A stretch of 64,000 nucleotides of DNA from Gemmatimonadota bacterium (GTDB lineage: Bacteria > Latescibacterota > UBA2968), in NCBI GenBank assembly GCA_026705765.1, contig JAPPAB010000099.1, positions 14,833 through 78,832 of the forward strand, read 5' to 3'. Positions within the stretch are counted from its first letter, which is position 1, and each line of letters opens with the position of its first letter. The position numbers and the translations under genes are program-made. Positions 1 to 64,000 of the stretch are shown here, in pieces. The notes below the pieces were generated by a model. It did no database searches. It saw only the letters and a list, made by a program, of their open reading frames with translations, and was not told the DNA's origin.

Positions 1-327
1 CAGTGACATAACAGTGATAGCATCGCAATATAATTCATTTTTTTTTGAAATCAAGTTAAACTCATAGAGGTGATGAATGTTTTTTACGCTATGAGTCATC
101 TTTGGGATCGTGATGAACCGGTGAATAGGATAAGAAATACGATGACTTGATATGTAAAAATATCAAAAATACCTTCCATACCGCTGAAAATTTGTGTAAC
201 ATCGAGAAGCAGTATAAACTACATTGGATTATGAAATTAATATTGATACACGCCGAGCGAGGCGGCCCGATTTTTCTATTGCAAAATAAATTGGGTGTGC
301 TCAGGCGCAACTTTTGATTAATGGCTA

Positions 328-2121
328 TTGAAAACGTTTATGTTCTCTTTCTCTCCCAACGATTTTCTCGCCTGTAATGGCACGCGCATTGGTGCTGAGC
401 ATCTGCATGGGCGCATGCAAGTCCTGCGCGATGAGATCGAACCCGTCCTGACGAAACAGCATCCAGACCTCACGGCTGTTATTTCTCCTGTTTACGCGAC
501 GACGAATTTTCGCTCCAATCCCAATCGGCCGCGGGATCACGCGTGTCTCTATTTTGTCGATCGCAAGCTGAAGAAGAGCGCGTTTCCCCGGTTGCCCCAA
601 CTGGGTATTTATTTGCATCACAATGCCCTCGCTATTGGCTTTTACTCTGGGTGGTGGACATTTGAGGCGATGCAAAAGGCGATTGCGGATCGCAAGAAGT
701 TTCGCGGTCTGGTGCCGCGCAAGGGGTATCGCTGTTTGGCAGGTGATATTATTGTGGCGTCACCGGGTCGTTCGGTGCCGTGGTCGCCATCCAGACTTGA
801 CGGGGTTGATCGCTCGCTGTTTGTCGGGTCGATTCTCACGCCGGATGAAGCTGCGGTGCCGACGCTTGTCGATGATATTGAGATGGTGCTGGAGGATCTC
901 TACGCGCTGTATGCGGTGTTTACAAGGGTGAGATACCAGACTTCTAAAAGCAGTGTCGTGTATCATGTGCCCGATCCCGCAGAAGTCGGTGTTGTGCGGG
1001 ATGCGCTTGTGCCTGTGGAGGCCGAGTTGTTGTGCGATCTTTACCGGTTTACGGTGCTGAAGAATTTCCAGGTTGAGGCGGGGATGTTGTTCAATCTCTA
1101 TTTGTGTTTGAAGACCAAACCTTTTCTCATTCTGGCGGGGATATCCGGGACGGGGAAGAGTACTGTGATTCGGCTTTTGGCCGAGGCGGTCAATGGTCTG
1201 GATGAGGGGCGGGCGAGAGGGTATCGCCTTATTCCCGTGCGTCCGGATTGGAACGATGTGCGCGATTTGCTCGGGTTTGAAAATTTGCTTACGGGGGTGT
1301 TTCGTCCAGGGGCGTTGCTTCAGGCGATGTGCGAGGCACAGGACGATCCGAATCGTCCATATTTTGTGTGTTTGGACGAGATGAATCTCGCCCGGGTGGA
1401 GCACTATTTTGCCGATTTTTTGAGTGTTATGGAGACGGCGAGGCGCTCGCCCGATGGGGCGTGGACGACAGATCCGATTGAATTGGCGCAGGGTGGGGAT
1501 GTGGTGTCAACGGATGAGATGGGAGATGTGCCTTCGCGTTTGCCCATTCCGCCCAATTTGTTTGTTGCAGGTACGGTTAATATGGATGAGACGACGTATG
1601 CGTTTAGTCCCAAGGTGCTGGACAGGGCAAATACGGTTGCTTTTGATCGCGTTGATCTGGGGTTGTCGGATTATGATCCCGAGGTGCAGATTGATTCGAC
1701 GGCTCTGCGCGCCCTCGGTTCAGCACTTATTGACCGTCCCTATCGGCAGTTGGAAGATGTTCGCCACCGCGATGAGGTTGTTGCGTGGAATGAGCCGTTG
1801 GAGGAGATTAACGCGGTGCTCGCGAAGGAGGATTTGCATTTTGGCTATCGCATTCGCGATGAGGTTCTCATCTATATGGCGTATGCGCTGGATTTGATTG
1901 AGGGGCTGCCTTCAAATGCGCCGGCGTTTACGCCCCGAGATGCTTTTGATTATCAGATTTTACAAAAAATTCTCCCACGCCTGTCCGGCGCAGGAGATGA
2001 ACTTGCCGGTCTGCTGGACGCGCTGATCGCTTTTTGCGATGCCACCTATCCCCGCTCAACACACAAACTCCAGCGCGTGAAACGCCGTCTTGAACTCACG
2101 GGGTTTGTCAGTTTTTGGTAG
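328..2121 (+). CDS. McrB-family AAA+ ATPase/GTPase domain protein with an uncharacterised ~250-aa N-terminal domain; no McrC-like partner adjacent
   Basis: Walker A LILAGISGTGKST. Walker B in VCLDEMNLARVEHYF, resembling McrB DEINRA. Downstream NxxD-like VNMDETT/DRANT. TTG start at 328 or ATG at 340. Upstream sequence is AT-rich and non-coding. Confidence 0.6.
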   Translation: MKTFMFSFSPNDFLACNGTRIGAEHLHGRMQVLRDEIEPVLTKQHPDLTAVISPVYATTNFRSNPNRPRDHACLYFVDRKLKKSAFPRLPQLGIYLHHNALAIGFYSGWWTFEAMQKAIADRKKFRGLVPRKGYRCLAGDIIVASPGRSVPWSPSRLDGVDRSLFVGSILTPDEAAVPTLVDDIEMVLEDLYALYAVFTRVRYQTSKSSVVYHVPDPAEVGVVRDALVPVEAELLCDLYRFTVLKNFQVEAGMLFNLYLCLKTKPFLILAGISGTGKSTVIRLLAEAVNGLDEGRARGYRLIPVRPDWNDVRDLLGFENLLTGVFRPGALLQAMCEAQDDPNRPYFVCLDEMNLARVEHYFADFLSVMETARRSPDGAWTTDPIELAQGGDVVSTDEMGDVPSRLPIPPNLFVAGTVNMDETTYAFSPKVLDRANTVAFDRVDLGLSDYDPEVQIDSTALRALGSALIDRPYRQLEDVRHRDEVVAWNEPLEEINAVLAKEDLHFGYRIRDEVLIYMAYALDLIEGLPSNAPAFTPRDAFDYQILQKILPRLSGAGDELAGLLDALIAFCDATYPRSTHKLQRVKRRLELTGFVSFW

Positions 2122-2124
2122 GTT

Positions 2125-2445
2125 CTATTGTATGACAGACCTCGGTGTTGCATTGAGGCGCGTTACGACGATGCGCTCTCGGTCGATCAATGTACCTACC
2201 TGGTCGCTCAATGTGTCGGTCCAATACGGGTCTTCATAGACGGCTTTGTAGAGTTGCTCTCTTTGTTCTTCGCTCTCAAATCGGCGAATCCACACGTAGA
2301 GGTCTTCTTCTTCTTCGCCGACAAAGCTGCCTATGACGACCATGCCTTTTGATATTTGAAATGGGATGATTTCACTTTCCATAAATGCAACCCATTCTTC
2401 GCGTTTTCCCGGTTGGGTGCGATATTGACGTAGTTCAAAGAACAT
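2125..2445 (-). CDS. NIPSNAP family protein
   Basis: 106 aa with the ELRQYRTQPGKREEWVAFMES dimeric alpha/beta-barrel signature typical of NIPSNAP. Confidence 0.55.
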   Translation of the reverse strand: MFFELRQYRTQPGKREEWVAFMESEIIPFQISKGMVVIGSFVGEEEEDLYVWIRRFESEEQREQLYKAVYEDPYWTDTLSDQVGTLIDRERIVVTRLNATPRSVIQ

Positions 2446-2489
2446 GTTTTTCTCCTTTGTGAGTGTTGTGAGGGGAATAATGAGACGAT

Positions 2490-2822
2490 TTATTCCAAAG
2501 TAAAAAAAGATGTGGTTTCGCTTTGCTCAAATCTCAAAATTGCATCGTGATGTGTGCGAAGAAGAGATAAAATTGTGTTCGTTGAACAATTGCCTAAGCG
2601 AAGCCAAATGACTTTGGGCGGATGACCATATAGAAAGCTTTTTTGGTGAAAGTCCGAGTCTTTGGAAACAATGACATAGCCGTTTTGGGCTGCATAATCC
2701 CAAATATCCGAGTCATCCGCTTCTTCCATGCCTATATCTCGGATGTGTGAAGAATTCGGATACAGGTCCTTCAAGTCTGTAACCAATCTGTAAGAGAGGT
2801 TTTGATCGAAGAGAAATCTCAT
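2490..2822 (-). CDS. DUF5615 family PIN-like protein, putative toxin of a DUF433/DUF5615 pair
   Basis: 110 aa with RFLFDQNLSYRLV...VSKDSDF. Overlaps the upstream DUF433 gene by 4 nt (ATGA). Confidence 0.55.
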   Translation of the reverse strand: MRFLFDQNLSYRLVTDLKDLYPNSSHIRDIGMEEADDSDIWDYAAQNGYVIVSKDSDFHQKSFLYGHPPKVIWLRLGNCSTNTILSLLRTHHDAILRFEQSETTSFFTLE

Positions 2823-3046
2823 GTCGAAGAAACAGACATAAGTCTGCGCTCTCGGTCTGCAGCAAATGCCAGGCAGGCGCGGATGTCTTCTCGTGTAAGT
2901 TCGGGAAAATCGCTCAATATTTCTTCAACAGACATGTCTGAGGCAAGATAGTCAAGTACGTCATAAACGGTGATCCGCATGCCGCGAATACACGGTTTTC
3001 CACTGCGTTTGCCCGGTTCAATGGTGATGATGTCTTGATAGTCCAT
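2819..3046 (-). CDS. DUF433 family protein, putative antitoxin
   Basis: 75 aa with IEPGKRSGKPCIRGMRITVYDVLDYL, characteristic of DUF433. Translationally coupled to the DUF5615 gene. Confidence 0.6.
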   Translation of the reverse strand: MDYQDIITIEPGKRSGKPCIRGMRITVYDVLDYLASDMSVEEILSDFPELTREDIRACLAFAADRERRLMSVSST

Positions 3047-3069
3047 TGTCTTCCTTTTTTTGAGACGAT

Positions 3070-4254
3070 TTAAATCTGTTCATACCACCGCACATTGCCC
3101 GTTGACATGCCGCTTGCGGCGATGTCCAATTTGCCGTTGCCGCTGAGATCTGCGATTGCCATTTGCCCCATGCCAATGCGGTTGTCAATTTGTTCAATGT
3201 GCCAGGTGTCTGTTTCTAAATTTTCTGGGCGATAGATGTTGAGGGCTGTGCCGGGTCCGTTGTATCCGGCGATGACTTCCAGTGCGTTGTCGCTGTCTAT
3301 GTCGCCACACCAGAGCGAATGTCCGCGGTTGAGTTTGTCGCTGATCAGATGCCGTTCCCAGGCGTCTGCTCGGATGTCGCCGGTGGCTTTGTACCAGACG
3401 AGTTCATTGCCGTGCCAGGGTTCGATAGAGAGTATTTCATTGATGCCATCGCCATCCATATCTACGGCAAAGGTTTCACTGCTTTCGCGGGGGCTTATGG
3501 TCCATCGGTTCCATTTTTCCTCGAATCCATCCCCTTTGGGCGGTTCAAACCAGATCAGGCCGTCACGCGTGCCGAGCAGTAAGTCCAGGCGGCCATCGCC
3601 ATCTACGTCGCATACGCTCAGGCCGTGGTTGAGTCTCAATTGCCCGTCGATTAACCGCTTTTCCCACGGTTCATTTACCGGGTCTTGTGGTATGCGGTAA
3701 CACCACAGTTCCCCCGGCGCATCAAAGTCGTTGATCTGGCTTCCCGGTCCTTGCAGTGTTGCGACAAATAGCAGGGGTTGATTGTTGACATCTACCATTG
3801 CAATGCGGTGTGAATAGGGTACCCAGTCGATGAAGTGCTGTGTCCAGATGTCGCTTTCTTCAGATGCTTGAAACCAGTGCAGATATTCCGGCGGTATCCG
3901 CTGTCTTCGTCCAAATCCGCTGCTCGCAATGACGTCTTTGCGACCGTTGCTCGTGATGTCGAATACCGATAGTGAGATGGTGCCGGGGTGCGCTTCTGAT
4001 ATGATTTGTTTTTCAAAATGGGGTCCTTCGTACAGGGCGATCATCGAGGTTCCCATAGAACCGGCTACGATGTCCAGGTATCCGTTGTTTGTGACATCGG
4101 CGACTGTCATGCCATAGGCGCTGCGGATGTTGTCGTCTATTTCGTGAATTATGAACATTTGTTTTCCTATTTTGACGGTTCTCCTTATCGGTCGTGGTTC
4201 AATATACCGCGTGTTCAGGGTAAAATCAAATGTAGATCGCCGAATTCGTGCCAC
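3070..4254 (-). CDS. FG-GAP repeat protein (VCBS/ASPIC-like)
   Basis: Repeated DxDGDGxxD calcium-binding FG-GAP motifs (DVDGDGRLDLL, VDMDGDGINEI, GDIDSDNALEV, ADLSGNGKLDI). The 5' end overlaps queA by 40 nt, so the true start is probably internal. Confidence 0.6.
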   Translation of the reverse strand: MARIRRSTFDFTLNTRYIEPRPIRRTVKIGKQMFIIHEIDDNIRSAYGMTVADVTNNGYLDIVAGSMGTSMIALYEGPHFEKQIISEAHPGTISLSVFDITSNGRKDVIASSGFGRRQRIPPEYLHWFQASEESDIWTQHFIDWVPYSHRIAMVDVNNQPLLFVATLQGPGSQINDFDAPGELWCYRIPQDPVNEPWEKRLIDGQLRLNHGLSVCDVDGDGRLDLLLGTRDGLIWFEPPKGDGFEEKWNRWTISPRESSETFAVDMDGDGINEILSIEPWHGNELVWYKATGDIRADAWERHLISDKLNRGHSLWCGDIDSDNALEVIAGYNGPGTALNIYRPENLETDTWHIEQIDNRIGMGQMAIADLSGNGKLDIAASGMSTGNVRWYEQI

Positions 4255-5324
4255 AAATAATTTTTGTTGAGTGCGGCTTCATAGGTCAGTTTGAGGTGAT
4301 CTAATCCCGCCAATGCCTGGAGCATGGATAGATGTGTGGCACTCGGTTCGTGCATTCCGGTGAGTAAGCTATCTACGGTCTGCATGGTGTGACCGGGTGA
4401 GATTATCAGGGATGTCCATCCTTCGCCCTGAGAGACTTGTCCGGTTTTGTCGGCGACGGTTTCGAGTGCGCGCACGACTGTTGTGCCAACGGCGATGATT
4501 CGTCCGCCGTTTTTTCGCGCGTTGTTGATTGTCCGCGCTGTTTCGGCTGGTACGCGGTAGTATTCCTCATAAGGCGGTTCATCGGCTTCCAGGCTCGCCA
4601 CGCCGGTGTGCAAGATCAGGGGGGCAATTTGTATGCCTTTTGCGACTAATTTTGTGATGATTTTGGGTGTGAATGCTCTGCCTGCTGATGGCATTTCAGC
4701 GCTGCCTACTTCTGTTGCATATACGGTTTGATAATAGTCGATAGGCCAGTCGTTTTGCACATAGCCATACCGGATGGGCATGCCGTATATGTCCAGGTAG
4801 GTGTCCAGGTCATAGGGCAGGTTCAGGGTTGCTACCCACAGGCGAACAGAAGCGTCGGGGTTGTGCCGCAGTTCGGGGCGATAGGGGGCGTGTAGTTGTG
4901 CTGATCCACTACCGGGTAATGTGAAGATTTCGCCTGCCTGTGCGTGGTAAAACGGTTGCGTTGCGATACCGTTGGGTTGACGTATTTCAACTGCCCACAT
5001 GTCGGCGGGCAGTTGCGTTGATAGATGCAGTCTGAGTTCTGTTCCATCGGGCCTAATGATGGGCAGAGATGCTTTGCGCGTGCCACTGGTGTTGATGACG
5101 ACGACGTCGCCCGCATGTAATACGTCGGGCAGGTCGCGAAATGCGATGTGTTCTATCGCATCATTTTTTTGCCAGGAGACCATCAACCGAACCTGGTCCC
5201 GGCTGAGTCCGCGCGCTTCGGGCGGTTCGCCCGCTTCCAGGTTGGATGGCAGGTCGAATATTAGAGAGTCCAGTTTTGAGTCCATCATTGTGATGGGGAG
5301 TACTGTGTTGGGTATTATGGACAT
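4215..5324 (-). CDS. queA: S-adenosylmethionine:tRNA ribosyltransferase-isomerase
   Basis: Matches E. coli QueA along its length: YQTVYA, ILHTGVASL (TLHVGAGTF), IIAVGTTVVRALE (VIAVGTTSVRSLE), LTGMHEPSATHLSMLQALAG, YEAALNKNYLWHEFGD. Confidence 0.8.
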   Translation of the reverse strand: MSIIPNTVLPITMMDSKLDSLIFDLPSNLEAGEPPEARGLSRDQVRLMVSWQKNDAIEHIAFRDLPDVLHAGDVVVINTSGTRKASLPIIRPDGTELRLHLSTQLPADMWAVEIRQPNGIATQPFYHAQAGEIFTLPGSGSAQLHAPYRPELRHNPDASVRLWVATLNLPYDLDTYLDIYGMPIRYGYVQNDWPIDYYQTVYATEVGSAEMPSAGRAFTPKIITKLVAKGIQIAPLILHTGVASLEADEPPYEEYYRVPAETARTINNARKNGGRIIAVGTTVVRALETVADKTGQVSQGEGWTSLIISPGHTMQTVDSLLTGMHEPSATHLSMLQALAGLDHLKLTYEAALNKNYLWHEFGDLHLILP

Positions 5325-5338
5325 GAGATGTCTCCTTT

Positions 5339-6040
5339 CTATTTTGCGAGGGTGGTGAGTAGTTCGCGTGCGGCATAGCGTCCACTGGGATAATTGCCGT
5401 TCAGGAGTTCGATGAATCCCGGTACACTCGTTTCCGGCAAGGGGCGGTCACTGATGTCTTCAAAGGGGAATGCTTCTCGGTGCATTTGCGTTCGCATGTC
5501 GCCGGGATCTACCCAGTAGATGCGCCAGTCGGGGCGTTCTGCTGCGAGTACGTTTGAGAGTTGTTCAAGCGCGGCTTTCGAAGAGCCGTATCCGCCCCAG
5601 CCGGGGTACGGCTCGCGAGCAGCGTCGCTGGTGATGTTGATTACGCGGGCGCCTGATTTTAAGGTGTGTTGGAGTGCCTGGAGCACACCCAGGGGCGCGA
5701 TTGTGTTGGCGCGATAGACGTCTGCCAATATATCGAGGGGGTAGTCGAGCAGTTCGGGCTGGGGACTCGGTCCCAATATGCCCGCGTTGTTGATTACGGC
5801 GTCGAGGTCCCCTATTTCTTTTGCTGCGTGCGCCAGTGCTTTCCGGTGTTGGGGGTCTGTTACGTCTCCGGCGATGGCGGTGACTTCGGTCCATTTGGCC
5901 AGTTCTTTGCGCGCGTGTTCGAGTGCGTCTGCGCCTCTTGCGTTGATGATCAGTCGCCAGTTTTGCTGTGCGAGTTCGCGCGCGAGAGCGAGACCCAGTC
6001 CGCGAGATGCGCCGGTGATGAGAGCTGTTTGTGTGGACAT
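5339..6040 (-). CDS. SDR family NAD(P)-dependent oxidoreductase
   Basis: N-terminal TGASRGLGLALAREL Rossmann motif; 233 aa. Confidence 0.75.
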   Translation of the reverse strand: MSTQTALITGASRGLGLALARELAQQNWRLIINARGADALEHARKELAKWTEVTAIAGDVTDPQHRKALAHAAKEIGDLDAVINNAGILGPSPQPELLDYPLDILADVYRANTIAPLGVLQALQHTLKSGARVINITSDAAREPYPGWGGYGSSKAALEQLSNVLAAERPDWRIYWVDPGDMRTQMHREAFPFEDISDRPLPETSVPGFIELLNGNYPSGRYAARELLTTLAK

Positions 6041-6168
6041 GTTGAATCCTCCTGTAAGGATGAGAAACTATCTGTTTGTTGTGGTCAAAATGTAGCATAA
6101 AAAAAAGCCCTCTGCATCGCACAGAGGGCGTGTTTGATACCCGTTCTTTAGGACAGGAGAGTGCCTGT

Positions 6169-7230
6169 CTATCTGAGCAGCGCACCACAATCCCAATCCT
6201 TATACGCTTTCATCGCATTCCGAACCGAGAATGCACGCTTCCATAAGATCGGGCAGAAGACGCACGATAGCACAGATAGACGATAATCGTATTCGAATTG
6301 GTCTCGGCTGTAATTTTCGATGCCACCAGCTATGAGCTTTCTATAATAGAAATTCATAAGGGGCGTTTCGAGTGCTTCTCGTTCGGATGTTCCGTGGATC
6401 AGCATGTAGGCGAGGTCGTAAGCACCAAGTCCTCGCTTGTAGGTTTCCCAATCGAAGAGAATGATCTGGTCCTTTGATGGATCCTTCGGGTAAAACAGGT
6501 TCCACAGATGCGCGTCGCCGTGTAGCATTGTGATATTTTTCCCGTTTGCGACACGCGCCAGGAATATATCGGGATATCCGTGAATCACGCGTTCCATTAT
6601 CTCGATGTGAGCGGAATCGAGGTCGTCGCCCAGTTCTCGTGCCAGTGGCTTCAGGGCTTCTTCAAAGCTGGCGCAGCTATCGCGTATGTCTTTTTCGGAT
6701 ATTGCCTGGGCCATGCGGAGTGGACCACCGGCCTGCATCATGAACGGCCACTCGTCCAGACGTGGATCATTCCACCATTGAATGTGATATTTGAGCAGTT
6801 CTTCAATTACGGCTTTGTGAAGTTGTTCGGTGGCCTCCTTTGGCCCATCTTTATGTGTCACCGACAGGTCTGGCATGAGATAGTGACAGTTTTTCTCATT
6901 GTGATCGAATCCACAGTCGAAAACGGGACAGACAGATGCGTCCGGCGTTTTGGGCGCGAGGTCATCGTAAAATGTCCATTCGACGACTCCGCCTCCGAAC
7001 CATCCCTTTCGATAGACCTTTAACACAATCGCATTTGGAATATCACCCACGTAGTCGTCGCTGAATGTCAGCGAGAGCCTGTCCCATTCCGCGCACGATG
7101 ATCCGAACGAGTCCGTTTTTTCTACGGATGTGACCGAACCCGATTTCAGGAATCCGTTACGACTAAATCGATCCGTTAGGAGCGCAGGCGTCAGTTGTTC
7201 GGCATGGGTGATGGGTTCCGATAATTTCAT
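6169..7230 (-). CDS. Aminoglycoside phosphotransferase (APH)-family kinase-like protein
   Basis: HGDAHLWNLFY Brenner motif and DWETYKRGLGAYDLAY. Confidence 0.6.
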   Translation of the reverse strand: MKLSEPITHAEQLTPALLTDRFSRNGFLKSGSVTSVEKTDSFGSSCAEWDRLSLTFSDDYVGDIPNAIVLKVYRKGWFGGGVVEWTFYDDLAPKTPDASVCPVFDCGFDHNEKNCHYLMPDLSVTHKDGPKEATEQLHKAVIEELLKYHIQWWNDPRLDEWPFMMQAGGPLRMAQAISEKDIRDSCASFEEALKPLARELGDDLDSAHIEIMERVIHGYPDIFLARVANGKNITMLHGDAHLWNLFYPKDPSKDQIILFDWETYKRGLGAYDLAYMLIHGTSEREALETPLMNFYYRKLIAGGIENYSRDQFEYDYRLSVLSCVFCPILWKRAFSVRNAMKAYKDWDCGALLR

Positions 7231-7392
7231 TAGCTCTTTTCTTGGGAATAAGGACGTATTGAAGGAAGAGAGATTATTTTGTATTCATTAAGGGATCATG
7301 CTATAATGCGTTCCTGAAGGCTGGGACAAAATCGTTGTTATAAAAAATAAAGCCAGAGTTTTGCGTGGCGTCAAGGATGAAAGGAGAAAATT

Positions 7393-9024
7393 ATGTCGGG
7401 TATAGATGTGGGTCAAATTGGATGGAAGGCTGAGAGTAAGACGGGTGTTGTGGCTGCAGGTGGTGCAGGTGCTGTGGCTGCGGGGATTGAGATTCTGGAT
7501 AGGGGTGGCAATGCGGCCGATGCAGCCGCTGCGACTATTTTTGCGCTGAATGTTACGGATCACGGTGCGTGTTCGATTGGCGGGGAGGTTCCGCTTCTTA
7601 TTTTTGATGCTGGGACTTCGGAGGTGAAGGCTTTGAGCGGACAGGGGCGGGCACCGCGTTCTCAGGAGGCGATTGACTGGTATATGGAGCATGGTATTCC
7701 GGGGGATGGCGATATGAAGATGGCACCCGTGCCTTCGGTTGTGGATTTGTGTATTACGACGCTTAAGCGATACGGTACGATGTCGTTTGAAGAAATTATC
7801 GCTCCTGTGCTCGCTTTGCTCGATGCGGGGGAGGATGACTGGCATCCCAATCTTGCGAGGACGTTGCGAAAACTCGTTGAGGAGGAGCATCTTACGTCGG
7901 GGAGTCGGGAGGAGAAGTTGCAAGCTGCCGCGGATCGCTTTTACGGGCGGAATAAGTATCGCAATGATATTGCGGAGGAGCTTGAGGCTTTTTATGTCGC
8001 AAAGGGGGGGTTTTTGCGTCGGGAAGATCTGGCGACGCATGTTACGACGATTGAAGATCCGGTTACGGTTTCTTATCGGGGATATACGGTTTGCAAGTGC
8101 GGGCCGTGGACGCAGGGTCCGTATTTGTGTCAGGCACTGCGCTTGCTCGAGAAGTTCGATGTCAAGGCTATGGGCCATCTTTCGGCTGATTATGTTCACG
8201 TTGTTACCGAGGCGATCAAGCTGGCGATGGCGGATCGCGATGCGTATTATGCCGATCCCGATTTTTCAGGTGTGCCTCTGGGGGGATTGCTCTCTGATGC
8301 TTACACGGATTTGCGCGTGCCGCTTATCGATATGCAAGCGGCTTCTCTGGAGGCGCGTCCGGGGGATCCTTATCTGATGCAGCCAGTTGTGGATGGTGGT
8401 GTGTTCCGTCCGGGTACGGGGGGGACGACGACTTGTGTGGTGGCGGACTGCTGGGGCAATGTTGTCGCGGCGACACCGAGTGCCAATGTTCACCGGCCTA
8501 CGATTGATGGGGGGAGTACGGGGGTTACTTATGGGAATCGCCTGCGGAGTCTCAATACGACGGCGGGTCATCCGAATTGTATCCAGCCGGGGAAGCGTCC
8601 GCGCATTACGCTGACGCCTACGCTGGTGTTGAAAGATGGGCGACCGATTCTGGGTATTAGTGTTGCGGGTGGCGATTTGCAGGATCAGACGACGTTGAAT
8701 TTGTTGCTGGATTTTGTGGAGTTTGGGATTATGCCGGAGGAGGCTGTTACTGCGCCCCGTTTTGCGACGGCGCATCACAACGATTCTTTTGATCCCAATC
8801 CCATCCGCGAGCAGACGTTCAAACAGGCCGGGTCGCTGACGCTGAATGATGCGATAGATCGGGATGTGCAGGATGATCTCGCCAGACGAGGACATCAGGT
8901 CGAGGCGAAAGCATCTAATATTGCGACGCCTGTTATGGTTTATGTGGATCGAGAAGAGGGCAGGTATTACGCGGCAGGCGATCCCAAAGCGGGGCGTCAC
9001 GCCGCGGGGGTGGAAGATGGGTGA
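7393..9024 (+). CDS. ggt: Gamma-glutamyltransferase
   Basis: GGT fold; putative Thr nucleophile in GGTTTCVVAD; 543 aa. Confidence 0.75.
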   Translation: MSGIDVGQIGWKAESKTGVVAAGGAGAVAAGIEILDRGGNAADAAAATIFALNVTDHGACSIGGEVPLLIFDAGTSEVKALSGQGRAPRSQEAIDWYMEHGIPGDGDMKMAPVPSVVDLCITTLKRYGTMSFEEIIAPVLALLDAGEDDWHPNLARTLRKLVEEEHLTSGSREEKLQAAADRFYGRNKYRNDIAEELEAFYVAKGGFLRREDLATHVTTIEDPVTVSYRGYTVCKCGPWTQGPYLCQALRLLEKFDVKAMGHLSADYVHVVTEAIKLAMADRDAYYADPDFSGVPLGGLLSDAYTDLRVPLIDMQAASLEARPGDPYLMQPVVDGGVFRPGTGGTTTCVVADCWGNVVAATPSANVHRPTIDGGSTGVTYGNRLRSLNTTAGHPNCIQPGKRPRITLTPTLVLKDGRPILGISVAGGDLQDQTTLNLLLDFVEFGIMPEEAVTAPRFATAHHNDSFDPNPIREQTFKQAGSLTLNDAIDRDVQDDLARRGHQVEAKASNIATPVMVYVDREEGRYYAAGDPKAGRHAAGVEDG

Positions 9025-9142
9025 TTGTTTTTTCAGGCGCAGAAGAGCGACGATAAGATGAAAAAATCAATTTTTCGATTTTATTCGTCAATTAGATGAT
9101 TTATATTTCAGGAGTTGCCAAAATAGTGGTAAATGGGTAGTT

Positions 9143-9829
9143 TTGGTGCGTTCAACTTTCTATTTTTTTATTGCGGGAAGAATTATAATGTTTCCCATCA
9201 ATACCATAGATGATTTGTTCCAAACTCTGGACGAAAATCCCAGGATACTGGAAGCTGTGCGTGCTCGCTTGCTCACGTCCGAACTCCTCGAATTGCCTCA
9301 GGTGTTTGCCGAGTTTGTCAAAACTACGGATAAACGGTTTGAAGCTATTGAAAAACGTCTGGATGGGCACGATACGCACTTAAGAAGGATAGACAACAGC
9401 CTTGGCGTGCTCAAAGGCGGCCATGCGAGAAGTGCCGCGCTTAGAGACACGGCTTTGATTGCCGATAGTATGGGATTCGATTTGGTGCGAACAATGTCTC
9501 AACGGGAAATCATTTCTTTGGCCCGGTCGCAAAATGCCCGGGGGATTCCCAAAAACGAATTGCAGAGTTTTGTCAGGGCTGACCTGATTATGGAAGTGGT
9601 GAATGGGTCAGAGGAAGTTTGTTATATCGCTGTCGAAATTTCCTTCACTGTGGATGAGCGGGACACGCACAGGGCGATTCGCAATGCCAAATTTTTGACG
9701 CAGTTCACGGGCAAGCCTGCTTATGCGGCAGTGGCTGGCATGGATAGGGATAACAGGATACAGAGCCGTATTGAAGCGGGAGATGTGTTCTGGCATCAAC
9801 TGGATTCCGAAGACTTGGAAGTGGATTGA
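9143..9829 (+). CDS. Hypothetical protein, possibly a PD-(D/E)xK nuclease-like fold (DUF3782-like) with an N-terminal coiled coil
   Basis: ADLIMEV...AVEISFT...RAIRNAKFL spacing resembles a D..E.K restriction-endonuclease-like core. No confident family match. The true start may be the internal MFPIN. Confidence 0.35.
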   Translation: MVRSTFYFFIAGRIIMFPINTIDDLFQTLDENPRILEAVRARLLTSELLELPQVFAEFVKTTDKRFEAIEKRLDGHDTHLRRIDNSLGVLKGGHARSAALRDTALIADSMGFDLVRTMSQREIISLARSQNARGIPKNELQSFVRADLIMEVVNGSEEVCYIAVEISFTVDERDTHRAIRNAKFLTQFTGKPAYAAVAGMDRDNRIQSRIEAGDVFWHQLDSEDLEVD

Positions 9830-9918
9830 TGGAACGCAAAGGGTCTGGTCTTTACGGAATAGATAGATATTGGGCAATTTGCCCGCTGTGGGAATAGCGG
9901 ATAGTGAAAGAATAACAT

Positions 9919-12810
9919 GTGAGTAAACATCCCGGAAAATCCTTCCCCATAACGCAGCATGTCACCGCGCTGATATGTTTTTTTTTGTCGGGTTTTGCCG
10001 GGCTGGTTTACGAAGTTGTCTGGATACGGCAGGCCGCGCTTTTGTTTGGGTCAACGACGTTTGCGGTGAGCGCGGTTTTGGCTGTTTTTTTTCTGGGTCT
10101 GGCCATTGGTGCGTATCTTTTCGGGCGCATTGGTCAACGGACTTCCCGACCGCTTATTCTTTTTGGATATGTCGAGATTGGTCTGGGTGTTCTGGCTCTG
10201 ATCAGTCCCTATGTTTTTGATTTTGCAGATTTTCTCTATGGCATCGCGTATAGACTGTTGAGCGATGCTCCTTTCCTGCGGTTTACTACCCGTCTTCTTC
10301 TGGTTGCGCTCGTCGTCCTGCCGCCTACTGTTCTGATGGGCGGTACGCTTCCTCTTTTTTGTCGTCAGTATTCGCGCGATAGCGGTAGAATTGCACGCGC
10401 TGTTGGTCTTCTTTACGGTGTCAATACGCTTGGGGCCGCATTGGGTTGTGCGGCTGCGGGTTTTGTTTTTTTGCCGGATCTGGGTCTGCGCGGTGCGATT
10501 TATATTGGTGTGGTGTGCAATATTTTGAGTGGTGTTGTTGTTCGCGCGCTGTCCATTGCCCGGGAGGATGTGTTTCCCGATTCGGGAGCGTCCCGTGGTG
10601 TGAGTGGCGGACTTCCGCGGAGCAGGGTTGTATTTGTTCTGTTTTTTGCGATTGGTTTTGTGGCTCTGGGCGCAGAGGTGCTGTGGGTGCGGTATCTGGG
10701 GCTTCTGATCAATAATACGGTTTATACTTATACGCTGACGCTGGGCGTTGTGCTGGTTGGGCTGGTTCTGGGGAGTGTTCTCGCTGCTCAGTTTTCGGAT
10801 AGGACGGATAGACGGGCGTATTATTTTGGCGCGTTTCAGGTTGCGACGGGTCTCATTGTGCTGGCTCTTTTGATGCTTTCGCCCGGGGCATGGCGAGGAT
10901 TGGGCAGTGATTTGTATATTTACTTTGCGGTGCTTTTGCCCCCTGCTGTGTTGAGTGGTGCGGCTTTTCCGCTTGCGATTCGGCTGGTGATTCGCAATGC
11001 GGCATATACGTCCGGGGTGGCTGGGAATCTGATTGCGGTGAATACGCTTGGGGGTATTCTCGGGTCTCTTTTGATTGGTTTTGTGGGGATTCCCTTTTTT
11101 GGTCTTGAGAAGAGTTTGTTTTTTATTACGGGTGCGAATCTCGCCATTGGCATTTCTGCGTGGTTTTTGCTGGATCAAAGATATCGCGTGTTCAAATATG
11201 CGGCTGCGCTGGTTGCTGTTCTGGTTTATCTGGGGATTCCGTATTTTTCGCAGACGCGGGTGCCTGCGGATTTTATCGGTGAGGGACGGGATCTGGTGGC
11301 GTTTCGAGAGGGTTATGGCGCGAATATGGCGGTTGTGCGGCGGGAGGATGATCTGGAGCTTGAGATCGATCGCTGGTGGCAGGGTGGGAGTAAGAAGAAT
11401 CATCAGATTATGGCGGCGCATGTGCCGATGCTTTTGCATCCGGATCCGAAACGGGTCGTTGTTGTGGGTGCTGGTACGGGGCAGACGGTTAGTCGTTTTT
11501 TGATGTATCCCATCGATTATCTGGCGTGTGTGGATATCGAGCCTGCGCTTTTTCCTTTTATTCGGGAATATTTTGAGACGGATTGGATGGGGGATTCGCG
11601 CGTGGAGATTATCGCTGAAGATGGGCGCAATTTTCTGCGTCATACTGCGGCGTCTTATGATATTATTTCGCTTGAGCTTGGCGAGGTGTCCCGTCCGGGT
11701 GTGGCGTTTTTTTATACGGTTGATTTCTATGCGCGTGCCCGAGAGCGCCTGAGGCCAGGTGGGTTTTTGGTGCAGTTTGTGCCGCTGCGCTTTCTGACGG
11801 AGGACCAGTTCCGCGGTGTTGTGCGCAGTTTTTTGACGGTTTTTCCGCAGAGTGTTTTGTGGTATAATACGTCTGAGCTTTTGCTTATTGGTGCGGTGGA
11901 TGATGTTTTTAATATTGCTGAGGGGAAATTGTTGGGTGTGGATGAGGCGGTGCAGGCGGATCTTCAATATAGCCACTGGGGCGGGGTGGCGTATTCTCTC
12001 AATCAGCCGCACGTTTTTTGGGGTGGTTATTTGATGGGGGCGGAGGGTCTGGCTTCTGCGACGGTTGAGGCAGATACGTATTGGGATGACCGACCGATTC
12101 TGGACTATGAGTCGGTTCAGAATGCGGAGAGCGATGAGCTTGCGTTTGCGGAGTTGCTGTATAAATATCGGGATTCTATTGATGTGTTGATGCCGGGTGA
12201 GGTGGATGCGCGTATTGCAGAGGTTCAAAATAAAAATTTGAGGGAGATCGCTGCGCGCGTTTTTGTTCGCGAGGCGTCGGATTTGATTCCCGCGCGAGAA
12301 CACAGACGTATTGCAACGCTTTGTGCCGAGGCGATTCGCCGGCTTCCCGAGTATGTGGATGCGCATCGCATGTTTGCGGATGCGATGATGCAACTGGGGC
12401 GTTTACAGGATGCGGAGAGACACTATGCGCGGGTTTTGGAACTCGATCCGACAGATGCACGCGCGCTGAATGGTCGCGCTGTGGCGTTTCACCGCGCGGG
12501 ACGGCTTGTGGAGGCGGTTCGTTCCTATGAGGATGCGATTCGCTACCATCCGGACAATGCGCTGTCGCAAAATGGTATTGCTATGGCGCTTCACAGGCTG
12601 GGGCGCTTTGATGAAGCGATTCAACACTACAAGGAGGCGATTCGCTTGCATCCGGATAGGCCCGATACGCATGCCGACCTGGGTACGGCGCTGGCACAGG
12701 CGGGGAGGTTGCGAGAGGCTGTTCCCTATTTGGAGAAGGCGCTCGCTCTTCGGCCGAATTTTACACGGGTGCAGCGGGTTCTTGAGCAGATACGCGAAGA
12801 ATTGAAGTGA
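9919..12810 (+). CDS. Fused MFS/spermidine synthase-like protein with C-terminal TPR repeats
   Basis: N-terminal polytopic membrane region, VVVVGAGTGQ SAM-MTase/spermine synthase motif, and 5-6 C-terminal TPR repeats. Confidence 0.7.
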   Translation: MSKHPGKSFPITQHVTALICFFLSGFAGLVYEVVWIRQAALLFGSTTFAVSAVLAVFFLGLAIGAYLFGRIGQRTSRPLILFGYVEIGLGVLALISPYVFDFADFLYGIAYRLLSDAPFLRFTTRLLLVALVVLPPTVLMGGTLPLFCRQYSRDSGRIARAVGLLYGVNTLGAALGCAAAGFVFLPDLGLRGAIYIGVVCNILSGVVVRALSIAREDVFPDSGASRGVSGGLPRSRVVFVLFFAIGFVALGAEVLWVRYLGLLINNTVYTYTLTLGVVLVGLVLGSVLAAQFSDRTDRRAYYFGAFQVATGLIVLALLMLSPGAWRGLGSDLYIYFAVLLPPAVLSGAAFPLAIRLVIRNAAYTSGVAGNLIAVNTLGGILGSLLIGFVGIPFFGLEKSLFFITGANLAIGISAWFLLDQRYRVFKYAAALVAVLVYLGIPYFSQTRVPADFIGEGRDLVAFREGYGANMAVVRREDDLELEIDRWWQGGSKKNHQIMAAHVPMLLHPDPKRVVVVGAGTGQTVSRFLMYPIDYLACVDIEPALFPFIREYFETDWMGDSRVEIIAEDGRNFLRHTAASYDIISLELGEVSRPGVAFFYTVDFYARARERLRPGGFLVQFVPLRFLTEDQFRGVVRSFLTVFPQSVLWYNTSELLLIGAVDDVFNIAEGKLLGVDEAVQADLQYSHWGGVAYSLNQPHVFWGGYLMGAEGLASATVEADTYWDDRPILDYESVQNAESDELAFAELLYKYRDSIDVLMPGEVDARIAEVQNKNLREIAARVFVREASDLIPAREHRRIATLCAEAIRRLPEYVDAHRMFADAMMQLGRLQDAERHYARVLELDPTDARALNGRAVAFHRAGRLVEAVRSYEDAIRYHPDNALSQNGIAMALHRLGRFDEAIQHYKEAIRLHPDRPDTHADLGTALAQAGRLREAVPYLEKALALRPNFTRVQRVLEQIREELK

Positions 12811-12832
12811 GGGCTAAAACAAGGAGGGTTCT

Positions 12833-13786
12833 ATGTCCAAATTTATCTGTTTTCTGTTCGTTGTTTTGGTGTTTCAGTCTGTTGATGCGCAGCAACCACA
12901 ACAGCCACAACAAAATCGACGTCAGCAACGCACAGTTACCGTGGAGCAAATTATGCAACAGGTACCCGAAGGTGTGACTTTTATTCCGGATATTGCGTAC
13001 CGCGAGGGCAACGAGGCATGGAAACTTGATCTCGCTATGCCCACAGAGCGCGGTGAGACGTCCCGTCCAGCCCTTGTGTTTATTCACGGAGGGGGATGGA
13101 GAGGTGGGGATAAACGCCGGGGAGGTTTTCTTCGTCCTACTATCAGCTATGCAGCAAAGGGCTATGTTTGTGTTACGGTGAACTATCGGATGCTCGATGA
13201 GGCACCTATTACGGCGTGTGTTGAGGATGTGAAGAATGCGGTGCGCTGGTTGCGCGCCCATGCCGAGGAGTACAATATTGATCCGGAACGGATTGGCGCG
13301 AGTGGAAATTCCGCGGGGGCGCATCTGGCTGTTATGCTGGGTGTTTGTCCGCCTTCAGCCGGTCTGGAAGGGGATGGTCCCTATCAGGAGTATTCCAGTA
13401 TGGTTCAGGCTGTTGTGGCGAGTGCTACGCCTACCGACTTTCTGTCTGCTATGAGTGACCGCCAGCGCAATCAGCAGCGAGCACGTCCGCCTCGCAAAAA
13501 CGAGCTTAGACTGGAGTCTGAAGAGGTTCGCGCTAAGACTTCTCCTGTGACTTATGCTTCGGCCAATGCACCGCCTATTTTGCTCGTTCACGCAATATCT
13601 GATCGCACGGTTGGCGTCTATCATTCGGACAAGTTGGTCAGGGCACTGCGAGAAGCCGGTGCCAAGAATGTCAGTTATATTCTTCTGGGCGATGAGAGTG
13701 GACACGGTGCTTTTCAGCGCAATATCGCGTTTACCGAGCCTGCCCGTGAAGCTTTTTTTAATCGCGTGTTAAAGCCGGGAAATTGA
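12833..13786 (+). CDS. Secreted alpha/beta-hydrolase carbohydrate esterase (BD-FAE-like)
   Basis: Signal peptide, HGGGW oxyanion motif, GNSAGAH nucleophile elbow. Confidence 0.7.
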   Translation: MSKFICFLFVVLVFQSVDAQQPQQPQQNRRQQRTVTVEQIMQQVPEGVTFIPDIAYREGNEAWKLDLAMPTERGETSRPALVFIHGGGWRGGDKRRGGFLRPTISYAAKGYVCVTVNYRMLDEAPITACVEDVKNAVRWLRAHAEEYNIDPERIGASGNSAGAHLAVMLGVCPPSAGLEGDGPYQEYSSMVQAVVASATPTDFLSAMSDRQRNQQRARPPRKNELRLESEEVRAKTSPVTYASANAPPILLVHAISDRTVGVYHSDKLVRALREAGAKNVSYILLGDESGHGAFQRNIAFTEPAREAFFNRVLKPGN

Positions 13787-13787
13787 G

Positions 13788-15104
13788 ATGAAGTCTTTGT
13801 CTGAACTTGAAGAGCGGATGGCTGAGGCGCAGCCGGGTGATGTGATTGGGCTGGCCGACGGCATGTATGATGGTGAGAGGTGCAGGCTCGCGGCAAGGGG
13901 GACCGCAGATCAGCCGATTGTTATTCGGGCGGAGGGTATGGGAAAGGCGGTTATAAAGGCGCCGTTGTTGCTGGTGGGAGATTATATCAGTCTTGTGGGG
14001 TTGCACTTTGTGGAAAAGGGGAGTGTGGAGATTCGGGGGCGGGGTTGTCGCATAAGTCGCTGTGTGATGACGGATGTGCAGGTTGGCAAGTGGATACGGG
14101 TGAGGGCAGAGAGTCGGGAAGTTGAGATTGATCGCTGCCGGTTTGAGAATAAGACCAATAATCTCGAGGAGACGCGCGGCTGCCAGTTGATGCAGATTTA
14201 CGTTCGCAATCAGGGCGAGAGGCACCTTGTTCACCACAATTATTTTGTCGATGTTCCGGATGGTAAGGAGAGCAATGGGTACGAGACGCTTCAGCTTATT
14301 ACGGAGGGGAATCCGTACGATCCAGAGCCGGGTGATTGTGAGACGGTTGTTGAGTACAATCTTTTTGTGCGTTGTAGTGGGGAGGCGGAGATTATTTCTG
14401 TGAAGTCCAATGGCAATATTCTCCGCAGGAATACGTTTCGCGATTGCCGGGGCGCGCTGGTGCTTCGGCATGGGGATGGCAATGTGGTGTCTGAGAATTT
14501 CTTTTTTGGCGAGGGCGAACGCCGGGCTGGCGGTGTGCGCTTGCAGGGGACGGATCAGGTTGTTGTGAATAATTTGTTCCATTCGCTCAATGCGTTTGGC
14601 GTGGGGATGATGGATGGGGCATCGGATGATCTCTATGTGCGGGTGGAGCGCGCGCTGATTGCGTTTAATACGTTTGTGGGGTGTAGTCCGGCGATGGATG
14701 TGGGGCTAAATCACAGCAGGTATCCCAATGGTACAGTGCCTAAAGATTGTGTGGTTGCGAATAATGCTTTTGTGAGATCCGATGGGACTGTGCGGCTGGT
14801 GCAGGACGATGAGCCAGTGAATTGGCGATGGGAGGGGAATGTGACAGATGGGGATTTGGGTATGCCCGATCGGGATGGGATAAAAACTGGGCGGGTCGAT
14901 GTGGATTATCTGCCCAATGGGGTTGTTGCACCGGGAGAGTCCAGTGGTTTGATTGGCAATGCCGAGGGGCATTATCCAGAGATAACGACGGATATTTTGG
15001 GGCATTCACGGGGCGAACAAAAGACGATTGGTTGCGTTGAGTTCCCGACGGGAACGGAGGACGGCGGTCCCTTAACTGCGGCAGATGTGGGACCAAGGTG
15101 GTAG
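13788..15104 (+). CDS. Right-handed parallel beta-helix polysaccharide lyase (PL6/chondroitinase-B-like)
   Basis: Repeated beta-helix rungs with NNxF/NNLFH motifs; start codon abuts the esterase stop. Confidence 0.5.
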   Translation: MKSLSELEERMAEAQPGDVIGLADGMYDGERCRLAARGTADQPIVIRAEGMGKAVIKAPLLLVGDYISLVGLHFVEKGSVEIRGRGCRISRCVMTDVQVGKWIRVRAESREVEIDRCRFENKTNNLEETRGCQLMQIYVRNQGERHLVHHNYFVDVPDGKESNGYETLQLITEGNPYDPEPGDCETVVEYNLFVRCSGEAEIISVKSNGNILRRNTFRDCRGALVLRHGDGNVVSENFFFGEGERRAGGVRLQGTDQVVVNNLFHSLNAFGVGMMDGASDDLYVRVERALIAFNTFVGCSPAMDVGLNHSRYPNGTVPKDCVVANNAFVRSDGTVRLVQDDEPVNWRWEGNVTDGDLGMPDRDGIKTGRVDVDYLPNGVVAPGESSGLIGNAEGHYPEITTDILGHSRGEQKTIGCVEFPTGTEDGGPLTAADVGPRW

Positions 15105-15106
15105 CA

Positions 15107-15439
15107 TCAATCAATAGAAACAACGAGGTTCAAGTTTTCTTTTCTTAGCGTGTCCTGCAAGGCAAGCTGCACCCAGAAGCTTTCTGGCTCGCCGAGTTGT
15201 CTGGCAATTTTGGCTGCCCTGCTGGGGCTTGGGATTCTTCTTTCTTTTTCTATATCACAAAGGCTTTGAGGGGAGATTCCCAAAAAATCAGCAAACGCTC
15301 GCTGGCTTTTTTCTTCTCCTGTTCGATAGCTGGCCAAGGCATTTCCAAATGTGAGACACCCAAAGTCTCTCTCCAGTTCAGAAGTTCCATATTGTTCTTT
15401 AGTAATCATGTTTATTGATCTCCTTAATTCCCAAATCAT
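15107..15439 (-). CDS. XRE-family helix-turn-helix transcriptional regulator
   Basis: HTH_3-like segment QRAFADFLGISPQSLCDIEKERRIPS. Sits at the edge of the low-GC islet, divergent from repeat copy A. Confidence 0.65.
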   Translation of the reverse strand: MIWELRRSINMITKEQYGTSELERDFGCLTFGNALASYRTGEEKSQRAFADFLGISPQSLCDIEKERRIPSPSRAAKIARQLGEPESFWVQLALQDTLRKENLNLVVSID

Positions 15440-15472
15440 ACGTCAAAATGACGTATGCAGCAAGTTCAACCT

Positions 15473-15527
15473 GCCTTGATATGTTTTGAAATGCGATTGA
15501 CAATATCGCGTTGTTGCTACATTTTTT
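15473..15527 (+). promoter_or_regulatory. Repeat copy A of a promoter/operator-like element (TTGACA 15497-15502, TACATT 15518-15523)
   Basis: gccttgatatgttttgaaatgcgATTGACAAtatcgcgttgttgcTACATT. Nearly identical to copy D and related to copies B and C. Confidence 0.5.
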
Positions 15528-15734
15528 ATCGGATAGTATGGATATAGTGAGAGATAGCGCAATACGATGATGCCCTGCATATCGCTTTGGCTTCGGTTGC
15601 AGAAGTCGATGTGTTGGTTAGCTGGAACTTCAAGCACATCGTACACTTTGACAAAATACGTCTATTCACCGCTGTGAACATTGAACTTGGCTATAAACCA
15701 TTACAGATATACTCTCCGCGTGAGGTGACTAATT

Positions 15735-15911
15735 ATGGAGACGAAAAAGACGTTTGATGCGGTTAAGATTGTGCGTCGGATTCGAGACGCGCACTATGAG
15801 CAACTCAAGGATAGAACGGTAAAAGAGCAATTGGCATTTTACCAAAGCAAGTCTCAGGCATTGCGTAACGACTTAAAAAAGAAATTGCAAGAGCATTATG
15901 ACGACGAATGA
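15735..15911 (+). CDS. Small hypothetical protein (58 aa), paralogue of the 62-aa ORF at 16943
   Basis: SD GAGGTGA 8 nt upstream of the ATG. Shares a VRxxRDxHxxQ core with the 62-aa protein. Below the 60-aa ORF-track cutoff. Confidence 0.5.
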   Translation: METKKTFDAVKIVRRIRDAHYEQLKDRTVKEQLAFYQSKSQALRNDLKKKLQEHYDDE

Positions 15912-16042
15912 TCCCATTGTTTCGGAAGTCCGAAAAGAGATGTGGCATAAATTTGGTCAAAAGGATTAGGCATAATTCAATATAGAAAAGGAGAGGAATC
16001 TCGATCTACTTTGATACCCATATTGTGGTGTGGTTATATGCT

Positions 16043-16090
16043 GGTCAAACCGAAATGCGGTTGACAAAATCGTGTCGTTACTACACTTTT
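16043..16090 (+). promoter_or_regulatory. Repeat copy B of the promoter/operator-like element (TTGACA 16061-16066, TACACT 16082-16087)
   Basis: gaaatgcgGTTGACAAaatcgtgtcgttacTACACTtttt upstream of the UPF0175 gene. Confidence 0.45.
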
Positions 16091-16132
16091 TCTTTCTAAG
16101 CGTAATTCAAATATGGATGAAACGGGGCGCGC

Positions 16133-16393
16133 ATGTTAAAAATTACATTTGAATGTCCAGATGATATTCTGCAGATCCTCAGTGAAACGCCTGAACAATT
16201 CGCCGAACAAGGCCGCATGCTCATCGCCGTCAAACTGTTTGAACTCGGACGTTTGTCATCGGGTCAGGCGGCTCGGTTTGCGGGCATGGAGCACGTTGTA
16301 TTTTTAGATGCCTTAAAATCCTACCAGGTATCTCCTCTCAATCTGACTCCAGAAGAATTGGCAAAGGATATTTCCAATGCTAGGAATCTGTAA
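16133..16393 (+). CDS. UPF0175 family protein (putative antitoxin)
   Basis: 86 aa with GRLSSGQAARFAGMEHVVFLDALKSY, matching the UPF0175 core. Classic partner of DUF3368/PIN-like proteins. Confidence 0.6.
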   Translation: MLKITFECPDDILQILSETPEQFAEQGRMLIAVKLFELGRLSSGQAARFAGMEHVVFLDALKSYQVSPLNLTPEELAKDISNARNL

Positions 16394-16467
16394 TGTCGAT
16401 GCGTTCCACAACCCTATTTCTACTGAATTGACCAACTGGCCTTGTTACATTGGATACGCCTCTTATT

Positions 16468-16956
16468 ATGAAACCAAAGGTATATATCGAAACCACCGTT
16501 ATTAGCTACTTGACAGCCCAACCTTCTCGCGATGTCGTAATTGCGGGACATCAACAGAGTACTCGAGATTGGTGGAAGAACGCAGCTGATCGGTTCGAAC
16601 TCGTAGCTTCACAACTGGTCCTTACCGAAGCCAGTGCTGGCGATCCGGAAGCTGCTCGTGCCCGCCTCGCAGCACTCAACTCACTGACGCTTCTCGACGC
16701 CACAGAGGAAGCCCTTGAATTAGCACAACAATTGGTCAACGCTGGCGTTGTGCCTGCAAAGGCAGCAGAAGACGCCGCTCATATTGCCATTGCAGTTGTC
16801 AACGGTATCGAATATTTGGTAACTTGGAATTATCGGCATATCGCCAATGCGACGATCCGATCACAAATCGAAACTGTATGTCGGAATGCGGGATTTGAAC
16901 CCGCGATCATCTGCACACCTGACGAACTCATGGAGCGTGATCATGACGACGAATGA
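16468..16956 (+). CDS. PIN-like (DUF3368/VapC-like) putative toxin
   Basis: N-terminal VYIETTVISYL, internal LTEASAGD, AAHIAIA, and C-terminal LVTWNYRHIAN resembling the VapC LxTRNxxDF motif. ATG at 16468 preferred over TTG at 16450. Confidence 0.5.
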   Translation: MKPKVYIETTVISYLTAQPSRDVVIAGHQQSTRDWWKNAADRFELVASQLVLTEASAGDPEAARARLAALNSLTLLDATEEALELAQQLVNAGVVPAKAAEDAAHIAIAVVNGIEYLVTWNYRHIANATIRSQIETVCRNAGFEPAIICTPDELMERDHDDE

Positions 16957-17131
16957 TCCCATTGTTTCGGAAGTCCGAGCAGTACGCGACAAACACGCTG
17001 CTCAATTCGGCTACGATCTCAAAGAGATATTCCGCGATATTAAGAAAAAACAAAAATCATCTGGTCGTAAATACGTGCAGTATCCTTCCCGTGCGGCTGT
17101 TGTAACAACTGTCACAACTTCAGACCAGTAG
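16943..17131 (+). CDS. Small hypothetical protein (62 aa), translationally coupled to the PIN-like gene
   Basis: ATGACGACGAATGA start/stop overlap with the upstream gene. Its first 12 codons are duplicated at 15899. Confidence 0.5.
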   Translation: MTTNDPIVSEVRAVRDKHAAQFGYDLKEIFRDIKKKQKSSGRKYVQYPSRAAVVTTVTTSDQ

Positions 17132-17147
17132 CTATAAAGGCAATATC

Positions 17148-17711
17148 ATGACAACGGTTTTTATTGGCGGTTCTCGTAGCATCACACGCTTGAACGACAC
17201 CATCAGGTCCACAGCGGATAACATCACGCGTCAGCATTTTGATATCGTTATCGGAGATGCAAATGGTGCTGATAAGGCTGTACAGAGCTATTTAGCAGAA
17301 AAAGCATATCGGAATGTTATCGTCTATTGTATGGATGATCACTGTCGGAACAACGTGGGAAGTTGGCCAGTAGAACAGATATATGCAGATAATCAGGTAA
17401 GGGACTTTGCATACTACACAACTAAGGATGCAAAGATGGCTCAAGTAGCGTCCTATGGCTTCATGATTTGGGATGGAAAGAGTAAGGGAACTTTGAACAA
17501 TATTCTCAACTTATTGCAGCTACAGAAGAATATCCTGGTTTATTTTTCGCCCGATAAGTCTTGTTATAAGCTCAAATCACTCAACGATCTTGATACACTC
17601 TTAGAAAAATGTAGCAGCGATATGATAGAAAAGTTCGAAAAGGAGTTCTCACTACTGGTCCCAGCGAGTTTAGAAGGTTCGAATTTTGAGATCGCATTTC
17701 CTGAAAGATAG
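17148..17711 (+). CDS. Stand-alone SLOG-domain protein (DprA/Smf- and LOG-like Rossmann fold)
   Basis: FIGGSRSI and VIGDANGADKAV resemble the DprA GSR...sGlA.GiD motif. MIWDGKSKGTLNNI resembles the LOG PGGxGTxxE motif. Local GC is low. Confidence 0.5.
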   Translation: MTTVFIGGSRSITRLNDTIRSTADNITRQHFDIVIGDANGADKAVQSYLAEKAYRNVIVYCMDDHCRNNVGSWPVEQIYADNQVRDFAYYTTKDAKMAQVASYGFMIWDGKSKGTLNNILNLLQLQKNILVYFSPDKSCYKLKSLNDLDTLLEKCSSDMIEKFEKEFSLLVPASLEGSNFEIAFPER

Positions 17712-17746
17712 GAACATGCCTTAATATGTTTTGAGATGTGGTTGAC

Positions 17747-17790
17747 AAAAGCGTACGTGTTAAACATTGACAAGTACGCTTTTTTGTTTT
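17747..17790 (+). terminator. Rho-independent terminator-like hairpin embedded in repeat copy C (TTGACA 17742-17747)
   Basis: AAAAGCGTAC-(17 nt loop containing TTGACAA)-GTACGCTTTT followed by TTGTTTTC. Lies 36 nt after the SLOG gene stop. Confidence 0.5.
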
Positions 17791-18112
17791 CTTTGACTTT
17801 CACAAGGTTATTGTGAAGTGGTCTATTTGCTTGGTTTTCCGATGAAGCAGTGCACAGCGCGTGAGTCCGTCTCGCAGCGGATGTTTTTATGGCATTTCAA
17901 CTGTGCAGGCCATTGTATAGCGCATTACCACAGAAACGATTTGCGCTGTGCCAGCCCCTCGGCGTTTGAGAGCGGCATTTTTTGCCTACTTTTTTTTGCT
18001 GTTGAAAAAAAGTAGGTCGCCGAAGGCATAAAAAGGAAAATATTTAAAAAGCTTTATACGTCGTTACACCACCACAAATGAATTATGCATATCCCTGAAA
18101 TAAGTATCCTCA

Positions 18113-18165
18113 AAAACCGAATTGCGGTTGACAATCTCGCGTTGTTGCTACATTGTTTATTTTTG
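18113..18165 (+). promoter_or_regulatory. Repeat copy D of the promoter/operator-like element (TTGACA 18127-18132, TACATT 18149-18154)
   Basis: gcgGTTGACAATctcgcgttgttgcTACATT. A 27-nt block is almost identical to copy A. Lies about 45 nt upstream of the enolase-superfamily start. Confidence 0.5.
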
Positions 18166-18197
18166 AGGAGTATTCCAATACGAGAAAAGGAAAATAT

Positions 18198-19406
18198 ATG
18201 AAAATTAAATCCGTCGAAGTCGTTCGCGTTGAACGGCCAGATACAAGCCAGGCCTCAACGGGGTCCGGTACGACGCTCGCTGCTTCAACAGGTGCAGCCC
18301 CGAGGACAAAGGGGTATCGAAAGGCGTGGCCCACGCAGATAGAGGTGGCAAATCCGATGTCCAGGTTCCCGCGGTTTAAGGCGCGTCGGCAGCTTTACGG
18401 TGCCAGACAGTGGCCCAGGTTCTCGGTTAAGGTGACCGCTGAAGATGGGACCTGGGGCCTCGGCACGTCGGCGGGACGCCCGGTTGCTATGGTGGTGGAA
18501 GATGCTTTCGCGCATATATTGGAAGGGGAGAGTTGCCTGGCTATTGAAAAGCTGTGGGATATGATGTTTCGCGTGTCCAAATCTTTTGGGACTGTGGGGA
18601 TTGCCTCGTTGGCGATTAGTGCTGTGGATCTGGCGCTGTGGGATCTGGCGGGGAAATTGCAGGGCAAGCCCGTTTATGAACTTCTGGGCGGTCCGGCGCG
18701 CGATCGTTTGTTTGTGTACGCGACGGGTGATGATGTGGATTGGTACAAGGAGTTGGGGTTTCGGGCGTTTAAGTTGCCCTGTCAATACGGTCCGGTTGAT
18801 GGGTTGTGGGGATTGGGAGAGAACGAGAGGCGAATAGCCGAGGTCCGCGAGTTGATCGGCGATGATTGCGATCTCATGCTGGATTGTTATATGGCTTTGG
18901 ATGTGGAATATACCGCGCGTTTGGCCAATCGCCTGCGTCCTTATAATCTGCGGTGGATGGAAGAGTGCCTGATTCCCGAGGATGTTGGGGGGCATATTGA
19001 ACTCAAGAAACGCCTGCCGTGGTTGACGCTTGCCAGTGGCGAGCATTTTTACACGCCGTATCCCTACCAGTTGATGATCGAAAATCGGTGTCTCGATATT
19101 CTCCAGCCCGATATTCAGTGGGTGGGGGGTTTGACTGCTTGTGTCAAAATTTGTAATATGGCTGCCGCTGCGGGGCTGGAGGTTTGTCTGCACGGCGGGG
19201 GACGCGATGCGTACGGTCAGCATTTGAGCTGGGCAATGCCCAATACCCCCTGGTGTGAGTATTTTATCGGTTCTGATCCGGGGGTACCACTTGAAGAAGT
19301 GGCGCAACCCGGCGCGTGCGTGCCGCACAATAGCTATCTGGCGTTTGCGCCGACAGGTCCGGGTTTTGATCTGGGGATTGAAGAGGATTGGTTGGTGCCG
19401 TTTTAA
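18198..19406 (+). CDS. Enolase-superfamily enzyme (mandelate racemase/muconate lactonizing enzyme family)
   Basis: MR/MLE N-terminal capping domain and TIM-barrel ligand region; start MKIKSVEV with SD GAAAAGGAAA. Confidence 0.65.
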
Positions 19407-19423
19407 TTTTAAAAGAGGAAAAA

Positions 19424-20257
19424 ATGGATAAGACAATTATTTCTGTGGCGGTTGTGGGGTCGGGTCCTACGAAGGATATGAATCCGGCTGTGCCTTATAC
19501 GCCAAAGGAGATTGCAGAAGCAGCTATTGAGTGCCATAAGGCGGGTGCGGCTATTACGCATATCCATGTGCGCGATCCCGAGACGGGTATTGTGTGTTCG
19601 CGGATTGAGCTTTTCAAAGAAGTGGTGGACCGGATTCGGCAAGCTTGTGATATTGCGATTAATTTGACGACGAGTGGGGGAAATATTAAAGGGGAAAATA
19701 TTATTGAGGAGCGGCTTGAGCCGGTTGCGCTGAAGCCCGAGATTTGCTCTCTGGATATCGGTTCGGTAAATTTTGGCACTCGGGTGTTTATGAATCCACC
19801 CGAATGGGGTGTTGCCGCGGCAAAGCGCATGCGCGAGCATCGCGTTAAGCCGGAGATTGAGGTTTTCGATGCCGGTCATATTCGCCAGGCGCGGTATATG
19901 ATTGCGGAGGGGTTGTTCGAAGATCCCCCGTTTGTCCAGTTGTGTATGGGCCCCGGATGGGGTATTGAAGCTACGCCTGAGAACATCGTTTTTATGAAAA
20001 ATCTCTTGCCGCCCGATGTGATCTGGTCCGCTCTGGGTGTGGGAAAAGCACAGTTGCCGATGATTACTATGGCTTTTCTCATGGGGGGGCATATACGGGT
20101 GGGTTTTGAAGATAATATTTATCTTCGGAGAGGTGTTTTGCTCAAGAGCAATGCACAGATGGTCGATCTCGCGGCGAGTCTTGTGGAGAAACTTCAGGGC
20201 GAGATTGCCACGCCAGATGATGCCCGGGAGATGCTGGGGCTTACGTATCCGGGGTGA
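19424..20257 (+). CDS. BKACE family (3-keto-5-aminohexanoate cleavage enzyme-like, DUF849)
   Basis: [45 protein letters not shown], typical of the BKACE TIM barrel. Confidence 0.65.
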
Positions 20258-20368
20258 GCAGGTTTCGCGGTGCGTTGCGTTTTTATCACTGCAATGGCGA
20301 TGGCACGCGCAGCGAGCGGATTTCTATGGCTATGGAAACGCGCGGTCCTCTGGTGGATGACCTGTGAA

Positions 20369-20998
20369 TTATTTGGGGAGGTCCGCGAGATGGGCAATAT
20401 CGTTGAGTGCCATGAAGGTGGGTTCGCCTCCGGGGTCGAGTTGAAGGTGATGAATGGAGGCCGTGTGGCACGCGAATTGGGGTTTGTGTTCGTCTTCGGG
20501 CGTGTATCCCATGATCGCTTGCAGGCAGGCGACAATGGGGCGAACGTGTGTGATGCACGCAATTTGCTGATCGGGCGCTTCGTCGACGAGTTGGCTCACG
20601 GTGTTGGCAACGCGGGTGTGCAGGTCGGCATAGGTTTCGCTGCCTGGAACGCGCGCCTCTTCGAGGGATTGTCCGCCCAAAAAGCCGGGATAATATTTTC
20701 GAACTTCTTCGCGGGTGAGTGTGGCGAGGTCGCCGCTTTCGAGTTCGCGCAGGTCATTTTCTACTTTGGGCGCGATATGGAGTATATCGCCTATCCATTC
20801 GGCTGTTTGATGGGCGCATTTTTGGGGGCTGGTGTAGAGGCCGCGAATGTCAAAGTCCCTTCTGAGGCGTTCGCCAGTGAGCAGGGCTTGTTGTTTGCCC
20901 CGGTGCGAGAGGGGCAGGTCGGCCCACCAGCCGTAGTGGTTTTCGCCATCGCGTTCTCTGGCCTGTCCAGGGCAGATTAGTATGAGGTCGGTTGGCAT
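20369..20998 (-). CDS. Histidine phosphatase (PGM-like) family protein with an atypical first catalytic motif
   Basis: LILICPGQ occupies the position of the canonical LxRHGE motif (RH replaced by CP). The rest of the fold is retained. Confidence 0.5.
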   Translation of the reverse strand: MPTDLILICPGQARERDGENHYGWWADLPLSHRGKQQALLTGERLRRDFDIRGLYTSPQKCAHQTAEWIGDILHIAPKVENDLRELESGDLATLTREEVRKYYPGFLGGQSLEEARVPGSETYADLHTRVANTVSQLVDEAPDQQIACITHVRPIVACLQAIMGYTPEDEHKPQFACHTASIHHLQLDPGGEPTFMALNDIAHLADLPK

Positions 20999-21026
20999 GT
21001 GTGTTCCTTATTTTTTGGGGGTATGT

Positions 21027-21581
21027 ATGAAGTCAATGGTTGCGGTGTTTTTTTTCACAATGGTCGCGTTTTCAGGTCGGGCAGATGCACAGTTGGATGT
21101 CAAGATCGGCGGGGGTGCGCTTCTCGATCCCACGCGCGGTGGCGGACATCTATCCATAGAGGTTCCCATTGGAGATCTGTATCCGACGTATTTGGCACCT
21201 TTTGTTGAGTTTTATCGGAAGGACGGTATTTCAGAAATTCCTGCGGGTGTTAGTCTGGTTTACAAAGCTCCTTTGTCCGATCAATACGGCACGGTGTTTT
21301 TTGGGGTTGCCGGCGGCGTGTTGCACGCTCGGGGTTTTCCCGTGATTGTCGATGTACTGATTGACGGAACGGTGCTTTACCTCGTAGATACAACGACCGG
21401 AGACTTTGTAAGAGAAACGTCAACCGAGGCGTTGATTGCCGTAGCAGGCGGCATGCGGTTTGATGTTTCCGAGGGCATAGGTGCATTTGTGCAGGGGCGC
21501 TGGTTTCGCGCTTTTGCGTCTGGTTCAACAAATAATTTTGGCATCCACGCAGGGCTGATGTTCTCTTTGGGTGAAAGATAG
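21027..21581 (+). CDS. Putative outer-membrane beta-barrel protein
   Basis: Signal peptide MKSMVAVFFFTMVAFSGRADA, alternating hydrophobic beta strands, C-terminal aromatic-rich end. Confidence 0.4.
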   Translation: MKSMVAVFFFTMVAFSGRADAQLDVKIGGGALLDPTRGGGHLSIEVPIGDLYPTYLAPFVEFYRKDGISEIPAGVSLVYKAPLSDQYGTVFFGVAGGVLHARGFPVIVDVLIDGTVLYLVDTTTGDFVRETSTEALIAVAGGMRFDVSEGIGAFVQGRWFRAFASGSTNNFGIHAGLMFSLGER

Positions 21582-21607
21582 TAGATGAATCCAAAGTTTA
21601 TATTCAG

Positions 21608-21634
21608 GCCGGGATTTATGTCCCGGCTTTTTTT
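21608..21634. terminator. Bidirectional rho-independent terminator
   Basis: GCCGGGA-tttatg-TCCCGGC followed by TTTTTTT, between convergent genes. Confidence 0.6.
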
Positions 21635-23129
21635 ATGTAGCCGATTGATGGCGCAGGAAATCGATCAATAATCGCACGCCAACGCCCGTGGCTCCGATGG
21701 GGGTGTCGGGTTTGGCGGAACTTGTCGATGCGGTGCCGGCGATGTCGAGGTGTGCCCAGGGAAAGTTCTGGACATAGGCTTCGAGGAATGCGGCGGCGGT
21801 GAGTGCGCCCGCGGGCCGACCGCCTGAGTTTTTGAGGTCGGCCACATTGCTTTTGATGCTGTTTCTGTGGTCATCCAGAATGGGAAGATGCCAGGCAATT
21901 TCACCGGTGCGATTGCCCGCTTCGTGGATTTGACCGATGAGGTCGTTGTCGTTGCCCATCAAGCCACTAACTTCGTTGCCAAGTGCGGTGACACATGCAC
22001 CGGTTAGCGTGGCCAGGTCGATGACTGCTTTTGGCTCATAGCGCGCGCTGTATGCGATGGCGTCGATGAGGGCGAGGCGGCCTTCGGCATCTGTGCTGTG
22101 GATTTCAACGGTTTTGGTGCCGAGGGGATGCAAGATGTCGCCGGGCCGATACGCGCGGCCATCGGGCATGTTTTCTGCGGCGGCAACCATGCCGATGACG
22201 CGGTGGGGCAGGTCGAGTTTTGCCACGGCTCGCATTGCGCCGATGACGGCTGCGGAGCCACTCATGTCAAATTTCATGTTCCACATGCCGTCGCCGCCTT
22301 TGAGGGATATGCCACCCGTGTCAAAGGTTATGCCTTTGCCAATGAAGATGATGGGCGCGGCATTGGGATCGGCACCCGGGTGTTCCAGGATGACAAAACG
22401 AGGCGGTCGGGCACTCCCCTGTCCCACGGCGCTGAGGGCGCCCATGCCCTCATTTGAGATGCGCTGTTCGTCAAATATTTCGCAGGAGAGGCCGGTTTCA
22501 CGGGCCATTTCCAAAGCCTGGTCGGCCAGTGCCGCCGGTGGCAAGTCGTTGCCGGGGGTGTTGCTCAGGTCGCGGGCGAAACACACGCTTTCGGCGATGA
22601 TTTGTCCGGTATTCGCGCCTTTTTCCACATCGGTTTGTTTGGTTGTGTCAAATTCGACGAGGGTAAATGTGTCGAGGTGTTTGGGATTGTCATTATTTGT
22701 TTTGTAATTGGTGAATTTGTAGTTGCCGAGAATGGCGCCTTCAACGGTGGCCTGTGCGGCGTCTGAGACATCGAGACCGCCTATGCCGCCGCCGTGGATG
22801 ATGGAGGCGAGGGTTTTTGCGCCGAGTTTGATGGCTTCTCTGGTCGCAGATGCAGATGCGAGGCGCACACGATTGGGGGTGAAGTCTTCTCGTTTGCCCA
22901 GGCCAACGAGAATGAGGCGCGCTATGCCTCGACGGGGATAGAGTACGGCGGTCTGGTTGCGTTTGCCGCTGAAGTCGCCGCCTGCGATGAGGTCGGAAAT
23001 AAGCCCGTCCAGTGCGCGATTGGCGGCACCTGTTGCGCCGCCCGGCTCTGTGACGCCTTCAAAGAGGTTGAGCACGATGGCGTCTGTCGTACTTTCGAGG
23101 ATGTTGCCGATGGTGGTGGAGATGTTCAT
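21633..23129 (-). CDS. pepA: Leucyl aminopeptidase (M17 family)
   Basis: NTDAEGRL signature within HSTDAEGRLALIDAIAY; 498 aa. Confidence 0.85.
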   Translation of the reverse strand: MNISTTIGNILESTTDAIVLNLFEGVTEPGGATGAANRALDGLISDLIAGGDFSGKRNQTAVLYPRRGIARLILVGLGKREDFTPNRVRLASASATREAIKLGAKTLASIIHGGGIGGLDVSDAAQATVEGAILGNYKFTNYKTNNDNPKHLDTFTLVEFDTTKQTDVEKGANTGQIIAESVCFARDLSNTPGNDLPPAALADQALEMARETGLSCEIFDEQRISNEGMGALSAVGQGSARPPRFVILEHPGADPNAAPIIFIGKGITFDTGGISLKGGDGMWNMKFDMSGSAAVIGAMRAVAKLDLPHRVIGMVAAAENMPDGRAYRPGDILHPLGTKTVEIHSTDAEGRLALIDAIAYSARYEPKAVIDLATLTGACVTALGNEVSGLMGNDNDLIGQIHEAGNRTGEIAWHLPILDDHRNSIKSNVADLKNSGGRPAGALTAAAFLEAYVQNFPWAHLDIAGTASTSSAKPDTPIGATGVGVRLLIDFLRHQSAT

Positions 23130-23142
23130 GTGAGCATTGGTC

Positions 23143-23760
23143 CTATATGAGAAATGGGTTGATGCGTTTTTCGCGGTCTATGGTTGTGTCTGGCCCATGT
23201 CCGGGGTGGAGTATTGTGTCGTCGGGGAGGGTGAGGATTTTGGTGTGGATGGCGTCCATGAGCGTTTGCAGGTCTGCGCCTTCGAGGTCGGTTCGGCCAA
23301 TAGAGCCGGCGAATACAGTGTCGCCGACAATGGCGTGGCCCGGCCATGTGAGGGCGATGTTGCCGGGCGCGTGACCCGGTACATGGAGGATGGTCAGGGT
23401 TTCGCAGCCAAAGACTATGGTGTCGCCTTCATCGATAAAGCGGTCGATTTTGGGCGGTGGATCGGTTTGAAGGCCCAGGGGTGCGACAATGTCTGTAAGT
23501 GCCTCGACCATGAATACATCGGCTTTGTGGATGGCGAATGGTGCGCCTGTTTTTTCTTTTAGAGATGCGACGCGTCCTATGTGGTCAAAATGTCCGTGTG
23601 TGGCAATTATTTCGACGATCTCGATGTCGTGATCTTCGATGAGTTGAAGTATGGTGTCGGTATCGTCTCCGGGATCTATGACAATGCCTTTGCGCGTTTT
23701 TTCGCAGGCGAGGATGTAACAATTGACTTCGAGCGGACCGACGATGGTGGATATAAAGAT
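23143..23760 (-). CDS. MBL-fold metallo-hydrolase (glyoxalase II-like)
   Basis: THGHFDHIG metal-binding motif. Probable GTG start at 23760 with SD AGGA; the longer ORF to 23907 is likely an artefact. Confidence 0.7.
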   Translation of the reverse strand: MFISTIVGPLEVNCYILACEKTRKGIVIDPGDDTDTILQLIEDHDIEIVEIIATHGHFDHIGRVASLKEKTGAPFAIHKADVFMVEALTDIVAPLGLQTDPPPKIDRFIDEGDTIVFGCETLTILHVPGHAPGNIALTWPGHAIVGDTVFAGSIGRTDLEGADLQTLMDAIHTKILTLPDDTILHPGHGPDTTIDREKRINPFLI

Positions 23761-24827
23761 CACGATGATTCCTGTGCGATTTTTACTTCTTCGCCCGTTT
23801 CCTGGCTGCGATAGATGCCGTCGAGGATTGCCATGACTTGCAGCGATTGCTCGGCGGGTACGGGTGATGGCTTGCCTTCGGCGACGGCCCGGGCAAATTC
23901 GACGCATTCCTGGGCGTGGGGTTCGAGCAGGTCGCGGGTATTTTGCAGGGTGCGGTTGTAGTGTTGTTGTATGTCGTTGTTGGTTTGATAGATTTCACAA
24001 CTGGGCCAGTGGCTGCCTCCTCTGGTGCCGTAGAGCCACATTTGCATGTCTTCGCCCTGCGTTTTGTGGTGGAGCAGCCAGCTGACTTCGAGCACGAGGG
24101 TTGCCCCATTTTCAAAGCGCACAAATGCCGCGGCGAAGTCTTCGACATCAAACTGCGCCGATGGGATGAGTCCCCAATTGCTGAAGGCACCTTTCTGGTG
24201 GGCGATTTCTGCACGGGCGACACCGGTGACGGATACGGGGTTGGGGTTGTTCATGAACCAGAGTGTGAGATCGAGGATGTGAACGCCGATGTCGATACAG
24301 GGGCCGCCACCGCTGTGTTGTTTTTGTATAAAGCCGGGTGTGTTTGGTGCCCCTGAGCGGCGGAGCATCCAGCTTCGCGCGTGGTATATGTCTCCGAGTA
24401 TGCCTGTGTCGAGTTCGGCTCGCATGGCTTTTGATTTGCCCGAGAAACGAAAATGCTGCGCTGTCATCAGGGTTTTGCCAGATTTGTCGCGTGCGGCAAT
24501 CATGTTTTTGATGAGTGCCGGGTTGGGGGCGAGTGGTTTTTCGCAGATGACGTGTTTGCCCGCTTCAAGCGCGGCAATGGCCAGTGGGGCGTGATAGTTG
24601 TTGGGGGTGCAGATGTCGATGATGTCGATATCGGGATTTTTGAACAGGTCTTCCGGATCTGTGGATAGGATGGATATGTTGTTATTTTTGCCCCAATGGT
24701 TCAGTACGTCTGCATTGATATCGCTGCCGGCTATCAGGTCGGCATGTTCGGAAGCGGCCCATCCAGGCATGTGGGTGCGCGCGATGCCGCCAACGCCGAT
24801 GATGCCGACTTTGAGTTTGTCTGCCAT
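23760..24827 (-). CDS. Gfo/Idh/MocA family oxidoreductase
   Basis: N-terminal GIIGVGGIARTH Rossmann motif. Start ATG at 24827 with SD AAGGAG. Confidence 0.75.
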   Translation of the reverse strand: MADKLKVGIIGVGGIARTHMPGWAASEHADLIAGSDINADVLNHWGKNNNISILSTDPEDLFKNPDIDIIDICTPNNYHAPLAIAALEAGKHVICEKPLAPNPALIKNMIAARDKSGKTLMTAQHFRFSGKSKAMRAELDTGILGDIYHARSWMLRRSGAPNTPGFIQKQHSGGGPCIDIGVHILDLTLWFMNNPNPVSVTGVARAEIAHQKGAFSNWGLIPSAQFDVEDFAAAFVRFENGATLVLEVSWLLHHKTQGEDMQMWLYGTRGGSHWPSCEIYQTNNDIQQHYNRTLQNTRDLLEPHAQECVEFARAVAEGKPSPVPAEQSLQVMAILDGIYRSQETGEEVKIAQESS

Positions 24828-25079
24828 GATGCTCCTTTCTGGTTTCAGTTGGAATCTCTTATTGAGGGCAAAAGATAATATCACAGCGCATTGAGGGAAA
24901 GTTTTTTTTAGGATAAAAATGACATTTACCCTTGACGCATATACAAATGTTCACTATATTTATAGCGAGTGGAAGATGGAATATAATATTCTGTAAAAAT
25001 TGAGTTTAGGAAAGTTTTTGTGATTATATACGACGATTTATGTCGGTATATTCACCTAACTTAGATAGGAGATGTTCCC

Positions 25080-25409
25080 ATGAGACGCATTGTTCCCATG
25101 TTGGGTATCGATTCAGGATCAAAGAAGTTACAACGGGCTACTTCCCGGTCCCGTTTTATCCCTCAGTTTCGTCGGGAAGTCTGCGAGGTGATTAATCGCG
25201 TTCGCGCCGCTTATGGTCCCGTTCCCATGAAGACTGTGGCCGATTACCCCGAGGTCAAGGCCGCAGAAGCGACGATTGAACAGGCCGCGCGATTGGTGTG
25301 TAGCGGGCTTGAAAATGTCAAAGTGTGGCGCGGTGCGCTGGTGGTCTATGAGTTGACCTGGATGTCTGCACTGAAAAAGGTGCGTCCGTCGGATAAGTCA
25401 GCTGCTTAA
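25080..25409 (+). CDS. Hypothetical protein
   Basis: 109-aa ORF followed by a strong terminator; no recognisable domain. Confidence 0.35.
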   Translation: MRRIVPMLGIDSGSKKLQRATSRSRFIPQFRREVCEVINRVRAAYGPVPMKTVADYPEVKAAEATIEQAARLVCSGLENVKVWRGALVVYELTWMSALKKVRPSDKSAA

Positions 25410-25430
25410 GTGTATTTTTTAACTCAAAAA

Positions 25431-25466
25431 GGCCGAGATTCTCTGTGGATCTCGGCTTTTTTTTTG
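25431..25466 (+). terminator. Rho-independent terminator
   Basis: GCCGAGAT-tctctgtgg-ATCTCGGC followed by nine T residues. Confidence 0.65.
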
Positions 25467-25549
25467 TCATTGACGGGATTGGACAATTTCAGGAACTTTT
25501 GGCGCCTTGTGATATATAACTATCAATTGCTACAACGGAGAAATGATGT

Positions 25550-26953
25550 ATGCAAAGATGGATTTGGATACTGATTGCGGGATTTATGGTTTTGCAGGTT
25601 GAGGCAAAAATCGATCCCGAATCTCAGGCGACGATCGCGCAAATGGAGAAGTTCAGCGAGGCTTTTGCCGCGGTGGCTTCCGAGGTCAATCCAGGTGTGG
25701 TCGCGGTGATTAAGAAAAGAGATGTGCTGGTTGGGGTGCGAAGATCAACGGGCGATCCGTTTTTCGATCGTTTTTTTGGCGGTGGTCTGCAGTATCGGAG
25801 AGAACAGCGGCAGCAGAGTTTGGGTTCGGGGGTTATTGTTTCTCGAGATGGCTATGTTTTGACCAATAATCACGTTATTGCAGAGGCCGATGCTATTGAA
25901 GTGGAACTCGGCGATGGCAGGACATTTGGCGCAACGCTGGTGGGTACAGATCCACAGAGCGATGTCGCGGTGTTGAAAATTGATGGGCGCGATTTGCCCG
26001 CGCTGAAGATGGGCGATTCGGATAAGTTGAAGGTCGGTGTCTGGGTGCTGGCGATCGGCAATCCGTACGGTTTGCGACATACGGTGACGTACGGTATTGT
26101 GAGCGCGATTGGACGGGGCAATTTAGATATTGTGGATTACGAAGATTTTATTCAGACAGATGCGGCGATTAACCCGGGTAATAGCGGTGGGGCAATGGTG
26201 AATTTGCGCGGGGAACTGGTGGGCCTGAATACGGCAATTTTGTCGCGCAGTGGGGGCAGTCAGGGCATTGGGTTGGCTGTGCCAATTAATATGGCGCGCA
26301 ATATTATGCAGCAGATTATAGAAGATGGAGAGGTAAAACGCGGGTATCTGGATGTGGTGGTTCAAGATTTGACGCCGGAGCTTTCCGAACCATTGGGATT
26401 GTCTGTGAATCGGGGTGCGTTGATTCAGGAGGTGGGGGAATTTGCCGAGCAGACGGGTTTGCAGCCGGGCGATGTGATTGTGGGGTTAAACGACCGGGAA
26501 ATTTCCAGTGCAGATGAGTTTTTGACGCGTATTGCGCGAACCCCTCCGGGCGCACAGGTGATCATTGAAGTGGTCCGAAGTGGGGTAAATAAAAAGTTGC
26601 GCGTAACGGTGGATGCGTTCGATCCTTTTCGCGGTCTGAAAGAGATCGAGCGACAACGCGTCCTGGGGCTGAATGTTCAGGAGATGACGCCCACAATTGC
26701 CCGTCAGTTTGGCTATAATGCACAATGGGGCATGCTTATTACCGATGTGAGAGGGGGAAGCGCGGCCGATGCGGCGGGTTTGCAGCGGGGAGATGTGATT
26801 CGCGAGATGAATCGCAAAGCCATGCGTTCGATGGAAGATTATGAAGATGTATTGGCGGAGTTGAAACCCGGTGACGAAGTCGGCATAATCATTCGCAGAG
26901 AGACCCGCCGGCAATATGCCAATTTTTACGCCGTGCTCAAGGTGCCGAAGTAG
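25550..26953 (+). CDS. htrA: Do/HtrA family serine endopeptidase with two PDZ domains
   Basis: Trypsin-like catalytic motifs including GNSGGAMVN; signal peptide; two PDZ-like C-terminal regions. Confidence 0.8.
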   Translation: MQRWIWILIAGFMVLQVEAKIDPESQATIAQMEKFSEAFAAVASEVNPGVVAVIKKRDVLVGVRRSTGDPFFDRFFGGGLQYRREQRQQSLGSGVIVSRDGYVLTNNHVIAEADAIEVELGDGRTFGATLVGTDPQSDVAVLKIDGRDLPALKMGDSDKLKVGVWVLAIGNPYGLRHTVTYGIVSAIGRGNLDIVDYEDFIQTDAAINPGNSGGAMVNLRGELVGLNTAILSRSGGSQGIGLAVPINMARNIMQQIIEDGEVKRGYLDVVVQDLTPELSEPLGLSVNRGALIQEVGEFAEQTGLQPGDVIVGLNDREISSADEFLTRIARTPPGAQVIIEVVRSGVNKKLRVTVDAFDPFRGLKEIERQRVLGLNVQEMTPTIARQFGYNAQWGMLITDVRGGSAADAAGLQRGDVIREMNRKAMRSMEDYEDVLAELKPGDEVGIIIRRETRRQYANFYAVLKVPK

Positions 26954-27074
26954 AAGTGAAATGCAACCACAGATGAACACCGATAAACACCGATAAACAG
27001 TAAGATACAAGAAGTGTGAAGTGATAGTACCCGTCATCGCGGCATGGTGTTGAGCCGCGATCCAGTGGTTTTAT

Positions 27075-28484
27075 TTAATCCACATCCTTCTCATACCGCT
27101 CGTCTTCTACTTTTGCCTGAAGGCGGTAGAGTTCGTCTTTGAGTTCGCGCACGATATCGGCGTATTCGGGGTCATCGTACACGCTGTTGAGTTCATAAGG
27201 GTCTTTTTCGAGGTCGAAGAGTTCCCATTCGGGTTCTTTGGTGTCTTCGATTGATCCTTTTTGTTTGAGGCCATCGGCGTAGTAATAGATGAGTTTGTAC
27301 TGGTGGGTTCGCACGCCGTAATGGGCGTAAACATGATGGTGCGTCAGGTGCATCCAGTAGCGATAATACATCGATGTTTGCCATCCTTCAGGTGTTTCGC
27401 CGTTGAGCAAGGGGCGAATGCTCGATCCCTGGAAGGTTTCGGGGATGTCAATGCCCGCGTAGTCGAGGAAGGTGGGGGCAAAGTCGGTGTTGAGAATCAT
27501 GTCGGTGTTGATACTGCCGGGTTTGATTTCTTTGGGATAGCGAATGATGAAGGGCATGCGCAGGGATTCTTCGTACATGAAGCGCTTGTCATACCAGCCG
27601 TGATCGCCCAGGAAAAAGCCCTGGTCAGATGTGTAAATGACGATGGTGTTGTCGGTGAGGCCTTCTGCGTCGAGATAGTCGAGCATGCGCCCGACGTTGT
27701 CGTCGATGGAGGCCACACAGCGCAGGTAGTCTTTGATGTAGCGCTGGTATTTCCATTTTTTATCTTCTTCTGGTGAGAGACCCTCGGGGGGTAGTCCCTT
27801 GAGGTCATTTTTGTTCATGTCTCGGTCAACGCGCATTTGGGCGGCTTCGGCAGCGCTGGCGCGGTTGCTGTAGTCGTCCCAGAAGGTTTCGGGTTCAGGT
27901 ATGTCTTCGTTTTCATACATGTGGGCGTGTTTTTCGTCGGGTTCCCAGGCGCGGTGGGGCGCTTTGTGGTGGTACATGAGCATGAAGGGACGATTTGTGT
28001 CCCGCGCTTTGAGCCAGTCGAGGCATAAGTCTGTGATGATGTCGGTGACATAGCCTTGATAAACTTTTTCTTCACCCATTTCTATCATTTCGGGGTTGTG
28101 GTATAATCCCTGCCCGGGCAGGACATTCCAGTAGTCAAAGCCGGTGGGGTCGTGGATGCCGCCGTGTCCAAGATGCCATTTGCCGATCATGGCGGTTTGA
28201 TATCCCGCCTGTTGGAATAATTTGGGAAATGTGAGTTGCCTGCCATCGAGATGGGTCGATAGGGTGGTTACGCCGTTGATGTGGTTGTATGTGCCGGTGA
28301 GGATTACGGCTCTGCTGGGGGCGCAGATTGAGTTGGTGCAAAAGCAGTTGTCAAAGCGCATGCCTTCATTTGCTATGCGGTCGAGGTTGGGGGTCTGGTT
28401 GATGCGGCTGTTGTAACAACTCATGGCATGCGATGCGTGATCGTCGGACATGATAAAGAGGATGTTGGGACGGTCTGTAGGCAA
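27075..28484 (-). CDS. Sulfatase (formylglycine-dependent)
   Basis: [11 protein letters not shown] CxPxR formylglycine motif; 469 aa. Confidence 0.8.
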
Positions 28485-28736
28485 GAGAGACTCCTTTTGA
28501 AGTGTGAAGTTAGAAGTGTGAAGTAGGGAACGGTGTGCAACTGGTAGCGGTCAAAGTTCTGTGAATCCGATTTGTAGGGGCGACCCCCTGTGGTCGCCCG
28601 CCGCATAAAATATGACATTGCATGTGGGATATCAAGTGGGACGAATGGCGGGCACAGGCGTTTATTCTTTGTGGGGGGTGCAATGAGTGGTATTATATAT
28701 GGATGTTGCGATGTGAACTATGAAGGAGTGAAGTAA

Positions 28737-31700
28737 ATGGGCGGTCAAAGATTTTTGTTTTTTAGATGGATACTCGTTGGGCTGTTTTGCCTCAATGCCG
28801 AGGTTTTTGCAGGCGAGGCCAGGCATGTGTGGACGTCCTTTCGGCAAGAAGATGGACTGGCGCACAATGTGGTGACGGCTGTGTTGCAGACACCCGATGG
28901 GGCGATGTGGTTTGCCACGCTGGGTGGGGTGTCGCGCTATGACGGGCGTTTATGGAAGAAGTACGGGGTTGAAGATGGGCTGCCGGGAAATGCTATTCAG
29001 GATCTGGTTGCCGCACCCGATGGGGCATTGTGGGCTGCTGTGGGACGGGGTTTTGGTCGTGAAGCACGACAGGGACTGGCTTATTTTTTTGGCGAGGAAT
29101 GGAGGGGGATTGATCTGCCAGAAGAATTGAGGGGGCGAGGGGGCTTGCGCCAGATTTTGGGGCTGGATGGTGGTCGCTCCTGTCTGGTGACCGATGCAGG
29201 TCACTTGTTGCGCTTTGATGGCGCAGATCTTTATTTGGTGATGTTAGATGGTCAGCCGCTTCAAGGTGTTCAGAGCTTGATGGCCGATGCAAATGGGAAA
29301 GTGTGGGTCGCTTATGGGGGGCGAGGGGGCAATGTTTTGTTTGGCCCGGGAATGGGACGGGGGGGACGCGGTGAACCGGGTGGCAGAGGCAGGCGCGGTG
29401 GTTTTAGAGGGGCAGACGGTCCCGAAGGTGGCAGAGGGCGAGGTGATTTTAGAGGGGCAGACGGTCCCGAAGGTGGCAGAGGGCGAGTTGAACTGGGTGG
29501 TCGGGGCAGGCGTGGTGATTTGAGGGATATGGACGGTCCTGATGGTCGTGGAGGGCGAGGTGGAAGACCTGACGAGTTTGAGCAGGGTATGGGGTTATTG
29601 GATGTGGATACGGGGGAATGGACGACGATAGCAGATATGGATAGTTTGAGCAATGTATCTGTGTGGGCGATGGCGCAAAGTGCCGATGGCGCGCTCTGGT
29701 TTGGTACCGATGAGAACGGGCTTAAGCGGTATTATTCGGGACAATGGGAAACATTTACAACTGAGGACGGGTTGCCTTCTAATCGGGTGCAGGTGATTCG
29801 CTTTGCACAGGATGGAACGGTGTGGATTGGTACGCCGGCTGGCGCAGCTTTTCGAGATGCGGGCGGACAATGGCGAATTTTTACAGAGCGCGAGGGATTG
29901 CCCAATAGCTATGTGGTCGATATCTGTATTGCTGCGGATGGGGCAATTTGGGTGGGTACGCGTGGGGGGGTTGCGCGTTTGGGGCTTTCGGGGTGGTTGC
30001 ACCACAGGAACTGGCCAGGGATGAATGATCGCGGTGCTTCGATTTTCGCTCTCGGTGAAGATGGTCAGCTCTGGGTTGGCAATGATGCGATTTACAAATT
30101 TGAGCGGGATTCCTGGCATGTGGCACATGGGTTAGAAGATGTGCGCGGGCGTTTGATCGATTTGTTTGTCGATGGAAAAGGACACCTCTGGACTGTAACG
30201 CCGTTTCAATTGTTGCGTTATGATGGCGAGGTATGGGAGGTGATAAGGCCCGATCGTCGAATGGGATTGGGATTTCGAGCCGTGTGCCCTGCACAAGATG
30301 GCGGCGTGTGGGCAATTACGCGCTCAGGTGTTCAGCGATTCGATGGGCAGGTATGGACGGCTCTGTTTTCCTCACAGGGTCTGGCGCAGATAGAGAGCAA
30401 TCCCGAAAGGTCCAGCATTTCGATTTGCGAGGCGAGCGATGGCAGTTTGTGGCTGGGGCAGGTGGATGGCGTGATGCATCTGATGGATGGGGAGCAGCGG
30501 AAATACACTGCTGCTGATGGGATACCAGGTGGGCCGATTACTGTGGTTGCCGAAGATATTGGTGGACAGATATGGATTAGTTCACTGCTTGAAGGGGTAG
30601 CGCATTTTAATGGGCAGCGATGGCGACGGGTTCCGGGCGCAGATCAGGCGCAGTTTAATGGGGTGAATCGGATATTTCCCGCCAATGATGGCAAGGTGTG
30701 GTTGGCTTCGCCGATTGATGGCGCGATTCACACCGATGGGTTTGCCTGGGTGCGCTATACGGTTCAAGAGGGGTTGCCGAGTACACAGGTTTGGGATGTG
30801 GCACAAGATGCCGAGGGTTTGTTGTGGTTTGCGACGTCTGATGGGTTGGGGTGTTATGATCCCGATGGCGATGCGCCCGAGACACTTCTTTTGGCTCCGC
30901 CAGTTCAAATTGCGCCGTATCAAAATGCGTTGTTTGAATTTGCAGGGCAGGATGTGTGGAAGCAGACGCCAGATGGGTCATTGCAATATTCATGGCGGCT
31001 CGACGAGGGGGCGTGGTCCTCTTTTTCGCGCAATAACCGGGTTTTGTTGGAGGACATTGATGCTGGCGGTCACAAATTTGAAGTGCGCGCTATGGATCTG
31101 GCTTTTAATGTGGATAAGACCCCCGCTGTGCAGGTGTTTGAGGTGTTGGCGCCTGTGTGGCAACGGCCCTGGTTTGTGGGATTGAGTGGCGTTTCGTTGC
31201 TCATCGTGCTGGTTACGACGGGATATGCGTTTCAAAAGCACAAGCGCTGGCGCATAGCACAGACGCAGTTGATCGATGAGTTGGAGACGGAACTTCAGGA
31301 AGCCCACGATATGCAGATGGGGCTGTTGCCCCGAGATCCCGTGCGCGAGAGAGGGTTTGAGGTGGTGGGCAGGTGTTTGCCAGCCAATCATGTCGGCGGT
31401 GATTATTTCACGTATTTCTGGTTGGACGACGATCGGAAAATACTGGGGTTTGGAGCCGCAGATGTGTCGGGTAAGGCGATGCAGGGTGCTGTGCGGGCTA
31501 TGCAATTGAGCGGGATGTTGCACTATGAGGTTCGCGCGGCACAGACGCCGATAGATGTGTTGCGGAATTTGAATCTCGTTTTGCAAGAGCAATTTGATGC
31601 GGCGAGTTTTGTGACGTGCTGTTTGGGGACGCTGGATTTAGAGACGGGAGAGATTGTTCTGGCCAATTCCGGGCATCCCTATCCCTATCGGGTGTCTGTG

Positions 31701-32021
31701 GGCGGTGATTTGCAGATGATAGAGTTGATGTCTGTGCCTCTGGGTATGACGTTGCCGCCCGAGGTGGATACCGAGCCTAAAGAAACGCGTGCGTTTTTGG
31801 ATTTTGGCGATATGCTGGTGCTCTACAGCGATGGGGTGACGGATATGCAAAATGCCGCGGGAGAGTTTTACGAGGAGGCGCGGTTGGAGGCTTTGCTAAA
31901 AGAACACGCGGGCGCGAGTGCCGATGTTTTGATCGATACGGTGATTGATGATCTGGTTCGGTTTCGCGCGTCGGCGGCACAGACAGATGATGTGACGCTT
32001 CTGGTTATTAAGAGGCGGTAG
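28737..32021 (+). CDS. Two-component-regulator beta-propeller (Y_Y_Y-type) protein fused to a PP2C/SpoIIE-family phosphatase, with an RG-rich low-complexity insertion
   Basis: Repeated propeller blades with conserved W/G positions, a transmembrane segment, and a C-terminal PP2C core (GDYFTYFWLDD, LYSDGVTD). An RG-rich tandem repeat lies in the propeller region. Confidence 0.65.
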   Translation: MGGQRFLFFRWILVGLFCLNAEVFAGEARHVWTSFRQEDGLAHNVVTAVLQTPDGAMWFATLGGVSRYDGRLWKKYGVEDGLPGNAIQDLVAAPDGALWAAVGRGFGREARQGLAYFFGEEWRGIDLPEELRGRGGLRQILGLDGGRSCLVTDAGHLLRFDGADLYLVMLDGQPLQGVQSLMADANGKVWVAYGGRGGNVLFGPGMGRGGRGEPGGRGRRGGFRGADGPEGGRGRGDFRGADGPEGGRGRVELGGRGRRGDLRDMDGPDGRGGRGGRPDEFEQGMGLLDVDTGEWTTIADMDSLSNVSVWAMAQSADGALWFGTDENGLKRYYSGQWETFTTEDGLPSNRVQVIRFAQDGTVWIGTPAGAAFRDAGGQWRIFTEREGLPNSYVVDICIAADGAIWVGTRGGVARLGLSGWLHHRNWPGMNDRGASIFALGEDGQLWVGNDAIYKFERDSWHVAHGLEDVRGRLIDLFVDGKGHLWTVTPFQLLRYDGEVWEVIRPDRRMGLGFRAVCPAQDGGVWAITRSGVQRFDGQVWTALFSSQGLAQIESNPERSSISICEASDGSLWLGQVDGVMHLMDGEQRKYTAADGIPGGPITVVAEDIGGQIWISSLLEGVAHFNGQRWRRVPGADQAQFNGVNRIFPANDGKVWLASPIDGAIHTDGFAWVRYTVQEGLPSTQVWDVAQDAEGLLWFATSDGLGCYDPDGDAPETLLLAPPVQIAPYQNALFEFAGQDVWKQTPDGSLQYSWRLDEGAWSSFSRNNRVLLEDIDAGGHKFEVRAMDLAFNVDKTPAVQVFEVLAPVWQRPWFVGLSGVSLLIVLVTTGYAFQKHKRWRIAQTQLIDELETELQEAHDMQMGLLPRDPVRERGFEVVGRCLPANHVGGDYFTYFWLDDDRKILGFGAADVSGKAMQGAVRAMQLSGMLHYEVRAAQTPIDVLRNLNLVLQEQFDAASFVTCCLGTLDLETGEIVLANSGHPYPYRVSVGGDLQMIELMSVPLGMTLPPEVDTEPKETRAFLDFGDMLVLYSDGVTDMQNAAGEFYEEARLEALLKEHAGASADVLIDTVIDDLVRFRASAAQTDDVTLLVIKRR
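29403..29491 (+). repeat. Intragenic tandem repeat (about 45 bp x2, 43/45 identical) encoding FRGADGPEGGRGRGD
   Basis: tttagaggggcagacggtcccgaaggtggcagagggcgag occurs twice in tandem, within a broader Gly-Arg-rich segment. Confidence 0.8.
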
Positions 32022-32027
32022 AGAGAA

Positions 32028-33929
32028 GTGAAAAAGGAGATCGATATGCGGATTTTTGTCGCGGTATGTGTTTTGATGATGCTTCAGAGCAGTGCTGTAA
32101 TGGCTCAGAATGAGGCTTCGTTTGGTGTGATGGTGGAGCCAAAGACGGCGCGCGTTGGAGAGGCTGTTGCGGTGTGGATTGATGTGGATCTTTCCGATGA
32201 TTGGCATATTTATTCGGCGACCACACCGCCGGGTGGTCCCTATCCCACAGAGATTGCGCTGTCGGGCGCGGGATTTCGGCAGGTGGGGGCGGTGGTTCAG
32301 CCTGAGCCTATTGTGGAGTACGATCCTAATTTTGAGATGAATGTGGAATATTATCATCCCAAAGTGCGGTTTGGGGTGCGGGCTGAGGTGGGTGAGGGGA
32401 TGCCGGGTGAGCGGGTGCTGTCGGGTGAAGTGATCTATATGCTTTGCAATGCGACGCAGTGTTTGCCGCCAAATACATACGCATTTGAGATTCCCGTGGT
32501 GGTGGAGGCGGGACCTGCGCGGGCGGAGTTTGTGTTTTCTGCTGATGCGACACCCCCAGTGTCGTTGGATGGTACGGGTAGCGTGGCCGATGTTGAGCGC
32601 GCGATTACAGAGGGTTTGAGTGCGTTTTTGTACCTGTCTTTGTGGATGGGTTTTCTGGCTTTGCTCACGCCGTGTGTGTTTCCGATGATTCCCATTACGG
32701 TGTCGTTTTTTACCAAGCAGGAAACGCAGAGCCGGAGGGAGTCTGTTACCAAGTCGCTGGCTTATTGCGGGGGTATTATTTTTACGTTTACCGGGTTGGG
32801 TATGGTGTTGGCGGCGACCCTGGGCGCTTCTGGTGCGGCTCTGTTTGCGGCAAATCCCTGGGTCAATTTGTTGATTACTGCGATTTTTGTGGCTTTTGCG
32901 CTGGCGTTGTTTGGGCTGTTTGAGATTCGATTGCCTTATGGTTTGCTCAATAAGTTGAACCAGGTTCAGGGGGGCAGTTATGGCGCAATTCTAATTATGG
33001 GATTCACGTTTTCGCTCACATCGTTTACGTGTACTGCGCCTTTTGTGGGGACGCTGCTGGTGCTGACGGCTCAGGGAACGTGGGCGTGGCCCATTTTGGG
33101 CATGCTGGTATTTTCGGCTGCTTTTGCCTCTCCGTTTTTCTTTTTGGCACTTTTTCCGCAGTCGCTTGCTGCTCTGCCCCAAAGCGGTGGCTGGTTAAAT
33201 TCCGTGAAGGTTGTGATGGGGTTTTTGGAATTGGCCGCTGCGTTGAAATTTTTGAGCAATGTCGATCTGGTGTGGCAGTGGGGTATTATTTCGCGCGAGG
33301 TCTTTATTGCGGGGTGGATCGCGATCTTTTTGTTGTGTGGTTTTTATTTGTTGGGCAAGATCCGCTTGCCGCACGATTCTGTGCTCGATACAGTTGGTCC
33401 GCTGCGTTTGCTGGCGAGTAGTGGATGTTTGGCTTTTGGGCTGTATTTGATGACGGGTCTTTTTGGCGCACCTCTGGGCGAATGGGACGCATTTTTCCCG
33501 CCTTATGGAAGTTATGGGGAGATTGCCAAGATAAGGAGCGGTGAACCGGAACTGACCTGGCGCGATGATTATGAAGCGGGTTTGGCAGAAGCAAAGGCGA
33601 CGGGTAAACCGGTATTTATCGATTTTACGGGCTATGCGTGTACGAATTGCCGCTGGATGGAGGCGAATATTTTTCCCGAAAAGGAGGTGCATGCGTTGTT
33701 AAAGCAGTTTGTACGGGTTCAGTTGTACACAGATGGGCGGGGAGAAAAATACAAGCGCAATCGCGATTTGCAGGAGGCTAATTTTGGTACGGTTGCTCTG
33801 CCTTTGTACGCGATTATGACACCCGGGGGAAAAGAGATTACACATTTTCCGGGGATGACGCGCGATGTGGATGTTTTTGTGCGCTTTTTGAAACAGGGGC
33901 TTGATCCGACAGTGGCGAGTGTGGAGTAA
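32028..33929 (+). CDS. dsbD: Protein-disulfide reductase DsbD family (membrane transporter with C-terminal thioredoxin-like domain)
   Basis: Polytopic core with LTPCVFPMIP and FTCTAPF Cys motifs, and a C-terminal CTNC thioredoxin motif. Confidence 0.7.
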   Translation: MKKEIDMRIFVAVCVLMMLQSSAVMAQNEASFGVMVEPKTARVGEAVAVWIDVDLSDDWHIYSATTPPGGPYPTEIALSGAGFRQVGAVVQPEPIVEYDPNFEMNVEYYHPKVRFGVRAEVGEGMPGERVLSGEVIYMLCNATQCLPPNTYAFEIPVVVEAGPARAEFVFSADATPPVSLDGTGSVADVERAITEGLSAFLYLSLWMGFLALLTPCVFPMIPITVSFFTKQETQSRRESVTKSLAYCGGIIFTFTGLGMVLAATLGASGAALFAANPWVNLLITAIFVAFALALFGLFEIRLPYGLLNKLNQVQGGSYGAILIMGFTFSLTSFTCTAPFVGTLLVLTAQGTWAWPILGMLVFSAAFASPFFFLALFPQSLAALPQSGGWLNSVKVVMGFLELAAALKFLSNVDLVWQWGIISREVFIAGWIAIFLLCGFYLLGKIRLPHDSVLDTVGPLRLLASSGCLAFGLYLMTGLFGAPLGEWDAFFPPYGSYGEIAKIRSGEPELTWRDDYEAGLAEAKATGKPVFIDFTGYACTNCRWMEANIFPEKEVHALLKQFVRVQLYTDGRGEKYKRNRDLQEANFGTVALPLYAIMTPGGKEITHFPGMTRDVDVFVRFLKQGLDPTVASVE

Positions 33930-35231
33930 TTACCGTGCCAGGCCGATAAATGCGCCCAGGACGAGGGCAACGACGCCGAGCAGGGATAGGAGAAGGGCGC
34001 CGATGGCGATGTGAAGCATTTTGGGTTCAAGTTGGTCGAGATAGGCTTCGAGTGTTTCGATGCCCGAGCGCATAGCGCGTTCGATGGGGTCGGGGAGGTG
34101 CTCGACGAAGGGTATTTTTCGCCGAGAGAGTTCGTCGATGTATTGAATATTTTTGATGTTGTGACGGGCGTTGAAGGTGTGTTCGACGAATTTGCGAGTT
34201 GCAAAGCGCTGTACCGGATCGCGAATTTCGGACAGGTGAAGGGTTTGTGGGTCGATGGTGCTGGATAGTTTGAAGCAGTGTGTGGTTTTGTCGGGGTCGT
34301 CTGGATCGGGTTCGATTTCGCCTTTGACAATGCGTCCCAATATGGTGAGGTCGTGATAGTTGAGGTAGTGATAGCGCCCGCCTTTTTCGCGGCCCAACAG
34401 GCTTTCAATGCGCTGGCGCAAGATGTCGGGGTCGTCTTTGCTCTGGCGGAGATGTTCGGAAATTTTGGCGTTGAAGCATCGCGCATAAAATTTTAGAAAG
34501 TCCCGGACTATGGGCGAGGTATAACTGCCTTTGGCGTTGATGAGACGACGCACAAAGCCGAGGTAACGGGGATTTGTGTATAGCCGCGCAGCGATGTCGA
34601 ATGAACCTCTGGTGAGTGCTGTCGATTCGCGCATCTGTGACTTGATGGCGGTGTCGATTTGCACGCTCATCTGGATCAGTGCGGTGTCTTCGTCGTCTTC
34701 GCGCACGATGGACCGGGTTGGGTCTTCGGGTTCGTCGCGGGCGAGAAAGGGCGTGGTTTCGCCCGAGGCAAAGCTGCCAAGCCCGCCTTCTATACCCTGT
34801 CTGATCATGATTCGAGAAGCGGCTTCTTCTATTTCCGCTTCTGTTTTTTTTAAGAGCTCTTCGGGGAGTTCTGCGTCCTGTTCGGGTACGAGGGCAGAGA
34901 TGTTGTCTGCAAAGATTTGAACTTGAGATTTGTTGTCGAATACGTTGAGATAGGGTTGTTGCATGACTTCGGGCAACAGATGCTGTGTGAGGGTGTTGCC
35001 CCGCTGTCCTTTGAAGGCGGTGTAGAGTGCTTCGTGCAGTGAGGTGAAGGGAACCACGCGCGTTGCGACGAGTGCGCGATCTGTGCCGTAGGTGAAGACG
35101 TAGAGATTTTCCCAATAGCACTTGCGGTAGTATGGCCGGCCGGTTTTGGAGGAGAAGGCGAAGCGGTATTTTGGATCGACAATGCGTTCCATCGGTTCCT
35201 CCTGTTGGAAATGGATGGTTTCAGGGTACAA
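33930..35231 (-). CDS. Hypothetical protein with a C-terminal transmembrane anchor
   Basis: 433 aa with no recognisable domain; C-terminal IAIGALLLSLLGVVALVLGAFIGL. Its stop codon abuts the dsbD stop. Confidence 0.4.
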   Translation of the reverse strand: MYPETIHFQQEEPMERIVDPKYRFAFSSKTGRPYYRKCYWENLYVFTYGTDRALVATRVVPFTSLHEALYTAFKGQRGNTLTQHLLPEVMQQPYLNVFDNKSQVQIFADNISALVPEQDAELPEELLKKTEAEIEEAASRIMIRQGIEGGLGSFASGETTPFLARDEPEDPTRSIVREDDEDTALIQMSVQIDTAIKSQMRESTALTRGSFDIAARLYTNPRYLGFVRRLINAKGSYTSPIVRDFLKFYARCFNAKISEHLRQSKDDPDILRQRIESLLGREKGGRYHYLNYHDLTILGRIVKGEIEPDPDDPDKTTHCFKLSSTIDPQTLHLSEIRDPVQRFATRKFVEHTFNARHNIKNIQYIDELSRRKIPFVEHLPDPIERAMRSGIETLEAYLDQLEPKMLHIAIGALLLSLLGVVALVLGAFIGLAR

Positions 35232-35256
35232 TAATACGTTATTTTGGAAGGGAAAG

Positions 35257-37326
35257 ATGAACTATTTTCGGAGCAATCGGTTTCTCAATACGTTGCCCGA
35301 TTGGGAAACGGGTGAGCCGATAGAAGGTGCGCTGGAAAATTATTTACCGCGTGTGCGCGCACTGTTACATCGCATGGATAATCCCCAGGCGCGGTTTAGC
35401 TCTGTTATTGTTGGGGGGACAAATGGCAAGGGTACGGTGAGTTATTTGCTGGCTGAGTTGTTGCGGGCAGCGGGTTTTCGCGTGGGGCTTTATACGTCGC
35501 CGCATTTGCACACGGTGCGCGAGCGGATATGCGTTGATGGCGAGGTGCTCGCGCGCGATGTGTGGGCTGAGGGCGTCGCACATTTTTACGAGAAAAGCCG
35601 CGATTTTGAGCGCGAAGGCTGGGGTGCGTTTAGCAAGTTTGAGGCGCTCACGGTTTTGGCGGCGCATCATTTTGCGCGGGCAAATGTGGATTGGGCTGTT
35701 TTTGAGGTGGGGCTGGGTGGGCAATTTGACGCGACCAATGCGTGGGATTCGAAGGTTGCTGTGTTGACGGCGATTCATCTGGATCACACGGATGTGTTGG
35801 GCAATACGCTGCGCGAGATTGCAGCGGATAAGGTACATATTGCGCGTTCGGGAAGGCCGCTGTTTACGGGGTCAGGACAGGTGCCTGAGGTTTTGAAGTT
35901 ATTGGAAAGAGAATGCGCGCTTCGGGGTGCGGCATTGCATGTGGTCGATGAGAAAATGGACGATATGGCGGATCGACCAGTTACTTTTCGGGAGAATGCC
36001 GCGCTGTCGGTTGGTGTGGCGCGTCATGTTGTAGATGGGTGCGGGATGGTGTTGGCAGATGAATGGGTGCGGGATGTGGTTTTGAATCGGGCTCTGCCCG
36101 GGCGCTTTGAGGTGGTTCGGAAGACGTTGATTTTAGATGGGGCCCACAATCCGGATGCGGTTCGCGCATTGGTCCGCGATTTGCAAGTTCTATCGGATAA
36201 GTGGCGATTTGTGGTGGGTGTTAATAAGGGGCACGATGCACGGGGTATTTTGCAGGCTCTTTCGCCTCTGGCCGCCGAGGTTGTTTTGACGCAGTCGGCG
36301 CATCCGAAGGCCATTTCTGTGGCGCGTTTGAGCGCGCTGGTTCCAGAGGGGCTGTGTGTGCGGTGTGAGACAGGGGGTTTGAGTTTTTTGACGGAGGTTT
36401 CCCAACAGCCTACGTGTGTCCTGGGGTCGCTGTATCTGGTGGCGTTGGCCCGCGAGGTGCTGGATTTGCCCGGGGAGGCGGACAGTTTTGGCGAGGATGT
36501 GATTTTAGAGAGTTTGCGGTGTTTTGAGATCGCGTGTCGGCAGTTGGACGTGGGGTATGAGGCGGTGTCGGCAGATGGCAATGTGATTCGGGTGGAGAGA
36601 GAGAGAAAGCCGCTGTATTTTTTGCGAAATAAACATCCGTTTAACGATTATGTTTCTGGAAGATTGGCGGAGGATAAGGGGTATCAATACGAGGTGTTTG
36701 ATCGGGCGAATATTACAGTGCCCAAAACGATGACGGTGTTCAATCCTCTATCTGATCGGCGGTTTGATCGGTATAAGACGCATGCTTCTGTCTCAGATAT
36801 TGTAAGTGATGTGGTGCAACACATGTCTTTTCCGGTTGTGGTGAAACGCAATCGCGGATCTATGGCACAGGGCGTGTATCTGGAGGCGAATGCAGAGGGT
36901 TTGCATTCGCGCTTGCAAGACTTGTGTGTGGAAAGCAGCCGATTGGACAATGTGTTGTTGATCCAGGCTTATGTCGAGGGACCTGAGTATCGCATTGTGG
37001 GCAGCGAGGATGAGTTGTTGCTCGCATATGAAAAACAAAATGACTCAGATATTGAAGGAGAGGATATCAATCCCCTGCATCGGGTGGGGGGCAGGGCGGT
37101 TGCGGTCGTGGATGAGGGGTTATTGGAGGAGTTTCGAGTATTGACACGGGCGTTGAATCGGGTGTTGAATTTGGGATTTTACGCAATTGATTTGATCGCG
37201 AGTTCCGATGGGTTTTTTGTTTTGGAAGTGAATCCCAATCCCATATGTCACTTTTATAATGCGGATAATGGACGCGGCGATTTTGTGCAAATTTATCGGT
37301 ATCTGATACGAAAATATTTGCTGTAG
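35257..37326 (+). CDS. Mur-ligase (FolC/CapB-like) domain fused to a C-terminal ATP-grasp (RimK-like) domain
   Basis: GGTNGKGT P-loop and DGAHN Mur-ligase motif in the N-terminal ~450 aa. ATP-grasp features (FPVVVKRNRGSMAQGVYL, IQAYVEGPEYRIVG) in the C-terminal ~230 aa. ATG at 35257 with SD GGAAGGGAAAG. Confidence 0.6.
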   Translation: MNYFRSNRFLNTLPDWETGEPIEGALENYLPRVRALLHRMDNPQARFSSVIVGGTNGKGTVSYLLAELLRAAGFRVGLYTSPHLHTVRERICVDGEVLARDVWAEGVAHFYEKSRDFEREGWGAFSKFEALTVLAAHHFARANVDWAVFEVGLGGQFDATNAWDSKVAVLTAIHLDHTDVLGNTLREIAADKVHIARSGRPLFTGSGQVPEVLKLLERECALRGAALHVVDEKMDDMADRPVTFRENAALSVGVARHVVDGCGMVLADEWVRDVVLNRALPGRFEVVRKTLILDGAHNPDAVRALVRDLQVLSDKWRFVVGVNKGHDARGILQALSPLAAEVVLTQSAHPKAISVARLSALVPEGLCVRCETGGLSFLTEVSQQPTCVLGSLYLVALAREVLDLPGEADSFGEDVILESLRCFEIACRQLDVGYEAVSADGNVIRVERERKPLYFLRNKHPFNDYVSGRLAEDKGYQYEVFDRANITVPKTMTVFNPLSDRRFDRYKTHASVSDIVSDVVQHMSFPVVVKRNRGSMAQGVYLEANAEGLHSRLQDLCVESSRLDNVLLIQAYVEGPEYRIVGSEDELLLAYEKQNDSDIEGEDINPLHRVGGRAVAVVDEGLLEEFRVLTRALNRVLNLGFYAIDLIASSDGFFVLEVNPNPICHFYNADNGRGDFVQIYRYLIRKYLL

Positions 37327-37359
37327 GGGCGGGTTTTAAACCCGCCCCTACAGGCGATT

Positions 37360-40300
37360 TTATATCTCTACTGGAACTATTTTTTGCGTTTTCGGCTGAT
37401 ATACCATGCCTGTAAGTAATTTTTCGAGTGTGTTGGTGACGCGGAAGACAACGCGATTTTTGCCCTGTTTGAGGTGGACTGTTTTTCCAGTCCAGCAATA
37501 GGGCGCCCAGGCGCGTACGCCCAGAGACTGTCCGTTGATTGTTATTTCGACGATGTCGGAGAGGGTTTTCACGGTGCGTTCGAGGTCTATTTTGAAATGC
37601 GCGGTTTTGGGCAGGGTTTTGAAATCGATGTCCCGGGTATATGACACGGTGCCAGCATAGAAGGGCAGTCCCTGCGCTTTGAGGTCAAAAATAGGACCGC
37701 TATCTTGAAGGGGTGTTAGTTTGGGATATACGCTGCGCCAGGATTTGACCTGAAAACGTCCAAAGAGATACAGGGCATCGACGAGGCCATCGCCCGGGTT
37801 GTTGGCTTCCACGCGGATGGCGATCACATTTTTGCCCTTGTTTATGCGCTGTCCCACGGAACACGTCGCGTTGGCGTGATCGAATCGGAAGGTGGGACGA
37901 AATGCATTGCTCGGCAATTTGGAACCGTTGATGTAGATCTGATGCTCTCCCTGAATAGCACTTCGATCCATGACCAGGGAGAGTTTGCTGGGGACGATGT
38001 CTGCGATAAAGGTTGTTCGGTACCAAAAAATCGTTTTTTCTGCTGAATCGTCAAGAGGTTGTGGGCGCGTTTCGGACCATCTGCTATCGCTATAAGTCGG
38101 TTGATGCCAGTTCTGGCGCAGGCCTGTGTTAGACGGGTCGATTTTTGTTTTGAATTTGTCCAGGCGCAGTGCGTTATCTTCTTCTGGGTCAACTTTCCAG
38201 TGGCCTGTTAAATTGAGTTTGAGCGTTTCTACCGGAAGCTCTTCTTTTTTTGTTTTTGCAGGGCCTGTTACGATCATGTGTGATTGCAGCCGATCAAAGG
38301 AGAGGTCGATGCGGCTCATTTCTCCGGTGGATTTGACCACAAGGGGTGTGCGGTTGCCCGTTTCCAAATCCCATTTTTCTATTTTTCTACTGGTGGGAGG
38401 TATATAAATTTGCGTTGTAATGGGTGAATTTCCCCGATTGGCAAAAAAGAATATGTGGTGCTTTTCATCTGTGCGGTGGTGATATTGTATCGCGTCGGCG
38501 TTTTTTCCGTCGGACATGATGCGTACTCGCCGGGGCAGAATTTCGTCGAGCAGGCGTTCCAGCATGAATGTCGCCTGATTTTTTTCTACCGTACCCCCCG
38601 TACGGATAAACATGAAGTTGTCTCGACTCAGCAGGTGGACGCCCGATTCGTGGCCGGTGTAATCGCGAATCATTCGCCCCGGTTCCATGTCGGTTAACCG
38701 CGAAAATCCCTCGACGATTGATGCGCCTTCTTGAATATCCTCAATGGGCAATAATCCCAGGGCGATGACGAGGCCGCCTGCATTGATAAATGCGCGTAGC
38801 TTATCAAAAGCTTCGCGTTCCAGATTGGTGATGGGGGGAAGGACCAGGACCGTGTAGCGCGTTTTGCCGATCTGCAATTGGCGGTTGATGATTTCCGCCT
38901 GGGCGAGGAGGGCCGGGTCAAGGCTTTGAAATGGCCGTTGCATCTGATACAGGGCGCGGGCAATACAAGCCCAGTCGGCAACGAGGTTATTGGTCAGTGT
39001 TTCTTCATCGGGATCATAGCCGACATAAGACCAGTTGTGAAACGGGTGTGCGAGGTGTGCCCACAAGCTGGTGACAGGGTCGAGGAGTGCAATATCGGCT
39101 ACTTGCTGACCCCGGCACAAGAGATGGGCAAGTCGCCCCGCGTAGTCAGACAGCAGGTGAAAGTGTTTCCAGTAGGGATTTTGATGAAATAGAGATGTGG
39201 CGTGTTTGCGCAATCCGTCGAGTGTGTAGTAGAGGGCGTGGGGCGCAAAGAAGTTGGTGCCGTGGGTGCCGAGGGTATCGAGCTGTGCTTTCATATCTTG
39301 CAGCGTGGTTGCCCAGCCCGTGTTTTGAAAACAGGTATTGATTATGCGCGAAGTGTTTGTCTGGGCGGCGAGTGCCGTTGCAAATTCAGGGCTGTGGCGA
39401 TATGATATGACGTTTTCTCTGGTGCTTTCAACGTCGAGACTGCCGCCTGTACCAGGTATGGGTATGGAAGTGCGATGAGCATTGCGAAGCGGGGTTATAT
39501 CGCTCGCGTAATTGAGGTCGTGCTCTTTGCACCAGTCGGCACTGCGCGCGCTGTCGTGCCGCTGTTGCAGTTCGCTCAGGGTTTGAAAATAGTCGTAGCG
39601 AATGCGACCCGTGTTGGGACCAAAGTAGGTTATGAGGGCAGGCAAGCAGGACAGGAGATTGTAGCCGTTGCGCGTTTGGAAGTAGTCGGGCAATACGGAT
39701 GACCAGGGCAGGCGATCTTTGGGGAAATGCGTTTCCGAGGTTAAAATGCCCTTTAAGGTTTTGCCCTGATAAGCGGAAAATTGTTCGATGTAGGGCTGTT
39801 GAATGGTCTGATGCAGGGTGCGGACAGACTCTGGATTGAATCGATCGAGGTGTGAGCCGGGACAATCGCTATTTGCCGAGGGTTCTTGTAAAAAAACGAG
39901 CACGCGCCAGCGTCCGGCAGGTGCTTTCCAGTACAGGCGGCGGGTGGGGTTAAAAGATACGTAATTGTAGGGATGGTGGGCGGACACAGCACTGTTGTTG
40001 CGCAATGCGTGGTGTTGATGATTGACGCCTAGATAAGCGCTGATATCTTGTTTGTCTTCCCACAAACAGCGGTCTCTTCGCAAGGGAACAGCGAATGCTT
40101 GCAACACGGGTGCCCAGGGTAGCGTAAGGTCAACTTGTTGGCCGCCCTGTACAACGGTTTCGCGAAAGGTGAGTTGTTGTGCGACGAATTGGGGGTGGTT
40201 TAAGGTGATCTGGGTTGATCCAATACCACCTGGATAGCGGTATTCGTCGTGGATCCAGACATGGAGGCCATTTTCTTCTGCGGTTTCGAGTGCCAATTTT

Positions 40301-40527
40301 ACGCGCTCGAACCAGATGTGCGACAAATAGGGCGTTTTTAGCCCGGGACCTGTTGATAGGCAAAATCCACCCAGCCCTTTTTCGCTCATTTCGCGGATTT
40401 GGCGGACGAGTTCGTTTTCTTCTATGATGCCGTTCCATATCCAAAATGGAACGAGGCGATCAGCAGCAGGGGGATTGATGAAGTTTTTGAGGTCCATAAG
40501 TTCAGGGGATTTAGCTTGTGTCAGCAC
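37360..40527 (-). CDS. Large glycoside hydrolase-like protein (family uncertain)
   Basis: 1055 aa. N-terminal PFWIWNG...GLGGFCLSTGPGL region typical of a family of big bacterial GHs, with probable galactose-binding-like beta-sandwich C-terminal domains. Confidence 0.45.
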   Translation of the reverse strand: MLTQAKSPELMDLKNFINPPAADRLVPFWIWNGIIEENELVRQIREMSEKGLGGFCLSTGPGLKTPYLSHIWFERVKLALETAEENGLHVWIHDEYRYPGGIGSTQITLNHPQFVAQQLTFRETVVQGGQQVDLTLPWAPVLQAFAVPLRRDRCLWEDKQDISAYLGVNHQHHALRNNSAVSAHHPYNYVSFNPTRRLYWKAPAGRWRVLVFLQEPSANSDCPGSHLDRFNPESVRTLHQTIQQPYIEQFSAYQGKTLKGILTSETHFPKDRLPWSSVLPDYFQTRNGYNLLSCLPALITYFGPNTGRIRYDYFQTLSELQQRHDSARSADWCKEHDLNYASDITPLRNAHRTSIPIPGTGGSLDVESTRENVISYRHSPEFATALAAQTNTSRIINTCFQNTGWATTLQDMKAQLDTLGTHGTNFFAPHALYYTLDGLRKHATSLFHQNPYWKHFHLLSDYAGRLAHLLCRGQQVADIALLDPVTSLWAHLAHPFHNWSYVGYDPDEETLTNNLVADWACIARALYQMQRPFQSLDPALLAQAEIINRQLQIGKTRYTVLVLPPITNLEREAFDKLRAFINAGGLVIALGLLPIEDIQEGASIVEGFSRLTDMEPGRMIRDYTGHESGVHLLSRDNFMFIRTGGTVEKNQATFMLERLLDEILPRRVRIMSDGKNADAIQYHHRTDEKHHIFFFANRGNSPITTQIYIPPTSRKIEKWDLETGNRTPLVVKSTGEMSRIDLSFDRLQSHMIVTGPAKTKKEELPVETLKLNLTGHWKVDPEEDNALRLDKFKTKIDPSNTGLRQNWHQPTYSDSRWSETRPQPLDDSAEKTIFWYRTTFIADIVPSKLSLVMDRSAIQGEHQIYINGSKLPSNAFRPTFRFDHANATCSVGQRINKGKNVIAIRVEANNPGDGLVDALYLFGRFQVKSWRSVYPKLTPLQDSGPIFDLKAQGLPFYAGTVSYTRDIDFKTLPKTAHFKIDLERTVKTLSDIVEITINGQSLGVRAWAPYCWTGKTVHLKQGKNRVVFRVTNTLEKLLTGMVYQPKTQKIVPVEI

Positions 40528-40744
40528 AGGCCTGACATATATATGTAACTACCCGGCCGTGCGGGCGAATACGGGTGAGTTTTATCTCGCCTTCCCGCTG
40601 TTTGCACTGCGCGCAGGGTCGGTCTAATTTGGGGGCGTTTAGGCCCGCGCAGGTATCACAGCGATAAAGGACGCGCTTGATGCCGTTTTCGATATGCGTT
40701 TGTGCTTTTGTTGCTGGAACTTTGCCACATTGTTCGCAAATCAA
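40511..40744 (-). CDS. Small double zinc-ribbon protein
   Basis: Four CxxC pairs in 77 aa (CEQC, CDTC, CAQC, CQAC). Overlaps the GH start by 17 nt. Confidence 0.4.
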   Translation of the reverse strand: MICEQCGKVPATKAQTHIENGIKRVLYRCDTCAGLNAPKLDRPCAQCKQREGEIKLTRIRPHGRVVTYICQACADTS

Positions 40745-40935
40745 TGGCGTGACCTCGCGTTTTGAGATGCCCGCATTCCGTTTGTTTATAACCCCGAAAA
40801 ATTTAATGCCTGAATAGAAAAAGTCAAGTTATTTTAATAAAATGTTGTTTTATTATAAGTTTATAGAATGATATATAAGCTGTTAAAATACGCACTTGTC
40901 AACAGTAAGCCTTATCATTATACTACCGAGGTGTT

Positions 40936-41547
40936 ATGAACGAGCAAATTTACGGTCTTGTACTGGCCGCGGGTATGGCGCGGCGCATGGGGTCAACTAA
41001 GCAGTTGTTGCCCTTTGGTGACCGAACGGTTCTTCAAACGGTGGTCGATACGCTAAATGGTGCTGATCTGACTGGCGTTGTGGTGGTTTTGGGGCACGAT
41101 GCAGATGCTGTGCGCGAGAGTTTGCGCGGTCGGCCCGTGCTGTGTTGCGTGAATGATGCGTACCGCGAGGGGATGTTTTCCAGTGTGCTTTGCGGTCTTC
41201 GCCATTTGCCCGGGGATGCAGATGCGGTGCTGATCGCTCTCGGGGATCAGCCTCAGATTGAGTTGCGCGTTGTTCAGGCTGTGGTGCAGGCATACCGCGA
41301 GGGGGAGAGGGGTATTGTGATTCCCGTTTCGGGTGGAAAGCGCGGGCATCCGGTGTTGATCAATTTGTCGCGTTACCGGGGCGAGATTCTAAGGCTTTCT
41401 GGGGATGAGGGTCTCAAGCCGGTTATGCGCGGGCATCCGCAAGATACGCTGGAGGTGCCGGTGGGTGATGAGGGTATTTTGCGGGATCTGGATACGCCAG
41501 AAGATTATCGGGCGGAGATGGAGAGGCGAGGGATAAATGGAGAATAG
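40936..41547 (+). CDS. MobA-like NTP-transferase (molybdenum cofactor cytidylyl/guanylyltransferase-like)
   Basis: GLVLAAGMARRMGSTKQLLPF nucleotide-binding N-terminus. Confidence 0.6.
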   Translation: MNEQIYGLVLAAGMARRMGSTKQLLPFGDRTVLQTVVDTLNGADLTGVVVVLGHDADAVRESLRGRPVLCCVNDAYREGMFSSVLCGLRHLPGDADAVLIALGDQPQIELRVVQAVVQAYREGERGIVIPVSGGKRGHPVLINLSRYRGEILRLSGDEGLKPVMRGHPQDTLEVPVGDEGILRDLDTPEDYRAEMERRGINGE

Positions 41548-41550
41548 AAG

Positions 41551-42600
41551 ATGTTGAAAAAAGATGTTGAGATTGCATTGAAGAAGGGGCAGGTGATTCC
41601 CGCACATCCGCTGGCGCTGACCGCAGCGCGGAAGCTGGATGCCCGGCGTCAGCAGGCGTTGTCGCGCTATTATATTGCTGCTGGTGCGGGGGGATTGGCC
41701 GTGGGGGTGCATACGACGCAGTTTGAAATCCGCGATCCGAAATGGGATTTGTATCGGCCGGTTCTGGAACTGGCTGGGGATGTGATGGATGCCGAGGCAC
41801 CGGCTGATTTTATCCGCGTGGCTGGCATTGTGGGCAATACGCGACAGGCGGTGGCAGAGGCAGAGGTCGCGCGCGATTGCGGCTATGAGGTCGGGTTGGT
41901 GAGTTTGCGTGCTTTTGCCAATGCAGATGTCGATGCGATGGTTGCACATTGCCGCGCTGTGGCCGATGTGATTCCGGTGATGGGGTTTTATCTGCAGCCG
42001 GCTGTGGGGGGATGTGTGTTGCCGTTTGATTTTTGGCGGCGTTTTGCAGAGATTGAGTCTGTGGTGGGTATTAAGATTGCGCCTTTTAATCGGTATCAGA
42101 CGCTGGATGTGATTCGCGGGGTTGTGGCGGCGGGGCGGGTGGCGGATATTGCGCTTTATACGGGTAATGACGATAATATTGTGATGGATTTGCTGACGTC
42201 GCATCGGTTTTGGTGCGATGATGCGTGTGTGGATGTGCGTATTGTAGGTGGGCTTTTGGGGCATTGGGCGGTGTGGACAAAGAAGGCGGTGGAGATATTG
42301 AGGACGTGTCGCGAAGTTGCGCAATCGGATGCTGTGCCAGGGGAGATGCTGACGCGGGCGATTGAGGTGACGGATTGCAATGCGGCGTTTTTTGATGTGG
42401 CCCATGATTTTCACGGGTGTATTGCCGGCGTTCACGAGGTGTTGCGAAGGCAGGGGCTTTTGGAGGGTGTGTGGTGTTTGAATCCCGAGGAGGGTCTGTC
42501 GCCGGGACAAGCAGAGGAGATCGACCGCGTGTATGATGCTTATCCGCATTTGAATGACGACGATTTTGTGGCGGCGCATTTGGATGCGTGGTTGGGGTGA
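41551..42600 (+). CDS. Dihydrodipicolinate synthase-like TIM-barrel protein (DUF993-like)
   Basis: Length and N-terminal region resemble the DapA-family-related DUF993; catalytic Lys not verified. Confidence 0.4.
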   Translation: MLKKDVEIALKKGQVIPAHPLALTAARKLDARRQQALSRYYIAAGAGGLAVGVHTTQFEIRDPKWDLYRPVLELAGDVMDAEAPADFIRVAGIVGNTRQAVAEAEVARDCGYEVGLVSLRAFANADVDAMVAHCRAVADVIPVMGFYLQPAVGGCVLPFDFWRRFAEIESVVGIKIAPFNRYQTLDVIRGVVAAGRVADIALYTGNDDNIVMDLLTSHRFWCDDACVDVRIVGGLLGHWAVWTKKAVEILRTCREVAQSDAVPGEMLTRAIEVTDCNAAFFDVAHDFHGCIAGVHEVLRRQGLLEGVWCLNPEEGLSPGQAEEIDRVYDAYPHLNDDDFVAAHLDAWLG

Positions 42601-42708
42601 GGCGAGGGATGAATTTTGTTGACTTGCAGGGGGTCGCTGTGCATGATGAGTGGTCTGAGATGAAATTGAAGTTCGAGAATGGCAATTTTTAATTGAAGGA
42701 GGTTTGTC

Positions 42709-44118
42709 GTGAAGATGCATATTGGTGGTCAATGGGTGGATAAGGCTGAGAAGATCGATGTGATCAATCCATTTGATAATTCGGTGGTGGATACGGTGCC
42801 AAAAGGCGATGCAGCAGATGCGGAGGTGGCGATTGCGACGGCTGTGCGCGGTGCCAGAGCGATGGCGGCTTTGACGGCTTATGAGCGGTATGAGATTTTG
42901 CATCGGGCTGTGAATTTGATGCGGGAACGGGTCGAGGATTTAGGGCGTACGATTACGCTGGAAGAGGGCAAGGTTCTGGCGGAGGGTATCGGCGAGGCCG
43001 GGCGTGCGATTGAGACGATGACGCTGTCTGCAGAGGAAGCCAAGCGGTTGTACGGCGAGACCATTCCGCTGGATGGCGGTTCGGGCGTGCGCGATCAGTT
43101 TGGTTTTACGCTGCGCGTGCCGTGTGGGGTGGTGCTGGCGATTACGCCGTTTAATTTTCCCCTGAATCTGGTGTGTCACAAGGTGGGTCCTGCACTCGCT
43201 GCGGGCAATGCGGTGATTGTGAAGCCGGCGACAGATACGCCGCTTTCGGCGCTGAAGCTGGTGGAGATTCTGGTGGAGGCCGGTGTGCCTGCCGAGGCAG
43301 TGCAGTGTATTACGGGTCCGGGGAATGAATTGGGCCAGGCACTGTGTTCTGATGGCCGTGTGCGCAAGATCAGTTTTACGGGTAGCCGCGATGTGGGTGA
43401 GGAGATTTGCAATATGGCGGGGTTGAAGAAGGTGACGATGGAACTCGGGTCCAACGCGCCTTTGATCGTGATGCCGGATGCGGATCTGGATCAGGTGGCT
43501 GCTGCGACCGCGACGACGGGTTTTGCCAATGCCGGGCAGGTGTGCATTTCAGCGCAGCGGGTGATTGTCAATGACGCGGTTTACGGCGATTTTATCGATG
43601 CGTTGACGCCAAAGGTCGAGGCGCTGGCGACGGGCAATCCCGTTGATGATGGCGTGATGATGGGTCCGATGGTACGGGAACGCGATGCCGTGCGCGTGCA
43701 GGCGTGGATTCAGGATGCGGTGGGTGCTGGCGCGCGTCTGGTGACGGGCGGCGAGCGCGATGGTGCGATTTATCAGCCGACGATTCTGGCCGATGTGGAT
43801 CCGAGTATGAAAATTTCGTGCGATGAGTTGTTTGGTCCCGCGGTGGGTATTACGCGGTTTGACGATATCGACGCTGCGATTGCGATGGCCAATGATACGA
43901 ATTACGGTTTGAGTGCGGCACTATTTACAGAGAATATCCACTGGGCGATGCGGTTTGCACGAGAGGTCCATTCGGGTAATATCCACGTCAATTGGGGCAC
44001 GCAGTGGCGCGCGGATTTGATGCCTTACGGCGGGCTGAAGGATAGCGGGATGGGCAAGGAGGGTCCAAAGTACGCGGTGGAGGAGATGACGGAGACGAAG
44101 ATGGTGGTGTTTCATTAA
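42709..44118 (+). CDS. NAD(P)-dependent aldehyde dehydrogenase
   Basis: MELGSNAP (ELGGK-like) motif and catalytic Cys in GQVCISAQR. Confidence 0.8.
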   Translation: MKMHIGGQWVDKAEKIDVINPFDNSVVDTVPKGDAADAEVAIATAVRGARAMAALTAYERYEILHRAVNLMRERVEDLGRTITLEEGKVLAEGIGEAGRAIETMTLSAEEAKRLYGETIPLDGGSGVRDQFGFTLRVPCGVVLAITPFNFPLNLVCHKVGPALAAGNAVIVKPATDTPLSALKLVEILVEAGVPAEAVQCITGPGNELGQALCSDGRVRKISFTGSRDVGEEICNMAGLKKVTMELGSNAPLIVMPDADLDQVAAATATTGFANAGQVCISAQRVIVNDAVYGDFIDALTPKVEALATGNPVDDGVMMGPMVRERDAVRVQAWIQDAVGAGARLVTGGERDGAIYQPTILADVDPSMKISCDELFGPAVGITRFDDIDAAIAMANDTNYGLSAALFTENIHWAMRFAREVHSGNIHVNWGTQWRADLMPYGGLKDSGMGKEGPKYAVEEMTETKMVVFH

Positions 44119-44141
44119 AGTTGTTTGTAAGATGCGAAAAA

Positions 44142-44173
44142 ACGGCTCCTTTATTGAGGAGCCGTTTTTTTTT
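44142..44173. terminator. Bidirectional rho-independent terminator
   Basis: ACGGCTCCT-ttattg-AGGAGCCGT flanked by an A-run and a T-run, between convergent genes. Confidence 0.65.
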
Positions 44174-45713
44174 ACCAGTTTTCGACGGGTCCAGCATAAG
44201 GCGCGTGTTCGAATCGACAGGGCGATTCGACGAGGCGCGGGTCGCTTTGTTCGCGCAGGGTTTGCATGAGTGCGGTAGAGAGTTCTTTGCGAGTGGGGGC
44301 GTATTCGGGGTCGTCGGCGATGTTGTTCATGTAGTGCGGGTCCACGCGCAGGTCGTAGAGTTCTTCACGCGGACGTTTGCCAAAGCCGATTTCGAATAGT
44401 TCCTGTACGTCTTCTTCTGCGCGGTGGAGGATCATATAGGATTTTGTGGGGCTGGCGTCCATGTCGGGATAGGCGATGAAGGTTTTCCCTGCCAGGTCTT
44501 CGGCAGAAGGGGCTTCTGCATGGAGGTCATCGAGTCCCTGGGGATCGCCCATGGGCCAGCGGTCGGGTGCAAAGTTGTGGATGTAGAGAAAGTCGGCCGT
44601 GCGGATGGCGCGTTGCGGGTAGGGTAGCTGGCCTTCTCTTGCAGTGCCAACGTGCCGTTCTCGGCCGGTGATGACAAAGGTGCGGTCGGGATCAACGAGG
44701 CCGCTCTGGTCGCTTTTGAGTACGGGGAGCAGGCTTTTGCCGGTCATGGTATTGGGGATGTCTGCGCCCGCGGCTTCGAGGAATGTGGGGGCGAGGTCCA
44801 TGAGATTAACAAAGTCTTCAACGGTGCGTCCCGCGGGGATGTTGTTGGGCCAGCGCGCGGCGAGGGTGACTTCGCAGCCGATGTCGTAGAGGTTGCATTT
44901 GCCGCGGGGAAAGCCCGGTATGCCGTGGTCGCCGCTGACGACGATGAGGGTGTTGTCGAGTTCGCCGATTTCTTCGAGGCGCTGGATCAAGACGCCGAGG
45001 CCCGCGTCAACGGCCTGACATTCGCCCAAGTAGTCGGCTACGTCTTCTCGGATGTCGTGTACATCGGGCAGGAAGCCGGGTAAGCGGCCTTTGAGGTCGT
45101 CGGGTTCCAGATCCCATAAGGCTTTGCCGGAGCCGCGTTCCCAGGAGCGGTGGGTGTTGGTGGGTCCCCACCAGTAGCAGAAGGGTGTGTTTTGGGGACG
45201 GGCGTGGAGGAATGCGTTGAAGTTGTCGCGGGTTTCGTTTAGCAGGGCTTGTTTGGCGCCTTCAACGCCCAGTTCGTCAGCGTTTTTGGTTACCCAGTGG
45301 GAGAATCTGCGGTAGTTGTTGCCGGCGGTTTCATAGCATGTTCGCTCTGCGCCATAAGGGGCGTTGACGGCTTTTCCGGGGGACCAGACTTTGTAGGTGT
45401 AGCCGATGTGGTATCCGGCTTTTTCGAGTTCGAGGGGGTAGGTGGGGATGCTTTCGTCCCATATCGCGCCTTGTAAGATGGCACCGAGGCCGGTTTGCCA
45501 GAAGTATTGTCCAGAGAGGATAGAGCTTCGGCAGGGGGTGCAACTCGGTGCTGGTACAAAGGCGTTGGTGAATAGTGCGCCTTCGCGGGCTATGCGGTCA
45601 AAGTTGGGGGTGTCGATGAGGTGGTTGAGTGAGTCGGGGCCTTCTATGCGCTGATATGCGCTGGCGTAACGCCCCCAGTCGTCGGCAAAAGCAAAGAGGA
45701 TGTTGGGTTGCAT
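44172..45713 (-). CDS. Sulfatase (formylglycine-dependent)
   Basis: PSCTPCRSS CxPxR motif; 513 aa. Confidence 0.8.
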   Translation of the reverse strand: MQPNILFAFADDWGRYASAYQRIEGPDSLNHLIDTPNFDRIAREGALFTNAFVPAPSCTPCRSSILSGQYFWQTGLGAILQGAIWDESIPTYPLELEKAGYHIGYTYKVWSPGKAVNAPYGAERTCYETAGNNYRRFSHWVTKNADELGVEGAKQALLNETRDNFNAFLHARPQNTPFCYWWGPTNTHRSWERGSGKALWDLEPDDLKGRLPGFLPDVHDIREDVADYLGECQAVDAGLGVLIQRLEEIGELDNTLIVVSGDHGIPGFPRGKCNLYDIGCEVTLAARWPNNIPAGRTVEDFVNLMDLAPTFLEAAGADIPNTMTGKSLLPVLKSDQSGLVDPDRTFVITGRERHVGTAREGQLPYPQRAIRTADFLYIHNFAPDRWPMGDPQGLDDLHAEAPSAEDLAGKTFIAYPDMDASPTKSYMILHRAEEDVQELFEIGFGKRPREELYDLRVDPHYMNNIADDPEYAPTRKELSTALMQTLREQSDPRLVESPCRFEHAPYAGPVENW

Positions 45714-45746
45714 GGGTTCTCCATTTTTGGTGTGGATGTTGAAAGC

Positions 45747-47093
45747 CTATTTCGGTGTGGTGTATTCCGCCGCGCTTTCGCCCGCGATGAGGCCATACGC
45801 GAGGCCCATGCACAAACCGCCCGTGTAGCCGCGGGTGTAGATGCCGCCACAGTCGGCGCCGGCTGCGTAGAGGCCCGGGATGGGCTGGTCGTTTTTGTCT
45901 ATGACTTGTGCCTGGGCATTGACTTTGGCACCGCCGTAGGTGAAGGTGATGCCGGGGCGTGTGCGGATGGCGTAATAGGGCGGTGTGTTGAGGGGGATGA
46001 GGCCGCCGGTTTTTGGTATTGAGAGGGTTTGGCCGTTGCCGGTGGCGCAGGCGGTTGCGTATTCGGCCATTGTTTTTTTGAAGGTGTGAGCGGGGATGTG
46101 CCAGCGGTTGGTCAGTGCGCGGGTGAGTTCTTCAAGGGATGGTGTTTTGATGACTTCGCCGCCTGCTTCGCGGATGTTTTTAACGCGGTCGTTGTCTGGC
46201 GTGGGCCATTGGGAGAGCGCGTTCTGGTTGTCGCGGATGTGCTGGTCAAAGATGAGGATGGCAGTGGCCCGGGGTTGCTGGACGAGGGTGTGGCAGGTGA
46301 CTTCGTCGCCGAGATATTCGTCGTCGAATCGCTCGCCTTTGAGGTTGATTAAGATGGCGTATTCGCTGAAGTCGGGTTTGACTGTGAGGAAGTTGTGGAG
46401 GCCGACTCGTGCGGGTGGTGCGGGCAGGAGATGGCCGTAGAAACGGTTGAGGGGGCCTGTGGGTTGCGCGCCTGCTTCGAGTGCGCTTTGAAATCCTCCG
46501 CCGGTGTTTTGGGGTACGCCTCGGACGATCATGTGATCGGATTCTGTGCCGAAGTACTGCGCGCGCAATTCGGGGCTGGCCTGGTATCCGCCGGTTGATA
46601 GGATGACGGAGCGGGCTGTTATTTCTGTATGTGTGGTTTTGACGCCTGTGATGGGTTTGCCGTTGCCGCCGACGAGGCCGGTCAGGCCGGTGTGTGTGAG
46701 GATGGTGCCGCCCATGTGTTGGAACTGGTAGCCGAGGATTTCCATTGCGGTGCGGGCGTCGGGTGTGAATTGGTAGATGGTGCGTTGAAATTTGTACGGT
46801 TTGTCTTCGCGCGCTTGTAGGGATACGCCCTGTTTGCGGAGCCATTCGATGCCTGTGTAGAAGCGGTCGATCAAGGCGGAGCCAAGTGCTGTGTCGCCGT
46901 TGGGCTGCACTTTGAGCCATTCGTCGATGTTTTTTGCACACCAGATGGTGCCGCCCGATGCGGCTGCAGATCCGCCGATTGTTTCGGCTTTTTCGATGAG
47001 GGCTACGGATGCGCCTTTTTCCCGGGCACGCAACGCCGCACACAATCCGCCTATGCCCGCGCCCGCTACTATGACGTCGTAATGGTTGGACAT
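45747..47093 (-). CDS. FAD-dependent oxidoreductase (FAD_binding_2 / flavoprotein dehydrogenase family)
   Basis: DVIVAGAGIGGLCAA dinucleotide-binding motif; 448 aa. Confidence 0.7.
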   Translation of the reverse strand: MSNHYDVIVAGAGIGGLCAALRAREKGASVALIEKAETIGGSAAASGGTIWCAKNIDEWLKVQPNGDTALGSALIDRFYTGIEWLRKQGVSLQAREDKPYKFQRTIYQFTPDARTAMEILGYQFQHMGGTILTHTGLTGLVGGNGKPITGVKTTHTEITARSVILSTGGYQASPELRAQYFGTESDHMIVRGVPQNTGGGFQSALEAGAQPTGPLNRFYGHLLPAPPARVGLHNFLTVKPDFSEYAILINLKGERFDDEYLGDEVTCHTLVQQPRATAILIFDQHIRDNQNALSQWPTPDNDRVKNIREAGGEVIKTPSLEELTRALTNRWHIPAHTFKKTMAEYATACATGNGQTLSIPKTGGLIPLNTPPYYAIRTRPGITFTYGGAKVNAQAQVIDKNDQPIPGLYAAGADCGGIYTRGYTGGLCMGLAYGLIAGESAAEYTTPK

Positions 47094-47283
47094 TCTGTTT
47101 CTCCTGTGAATATCGGGATGCCATCCTAATACAGTTTATTCCCGCTGTCAAGGCAAAGAAAAAAGAGGTGAAATTATCTCACCTCCTTGAGTGCAGAAAT
47201 CAAGCGGAAATAATACCCTATATGTCCACAGCAATTTTAAAAAATGGGCTTACGCCATCCCGACGTAAGCCCTTGTGTTTTTA

Positions 47284-47373
47284 TGGTGCCGAAGGTGGGA
47301 CTCGAACCCACACGGCCTTGCGGCCACTGGATTTTGAGTCCAGCGCGTCTACCAATTCCACCACTTCGGCACC
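47284..47373 (-). tRNA. tRNA-Leu (anticodon CAA)
   Basis: Manual fold of the reverse complement: 7-bp acceptor stem, anticodon stem CTGGA/TCCAG with loop CTCAAAA, long variable arm, TTCGAGT T-loop, CCA end; 90 nt. Confidence 0.8.
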
Positions 47374-47416
47374 TGAAGTCCTGTGGTCAAGAATATCCCA
47401 AACACGGGATTGTGTG

Positions 47417-47980
47417 TCAAGGGTTTTTGAAGTGATCTGTTTCGGCGCGTGGCGGTCCGATGATTTCGTTGTAGATGATGGCTTTGCGGATGGTGTTGGG
47501 TTCAAAATCGAGTTTTATGCGTCGTTTTTTGCGTTTGGGACGCAGGAGTCGTTGGGTTTCTGATGCGCGTGTAAATGAGGTTTTGCCTTCGATGTAAGAC
47601 GATTCATCAGAGACCGGACGTTTGCCCTCTACTTCCTGGAATTCCGGTCCGGTATCCGCTTCGGAGACGGGACGCTTGCCGTGTATTTCTTGAAATTCTG
47701 GTCCTGTGTCCGCTTCGGAGACCGGGCGTTTGCCGTGTACCTCCTGGAATTCCGAAGGGGTTTTGGGTTCGGGTTCAGGTTCGGGAGATCCGAAGAGTAC
47801 TTCCCATTCAGAGAGGTCAAATTCCTCTTCAAAGGGGTCGTCGGCACCTGCGTCGCGGGACGTTTGCCTGCGCCGGAGTTTGGTTTCGTCGGGTTCTCTG
47901 GCGCCTCGCAGTTTTTTTATGAGCGAGGATAAAAGGCTAACGACGATAAAGATTATCGGTATGAGGAGTTCCAGGTCCAT
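47417..47980 (-). CDS. Membrane-anchored hypothetical protein with three tandem ~19-aa repeats (PEFQEVHGKRPVSEADTG)
   Basis: N-terminal transmembrane helix; three ~57-bp tandem nucleotide repeats at about 47605-47760. Confidence 0.45.
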   Translation of the reverse strand: MDLELLIPIIFIVVSLLSSLIKKLRGAREPDETKLRRRQTSRDAGADDPFEEEFDLSEWEVLFGSPEPEPEPKTPSEFQEVHGKRPVSEADTGPEFQEIHGKRPVSEADTGPEFQEVEGKRPVSDESSYIEGKTSFTRASETQRLLRPKRKKRRIKLDFEPNTIRKAIIYNEIIGPPRAETDHFKNP

Positions 47981-48075
47981 GATGTCGAGCCGCTATAAGG
48001 TTATGGTGTGTGTAAGAGGTGAGACGTAAGACGTAAGAGGACCGCCCGCCCCTCTCACGTCTCACGTTTTACGTC

Positions 48076-49062
48076 TTACCTGCCTTCATTATCGTCTTCT
48101 TCTTCGGTTTCACCGGCGATGCCTTCGCGCATTTGCGTGTCGGCTTCGATGTTGCGCATGCGGTAGTAGTCCATGATGCCCATGTTGCCACTGCGGAAGG
48201 CGTCGGACATTGCAAGCGGGACTTCGGCTTCGGCTTCGACGACGCGGGCGCGCATTTCTTCAACACGGGCTGCCATTTCTTGTTCGAGTGCAACGGCCAT
48301 TGCTCTGCGTTCTTCGGCGCGCGCCTGTGCGATGTTTTTGTCGGCTTCGGCCTGGTCTGTCTGGAGTTTTGCGCCGATGTTGTCGCCCACATCCACGTCG
48401 GCGATGTCGATGGAGAGGATTTCGTAGGCGGTGCCCGAGTCGAGGCCCTTGTCGAGTACGGTTTTGGAGATCATGTCGGGGTTTTCGAGTACGTCTTTGT
48501 GGGTTTCCGAAGAGCCGATGGTGGTGACGATGCCTTCGCCTACGCGGGCCATGATGGTTTCTTCACCTGCACCGCCGACGAGGCGTTCTATGTTGGCGCG
48601 AACCGTGACGCGAGAGGTGGCTTTGACCTGTATGCCGTCTTTGGCTACGGCGGTGACCATGGGGGTGGAGATGACTTTGGGGTTGACGCTGACCTGTACG
48701 GCTTCGAGTACGTCGCGTCCGGCAAGGTCGATGGCGGCGGCGCGTTCGCCGGTGAGGCCAATGCCGGCTTTGTCTGCGGCGATGAGTGCGTTGACGACGT
48801 TTTCGACATGTCCGCCGGCGAGGTAGTGGGCTTCGAGAAATGCAGTGGGGATGTCGAGGCCCGCTTTGGTTGCGTTGATTTGCGAGCCGAGGATGATGCG
48901 CGGGGGCACGCGACGCAAGCGCATGCCGATGAGTTCGATGATGCCGATGCGCACGCGCGCAGCCAGGGCAGAGATCCAGAGGCCCACGGGGATGAAGTAT
49001 AAGAAGAGGGAGAGTGCCAGAATACCTGCAGCAACTATAAGAAGGGGAATAATCGCTTCCAT
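48076..49062 (-). CDS. floA: Flotillin-like protein FloA (UPF0365/SPFH family)
   Basis: Near-collinear similarity to Bacillus FloA/YqfA: [76 protein letters not shown]. Confidence 0.85.
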
Positions 49063-49089
49063 GAAAAGCTCCTTAAAAAATGGTCGGTC

Positions 49090-50424
49090 TTATGTGTCTT
49101 CTATTTTTCGCACAATGACGCGACTGCCTTCGACTTCGATGATTGTGACGGGTGTGTCTTTGGTTAAGTATTCGCCTTCGGTCGATACGCTGATGCGACG
49201 ACCATCAAATACGCCAGTGCCTCCGGGGCGCAGGTCTGTGAATGCGGTGCCCGATACGCCTAAGAGGTCGCTGTAGGGGGCCGCGACATATCCTTCGGAA
49301 GATTTTTCTTCGATGTCGAGTACGAGGCGGTTCCACATTCTGGAGTTCGGGAGGGATCGCAGGATGAGTATGGCCAGGACACCGGTGAGGATCACAGAGA
49401 GGAGCAAGGGGGTGAGTGCGGCGCTGATGTCGTCCCAGGTCCAGAGGTCAAAGCGGCCCATGAGGCTTAAGAACAGGCTGGTTAAGACCAGGATTGCGCC
49501 GGGAATGGCGAGCAGGCCAAAGCCGACGACAAAGAACAGGTCGAGGAGGATGAGCGCGATGCCGAGAAAGAAGATGAGTATTTCAGACCAGCCAGCGAGG
49601 TTGACGAGGAGGTGGCTGCCGAAGAACAGGCCCAGGCAGATTAAGCCGATGGTGCCGCCGATGCCCCAGCCCGGGCTTTGGATTTCGAATATCAGGCCCA
49701 GAAATCCCAGGGTCATGAGCAGCGAGGCCAGGTAGGGGTTGGTGAGATAGCGCACGACTTGTTCGGCCCAGTTGGTCGATTGGTGGATGACGCTGGCTTG
49801 CACGAGGTCGTAGTGTTTGAGTACGGCGATGAGTTTTTCCGATTCGTTTTTTTCGGAGATTTTGTGGTCGGCGATGCCCTGTTCAACAGCTTCTTTAGTG
49901 GTGAGGGTGAGTAGCTTGCCTTTGGGTGCCAGGCCCTCGATATCGACGTCTTCATCGACCATGGCTTCGGCCAGTTTGGAGGAGCGCCCGGTTTTTTCGG
50001 CTGTGGCTTTCATTTCGTTGCGGAAATACGAGATGATTTTTTCACTGGCTTTGTTGCCCTGCATATCGACGGCTGTGGCCGCGCCAATGGTGCCGCCTTC
50101 GACCATGATGATGTGGTCGGCAGACAGAGAGATGAGGGCGCCTGCAGATATGGCGCGGGGGTTGATGAAGGCGATGGTTTTGATTTCGCTGTAGAGGATG
50201 GCGTCCCGGATGGTGAGCGCGGCATCGAGGGCACCGCCAGGGGTGTCGATTTCAAAGATGACGGCTTTGACGCCCGCGTCTTCTGCGTCGCTCATGACGC
50301 GCGTGACAAAAGCGGCAACGCCGCCCTCAATGGTGCCGTTGATTTTGGCGACGTGTACTTCTTCTGCCCGGGCGGGCAAACCGAGTCCGAGAAGGAGTAC
50401 GAGGAGTGTGAGTACGGGTTTCAT
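49090..50424 (-). CDS. nfeD: NfeD family membrane protease (FloA partner)
   Basis: Signal peptide, ClpP-like domain (IDTPGG), membrane segments and a C-terminal OB-fold. Start ATG at 50424 with SD GGAGG. Confidence 0.7.
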   Translation of the reverse strand: MKPVLTLLVLLLGLGLPARAEEVHVAKINGTIEGGVAAFVTRVMSDAEDAGVKAVIFEIDTPGGALDAALTIRDAILYSEIKTIAFINPRAISAGALISLSADHIIMVEGGTIGAATAVDMQGNKASEKIISYFRNEMKATAEKTGRSSKLAEAMVDEDVDIEGLAPKGKLLTLTTKEAVEQGIADHKISEKNESEKLIAVLKHYDLVQASVIHQSTNWAEQVVRYLTNPYLASLLMTLGFLGLIFEIQSPGWGIGGTIGLICLGLFFGSHLLVNLAGWSEILIFFLGIALILLDLFFVVGFGLLAIPGAILVLTSLFLSLMGRFDLWTWDDISAALTPLLLSVILTGVLAILILRSLPNSRMWNRLVLDIEEKSSEGYVAAPYSDLLGVSGTAFTDLRPGGTGVFDGRRISVSTEGEYLTKDTPVTIIEVEGSRVIVRKIEDT

Positions 50425-50578
50425 GAATAAGTTCCTCCACAATATATTCTCATATACCGTATATTGAGGTCGTTGTCAATGGTTTTGAGGTTTGATGCGC
50501 GAGGCGAGGGATGGGTTGCAGATGGAAGGCTATTGCTTGACACTATAAGCGTTTTCCTGTATTTTTCTCGCCCTGATA

Positions 50579-52216
50579 TTATGTGGCGGCATAGCTCAGC
50601 TGGTAGAGCAGTGGAATCATAATCCATGGGTCGGGGGTTCGAGTCCCTCTGCCGCTACCAAACGTATCGTCTCGCAGAACTTCTGACCTGTCCGGTTCAT
50701 GACAGGAACGAAATAAAGCGAGTTGAATCTCATCAGGGGTATAAATCAGTTGGTTGATGTGTAGCCTTAACAGGTCTTTCTGTTCCTCTGGTGTGGCTTC
50801 ATTATATAATTCTTCAAAGGTCATAAGTTTTTGCTTCATTTGAGCAACACTTATGGCCTTTTGTTTTGCCTCTGCCAGAGTTGCCTCGTTCTCCATCATC
50901 TCCTGTTCTATTTGGCTTTTTTGTTCTTCGAGGGCAATAATTTTCTGACTGATGGTTTTAAGGCCGACCTGCTGACCAGCGATGCTTTCCACCAGGACAT
51001 CCAGCTTCTTCTCAATATCTTTGAGGTTCCTGCGATGATTTTCCTGTGCTTGCCTTAAGGTTTTCATACGCTCCGATTGGCTTGTCGTAGCTTCTGCGAT
51101 AAGCTCTTGAACACGTTTTTGATCATCACTGAGTTGAATTAACCGATCAGCGACTACTTGTTCAAGGGCCGGTGCAGACACCGGCTTCATTTTGCATTCT
51201 TCGTTTCCACGATGGATTTTACAGGTGCAATGGTAGTAGAAATAGGGCTTTTTTTGGTGGTTTCGAGCCTGCGAAGGGGTCATGTGAGACTGGCACCAGC
51301 CACATTTAATCAGACCTTGAAGTAAGAAGGGGTGAAGGTTTTGTTTCCTCCCTCTTGTCCCAGAGACTCGGTTCGTTTCTATAACGGCTTGCACTTTATT
51401 CCACAATTCCATCGGGACAAGAGGATCATGCTGGCCTTCATATACCTTACCTTTGTGAGTAATTTTTCCAATATAAAATTCATTTTGGAGCATACGCATA
51501 ATCTGTGTCTTATTGAATTTTTTGCCAGAATAGACCTTATCCCTTCTCGACACATACGATTTTGTACGATAGCCTTTTTCATTTATGATTCGGGCTACGG
51601 CACGAAAACTTTGCTCTTTGACGTACGTCTGAAAAATTAAGATCACCAGTTCTCGTTCTGCTTCATTGGGCTTTAGAACGCCCTTGTTGTCCGGATCAAT
51701 GTCGTATCCAAGGAGGTGCTGTCCGCCATTACGTAGGCCCTTCTCAGCACGCCACTGCATTTTTTCTTTCGTGCGCTCACTGGTACGTTCTCTTTCTAAT
51801 TCAGCCGTTGCGAGAGAAATTGAGAGAGCAAACCGACCCATAGCGGTTGAGGTATCCCAATTCTCATTGATTGAAATGAATATGGTTTCGTTTTCTTCTA
51901 AAAATTCGTGGAATTGATAAAAGTCGATGATAGACCGGCTGACGCGATCAATTTTTGTGCATAACACCGCGTCAATCTTACCCTGCTCAATGTCTCGAAC
52001 CATTCGCTTGTATCCAGGGCGGTCTAAATTCTTACCCGATTTGCCTTCCTCACGATAGATTGCCACCGCTTTCCATTCTTCTTCTGGCGATGTGGAATCC
52101 TTGATTTCGACGTACTTCTGAAGCAGATCAATTTGGGTGTCCAAACTGCCATTTTTCACTTCGGCTTGCAGGTCGGTTGAGACCCGTGCATAAAGGCCAC
52201 ATTTTACCATATCCAT
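50579..52216 (-). CDS. Large serine recombinase (resolvase/invertase catalytic domain, recombinase domain, zinc ribbon)
   Basis: N-terminal YARVSTDLQ catalytic Ser motif, recombinase domain, Cys-rich zinc ribbon (CGWCQ...CTC), coiled coil. The last ~26 codons run antisense through the tRNA-Met gene with no in-frame stop. Confidence 0.8.
   Translation of the reverse strand: MDMVKCGLYARVSTDLQAEVKNGSLDTQIDLLQKYVEIKDSTSPEEEWKAVAIYREEGKSGKNLDRPGYKRMVRDIEQGKIDAVLCTKIDRVSRSIIDFYQFHEFLEENETIFISINENWDTSTAMGRFALSISLATAELERERTSERTKEKMQWRAEKGLRNGGQHLLGYDIDPDNKGVLKPNEAERELVILIFQTYVKEQSFRAVARIINEKGYRTKSYVSRRDKVYSGKKFNKTQIMRMLQNEFYIGKITHKGKVYEGQHDPLVPMELWNKVQAVIETNRVSGTRGRKQNLHPFLLQGLIKCGWCQSHMTPSQARNHQKKPYFYYHCTCKIHRGNEECKMKPVSAPALEQVVADRLIQLSDDQKRVQELIAEATTSQSERMKTLRQAQENHRRNLKDIEKKLDVLVESIAGQQVGLKTISQKIIALEEQKSQIEQEMMENEATLAEAKQKAISVAQMKQKLMTFEELYNEATPEEQKDLLRLHINQLIYTPDEIQLALFRSCHEPDRSEVLRDDTFGSGRGTRTPDPWIMIPLLYQLSYAAT
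50585..50660 (+). tRNA. tRNA-Met (anticodon CAT; elongator Met or tRNA-Ile2 type, probably not initiator)
   Basis: Manual fold: acceptor GGCGGCA, D-arm GCTC/GAGC, anticodon stem GTGGA/TCCAT with loop ATCATAA, T-arm GGGGG-TTCGAGT-CCCTC, CCA. G1-C72 pairing and absence of a 3xGC anticodon stem argue against initiator. Confidence 0.8.
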
Positions 52217-52314
52217 CCCCTTTGCTCTGTATTGTTTTATTTGGGAATTATATATAAATATATCTCCCGTCTATTTATTACAAATATACTTAAAAACAAT
52301 GCTTTATGCAACAT

Positions 52315-52524
52315 TTAATCACTGCCTTCACTTCCAGAAATACTGTTCAGAGTTGGTTTTTCCAACCTCCTCATATAAATGGTTTGACAGAGTTCTTTCA
52401 AGTGATCCATCCGTTCTTCGGGGGATAATTGGGCATAGGGGTTTTGGAGATTTGGAGCACCTTCTTCTATGACCGTAACAGGGATATTGTCCCAGTCGAT
52501 TTTTTGTCGTTTTGCCATAATCAC
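52315..52524 (-). CDS. Small hypothetical protein
   Basis: 69-aa ORF in an AT-rich region. Confidence 0.3.
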   Translation of the reverse strand: MIMAKRQKIDWDNIPVTVIEEGAPNLQNPYAQLSPEERMDHLKELCQTIYMRRLEKPTLNSISGSEGSD

Positions 52525-52594
52525 ACCTTTCTTTTTCTCAGGTGTGGTTTTTCCTACTCCCTGATATTGTTTTTAATGATTTGTTTTTGGAGTT

Positions 52595-52759
52595 TTATTT
52601 GTGCTGCACATCTTGTTTCAGAGCGTCTATTTTAATGGACTGCTCTTTCACAATATTGATTAACTCACCTTTCTGAATACGCAGTGTAATTGACCCCCAA
52701 AAAGAGGTGTCGAGTTCTTTCAGAAGTTGCGAAATTTCTTTGATTACCTGTGTTTTCAT
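52595..52759 (-). CDS. DUF2292 (YezD-like) small protein
   Basis: 54 aa MKTQVIKEISQLLKELDTSFWGSITLRIQKGELINIVKEQSIKID, with SD GGAG 7 nt upstream. The WGSITLxIQxGxLxxI core resembles YezD. Not in the ORF track (under 60 aa). Confidence 0.45.
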   Translation of the reverse strand: MKTQVIKEISQLLKELDTSFWGSITLRIQKGELINIVKEQSIKIDALKQDVQHK

Positions 52760-53633
52760 TTGTTGATCTCCTTCAGCGGCGTTGGCATTCAGCTTTGCCC
52801 ATTCGTCATCAAAGCCGCCTGATCTTGTCCAAATACGCCTTCACTTGGCCTCGAAAGATGCCGTGCTGGTGGCCCGGAAATAACTTGTCTGTCAACGCAT
52901 TTGCCGCCCGTTGAGATACACCCGCCTTTTTCTTATCGACTCCCAAAAGCCTTCTGATCTTGTCCTCATTGTAATCTGTCCAATTATCAAACCGATCCAG
53001 TGCCCAGCGATATGTTCAATTTTCACCATGCCCAAATAACCTCATTTGATAACAAGCCTGCCTGTCCAGTGCCCGACCACGCCGCCTGGTGGTCCTCTCT
53101 TTTTCCCTCTCAATCTCAATCACTTGGTTCAATGCCTGAGCAGATTTTGCCAAGCTCGCCGCATCAATTCGATAAGGCATTGTCGCCCATTGGATCACAA
53201 GTTTCTGTAAAGTCATTTTTGCCCTCACAGGTTGGGGGGTTTTTGGTTGCCGTTGTCCTTTGGTTTTTGCGCTATATTTTTCGACGCTCCGCGCCGGTCA
53301 GTTTGACTCTCGGTTTCCATAAGCTCGAGTACGCCGCCATCCCGAAATCTGTCTCCCTTCACCAACAGGTGCTATAGGTGTGCGAGGATCTTCATCATGT
53401 GCATCTTCCTCCTCGTACTCTGTACCTCCGCAGTGACTGCGGAGAGGGTTTTTGAAGTCAAGATTTTCCCAGGGACTCACACAGTGCGTTTTATATTGAC
53501 GCCTACAATCTTCTATTCAGTACTTCTTATATTATGTCCACCTCTAGAGCGGGTATCCTACCAGACGTAGAGGTGGTAAGTTTCAACCAGATGGTCGCAC
53601 GGAAGCCTACCACCTCTAGAGCGGGTATAGGTG

Positions 53634-54161
53634 TTAGAGGGGCGGAAAGGGTTTAAATTGTTTGTATTCCTGATGGCGGATCGCATCTGCTGCATAGATC
53701 GCTTCATTCCGCTCAAGCAACTTCGCTCGCTCTTCAGCCCTCAAGGCTTTGGCAGCGGCAAAGTCATCCATCCACTGGTGTCTGCGCAGGTAGTGTACAG
53801 ACGATACATTACCGGTACTAAAGAAGCCTTTTCCCTTTCCTTTTCGCCTTATGCGACCAATAAGCCCTAGGTCTAAGAGTTTTTTGGTTGCCTTCTCGAC
53901 GGTTGTCTTGCTCTTGGCACCTATGTCCTGAGCGATTGTTACATTGCTTACCCAGGTGAAAGCCCCATTTCCATATCCCATAGACATACTGCAATAGGTC
54001 TTGAGGACGCCATAGACACATTTTGCACTGTAGGGCACTTCATTGACGGGACGGCACATCAGCCACTTGGGTGTCATAAAAAACTCTTCATCGGACACAT
54101 TCAGGGCCTTGTCGTCCTTTTCTATCTCCTCCTGATAATACTTCATGACATCACTAAACAT
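53634..54161 (-). CDS. Hypothetical protein with probable winged-helix DNA-binding region
   Basis: Central helix-turn-wing segment (VTIAQDIGAKSKTTVEKATKKLLDLGLIGRIRRKG); basic region follows. Confidence 0.4.
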   Translation of the reverse strand: MFSDVMKYYQEEIEKDDKALNVSDEEFFMTPKWLMCRPVNEVPYSAKCVYGVLKTYCSMSMGYGNGAFTWVSNVTIAQDIGAKSKTTVEKATKKLLDLGLIGRIRRKGKGKGFFSTGNVSSVHYLRRHQWMDDFAAAKALRAEERAKLLERNEAIYAADAIRHQEYKQFKPFPPL

Positions 54162-54546
54162 CTCTCTTTCCCTCTTGTTGTACCCCCGACCGGGTACGGA
54201 GACAGATTAAAAAAACATTTTTATTTGCTAATTTCATTTTCGTTCGTATCTTAACATTGAATACTCAATGGGGGTTCTTTGGGTGTTCTTTGCAAGCTAT
54301 TCTCTGTGCCGTCGGCTCCCTACAAGCCTGACGGCACTTTTTTTACCTCTCGTCGGATGATAAAAAACATAGGTCGTTGCAACTCAAATTTCAACCCCAA
54401 AAATAATTTGTCGCAAATTTCCCACTTTTTCTGATAGAAAAACTTTTTTCTTGTCTGCTGTGGAAAGTTCTGCGTATATTTACGTATATACACAATAGGA
54501 ATTTTCTAAGTATCGGTCAAGTCAAACACGAGAGAGGAAGCCAAGT

Positions 54547-55590
54547 ATGGACAACGCATTGACCACCAGGCCGCACAGCGCGGTCGATAAAACGTCCCAG
54601 ACACTTCAACCGGGATCCATCGCCCACAACACAAAGCGGATGTATTGCCACGCTACCACGCACTTTTTGAATTGGTGCGAGAAGATCGACCAGGCCGCAC
54701 AAACCAGCGGCGACCTCGACGGGGTACTTATGCAAGCCGCCGTGCGCTTTCACGGCAAACATGTCACGCCCGAAGAAATCAATCAATATCTGACACATCT
54801 GCACCTCAATGGCAAAAGCCCTGCATCCATCGCTAGCGTCCTGACAGCGATCAAATTCATGGCCCGACACACAGGCACGTCCATTGACTTTTTGCCAGCA
54901 GACACAACGCTGAAGGGCATCAAGCGCAATGCCGAGGCGCAAGCGCGAGGTCGCGGCCAAGCCACTGGTATCAAAGTCGATGACGCTATAACGATGGCGA
55001 CCATCGCAGACAGTCCCGCGCATACCTCACCGACCGACAGCAAAGAGACACCAGAGAAGGCATGGATCCGCCGAGCGCGTGATGCCGCTATCATTCTCAC
55101 AATGAGCAATGGACTTTTGAGGATTTCAGAGGTTGGCGCGATCCTATGCGAGCATATCAGTACTCGAGAAAACGGATCGGGCAGTCTTCTAATCCCGCGC
55201 TTAAAGACTGACCAAGAAGCCGAAGGGCGAGAAGTCTATCTGCAAAAGCGGACAATCAAAGCAATCGAAAAATACCAGCGGCTCTCTGGCGTGAGTGACG
55301 GCCCACTGTTCAGGCGCATCTATCAAAACAGCAAAATGGGCAAAGACGCGCTCGGTATCACTGCGATACGGGATATGATCAAAGACGTGGCCGAAAAAGC
55401 GCAAATAGATGTTACCGGAATTTCAGGCCACAGCTTCAGGGTGGGAACAGCGCAAACACTCGTGGAGAAAAAAGCGACAATGCTACAACTCCAGACGGCT
55501 GGCAGGTGGAAAGATACGCGAATGCCAGCCAGATATACCGAGAAAGAGGAATTGGCAAAAGGTGTGATTGCCACAATCCTAGGGGAATAG
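54547..55590 (+). CDS. Tyrosine-type site-specific recombinase/integrase
   Basis: GHSFRVGTAQ (HxxR) and C-terminal RMPARYTE catalytic Tyr region; N-terminal core-binding domain. Confidence 0.8.
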   Translation: MDNALTTRPHSAVDKTSQTLQPGSIAHNTKRMYCHATTHFLNWCEKIDQAAQTSGDLDGVLMQAAVRFHGKHVTPEEINQYLTHLHLNGKSPASIASVLTAIKFMARHTGTSIDFLPADTTLKGIKRNAEAQARGRGQATGIKVDDAITMATIADSPAHTSPTDSKETPEKAWIRRARDAAIILTMSNGLLRISEVGAILCEHISTRENGSGSLLIPRLKTDQEAEGREVYLQKRTIKAIEKYQRLSGVSDGPLFRRIYQNSKMGKDALGITAIRDMIKDVAEKAQIDVTGISGHSFRVGTAQTLVEKKATMLQLQTAGRWKDTRMPARYTEKEELAKGVIATILGE

Positions 55591-55662
55591 AAAAGGGACC
55601 AAACAATTTGAATTGTTCAAACGTATCAACCTCAAAATTCAGAGTGAGCGCACAAAAAAGTC

Positions 55663-55699
55663 TGGCGAGCCATTCGATTAAAATGGCTCGCCAGACTCA
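55663..55699. repeat. Perfect 15-bp inverted repeat (stem-loop)
   Basis: GTCTGGCGAGCCATT-cgattaa-AATGGCTCGCCAGAC, preceded by an A-run. Confidence 0.7.
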
Positions 55700-55973
55700 G
55701 CACGACACAATTTTGTATTGACTTCATGCTGGCAAATGTACAGTGTTTACAAGAGCAAGTTTTGGCTTCAACTGTTCAGCATTCGCAATAACACTTTCGA
55801 CTCCAGAACTGATATTGCATGTCTCTTTGATGTTGCTGTTCTATACGCTAGAATTTCCAGAATAGATCGTGCTGGTCTAATTCATTGTCCAGCAATTCAT
55901 TTTGTAATCGCACAGGCTCAGGCAACCGACACAGCGATTCGATAAGCAGAAACAAACTTTTAGCTCAATGAGT

Positions 55974-56633
55974 TTATATTTCAAATCCTCCTCTTTTATC
56001 AATGCGAGAAATAACACCTTTAAATTCAAAAATTATTTTAATCTTCTCCAATATCATTAACATAAATATCATTCGTAAAGATTCTTTAGGAAACACCGCC
56101 TCAATTTCTTCTATCAATTTTCGTTTACCATCGTCTCTGTGGTATTCGTACGCATTTAACCATGCCATCAAAACTTCCTCACTGTTGACCATCAATTCTC
56201 CATAAGTAATTCTCAACGATTTCCGAAAATGTTTATTAGAAAACACATCTTTGACAGATCGGAAGTATTGAGTCATCAATGGGTGTCTCATATTACAACT
56301 AAGCAAATCTACCATCTTATTAAAATAAAAAGGCTCTGGATACCTCCTACTCCCCTGAAGTATAAATGGTCTCAACCTATGTAAGATTCCTGAACGACGT
56401 AAAATATCAATATTTGATTTCTCCACCAATTCAACACTATCATCATCAAAATCTATCTTCACGCTCCCACTAACTTTCAAACCTCCACATCTCTGAATCA
56501 AATTAAAAAATTCATCTACTTCATTACAGAACCCTAATAGCGTTTCCCATGCCTCACCAGGAATATTTCCTCTAATTGTTTTTCCAGAGGACTCACCTTT
56601 TATGGTAATACTGTACGATTTATCCATTATCAA
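55974..56633 (-). CDS. Hypothetical protein, very AT-rich cargo gene
   Basis: 219 aa with no recognisable domain; about 30-35% GC versus about 58% for the host. Confidence 0.45.
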   Translation of the reverse strand: MIMDKSYSITIKGESSGKTIRGNIPGEAWETLLGFCNEVDEFFNLIQRCGGLKVSGSVKIDFDDDSVELVEKSNIDILRRSGILHRLRPFILQGSRRYPEPFYFNKMVDLLSCNMRHPLMTQYFRSVKDVFSNKHFRKSLRITYGELMVNSEEVLMAWLNAYEYHRDDGKRKLIEEIEAVFPKESLRMIFMLMILEKIKIIFEFKGVISRIDKRGGFEI

Positions 56634-56828
56634 TACCCAATTTCTCTTTCGCTTCTTCTGACTTAACAGGCGTCACTACCACCTTTGCCAATTCCTCAGC
56701 CGTATAAGGAAATTGAGGCCACCCTACCTCCTCATTTCCCTGCTCTTTACACTACTAATCACCTATACTATAAACCAAAATCAATCACCCCAAAATCACC
56801 GGCACTATTGAATATAAGTCCCATTTGT

Positions 56829-57323
56829 TTAGCTATCGCCTCCGGTATATTTCTTCGCTCGTTTACCTGTCTGTTTTATGTCAATAAAGAACGATGTTGC
56901 AAGGAATCCAGTGATAAAAGAGAATAGCCAGAGAATGAAATAAAACACATTGCCATTGTCTCGATAACGCTTCAAATCTTCCGTTTCTTTGTCAAATTCC
57001 GCTTTCTTTCTTTCGATTTCCTCTTGCTCTTTCTTTCTCGCCTCTATTTTTAGTTTGGGCACGTCATATTTTCGCATAAATGTATATGCGACCTCTTTTT
57101 CCTCAGTACCCCTCTTAAACCATCGGTATTCACCAGCCAGAATTTGATATGGCTCTCTGCCGCTATGTGGTTCTCTAATAATCGCCTTTGCCATAATGCG
57201 AAGATTGAGATTAGGCGAGTCTATGTATTCCCTCATATCCTCTCGGATAGACTCATTGATTTGTTCTCGTGTCATCACATCCACTTTCTGAAGGAAATTA
57301 CTGGAAAGCCCATTACTCAGCAA
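56829..57323 (-). CDS. Hypothetical coiled-coil protein with C-terminal transmembrane segment, AT-rich cargo gene
   Basis: KEQEEIERKKAEFDKETEDLKRY coiled coil and FYFILWLFSFITGFLATSFFI transmembrane helix; the start may be the internal Met (MTREQ). Confidence 0.4.
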   Translation of the reverse strand: MLSNGLSSNFLQKVDVMTREQINESIREDMREYIDSPNLNLRIMAKAIIREPHSGREPYQILAGEYRWFKRGTEEKEVAYTFMRKYDVPKLKIEARKKEQEEIERKKAEFDKETEDLKRYRDNGNVFYFILWLFSFITGFLATSFFIDIKQTGKRAKKYTGGDS

Positions 57324-57426
57324 ACACTTGATTATATATAGTTGAAGTTATGGTTGGTTGTCAATAAAGTCTTTGATAGCGAGGCTGGCAAAGTCAGATC
57401 GTATTGTTGAGACAGATACCCGATAA

Positions 57427-57639
57427 AGCGGAGCGCAAGGCCCGCTCTTTCGGCGGATGTGGAGTAATGGCCGCCTGGGGGATAATGCTATCATAGTCAA
57501 CGCTGTGCGCGATATAATCAAATCCTGCGCCCGCGACGCCGGGGTTGACGGCTATATCTTCGGGCACTCGCTCCGGGTTGGATCCGCTCAAGGCCTAGCC
57601 GAAAAAGGCGCAATAGCCCGCCTCAAATATGGTCACTAA
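57427..57639 (+). pseudogene. Truncated tyrosine-integrase remnant (internal HxxR region only)
   Basis: DNAIIVNAVRDIIKSCARDAGVDGYIFGHSLRVGSAQGLAEKGA aligns with KDALGITAIRDMIKDVAEKAQIDVTGISGHSFRVGTAQTLVEKKA of the intact integrase at 54547. The N-terminal domains and catalytic Tyr are missing. Confidence 0.65.
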
Positions 57640-57692
57640 ATGCCCCCTTTTCGGTAACACCTAAACTTTCAGGCTCACGATCTGGAGAAAAC

Positions 57693-57983
57693 ATGTCAAA
57701 ATCTAAACGTCCGGTCGGGCGGCCAAAGACAACCGACCTTGTAACGTTCTCCATAAAGATACCTCGCAAGCTACAAGCCCAACTCGACAAGGCCGCTGGT
57801 AACTCGCTCGATAGCCGAAATATGATCATCAGGCGAGTACTCGAGCAATACTTCAATGGCGAATTGTCCAGGGCTGATTTGACGCCGCTTGATTATGGAC
57901 ACAGTATCAACTTTGATGCACCGGCGGTACGGCGAGAAGTGCCGCACCAGCACCCACAGGAGAAATTGTCTTACAGCGAATAG
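57693..57983 (+). CDS. Ribbon-helix-helix (CopG/Arc-like) DNA-binding protein with N-terminal AT-hook-like RPVGRPK
   Basis: TFSIKIPRKLQAQLDKAAG...SRNMIIRRVLEQYF fits the RHH beta-strand plus two helices. Confidence 0.5.
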   Translation: MSKSKRPVGRPKTTDLVTFSIKIPRKLQAQLDKAAGNSLDSRNMIIRRVLEQYFNGELSRADLTPLDYGHSINFDAPAVRREVPHQHPQEKLSYSE

Positions 57984-58186
57984 ACCCGCCCGCGCCCGCG
58001 CTCGAATACAAAAAAACAGCCCGTTGGTCTTAACCGATCGACGGGCTATTTGTTTGTGCGAATCTTCAGCTTTTCAGGCACAAACATAATGGAGAGCAGG
58101 AAAAAAGCCCCAGTGAGTGCCGACACACTCACCAGGGCAAAACAATGCACACCTTGACAGGTGCATCACCACGAAAGGAGATCTCG

Positions 58187-58639
58187 ATGGAGAACGCAAC
58201 AGAAAAACCGACCGACAAACAACGCGCTTTGCTCAACAAGCTGATGTTGTCAAGCACGTTCACCGCGGAAGAAGCACACCGTACTGCCATTTGGATGAAT
58301 AGCCCGCGAGCTACGAGGGACAAAGCCACCGAGATAATCGACAATGCAATGGCGAGAATCAAAAAGCGTGACGGCGACAAAAAAGCCAGTGCCGACCGCA
58401 AGGCCGAGTATCACGCCAATAAAGCCAATGGCGAAGGCGAATATCCCCCCAAACGGTACAGCCAGGACCATCCCCCGCCCAACGGGAAATCGACCGCAGA
58501 CACCCCACCAGAAACAACGCCAGATCCCCCACCAGTTCGCAAAGCCGAAAATGAGGGCAAAATCTACGTCATTAACGGCATCGAATACACCAATCCCAAT
58601 GAGGCTGCCGCCGCTGCATCCAAAGCCATCTTCGGGTAA
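58187..58639 (+). CDS. Hypothetical protein (Pro/Thr-rich linker)
   Basis: ORF starting MENATEKPTDKQRALL, with a charged N-terminal region and a low-complexity middle. Confidence 0.4.
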   Translation: MENATEKPTDKQRALLNKLMLSSTFTAEEAHRTAIWMNSPRATRDKATEIIDNAMARIKKRDGDKKASADRKAEYHANKANGEGEYPPKRYSQDHPPPNGKSTADTPPETTPDPPPVRKAENEGKIYVINGIEYTNPNEAAAAASKAIFG

Positions 58640-58663
58640 CACAACCAATAGGAGACCCCCTCG

Positions 58664-59362
58664 ATGTATAAGATCAATGGCGTGTACGAAATTGAGCAAC
58701 CCGTTTATAAAATCCAGAAGACTGGAGCCGAGAGTTTGCCAGATGATGAGCTTCTTGCCCTCGTTCTCCGAATGCCCCAACGCAATGGTAGCGACGTGCT
58801 GGCGAAGTGCCGCGCTTTTCTCAAAAAGAACCCCATCGACAAACTCGCAGACTTTCAGCTTGAACATCCGCCCGGGCAAATCATCGACCGCAGACTCGAA
58901 GGGAATGATCTGACCAAATCCCAACAAATCACCCTGCAAGCCGTACTCGAGTTTTCCCGTCGTGTGCTTAATCAGGGCATGGGGATAGATAAGCCGGTCA
59001 CGTCGCCCGCGGAAGTCTTGCCAGAGCTTCGCCACATCCGCGACCTCAAGCAAGAGCATTTTGTCACGATCTTTCTGAATGCCAGGAACCAGGTCATAAA
59101 GACCGAGACAATCAGCATCGGATCCCTCAACGCGAGTCTTGTGCATCCGAGAGAAGTGTTTGCGCCAGCCGTTGGGATAAGCGCGGCCAGTGTGATACTC
59201 GGACACAACCACCCCTCTGGCGATGTAACGCCCTCTCGTGAGGACATCGAGCTTACGCGCCGGATGGTTCAGGCTGGCGAGATAATGGGGATCGAGGTGG
59301 TCGATCACCTCATCATCGGATCCGAGCGGTTCATCAGCATGAAGGAAGCGAATGTTTTCTAA
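58664..59362 (+). CDS. radC: RadC-like JAB/JAMM domain protein
   Basis: LGHNHPSGDVTPSREDIELT JAMM motif (HxHxxxxxxxxxxS..D) in the C-terminal half. Confidence 0.8.
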   Translation: MYKINGVYEIEQPVYKIQKTGAESLPDDELLALVLRMPQRNGSDVLAKCRAFLKKNPIDKLADFQLEHPPGQIIDRRLEGNDLTKSQQITLQAVLEFSRRVLNQGMGIDKPVTSPAEVLPELRHIRDLKQEHFVTIFLNARNQVIKTETISIGSLNASLVHPREVFAPAVGISAASVILGHNHPSGDVTPSREDIELTRRMVQAGEIMGIEVVDHLIIGSERFISMKEANVF

Positions 59363-59422
59363 TCCACCTGGGCGGCCCGCGCGGTCGCCCAATCACCCCC
59401 AACAGAAAGGACGTGCAAAACA

Positions 59423-59608
59423 ATGTGGGTAGAAAGCCGCCAGCGGCTGATTGCTCTTGAGAGCAGAGACATCAAGCTGGAATGCCGCGAGATCGTCTTC
59501 GACAATGGCCGCAACATCGAGGTCGTGCGCTATCCATCACCACAAGCCGCCGCCGTCCGGTATAACGCCATAGTCCAACGCCTCACAGAAAGCGGCCTGA
59601 TCATCTAA
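59423..59608 (+). CDS. Small hypothetical protein, paralogue of 60394..60600
   Basis: MWVESRQRLIALESRDIKLECREIVFDNGRNIEVVRYPS versus MWLQNGRRLLALEGRDISLTGRDIVFEGNTRNTEVVRYPS. Confidence 0.5.
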   Translation: MWVESRQRLIALESRDIKLECREIVFDNGRNIEVVRYPSPQAAAVRYNAIVQRLTESGLII

Positions 59609-59642
59609 CTCCCCAACGCAAGCGTAGAAAGGAACCCCACCA

Positions 59643-59879
59643 ATGCCAGAATATGAGGCCGCGCCGCCAGAGATCGCCGAGGCGATTGAGATAGCTACGC
59701 CCGTAGAAACCACCACCAACCACACACCGGAAAAGTTCGTTGTCCGTCTGAAGTTCTTCGGATTGGTCACGCTCAAGCCCGAGGATTTTGTGAAACGGCT
59801 TGAGGAATTGTGTCAGGAGTTCACCGAGTCCAAAGAGGAATACAGCTTCAGTTGGGATACAGACTTTGCCGCGGAATAA
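59643..59879 (+). CDS. Small hypothetical protein, paralogue of 60214..60390
   Basis: FVVRLKFFGLVTLKPEDFVKRLEELCQEFT versus LTVKLKLSGQVARRQAFVKHLDRLCQTFT. Confidence 0.45.
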   Translation: MPEYEAAPPEIAEAIEIATPVETTTNHTPEKFVVRLKFFGLVTLKPEDFVKRLEELCQEFTESKEEYSFSWDTDFAAE

Positions 59880-59933
59880 CCCCAATCATCTGGGCGACTT
59901 CGAGAGTTGCCCACATCCAACAGGAGAACCACA

Positions 59934-60203
59934 ATGTCACAGCCAGAGATCACGTTTAGGCATGGGCTATGCTCGGCCTCGATCTACGAGAATGAATACA
60001 CACGCGGAGAGGAAAAATTCACTGTCCGCACTGTCACGTTTCAGCGCAGTTACCTGGACAAAGACGGCAACTGGCAGACCACCAACAGCTTGAAGGTGAA
60101 CGATATACCGAAGGCCATCCTCGTTTTGCAAAAATCGTACGAATTTCTCACATCGAACAGCATGGCCGATGTGGGCGCCGATGCTGAATTTGATGGCGAA
60201 TAG
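59934..60203 (+). CDS. Small hypothetical protein
   Basis: MSQPEITFRHGLCSASIYENEYTRGEEKFTVRTVTFQRSYLDKDGNWQTT, about 90 aa. Confidence 0.4.
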   Translation: MSQPEITFRHGLCSASIYENEYTRGEEKFTVRTVTFQRSYLDKDGNWQTTNSLKVNDIPKAILVLQKSYEFLTSNSMADVGADAEFDGE

Positions 60204-60213
60204 GGAGACATCA

Positions 60214-60390
60214 ATGGCAAAAGAAAAGGTAACACCTGCCGCGCCTGACGGCCTCACAGTGAAGCTGAAACTCTCGGGACAGGTCGCCAGGCGCCAGGCG
60301 TTTGTCAAGCACCTCGATAGGCTCTGCCAGACGTTCACAAATGGCCGTGTGGTCTGCTCAATGACTCACGCGCCCAACGAAAGGAACTAA
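60214..60390 (+). CDS. Small hypothetical protein (paralogue of 59643..59879)
   Basis: Begins MAKEKVTPAAPDGLTVKLKLSGQ within the ORF listed from 60169. Confidence 0.4.
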   Translation: MAKEKVTPAAPDGLTVKLKLSGQVARRQAFVKHLDRLCQTFTNGRVVCSMTHAPNERN

Positions 60391-60393
60391 ACA

Positions 60394-60600
60394 ATGTGGC
60401 TTCAGAATGGCCGCCGGTTACTGGCACTTGAGGGGCGCGACATCTCCCTGACAGGACGGGATATTGTCTTTGAAGGTAATACCCGCAACACGGAGGTCGT
60501 GCGATACCCTTCATCCAAAGCCGCCAGTGAGCAATTCAGCACGATCATAAAGGCTATTGGAGAGGATCGAATCATCATTCAGGACTTCGAGGACGAGTAA
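60394..60600 (+). CDS. Small hypothetical protein (paralogue of 59423..59608)
   Basis: Paralogous similarity (aligned under 59423..59608). Confidence 0.5.
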   Translation: MWLQNGRRLLALEGRDISLTGRDIVFEGNTRNTEVVRYPSSKAASEQFSTIIKAIGEDRIIIQDFEDE

Positions 60601-60657
60601 CCACCAGGGCGGCCCCAGTGGTCGCCCATAACCCCCAACCATTGAAAGGAATATCCA

Positions 60658-61404
60658 ATGGAAGCAATCAGCGCAGAAACCGCTCTACTGCCAGAGGTCG
60701 ATGTTGAGGCTATCGTTGGCGAGTGCTATGTACCGTTCCCCCAGGACGTGATAAAGATTCGCCAGGATGCAGGAACCGGCAACAAGCCGCTCTCGTATGT
60801 CGGGCATCCCGAATATACCCGCCGTCTGGATCGAATGTTTCCCTTCGCCTGGGACTTCCGTACCGAAGTGGTCGGCCTTACCGATACCACTGTGGGCGTG
60901 AAAGGGTCGCTGAGCATAACGCTCGAAGATGGTCGAGTAATCACCAGAGAGAACTACGGGCACGGCAACATAAATCGTGGGTTTCCCCTGGGCGATGCAA
61001 TGAAAACCGCCTGTGTCGATGCGCTCAAAAAGTGCTGTTCGATGTTCGGTATTGGTCTGCATCTCTACGACGGAGACGACGACAACGCCAGCCGCGCCAG
61101 CAACGGACGGCATCACAACGGGCACAACGACGACCCGCTTTCTGACCCCGGCCATGACTGGATAGACGACCCTAACCCGCCACCGCGCGAGCAGGGGCCA
61201 GAACGTTATGAGGTAGGGCCTGGAGAAGCGGCCACCTCAAAGCAGATCGTCGCCTTGCAGAACATCGCCAAGTCCTCAAAGACGGATGGCGACCTTGCCG
61301 ACGAGATTAACCGCAAGTTGAAGACTCCCCCCAAAGATGGCGAGGTGCGTATCACCAAAAAGGAAGCATCAGACCTCATAAGCCGCGCATTTGGGGAGAA
61401 ATAG
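60658..61404 (+). CDS. Rad52/Sak-type single-strand annealing protein
   Basis: GHPEYTRRLDRMF, VGVKGSLSITLEDG and ALKKCCSMFGIGLHLY (GIGxxLY-type) motifs typical of Rad52-family phage SSAPs; acidic/Asn-rich C-terminal tail. Confidence 0.65.
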   Translation: MEAISAETALLPEVDVEAIVGECYVPFPQDVIKIRQDAGTGNKPLSYVGHPEYTRRLDRMFPFAWDFRTEVVGLTDTTVGVKGSLSITLEDGRVITRENYGHGNINRGFPLGDAMKTACVDALKKCCSMFGIGLHLYDGDDDNASRASNGRHHNGHNDDPLSDPGHDWIDDPNPPPREQGPERYEVGPGEAATSKQIVALQNIAKSSKTDGDLADEINRKLKTPPKDGEVRITKKEASDLISRAFGEK

Positions 61405-61554
61405 AGGATTGGATGCGTCTGGGAGCGATTATTTGAAAAGTGCCTGGGGGAGACACTTGTTAATCGCTCTCAGAACGCTTAACATGAAGTGTTTCGTAGC
61501 TTTTGCGTACATCTCGACCTTCAGGCGCGGAGCAAGGCCCACTGTGGAGGGGAT

Positions 61555-62007
61555 ATGAAAAAACACTGGGGAGTTATTGCAATTTTTGTGCTGGTGATTG
61601 CATTGGGAATGATAGGCGAGTCCAAAAGGTTCCTGGGCGACAATGCGCCTGTTGAAGTTTCGCAGGTGACGACGGGCGAGAAGATGCTGGAAAAATTACT
61701 CGTGGATGCGTACGAGAAACACGCCGCCCTGCCTGTCTTTAAGACGCTTTACGAAGGTTCGGATGCAAAGGTGAAATTTCATTCGTATCGGAACAGAATT
61801 GTTGAAAGACTCAGAGAACCCAACAGGCTGGTTCACGGGGATCCGCCCTTCAATCAGGGCGCGAAATATGCCTATTGGTTCATCGAGATTAACGGACGTA
61901 AGCACACTGTCAGTTTGTCTTTGCGTGGCGTGAGCGCCCATTATCGAAAGCAAGGCATCACCCCCATCATCGACTTCTCTTTGAGGCAAGGTCACGATAC
62001 CTTTTAA
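61555..62007 (+). CDS. Hypothetical membrane-anchored protein
   Basis: N-terminal transmembrane helix WGVIAIFVLVIALGMI; no recognisable domain. Confidence 0.4.
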   Translation: MKKHWGVIAIFVLVIALGMIGESKRFLGDNAPVEVSQVTTGEKMLEKLLVDAYEKHAALPVFKTLYEGSDAKVKFHSYRNRIVERLREPNRLVHGDPPFNQGAKYAYWFIEINGRKHTVSLSLRGVSAHYRKQGITPIIDFSLRQGHDTF

Positions 62008-62078
62008 TTTGGTGTTACTCCGAACACGACCCCAACGATCGGGGAGAATATGTCAACAATCAAAAGAAGGAATACCGC

Positions 62079-63980
62079 ATGCGTATAGGTGCAGTAGTAA
62101 CAATGCTATTGGTAGGGATCGTCACCCAGTCGTGCAGGATTGAGATGCCGTCGCTGGTCGAGTTAATGATACGGGACTTCAAGCCGGGAACGGGAGTTCG
62201 GTTTCCGTCAATCTATGACCTCGGCAAAAGCAGGGCCGTTGCTCTACAAAGTGGCTTCAAGGACACACTGATCATTGCCGATGATCCAACTACAGGTCAC
62301 GGCAAAGCGATGAAAGACATATTCATAAACACTGGCGTATCCGATAGAAATATCTTGTTTGTAGAGCGCTTCGGCTACGTGGATCTGATTGGGAATGTAG
62401 GTCTGAGAGAGCTCATTTCAAATGAACAGGAGAATCTGCGGAATGCAACAAGGGTGGTGCATATACCACGACGTACGCCGCTTGATACGTCTGAAGACCC
62501 GGCCAGATTAAGAAGCACTGATAACATCCTGTTTATCTTATCCGCTGGCAATACATATTCTGTAGATTCAACATACATCACCGATCAAAGAGAAGCTGAT
62601 CGTGACCTCTACAACAAAAATCATCAGCACTGGAGGGACGGAAATTACGAATTCTTGTTGGAAGTGCGAAACACCAACAAAGTCCTCTGGGCTACCAGCG
62701 CTCACATAACCAGAACGCATGATATTGAACCGAACAGGAATGTCGTCTCATGTGGAGACATCAAAGAGAATTGCTTCACAATAATACCAGGACAATACAC
62801 CTCTGACGCCTCTGCCCGTCTCTCCGCTATGGCATTCTACCTCTCACAACTTTATCCGACTGAGGAAGAAGTACGGGAGACACTGGAAGTCTGCGCGGTC
62901 GATATAGGCGAACCCGGCATTGACCGAGAATACGGAAGGGGACTCGCCAACCTCTTATGCCCTCGCATCCTGGAAAAAGAGCTAAGTATCGTTTCACAGT
63001 ACCTGCAAAAAGAAGGGGAGACGTTCACGCCAAAAGGAGGGGTACTGACAGGCACTTGGGAGGCGAAGGGTAGCGCACTAAAGGTGTATATGCCGCTCGC
63101 ACTCGAAGAAACGCTTCAGCCGCAATACAGCGGCACTGTGAACGGCAAGATCACCTTCAAAGCCGACAGCGATAGCGTCACGGCTAACTTCCGAGCAGAG
63201 GCAGACATAGAGGCGACGTTTCTGATGTCGATAACGGCAACGGCAAAGGATACCCTGAAGGGTGCAGGTACTTACAGCACCTCCCCGGCAACAGTGCTTA
63301 CCCTCAAGACAGGGGAGAACACCTCTCGATCATATACCTACACGGCAACAGAAGACTCACTCCATCTTGTTCACTCACTTACGCTGAACGAAATGCTGGC
63401 ACTTTTGTCTGGACCGATAGGAGACCTTGCAGATACAGTCACCAAAGACCTGTTTGCCAGCAATCCCATTCAGATCAAAATGAGTTTTGCAAAGAGGCCA
63501 GAGCCAAAGGCGCCGAGTATGCCCCAGAATGTGCGACAGGCAGGTGTGACCGCAACGACAATCACTCTGCAATGGGATCCGCCAGCGGATGATGTGCCCG
63601 TATTCGCATACCACATCGTCCGCTATACGGACAACTCCTGCACAGACATTGCTGAGTCCAAAGGCAGCGCAGAGCAGCGCGTCCTTTTCACTGACCTTGT
63701 TGCAGACACGGAGTATTACTTCAGCGTCCAGGGAGCCAACCTTAGCGGCTGGAGTCCACAGAGTAGCTGTATAACAGTGAGAACGCAAAAGACGCTTCTC
63801 CCTGCTGATTTCAACAGTGATGGTATTGTCAATATCCCTGATTTCCTGCTCTTTGTTGATGTGTTTGGCACACGAGAAGGGGATCAAAACTTCGATGCCC
63901 GTATGGATCTCGACGGCAACGGCATTGTCGGCATAGAAGACTTTCTCATCTTCACCGCCGCCTTTGGTCAGACTGCATAA
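62079..63980 (+). CDS. Secreted/lipoprotein-like protein with a C-terminal fibronectin-III domain, two dockerin-like calcium-binding repeats, and an N-terminal region with weak subtilase-like motifs
   Basis: FN3 (TATTITLQWDPP...YYFSVQGANLSGWSP). Dockerin-like DFNSDGIVNIPDFLLF and DLDGNGIVGIEDFLIF. N-terminal SAGN and GHG segments are only vaguely S8-like. Confidence 0.5.
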   Translation: MRIGAVVTMLLVGIVTQSCRIEMPSLVELMIRDFKPGTGVRFPSIYDLGKSRAVALQSGFKDTLIIADDPTTGHGKAMKDIFINTGVSDRNILFVERFGYVDLIGNVGLRELISNEQENLRNATRVVHIPRRTPLDTSEDPARLRSTDNILFILSAGNTYSVDSTYITDQREADRDLYNKNHQHWRDGNYEFLLEVRNTNKVLWATSAHITRTHDIEPNRNVVSCGDIKENCFTIIPGQYTSDASARLSAMAFYLSQLYPTEEEVRETLEVCAVDIGEPGIDREYGRGLANLLCPRILEKELSIVSQYLQKEGETFTPKGGVLTGTWEAKGSALKVYMPLALEETLQPQYSGTVNGKITFKADSDSVTANFRAEADIEATFLMSITATAKDTLKGAGTYSTSPATVLTLKTGENTSRSYTYTATEDSLHLVHSLTLNEMLALLSGPIGDLADTVTKDLFASNPIQIKMSFAKRPEPKAPSMPQNVRQAGVTATTITLQWDPPADDVPVFAYHIVRYTDNSCTDIAESKGSAEQRVLFTDLVADTEYYFSVQGANLSGWSPQSSCITVRTQKTLLPADFNSDGIVNIPDFLLFVDVFGTREGDQNFDARMDLDGNGIVGIEDFLIFTAAFGQTA

Positions 63981-64000
63981 ACCCGTACTCGAGAACACAA

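Follow-up and report, generated by a model that had tools for sequence, protein, structure and literature searches.

In the window, the stretch of 64,000 nucleotides from a Candidatus Latescibacterota genome analysed here, an intact tRNA-Met(CAT) gene lies at 50585‒50660 on the plus strand (ARAGORN; Rfam tRNA, 67 bits). The gene is entirely contained in the 545-aa ORF of a large serine recombinase (LSR) on the minus strand (50579‒52216), whose TAA stop occupies 50579‒50581, and the whole tRNA gene read antisense encodes the last 26 LSR residues (520‒545, GSGRGTRTPDPWIMIPLLYQLSYAAT). Since one of the three antisense frames of tRNA-Met is open and 44% of shuffled tRNA-Met sequences are open in the LSR frame, the full read-through is not significant in itself. 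A promoter-like site of tRNA-Met, TTGACA-17-TATTTT, matches the consensus at 10 of 12 positions (50537‒50565, plus strand), and the plus strand contains no terminator-like site after this promoter before 51166. A transcript started there would enter the LSR gene in antisense and may have a regulatory effect on it. The base composition shifts at the tRNA gene, from a GC content of 0.559 and a GC skew of +0.24 (40000‒50584) to 0.481 and −0.06 (50661‒64000). An identical junction and a 100% identical LSR were found in two independent samples. One Logan contig, L006, stops at 50633, which is suggestive of an assembly branch and permits no firm reading.

Gene content of the element and its sisters

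Two small ORFs of 67 and 54 aa (52315‒52759, minus strand) lie beside the LSR. They have tblastx matches to L007, L008, and L009, and the same gene order is found in L170, L171, and L172. Neither ORF matched a family; they may be regulators or a directionality factor. The adjoining variable slot (52800‒57650), where the GC content falls to 0.36, includes unknown ORFs, a replication-initiator-like fragment of 175 aa (53634‒54161, minus strand), and a tyrosine integrase, a complete Phage_integrase ORF located 3.9 kb inward of the junction (54547‒55590, plus strand). The block with the tyrosine integrase (~52.8‒58.1 kb) is missing from the sister elements L007/L170, L171, and L172. Their slot contains AbiC/PIN-PhdYeFM, a 465-aa HTH_36 protein, or DnaB instead. 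The replication-initiator-like gene looks truncated, with 175 aa compared with 465 aa in L171.

The slot is followed by a conserved backbone operon on the plus strand (57693‒62007), which encodes an RHH protein (57693‒57983), a 150-aa ORF, RadC (58664‒59362), five small ORFs, a Rad52/Erf-type annealing protein (60658‒61404), and a second 150-aa ORF. This operon is common to L007/L170, L171, L172, and L174, and the sister elements at tRNA-Asn and tRNA-Gln have the backbone without the tyrosine integrase. A 633-aa protein with fn3 and dockerin-like regions (62079‒63980, plus strand) is cargo; it is absent from the sister elements, with no match in L007/L170, and the backbone picks up again past its gene, beyond the window. 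The PHROG "tail" matches of this protein are confined to the fn3 domain (residues 466‒571). In Pfam and PHROG searches of 50.6‒71.8 kb, no capsid, terminase, portal, tail, lysis, or conjugation genes were detected, and all "tail" or "virion" matches in this region correspond to fn3 and Laminin_G domains. On the right side lie IS remnants or IS-like fragments and dispersed repeats. In a close strain (L167), a related LSR is interrupted by IS630, and this locus is too rearranged for defining the right end. The copy in the window may be decaying.

The earlier note on this DNA had described a phage-like integrative element at tRNA-Met. The LSR frame open across the whole tRNA gene and the drop in GC content are confirmed, as is its gene list (LSR, tyrosine integrase, RHH, RadC, and Rad52-type protein). 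The tyrosine integrase is present as listed but does not belong to the conserved backbone, and the term "phage-like" is weak in the absence of virion, packaging, lysis, and conjugation genes.

Large serine recombinases of one clade at tRNA genes

The LSR shows the domain order of its family, a resolvase-type catalytic domain with the serine nucleophile (Resolvase PF00239, E = 1.5e-34) and then the Recombinase (PF07508, E = 2e-16) and zinc-ribbon (Zn_ribbon_recom PF13408, E = 1.5e-13) domains. Arg11 and Ser13 are invariant across 48 homologues. The N-terminal part matches the catalytic domain of the TP901-1 integrase (E = 9e-22), the A118 integrase matches residues 168‒385 with its C-terminal region, and residues ~370‒470 are rich in Glu, Lys, and Gln. 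The integrase family phrog_95 matches with E = 1e-117 and spans residues 2‒498 only.

We counted 80 genome loci of homologues from many phyla, with LSR identities of 34‒80%. The clade is found in Latescibacterota, Omnitrophota, Planctomycetota, Desulfobacterota, and other phyla. At 52 of them the LSR reading frame extends into an antisense tRNA gene: tRNA-Asn(GTT) in 41, tRNA-Gln in five, tRNA-Glu in three, tRNA-Met in two, and tRNA-Arg in one. This abutment on, or entry into, an antisense tRNA gene is the non-random part of the overlap. The tails of the homologous proteins are antisense T-arm peptides, with all three frames represented.

The tail encoded by the tRNA might be under selection and serve a function in the protein, for instance as a fixed C-terminal extension on which activity depends, and four homologues (P0001‒P0004) do share the same tRNA-encoded tail. 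However, this identity follows from the conservation of the tRNA itself. Homologues with 75‒86% identity occupy different tRNA genes and carry unrelated tails set by those tRNAs, the overlap varies between 13 and ~109 nt and is found in all three frames, with some ORFs stopping in the T-loop, and the family profiles end at residue 498. A selected tail is hardly credible on these grounds.

The left junction and the deduced crossover region

FloA-NfeD-tRNA-Met also occurs in the relatives L168 and L169, where no LSR is present; the NfeD proteins there are 86% and 91% identical, respectively, to that of the window. The similarity of L168 and L169 to the window stops at 50658‒50662, no more than two bases from the tRNA 3' end: the window reads ...GCCGCTAC|CAAACG, L169 ...GCCGCTAC|TAAAT, and L168 ...GCCGCTAC|CCAAAAAA. 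The tRNA-proximal terminator of L169 resembles those inside the sister elements, and the empty site there may therefore not be pristine. The G1·U72 pair of the tRNA was considered as element-derived nucleotides and dropped, since it is also present in the unoccupied L168 and L169.

A form without a tRNA is seen in P0057, a 51%-identical LSR inside a phage genome and outside the subclade of the window LSR. It was found on 16 contigs with phage genes on both sides every time: Mom, Pam3 gp34, SNF2, and a primase-helicase on one side, and Res/Mod, HNH, and a holin on the other. The P0057 sequence parts from that of its integrated relatives after the first 9 nt of the tRNA-derived stretch, directly behind TGGCTCCCC, and its tail NWLP|KFPVLLTAVR corresponds to NWLP|GRDSNPRPGG in the integrated P0063 and P0066. 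Phage and integrated forms are identical in these relatives only over TGGCTCCC(C/G), ~9 nt; for the window element, the comparison covers attL and the two unoccupied alleles. The divergence point of L168 and L169 and the departure of P0057 therefore place the attachment site inside the LSR gene, with a crossover at about tRNA nucleotides 71‒74 and a C-terminal tail that integration would swap.

The deduced crossover region of attL is C-T-A-C at 50655‒50658. DNA rightward of 50658, including the encoded CCA, would be element DNA, as deduced from these alignments. In attL, the tRNA gene forms the bacterial arm (B), with the T-loop GTTC at 50637‒50640; a candidate attB at the tRNA-Met 3' end would consist of ...GGTTCGAGTCCCTCTGCCGCTAC and the adjoining flank. 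The element arm (P') spans 50659‒50680 within the last LSR codons, and its outer motif GAAC (50677‒50680) reads GTTCNGCGAGA on the LSR strand. The pattern GTTC(A/T)GCGAGA-N9-TGG is kept in sister elements at tRNA-Met, tRNA-Asn, tRNA-Gln, and tRNA-Glu. In the window, the motif lies 20‒21 nt from the centre on the element arm and 15‒16 nt on the tRNA arm, that is, 4‒6 bp further out on the former, which gives a dyad centre at TGGT|A or TGGTA|G. Across the clade, 45 of 45 attL sites have GAAC at +20 on the tRNA arm, and 28 of the 45 have GTT at −19 to −21; on the element arms, AAC occurs at +26/27 in eight of nine sites without a tRNA. These offsets put the dyad centre at TGGCT|CCCC and the motif 5‒6 bp outward on the element arms; any exact dinucleotide assigned to the window from them is putative. 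An outward motif shift in attP relative to attB is known serine integrase geometry, reportedly described by Rutherford et al. in 2013.

These results bear out the earlier note in placing an insertion at tRNA-Met, which it had proposed to check against relatives lacking the insert, and the attachment crossover within the recombinase gene's 3' end, where the junction was found. Its suggestion that integration rebuilt the C-terminus holds for the relatives (P0057 compared with P0063 and P0066) and would apply to the window element by analogy. As it had stated, only attL is in the window, which contains no copy of the tRNA 3' end. Its prediction of an attR in the form of a ~25-nt repeat of the tRNA 3' end failed in the window and up to 10 kb past it; such a repeat is not expected for a serine integrase, because in the relatives the phage-form site matches the tRNA over only ~9 nt.

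The right end, competing explanations, and the proposed mechanism

The attR site is placed outside the window, ~2.3‒7.3 kb beyond its end, and the corresponding region (window-equivalent 66.3‒71.3 kb) yielded no convincing element-arm or host-flank junction. Neither the 25-mer of the tRNA end, with up to three mismatches, nor shorter tRNA-end patterns recurred in the window or in the 10 kb beyond it. The best direct matches to the tRNA 3' end, the inverted copies of the element arm GTTCNGCGAGA, and the spacing-constrained attR patterns, including a weak candidate at window-equivalent 66995‒67021, were all at chance level. The palindrome TTTGG-TA-CCAAA, formed by window-equivalent 66264‒66267 and the element arm, was rejected because the sisters at tRNA-Asn and tRNA-Gln keep this stretch and its terminator and have a mismatched central dinucleotide; its half at 66264‒66267 sits within a structured noncoding region. 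Also dropped were the conserved backbone end at 66320 (...GTGTGTAC), which has no shared dinucleotide that fits the tRNA-Asn elements, and the 11-mer CTCTGCCGCTA at 57155, for which 0.3 occurrences are expected by chance and which lies inside an ORF. The tRNA-Asn loci included no small element (<10 kb) whose two ends could both be seen, and a single-protein scan of viral contigs returned nothing. Since attR was not found, the length and present mobility of the element are unproven.

A tRNA gene at the edge of an island with a complete Phage_integrase ORF recalls the classical tRNA island, in which the tyrosine integrase (54547‒55590) would have done the integration and the LSR would be a passenger by the junction; tyrosine integrases are the family known for tRNA gene targets (PMC4383910). 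In an Islander-type island, however, the tyrosine integrase is next to the tRNA gene and a displaced tRNA 3' fragment is repeated at the far end. Here the LSR adjoins the tRNA gene, the tyrosine integrase sits 3.9 kb away from it, counted from the junction, and no displaced fragment repeat occurs within 23 kb. The sister elements that lack this block still abut tRNA genes via their LSRs, and the overlap in 52 of 80 LSR homologues is seen whatever the neighbouring genes. We therefore consider integration by the tyrosine integrase very unlikely. The state of the right side raises another question, whether the LSR mediated entry of an element that has since lost its right site and replication functions, leaving a fixed island with the overlap as a relic. 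The truncated replication-initiator-like gene, the insertions of foreign blocks, the IS-like fragments and dispersed repeats, the LSR split by IS630 in L167, and the unidentifiable attR would fit such a remnant. The last of these is weak evidence because the shortness and asymmetry of serine-integrase sites prevent their recognition without an excised or empty reference. Set against it, the LSR ORF is intact with all its catalytic and domain signatures, and contigs of two independent samples carry the LSR in 100% identical form, which makes a grounded island rather improbable.

We consider it quite probable that an integrative element extends rightward from 50658, inserted by the LSR at the extreme 3' end of tRNA-Met, with attP within the LSR gene. 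In this mechanism, attP would lie inside the last LSR codons, and the crossover would take place in a short core at tRNA nucleotides ~71‒74. For the LSR, the bacterial half-site would consist of the T-arm and acceptor strand of the tRNA, and the element half-site of a GTTC-type motif within the LSR gene itself, ~5 bp further out. Upon integration, the last two to four nucleotides of the tRNA, including CCA, would come from the element, and the tRNA would therefore stay intact. The integrated LSR frame, cut off from the other end of the element, would run antisense through the tRNA to the first in-frame stop, which here would happen to lie just beyond the tRNA 5' end. The 26-residue tail would then be a by-product of the geometry, not a conserved protein feature, and excision, if the window copy is still mobile, as its intact LSR may suggest, would swap it for another.

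The LSR shares the three-domain architecture and catalytic residues of phiC31, Bxb1, TP901-1, A118, and SPbeta SprA, and its clade shares with phiC31-type serine integrases the motif ~5 bp further out on the element arm and probably also the short sites. The clade differs from the phiC31 type in its target, the tRNA 3' end, and in the location of the element site inside the integrase ORF; to our knowledge, the characterised serine integrases (phiC31, Bxb1, TP901-1, A118, and SprA) target protein-coding or intergenic sites. The integrases of Mx8, which targets a tRNA gene, and SSV1 are tyrosine recombinases with long core identity. As in Mx8 IntP/IntX and the SSV1 integrase, the LSR frame crosses the attachment site and integration alters the 3' end of the gene. 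The LSR lacks their tyrosine chemistry, being a serine recombinase, and it would have ~9 nt or less of identity and exchange only the last 10‒30 codons. The phiRSM-type serine recombinase likewise integrates at a tRNA gene 3' end, that of tRNA-Ser, but is a small resolvase-like enzyme of another lineage without the Recombinase and zinc-ribbon domains.

The Mx8 and SSV1 integrases have been cited as extending across attP by the Islander authors, who described tyrosine integrases as the only family known at tRNA genes (PMC4383910). In the TIGER study (Mageeney et al. 2020, PMC7192596), 14 of 297 S-Int islands with Recombinase-domain integrases were at t(m)RNA genes, a use that "has not been reported previously" and for which "experimental proof will be required"; the phiRSM-type group is mentioned there among the S-Core integrases. 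Unlike the present analysis, that study describes no clade, crossover position, or ORF-tRNA overlap for these islands. As a target type, tRNA 3' ends are barely documented for large serine recombinases.

The attachment geometry could also act as a built-in switch of LSR directionality or expression, used by a widespread tRNA-targeting clade, which we regard as unlikely. Integration would replace the LSR C-terminus and remove the LSR terminator, and the 3' end of the LSR gene would face antisense transcription that converges on it, driven by a strong tRNA promoter. If so, the tail swap and tRNA read-through would have regulatory effects, and the free and integrated forms would make different amounts and versions of the LSR.

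The locus opens onto a coherent clade of LSRs at tRNA 3' ends whose site architecture is readable. Serine integrases are the preferred integrases in genome engineering, and tRNA 3' ends are conserved and ubiquitous landing pads, so a tRNA-specific clade would be of practical interest. The finding also bears on why tRNA genes attract integrases, since the symmetric T-arm appears to act as the bacterial half-site.

The tRNA-Met boundary and its unoccupied counterparts

The window lies within a 286-kb metagenomic contig. Its MAG is labelled Gemmatimonadetes at NCBI and its nearest genomes are Latescibacterota; the closest genomes carrying its large serine recombinase (LSR) are Candidatus Latescibacterota chromosomes. 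The LSR ORF (545 aa, 50579-52216, minus strand; Resolvase, Recombinase and Zn_ribbon_recom domains) covers tRNA-Met(CAT) at 50585-50660 (plus strand; ARAGORN; Rfam, 67 bits). Family profiles stop at LSR residue 498, the C-terminal 26 residues, GSGRGTRTPDPWIMIPLLYQLSYAAT, are the complete tRNA-Met translated antisense, and the TAA stop codon lies four bases past the tRNA 5' end. ARAGORN, Rfam and the ORF translation confirm the earlier note's observation that the frame stays open across the entire tRNA. Statistically, this read-through does not stand out: of the tRNA's three antisense frames one is open, and shuffled sequences keep the LSR's frame open in 44% of cases. At the tRNA boundary, GC falls from 0.559 to 0.481, the composition shift already described in that note, and GC skew changes from +0.24 to -0.06. 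Since no terminator lies on the transcription path from the tRNA-Met promoter (50537-50565) until ~51166, the integrase may be under antisense control while the element is integrated.

Host genes FloA and NfeD lie to the left of tRNA-Met, and a second sample shows an identical junction with a 100% identical LSR. The comparison with insert-free genomes proposed in the earlier note was provided by two relatives, L168 and L169, which keep host synteny and carry tRNA-Met without the LSR. At the junction, ...CTGCCGCTAC is followed by TAAATAAAT... in L169 (NfeD 91% identical), by CCAAAAAAT... in L168 (86%), and by CAAACGTATCG... in the window. Because similarity to both relatives ends at 50658-50662, the crossover lies at tRNA nucleotide 74 or leftward, and the encoded CCA is contributed by the element. 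The G1.U72 pair was dropped as an element-derived change, since both unoccupied alleles carry it and it is therefore native.

In L168, a 4.7-Mb relative, a 130-bp segment with tRNA-Met and its promoter (L168:9683-9812, window 50534-50662) is inverted relative to NfeD, and the flanking genes there (Band_7, Uma2, SerRS) differ from those of the window. In the closest strain, whose host flanks are 94% identical (L167:7103-9781), the same tRNA-Met is occupied by another LSR (~78-85% nucleotide identity); this LSR is interrupted by an IS630-type insertion, and the remainder of the element is deleted.

Exchange of the recombinase tail among tRNA-overlapping LSRs

Our survey covered 80 genome loci and an alignment of 48 homologues, with tRNAs verified by ARAGORN. 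The LSR ORF overlaps an opposite-strand tRNA in 52 of the 80 loci: tRNA-Asn(GTT) in 41, tRNA-Gln in 5, tRNA-Glu in 3, tRNA-Met in 2 and tRNA-Arg in 1. Hosts include Latescibacterota, Omnitrophota, Planctomycetota, Desulfobacterota, Hydrogenedentota, KSB1, Nitrospirota and others. In homologues at 34-86% identity, the C-terminal tails are antisense T-arm translations in all three frames (...GIRTP..., ...DSNLRP..., ...GFEPV...), and even homologues at 75-86% identity terminate in differing tRNAs. The overlap ranges from 13 to ~109 nt; in tRNA-Asn cases the anticodon loop, read in reverse complement, usually supplies the stop codon, for an overlap of 42 nt. Since the tails follow differing tRNAs and the overlap lengths vary, the tail is dictated by whichever tRNA is targeted, rather than conserved as protein. 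At four loci, mostly Omnitrophota (L020, L024, L025 and L029), the tRNA-Asn next to the LSR is reduced to its 3' half and ends abruptly in the anticodon loop (...GGTTAC); the LSR may have integrated there into a tRNA fragment that another island had displaced, or the attP may carry a longer tRNA piece.

A free form is seen in a relative, the P0057 LSR (51% identity), found on 16 contigs from many samples with invariably the same neighbours: SNF2 helicase, Pam3 gp34-like, primase-helicase, Mom and ParB-methylase genes on one flank, and a type III Res/Mod pair, HNH and holin on the other. These constant neighbours place P0057 in a phage genome that has no tRNA. Its tail reads ...DSMNWLP-KFPVLLTAVR, while the near-identical integrated P0063 and P0066 read ...DSMNWLP-GRDSNPRPGG, the latter part being antisense tRNA-Asn. 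Free and integrated DNA agree over TGGCTCCCC, which is the final nine bases of the tRNA in reverse complement, before they part; the pairs L081/L078 and L074/L086 behave likewise. This divergence places attP inside the final codons of the LSR gene, so that integration swaps the C-terminal tail. The earlier note's proposal of a crossover within the recombinase 3' end, or a rebuilt C-terminus, is supported by these tails.

The integrated sites share a dyad centred on TGGCT/CCCC (tRNA positions 71/72). GAAC of the T-loop occurs at +20 from TGG in 45/45 integrated sites, AAC at +26/27 in 8/9 sites without a tRNA, and GTT at -19 to -21, within the LSR gene, in 28/45. Compared with the tRNA arm, element arms thus have the outer motif 5-6 bp farther from the centre; such an outward shift is the known geometry of serine-integrase attP and attB half-sites, reportedly described by Rutherford et al. 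(2013). In the window, GTTC of the tRNA arm (50637-50640) lies 15-16 nt, and GAAC of the element arm (50677-50680) 20-21 nt, from the centre at 50655-50657, a spacing consistent with the empty-site comparison.

Backbone, cargo and right end of the element

The tyrosine integrase, RHH, RadC and Rad52-type protein named in the earlier note are all present. Sister elements occur at tRNA-Asn (L007/L170 and L171/L173) and tRNA-Gln (L172/L070), and share with the window a backbone of LSR, two small ORFs, RHH, a 150-aa ORF, RadC, small ORFs, a Rad52/Erf-type protein, a 197-aa ORF and DUF1232; the backbone terminates at window-equivalent 66,320 (coordinates continued past the window end) with a structured, noncoding stretch of ~320 nt. 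The sisters lack the fn3/dockerin gene and a block at ~52.8-57.6 kb that contains the tyrosine integrase, a fragment of a replication initiator and ORFs of unknown function; in the first slot they carry DnaB, a 465-aa HTH_36 protein, or defence or toxin-antitoxin genes. Within the variable block, next to the tyrosine integrase, 55974-56633 is the region's lowest-GC kilobase (0.36); it contains ORFs without a family match and may be a separate nested insertion. One sister backbone has an inserted group II intron reverse transcriptase and IS605-type TnpB (OrfB) (L171:7268-9049 and 10613-11728), and a single Latescibacterota chromosome (OX638329.1; L009 and L070) bears one sister element at tRNA-Gln(CTG) and another at tRNA-Gln(TTG). 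The window's MAG has the 197-aa gene on another contig as well, 78% identical (P0241, P0254).

The noncoding region (L001:13917-14240; window-equivalent 65,995-66,318, just past the window) starts with a TTGACA box, ends with a terminator and contains a tRNA-minihelix-like piece. Across four elements its conservation exceeds that of adjacent ORFs, RNAalifold predicts 102 pairs, 6 with compensatory changes, and Rfam gave no family match. Its role could be that of a structured RNA or of an origin region. Around cargo genes at several Latescibacterota loci there are dispersed, partly palindromic repeats, 70-150 nt long and present in both orientations (window-equivalent 69108-69185 and 71095-71252; L167, L169, L170, L172, L174 and L008), which resemble a MITE/REP-like family or the boundaries of cassettes.

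The conserved backbone stops at 66.3 kb. Relative to L169, strain-specific DNA reaches ~71.3 kb, where synteny returns with a Bor-like gene (56% amino acid identity) and a sigma-54 activator (83% nucleotide identity). The attR predicted in the earlier note as a repeat of the tRNA-Met 3' end did not emerge: repeat, inverted-arm and spacing-constrained pattern searches gave chance-level candidates only. An attractive palindrome at window-equivalent 66,264 was rejected as the right end. Because the replication gene is truncated, blocks are inserted and IS remnants are present, the window copy is possibly no longer mobile.

Genes for virions, packaging, lysis or conjugation are lacking from 50.6 to 71.8 kb, which makes the term 'phage-like' a weak one. 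A distant member of the clade, P0057, is a phage. 'Cryptic integrative element', possibly replicative or satellite-like, describes the window's element better than 'prophage'. The earlier note's observation holds, and its interpretation was right in part.

Relation to known integrases

Targeting of tRNA genes was known for tyrosine-family integrases only, certain of which (Mx8, SSV) reach across attP (Hudson et al. 2015, PMC4383910). Of 297 serine-integrase islands, 14 were located at t(m)RNA genes, a usage unreported until then and needing experimental proof (Mageeney et al. 2020, PMC7192596). The full-text literature searched, with subscription journals mostly outside it, held no description of a tRNA-dedicated LSR clade or of an LSR ORF-tRNA overlap. 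The sequence comparisons indicate that a serine-integrase element occupies the very last 3' nucleotides of the window's tRNA-Met and that its attP lies within the integrase gene; its LSR belongs to a broad, apparently undescribed clade that targets tRNA genes.

Follow-up and report, generated by a model that had tools for sequence, protein, structure and literature searches.

Integron cassettes of unknown function include phage-defence genes, as has been shown experimentally (bioRxiv 10.1101/2024.07.02.601719). One of the two genes described here, termed ORF-B, resembles such cassettes, as it is small, self-contained, more AT-rich than its host and devoid of any known domain. Moreover, a relative of ORF-B is the sole gene of an attC-bounded cassette (locus L024), and another one is located in the lnu(F) array of plasmid pHRM2a. 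In contrast, ORF-B of the window, i.e., of the whole stretch of 64,000 nucleotides analyzed in this study, is accompanied neither by an attC site nor by an IntI-type integrase; it is found next to a Xer-like integrase within an island at tRNA-Met. For an attC site, the elements R″ (RYYYAAC) and R′ (GTTRRRY) with paired arms were required immediately downstream of a gene. Neither a strict nor a relaxed scan revealed such a site in the window, and the same scan yielded seven sites in L024, one in L036 and none in shuffled sequence. As both attC and IntI are missing, the interpretation of the window copy as an integron cassette was rejected, and the integron setting is confirmed for relatives only. 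A search of the supplement to the integron-cassette paper (BRiC; bioRxiv 10.1101/2024.07.02.601719) for the motifs of the ORF-B family described below gave no match.

Among abortive-infection systems of two genes that include a membrane component, the AbiT system, consisting of AbiTi and AbiTii, shows a similar layout with a small soluble protein adjoining a small membrane protein. However, neither protein of the window matches an Abi family, and conservation of the pair was not observed. The AbiTii-domain protein found next to relatives of ORF-B is unrelated to ORF-A, the second gene of the locus. With ApeA from Comamonas, a defence protein encoded by a single gene, ORF-B has the exact heptapeptide WLNAYEY in common and a helix of 25 residues can be aligned, the Comamonas locus having been selected by this peptide pattern itself. 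The architecture differs, since ApeA comprises 466 aa with the domains ApeA_NTD1 and HEPN_Apea, whereas ORF-B comprises 217 aa. A link to ApeA was rejected because the motif is loose in seven ApeA homologues, the profile-profile comparison with hhalign returned a probability of 13.5% over 26 columns, and there is no Pfam match. Membership of ORF-B among the HEPN proteins, to which toxins of the MNT-HEPN (SO_3166) type belong, is not supported either, as the Rx4-6H spacing is missing from the conservation table and no HEPN model was matched.

The locus is part of an island with the order tRNA-Met, serine recombinase, small ORFs, HTH protein, tyrosine integrase, AT-rich segment, integrase remnant, ribbon-helix-helix (RHH) protein, RadC and further genes. 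The RadC gene, which follows the RHH protein, is called in L004, and the GC content of this remainder of the island is normal. The features of the island are the following:

50585 to 50660, plus strand: tRNA-Met (CAT), identified with ARAGORN, left border of the island
50579 to 52216, minus strand: large serine recombinase of 545 aa with Resolvase, Recombinase and Zn_ribbon_recom domains
54547 to 55590, plus strand: intact tyrosine integrase of 347 aa with PF00589 (Phage_integrase, 6.3e-10) and PF13495 (SAM_4)
55658 to 55698, minus strand: strong intrinsic-terminator hairpin, stem of 16-18 bp followed by TTTTTT, which would end a minus-strand transcript of ORF-A and ORF-B
55974 to 56627, minus strand: ORF-B, soluble protein, 217 aa if started at the ATG at 56627 and 219 aa if started at the TTG at 56633
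56628 to 56828, minus strand: intergenic spacer of 201 nt between ORF-B and ORF-A, DNA fold z-score of -0.37, no significant structure and no attC-like site
56829 to 57275, minus strand: ORF-A, 148 aa if started at the ATG at 57275 and 164 aa if started at the TTG at 57323
57335 to 57364, minus strand: promoter-like element TTGACA-18 nt-TATATA, read from the sequence, about 60 nt upstream of the ATG of ORF-A
57400 to 57612, plus strand: integrase remnant corresponding to residues 238-310 of a paralogue of the intact integrase, with an in-frame stop and a weak PF00589 match
57693 to 57983, plus strand: ribbon-helix-helix protein (RHH_1, E = 5e-4), with which the rest of the island, of normal GC content, begins

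The earlier note on this DNA, made from the letters alone, had placed the two genes between an intact tyrosine integrase and the remnant of another one, and both could be confirmed. The former carries the PF00589 and SAM_4 domains, and the latter shares 47% identity with it over 73 codons (tblastn E = 3e-16; BLASTP E = 8e-13). The sole NCBIfam matches of the intact integrase are Xer models, with 48 bits versus a cut-off of 220, and an IntI-specific match was not obtained; judged by its sequence, the protein is a distantly Xer-like integrase and not an integron integrase. With regard to the hotspot position proposed in the earlier note, only relatives of this integrase with at most 37% identity were found, none of them with ORF-A, ORF-B or RadC nearby, and the search revealed no close relatives with alternative cargo. 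The intact integrase gene on the plus strand is convergent with ORF-A and ORF-B on the minus strand. The truncation point of the remnant corresponds to the right edge of the AT-rich segment, and the arrival of this segment, or a later deletion, may have removed the first approximately 237 codons of a resident integrase gene. In practice, the locus is best described as two separate unknowns located at the junction with a decayed integrase gene and not as a single system of two genes.

The AT-rich segment spans positions 55,700 to 57,390 approximately, corresponding to about 1.7 kb. The stretch comprising both longest ORFs (55974-57323) has a GC content of 37.3%, with 33.6% for ORF-B and 40.0% for ORF-A, as compared to 51.8% for the whole window, 52.8% for the host part (positions 1-50,500) and 56-59% for the 8 kb of host DNA adjoining the island. 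A contrast of 30-35% with 58%, as originally proposed, consequently applies to ORF-B when set against the nearest host DNA, but neither to the stretch as a whole, nor to ORF-A, nor to the window. The notion of compositionally foreign cargo is borne out, since this stretch, inside the tRNA-Met island, represents the lowest-GC 1,350 nt of the 64 kb, about 3.5 SD under the mean. Furthermore, the region 55400-57800 is 100% identical to contigs of four other samples, three of which cross both junctions. The segment is therefore not an assembly artefact, and the chimera or contamination that had been considered beforehand is ruled out. Repeats of at least 10 nt bracketing the AT-rich segment were not found, and an Rfam scan of positions 55,400 to 57,800 gave no match.

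Two minus-strand ORFs are present as described before (55974-56633 and 56829-57323), and the lengths of 219 and 164 aa given for them are those of the longest ORFs with TTG starts. For both genes, an internal ATG is the more likely start codon as judged by sequence comparison. In the case of ORF-B, the ATG at 56627 (217 aa) is favoured because the respective residue is a methionine in 108 of the 121 aligned family members, and the public annotation P0001 likewise comprises 217 aa. In the case of ORF-A, the ATG at 57275 (148 aa) is favoured because it matches the public call P0005 and the start MTREQIN of its homologue. An obvious canonical Shine-Dalgarno sequence precedes neither of the two ATG codons. 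The promoter-like element at 57364-57335, which is no more than a consensus-like match, was missed by the consensus scanner because its -10 hexamer ends in A. Reading these signals together, ORF-A and ORF-B are probably transcribed leftwards, with the start at this promoter-like element and the end at the hairpin terminator (55698-55658).

A word search with ORF-B yielded three close homologues. The profile built from these four sequences was searched against 1.84 billion cluster representatives. With a threshold of E <= 1e-3, 1,108 representatives were retrieved, and with E <= 1e-30 there were 271; almost all are 200-235 aa in length and matched over their full length. The family is marked by the motifs LHRLRPF(I/V)L, present as LHRLRPFIL in ORF-B of the window, and NSExxLxxWLNAxEYHRDxxK. 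In an alignment of 121 members R88 is invariant, and H85, P89, L92, E100, N150, W158, L159, N160, E163, Y164 and H165 are conserved in at least 90%; strong conservation in the same alignment was also observed for R166, D167, K170 and K197. The near-invariant polar set comprises H85, R88, E100, N150, E152, N160, E163, Y164, H165, R166, D167 and K170. ORF-B of the window matches the profile over its full length and keeps all near-invariant residues of the family. By these sequence features, ORF-B, which is predicted to be cytoplasmic, belongs as an intact member to a widespread family that has no name and whose proteins comprise about 215 aa.

In every source, the members of this family are named 'hypothetical protein'. 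The original statement that neither protein of the pair has a recognisable domain is corroborated by all searches performed. Neither ORF-B nor ORF-A gave a significant match in Pfam or NCBIfam, and none of the 121 family members scored above noise in these two databases. In PADLOC-DB v2 the best values were E = 0.015 for ORF-B and E = 0.0011 for ORF-A, both to unrelated models, and 120 of the 121 family members remained without a match. Longer family members contain no extra Pfam domain and hence no domain fusion. Likewise, the best PHROGs values of ORF-B and ORF-A (E = 0.013 and 0.13, respectively) are not significant. As, in addition, 50,697 phage genomes contained no match to the ORF-B family and BFVD returned nothing, a phage structural or housekeeping identity, which had been named as an alternative, could be rejected. 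In IMG/VR, a single contig carries a member of the family, a Kouleothrix contig that is the same as L015.

An AlphaFold2 model of ORF-B, calculated with the alignment of 121 sequences, reached a pLDDT of 94.4 and a pTM of 0.89. It comprises an N-terminal beta-beta-alpha-beta-beta unit (residues 5-73), in which a four-stranded sheet is combined with a helix, and a C-terminal helical domain (residues 77-214) that carries all conserved polar residues. The comparison with known structures, envisaged at the outset, thus rests on a confident model, but revealed no convincing structural neighbour: Foldseek searches of PDB and BFVD returned nothing under E = 0.1 and only generic helical bundles. Similarly, PDB sequences were matched neither by the ORF-B profile nor by the sequence of ORF-A. 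The clustering of the conserved polar residues in the helical domain of the model suggests that they may form the active site of an enzyme. In this case, the helical domain would do the chemistry and the N-terminal domain would sense or regulate.

To describe the genomic behaviour of the family, the neighbours of its members were compared by all-against-all BLASTP. The comparison covered 19 loci in genomes of about 10 phyla, representing Latescibacterota, Chloroflexota, Desulfobulbaceae, Planctomycetes, Acidobacteriota, Actinomycetes, Methylobacter, Margulisiibacteriota, Caulobacterales and Gemmatimonadales. Except between two closely related Caulobacterales contigs, no conserved neighbour was found in these 19 loci. 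In all 19, the family gene has a lower GC content than the rest of the locus; the low GC content of ORF-B in the window is therefore a trait of the family and not peculiar to the island. On the 2.4-Mb Gemmatimonadales contig L024, the family gene (5977-6639) is located exactly between attC sites at 5845-5960 and 6634-6746, the R″ core of the second site including the TAA stop codon of the gene. The array contains seven attC sites of the form GCCTAAC...GTTAGGC as determined by a simple scan, which gave none in shuffled sequence. By its sequence, the L024 gene is a textbook single-gene integron cassette. The sole plasmid match of the family is found on pHRM2a of Desulforapulum autotrophicum, where the gene is part of a long cassette-like array of genes on the same strand. 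This array also contains lnu(F), which is a known cassette gene, as well as HigBA and a gene for a TIR protein. One canonical attC site is present in this array, and the others are interrupted by 198-nt repeats.

Other relatives of ORF-B are solitary genes in small variable islets. Within 4 kb of them, ParE/Phd, PIN, TIR_2, AAA_21, transposases and an N6 methyltransferase are encoded, and in the two Caulobacterales loci L023 and L025 a protein with an AbiTii domain is encoded directly upstream. Strong PADLOC matches near relatives comprise type I restriction-modification, a CBASS cyclase, SoFic, mad2/3, PDC-S06 and PDC-M41A/B, and on further contigs a YoeB-antitoxin pair, or MazE together with a resolvase, is located next door. 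At several loci there are only housekeeping or metabolic neighbours. Hence, relatives of ORF-B are often, but not always, found among toxin-antitoxin and defence genes, an observation that is qualitative, as it comprises about 20-25 loci without a background rate.

ORF-A consists of a conserved soluble N-terminal part of about 100 residues, a charged helix, one hydrophobic segment at about residues 108-132 and a short basic tail. It is predicted to be a tail-anchored inner-membrane protein with its N-terminal domain in the cytoplasm. In 5.8 billion protein clusters a single homologue (P0006) was found, with 64% identity in the search and 54% over the full alignment, and there was no match in plasmids, phages or IMG/VR. 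The comparison with P0006 gave a dN/dS of about 0.5 for the N-terminal part and of 0.6 overall, values that would be expected if ORF-A is a genuine gene on which constraint is weak.

The earlier note had taken ORF-A and ORF-B for one cassette, in which a soluble protein is combined with a membrane partner. Both genes are indeed adjacent on the same strand at a distance of 201 nt, have an upstream promoter-like site and a strong terminator in common, and are AT-rich within one foreign segment; in addition, relatives of ORF-B occur in defence and toxin-antitoxin islets. These properties would suit a lineage-specific two-gene module for defence or abortive infection with ORF-B as the soluble sensor or enzyme and ORF-A as the membrane effector or anchor. 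However, the gene downstream of the ORF-A homologue on contig L003 encodes an unrelated coiled-coil lipoprotein, and the gene upstream of the closest ORF-B homologue (L001) encodes an unrelated membrane protein. In tblastx comparisons L003, L001 and L029 each share one gene only with the window, which is ORF-B in the case of L029. Co-inheritance, by which a system of two genes is mainly recognised, is therefore not observed in the available sample of one ORF-A homologue and a handful of close ORF-B homologues. Moreover, the 19 loci lack a conserved neighbour of the ORF-B relatives, the family exists as a one-gene integron cassette in L024, and the GC content of the two genes is unequal (33.6% versus 40.0%). 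Membrane-like upstream neighbours of ORF-B relatives were observed in 3 of 11 cases as compared to a background of 29%; a recurrent membrane partner of the family was rejected on the basis of this background frequency. We consider the two-gene module to be quite improbable. Of the proposed defence or addiction cassette, a defence or conflict role for ORF-B is reasonable given the locations of its relatives, but the conserved adjacent pair did not withstand the comparison. It appears moderately likely that the segment consists of two unrelated single-gene units and not of a two-component system, with ORF-B as a stand-alone conflict gene and ORF-A as a passenger. The AT-rich segment would then carry both units side by side in one lineage. 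The ORF-B family moves as a one-gene unit, and ORF-A, recorded on one other contig only, would be an independent and unrelated passenger gene.

Within the interpretation as two single genes, the role of ORF-B has to be weighed separately. Judging from context and conserved residues, it is conceivable, at somewhat less than an even chance, that ORF-B is a self-contained effector of the conflict or anti-phage type. Alternatively, ORF-B might be an accessory gene concerned neither with defence nor with addiction, such as a stress-response or small-molecule-modifying enzyme or a regulator, which accumulates in variable regions like many cassettes. Integron arrays and islets hold genes with many functions, as exemplified by pHRM2a, where a lincosamide nucleotidyltransferase, a metallophosphoesterase and an exonuclease are among the products encoded nearby; several loci offer nothing but housekeeping or metabolic neighbours, PADLOC gives no match, and phages and plasmids hardly ever carry a member of the family. 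On the other hand, defence and toxin-antitoxin genes recur beside the family in many loci, with AbiTii directly upstream in two of them, and the family gene exceeds its host in AT content at all loci and is patchily distributed over about 10 phyla. The latter two traits are typical of conflict genes, and neither is decisive. On balance, an accessory role of this kind is unlikely. That the segment represents inert debris, with both ORFs as decaying remnants of the event that destroyed the neighbouring integrase, might be deduced from its position next to a pseudogenised integrase, from the lack of obvious canonical Shine-Dalgarno sequences, and from the near-unique ORF-A with its moderate constraint (dN/dS of about 0.5-0.6). 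Yet both ORFs are uninterrupted and bracketed by promoter-like and terminator signals, and ORF-B is of full length and has retained all near-invariant residues of a family with more than 1,000 clusters, which renders this explanation highly improbable. Returning to ORF-B as a conflict gene, a more far-reaching proposal is that its relatives constitute a so far undescribed family of single genes with an anti-phage or conflict function, which is widespread and comprises 1,100 or more clusters (at 50% identity) in about 10 bacterial phyla. Its fold would have no relative among solved structures, its catalytic constellation (H85, R88, E100, N150, E152, H165, D167, K170) would be new, and it would have spread as integron cassette and solitary islet gene. 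In the sponge- or marine-type Gemmatimonadetes bacterium studied here, ORF-A may have been recruited as a lineage-specific membrane partner. In this full form the proposal is tentative and somewhat unlikely.

Uncharacterised families are common in variable islands. The object of interest at this locus is the family of ORF-B and not the pair of ORF-A and ORF-B. If ORF-B acts alone, a gene of 650 bp defines a new and easily testable family with more than 1,000 clusters and without an entry in Pfam, NCBIfam, PADLOC or PHROGs. The occurrence of a relative as a one-gene integron cassette suggests that the family is self-sufficient and transferable, and it is therefore well suited for inclusion in functional screens of cassettes with unknown function.

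At the left border of the island, the GC content falls at once to the right of tRNA-Met, from 54-58% to 42-47%. The serine recombinase encoded there (50579 to 52216) shows CcrB/XisF-like matches far under the family cut-offs, and its last approximately 25 codons run antisense through the tRNA-Met gene.

The low GC content is a property of the ORF-B family itself, whatever the location of the gene. In all 19 loci examined that carry a member of the family (L001 and within L010-L036), the GC content of the family gene was lower than that of the rest of its own locus, with a deficit ranging from 0.1 to 18 percentage points and a mean of approximately 8 points. A solitary ORF-B paralogue with 38% identity, present on a second Gemmatimonadetes contig (L029, 6336-7672), has a GC content of 43% versus 61% for its locus. 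This contig derives from the same metagenome (sample ERZ23500055) as L004, the contig on which a RadC gene was called. The paralogue adjoins a divergent YoeB-antitoxin pair and is surrounded by metabolic genes, and thus shows the solitary-islet mode of the family in a related symbiont.

Relatives of ORF-B were observed in a gene cassette and in a cassette-like array. In the Gemmatimonadales MAG contig CAVOMQ010000001.1 (L024, 2170-7375), one such relative is the sole content of a cassette within a chromosomal integron array, which comprises seven or more attC sites of almost identical sequence (GCCTAAC...GTTAGGC), each 90-134 nucleotides long; no integron integrase for this array was found inside the fetched 12.6 kb. 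The Desulforapulum plasmid pHRM2a (L036, NC_012109.1, 54865-68709) carries a cassette-like array, in which lnu(F)/linG shares 99.3% identity with the clinical resistance cassette, and this array is possibly an environmental origin of the lnu(F) cassette. The same array harbors five copies of a repeat of approximately 198 nucleotides containing a 23-nucleotide inverted repeat. The insertion points of these copies are apparently the R' ends of attC sites, and the repeat may represent a miniature element that targets attC.

The only operon-like setting observed for the family is found in L032 (4175-8076), where a 281-aa member takes the fourth position in a series of closely packed genes on one strand, whose stops and starts overlap. 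These genes encode, in this order, a Ser/Thr protein kinase, proteins of 400 and 239 aa, the family member, and a protein of 78 aa.

Homology between the ORF-B family and the single-gene defence protein ApeA is not supported. The exact family heptapeptide WLNAYEY is present in an ApeA-type protein of Comamonas nitrativorans (L028, 5278-6678; ApeA_NTD1 and HEPN_Apea), where its two domains meet, whereas the ApeA homologues contain just the loose form N-W-L-x-x-Y-E.

At the left end of the island, in the region 50579-50668, the ORF of the large serine recombinase overlaps the tRNA-Met gene in antisense orientation over the entire length of the tRNA gene, and the C-terminus of the recombinase is consequently encoded by host DNA. 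The 10-nucleotide direct repeat CAAACGTATC is present at the 3'-end of the tRNA (50659) and just past the stop codon of the intact tyrosine integrase (55618-55627), with approximately 0.04 such matches expected by chance between these two regions. These repeats could be the ends of an inserted element of approximately 5 kb, extending from recombinase to integrase, with the tRNA on one side and the AT-rich segment on the other.

The GC-normal portion of the island contains two paralogous small ORFs, separated by approximately 1 kb and comprising a 48-nucleotide direct repeat with 79% identity:

59423-59608, small ORF of 61 aa, MWVESRQRLIALESRDI...
60394-60600, small ORF of 68 aa, MWLQNGRRLLALEGRDI...

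The adjoining ORFs at 59643-59879 and 60169-60390 may belong to the same duplication.
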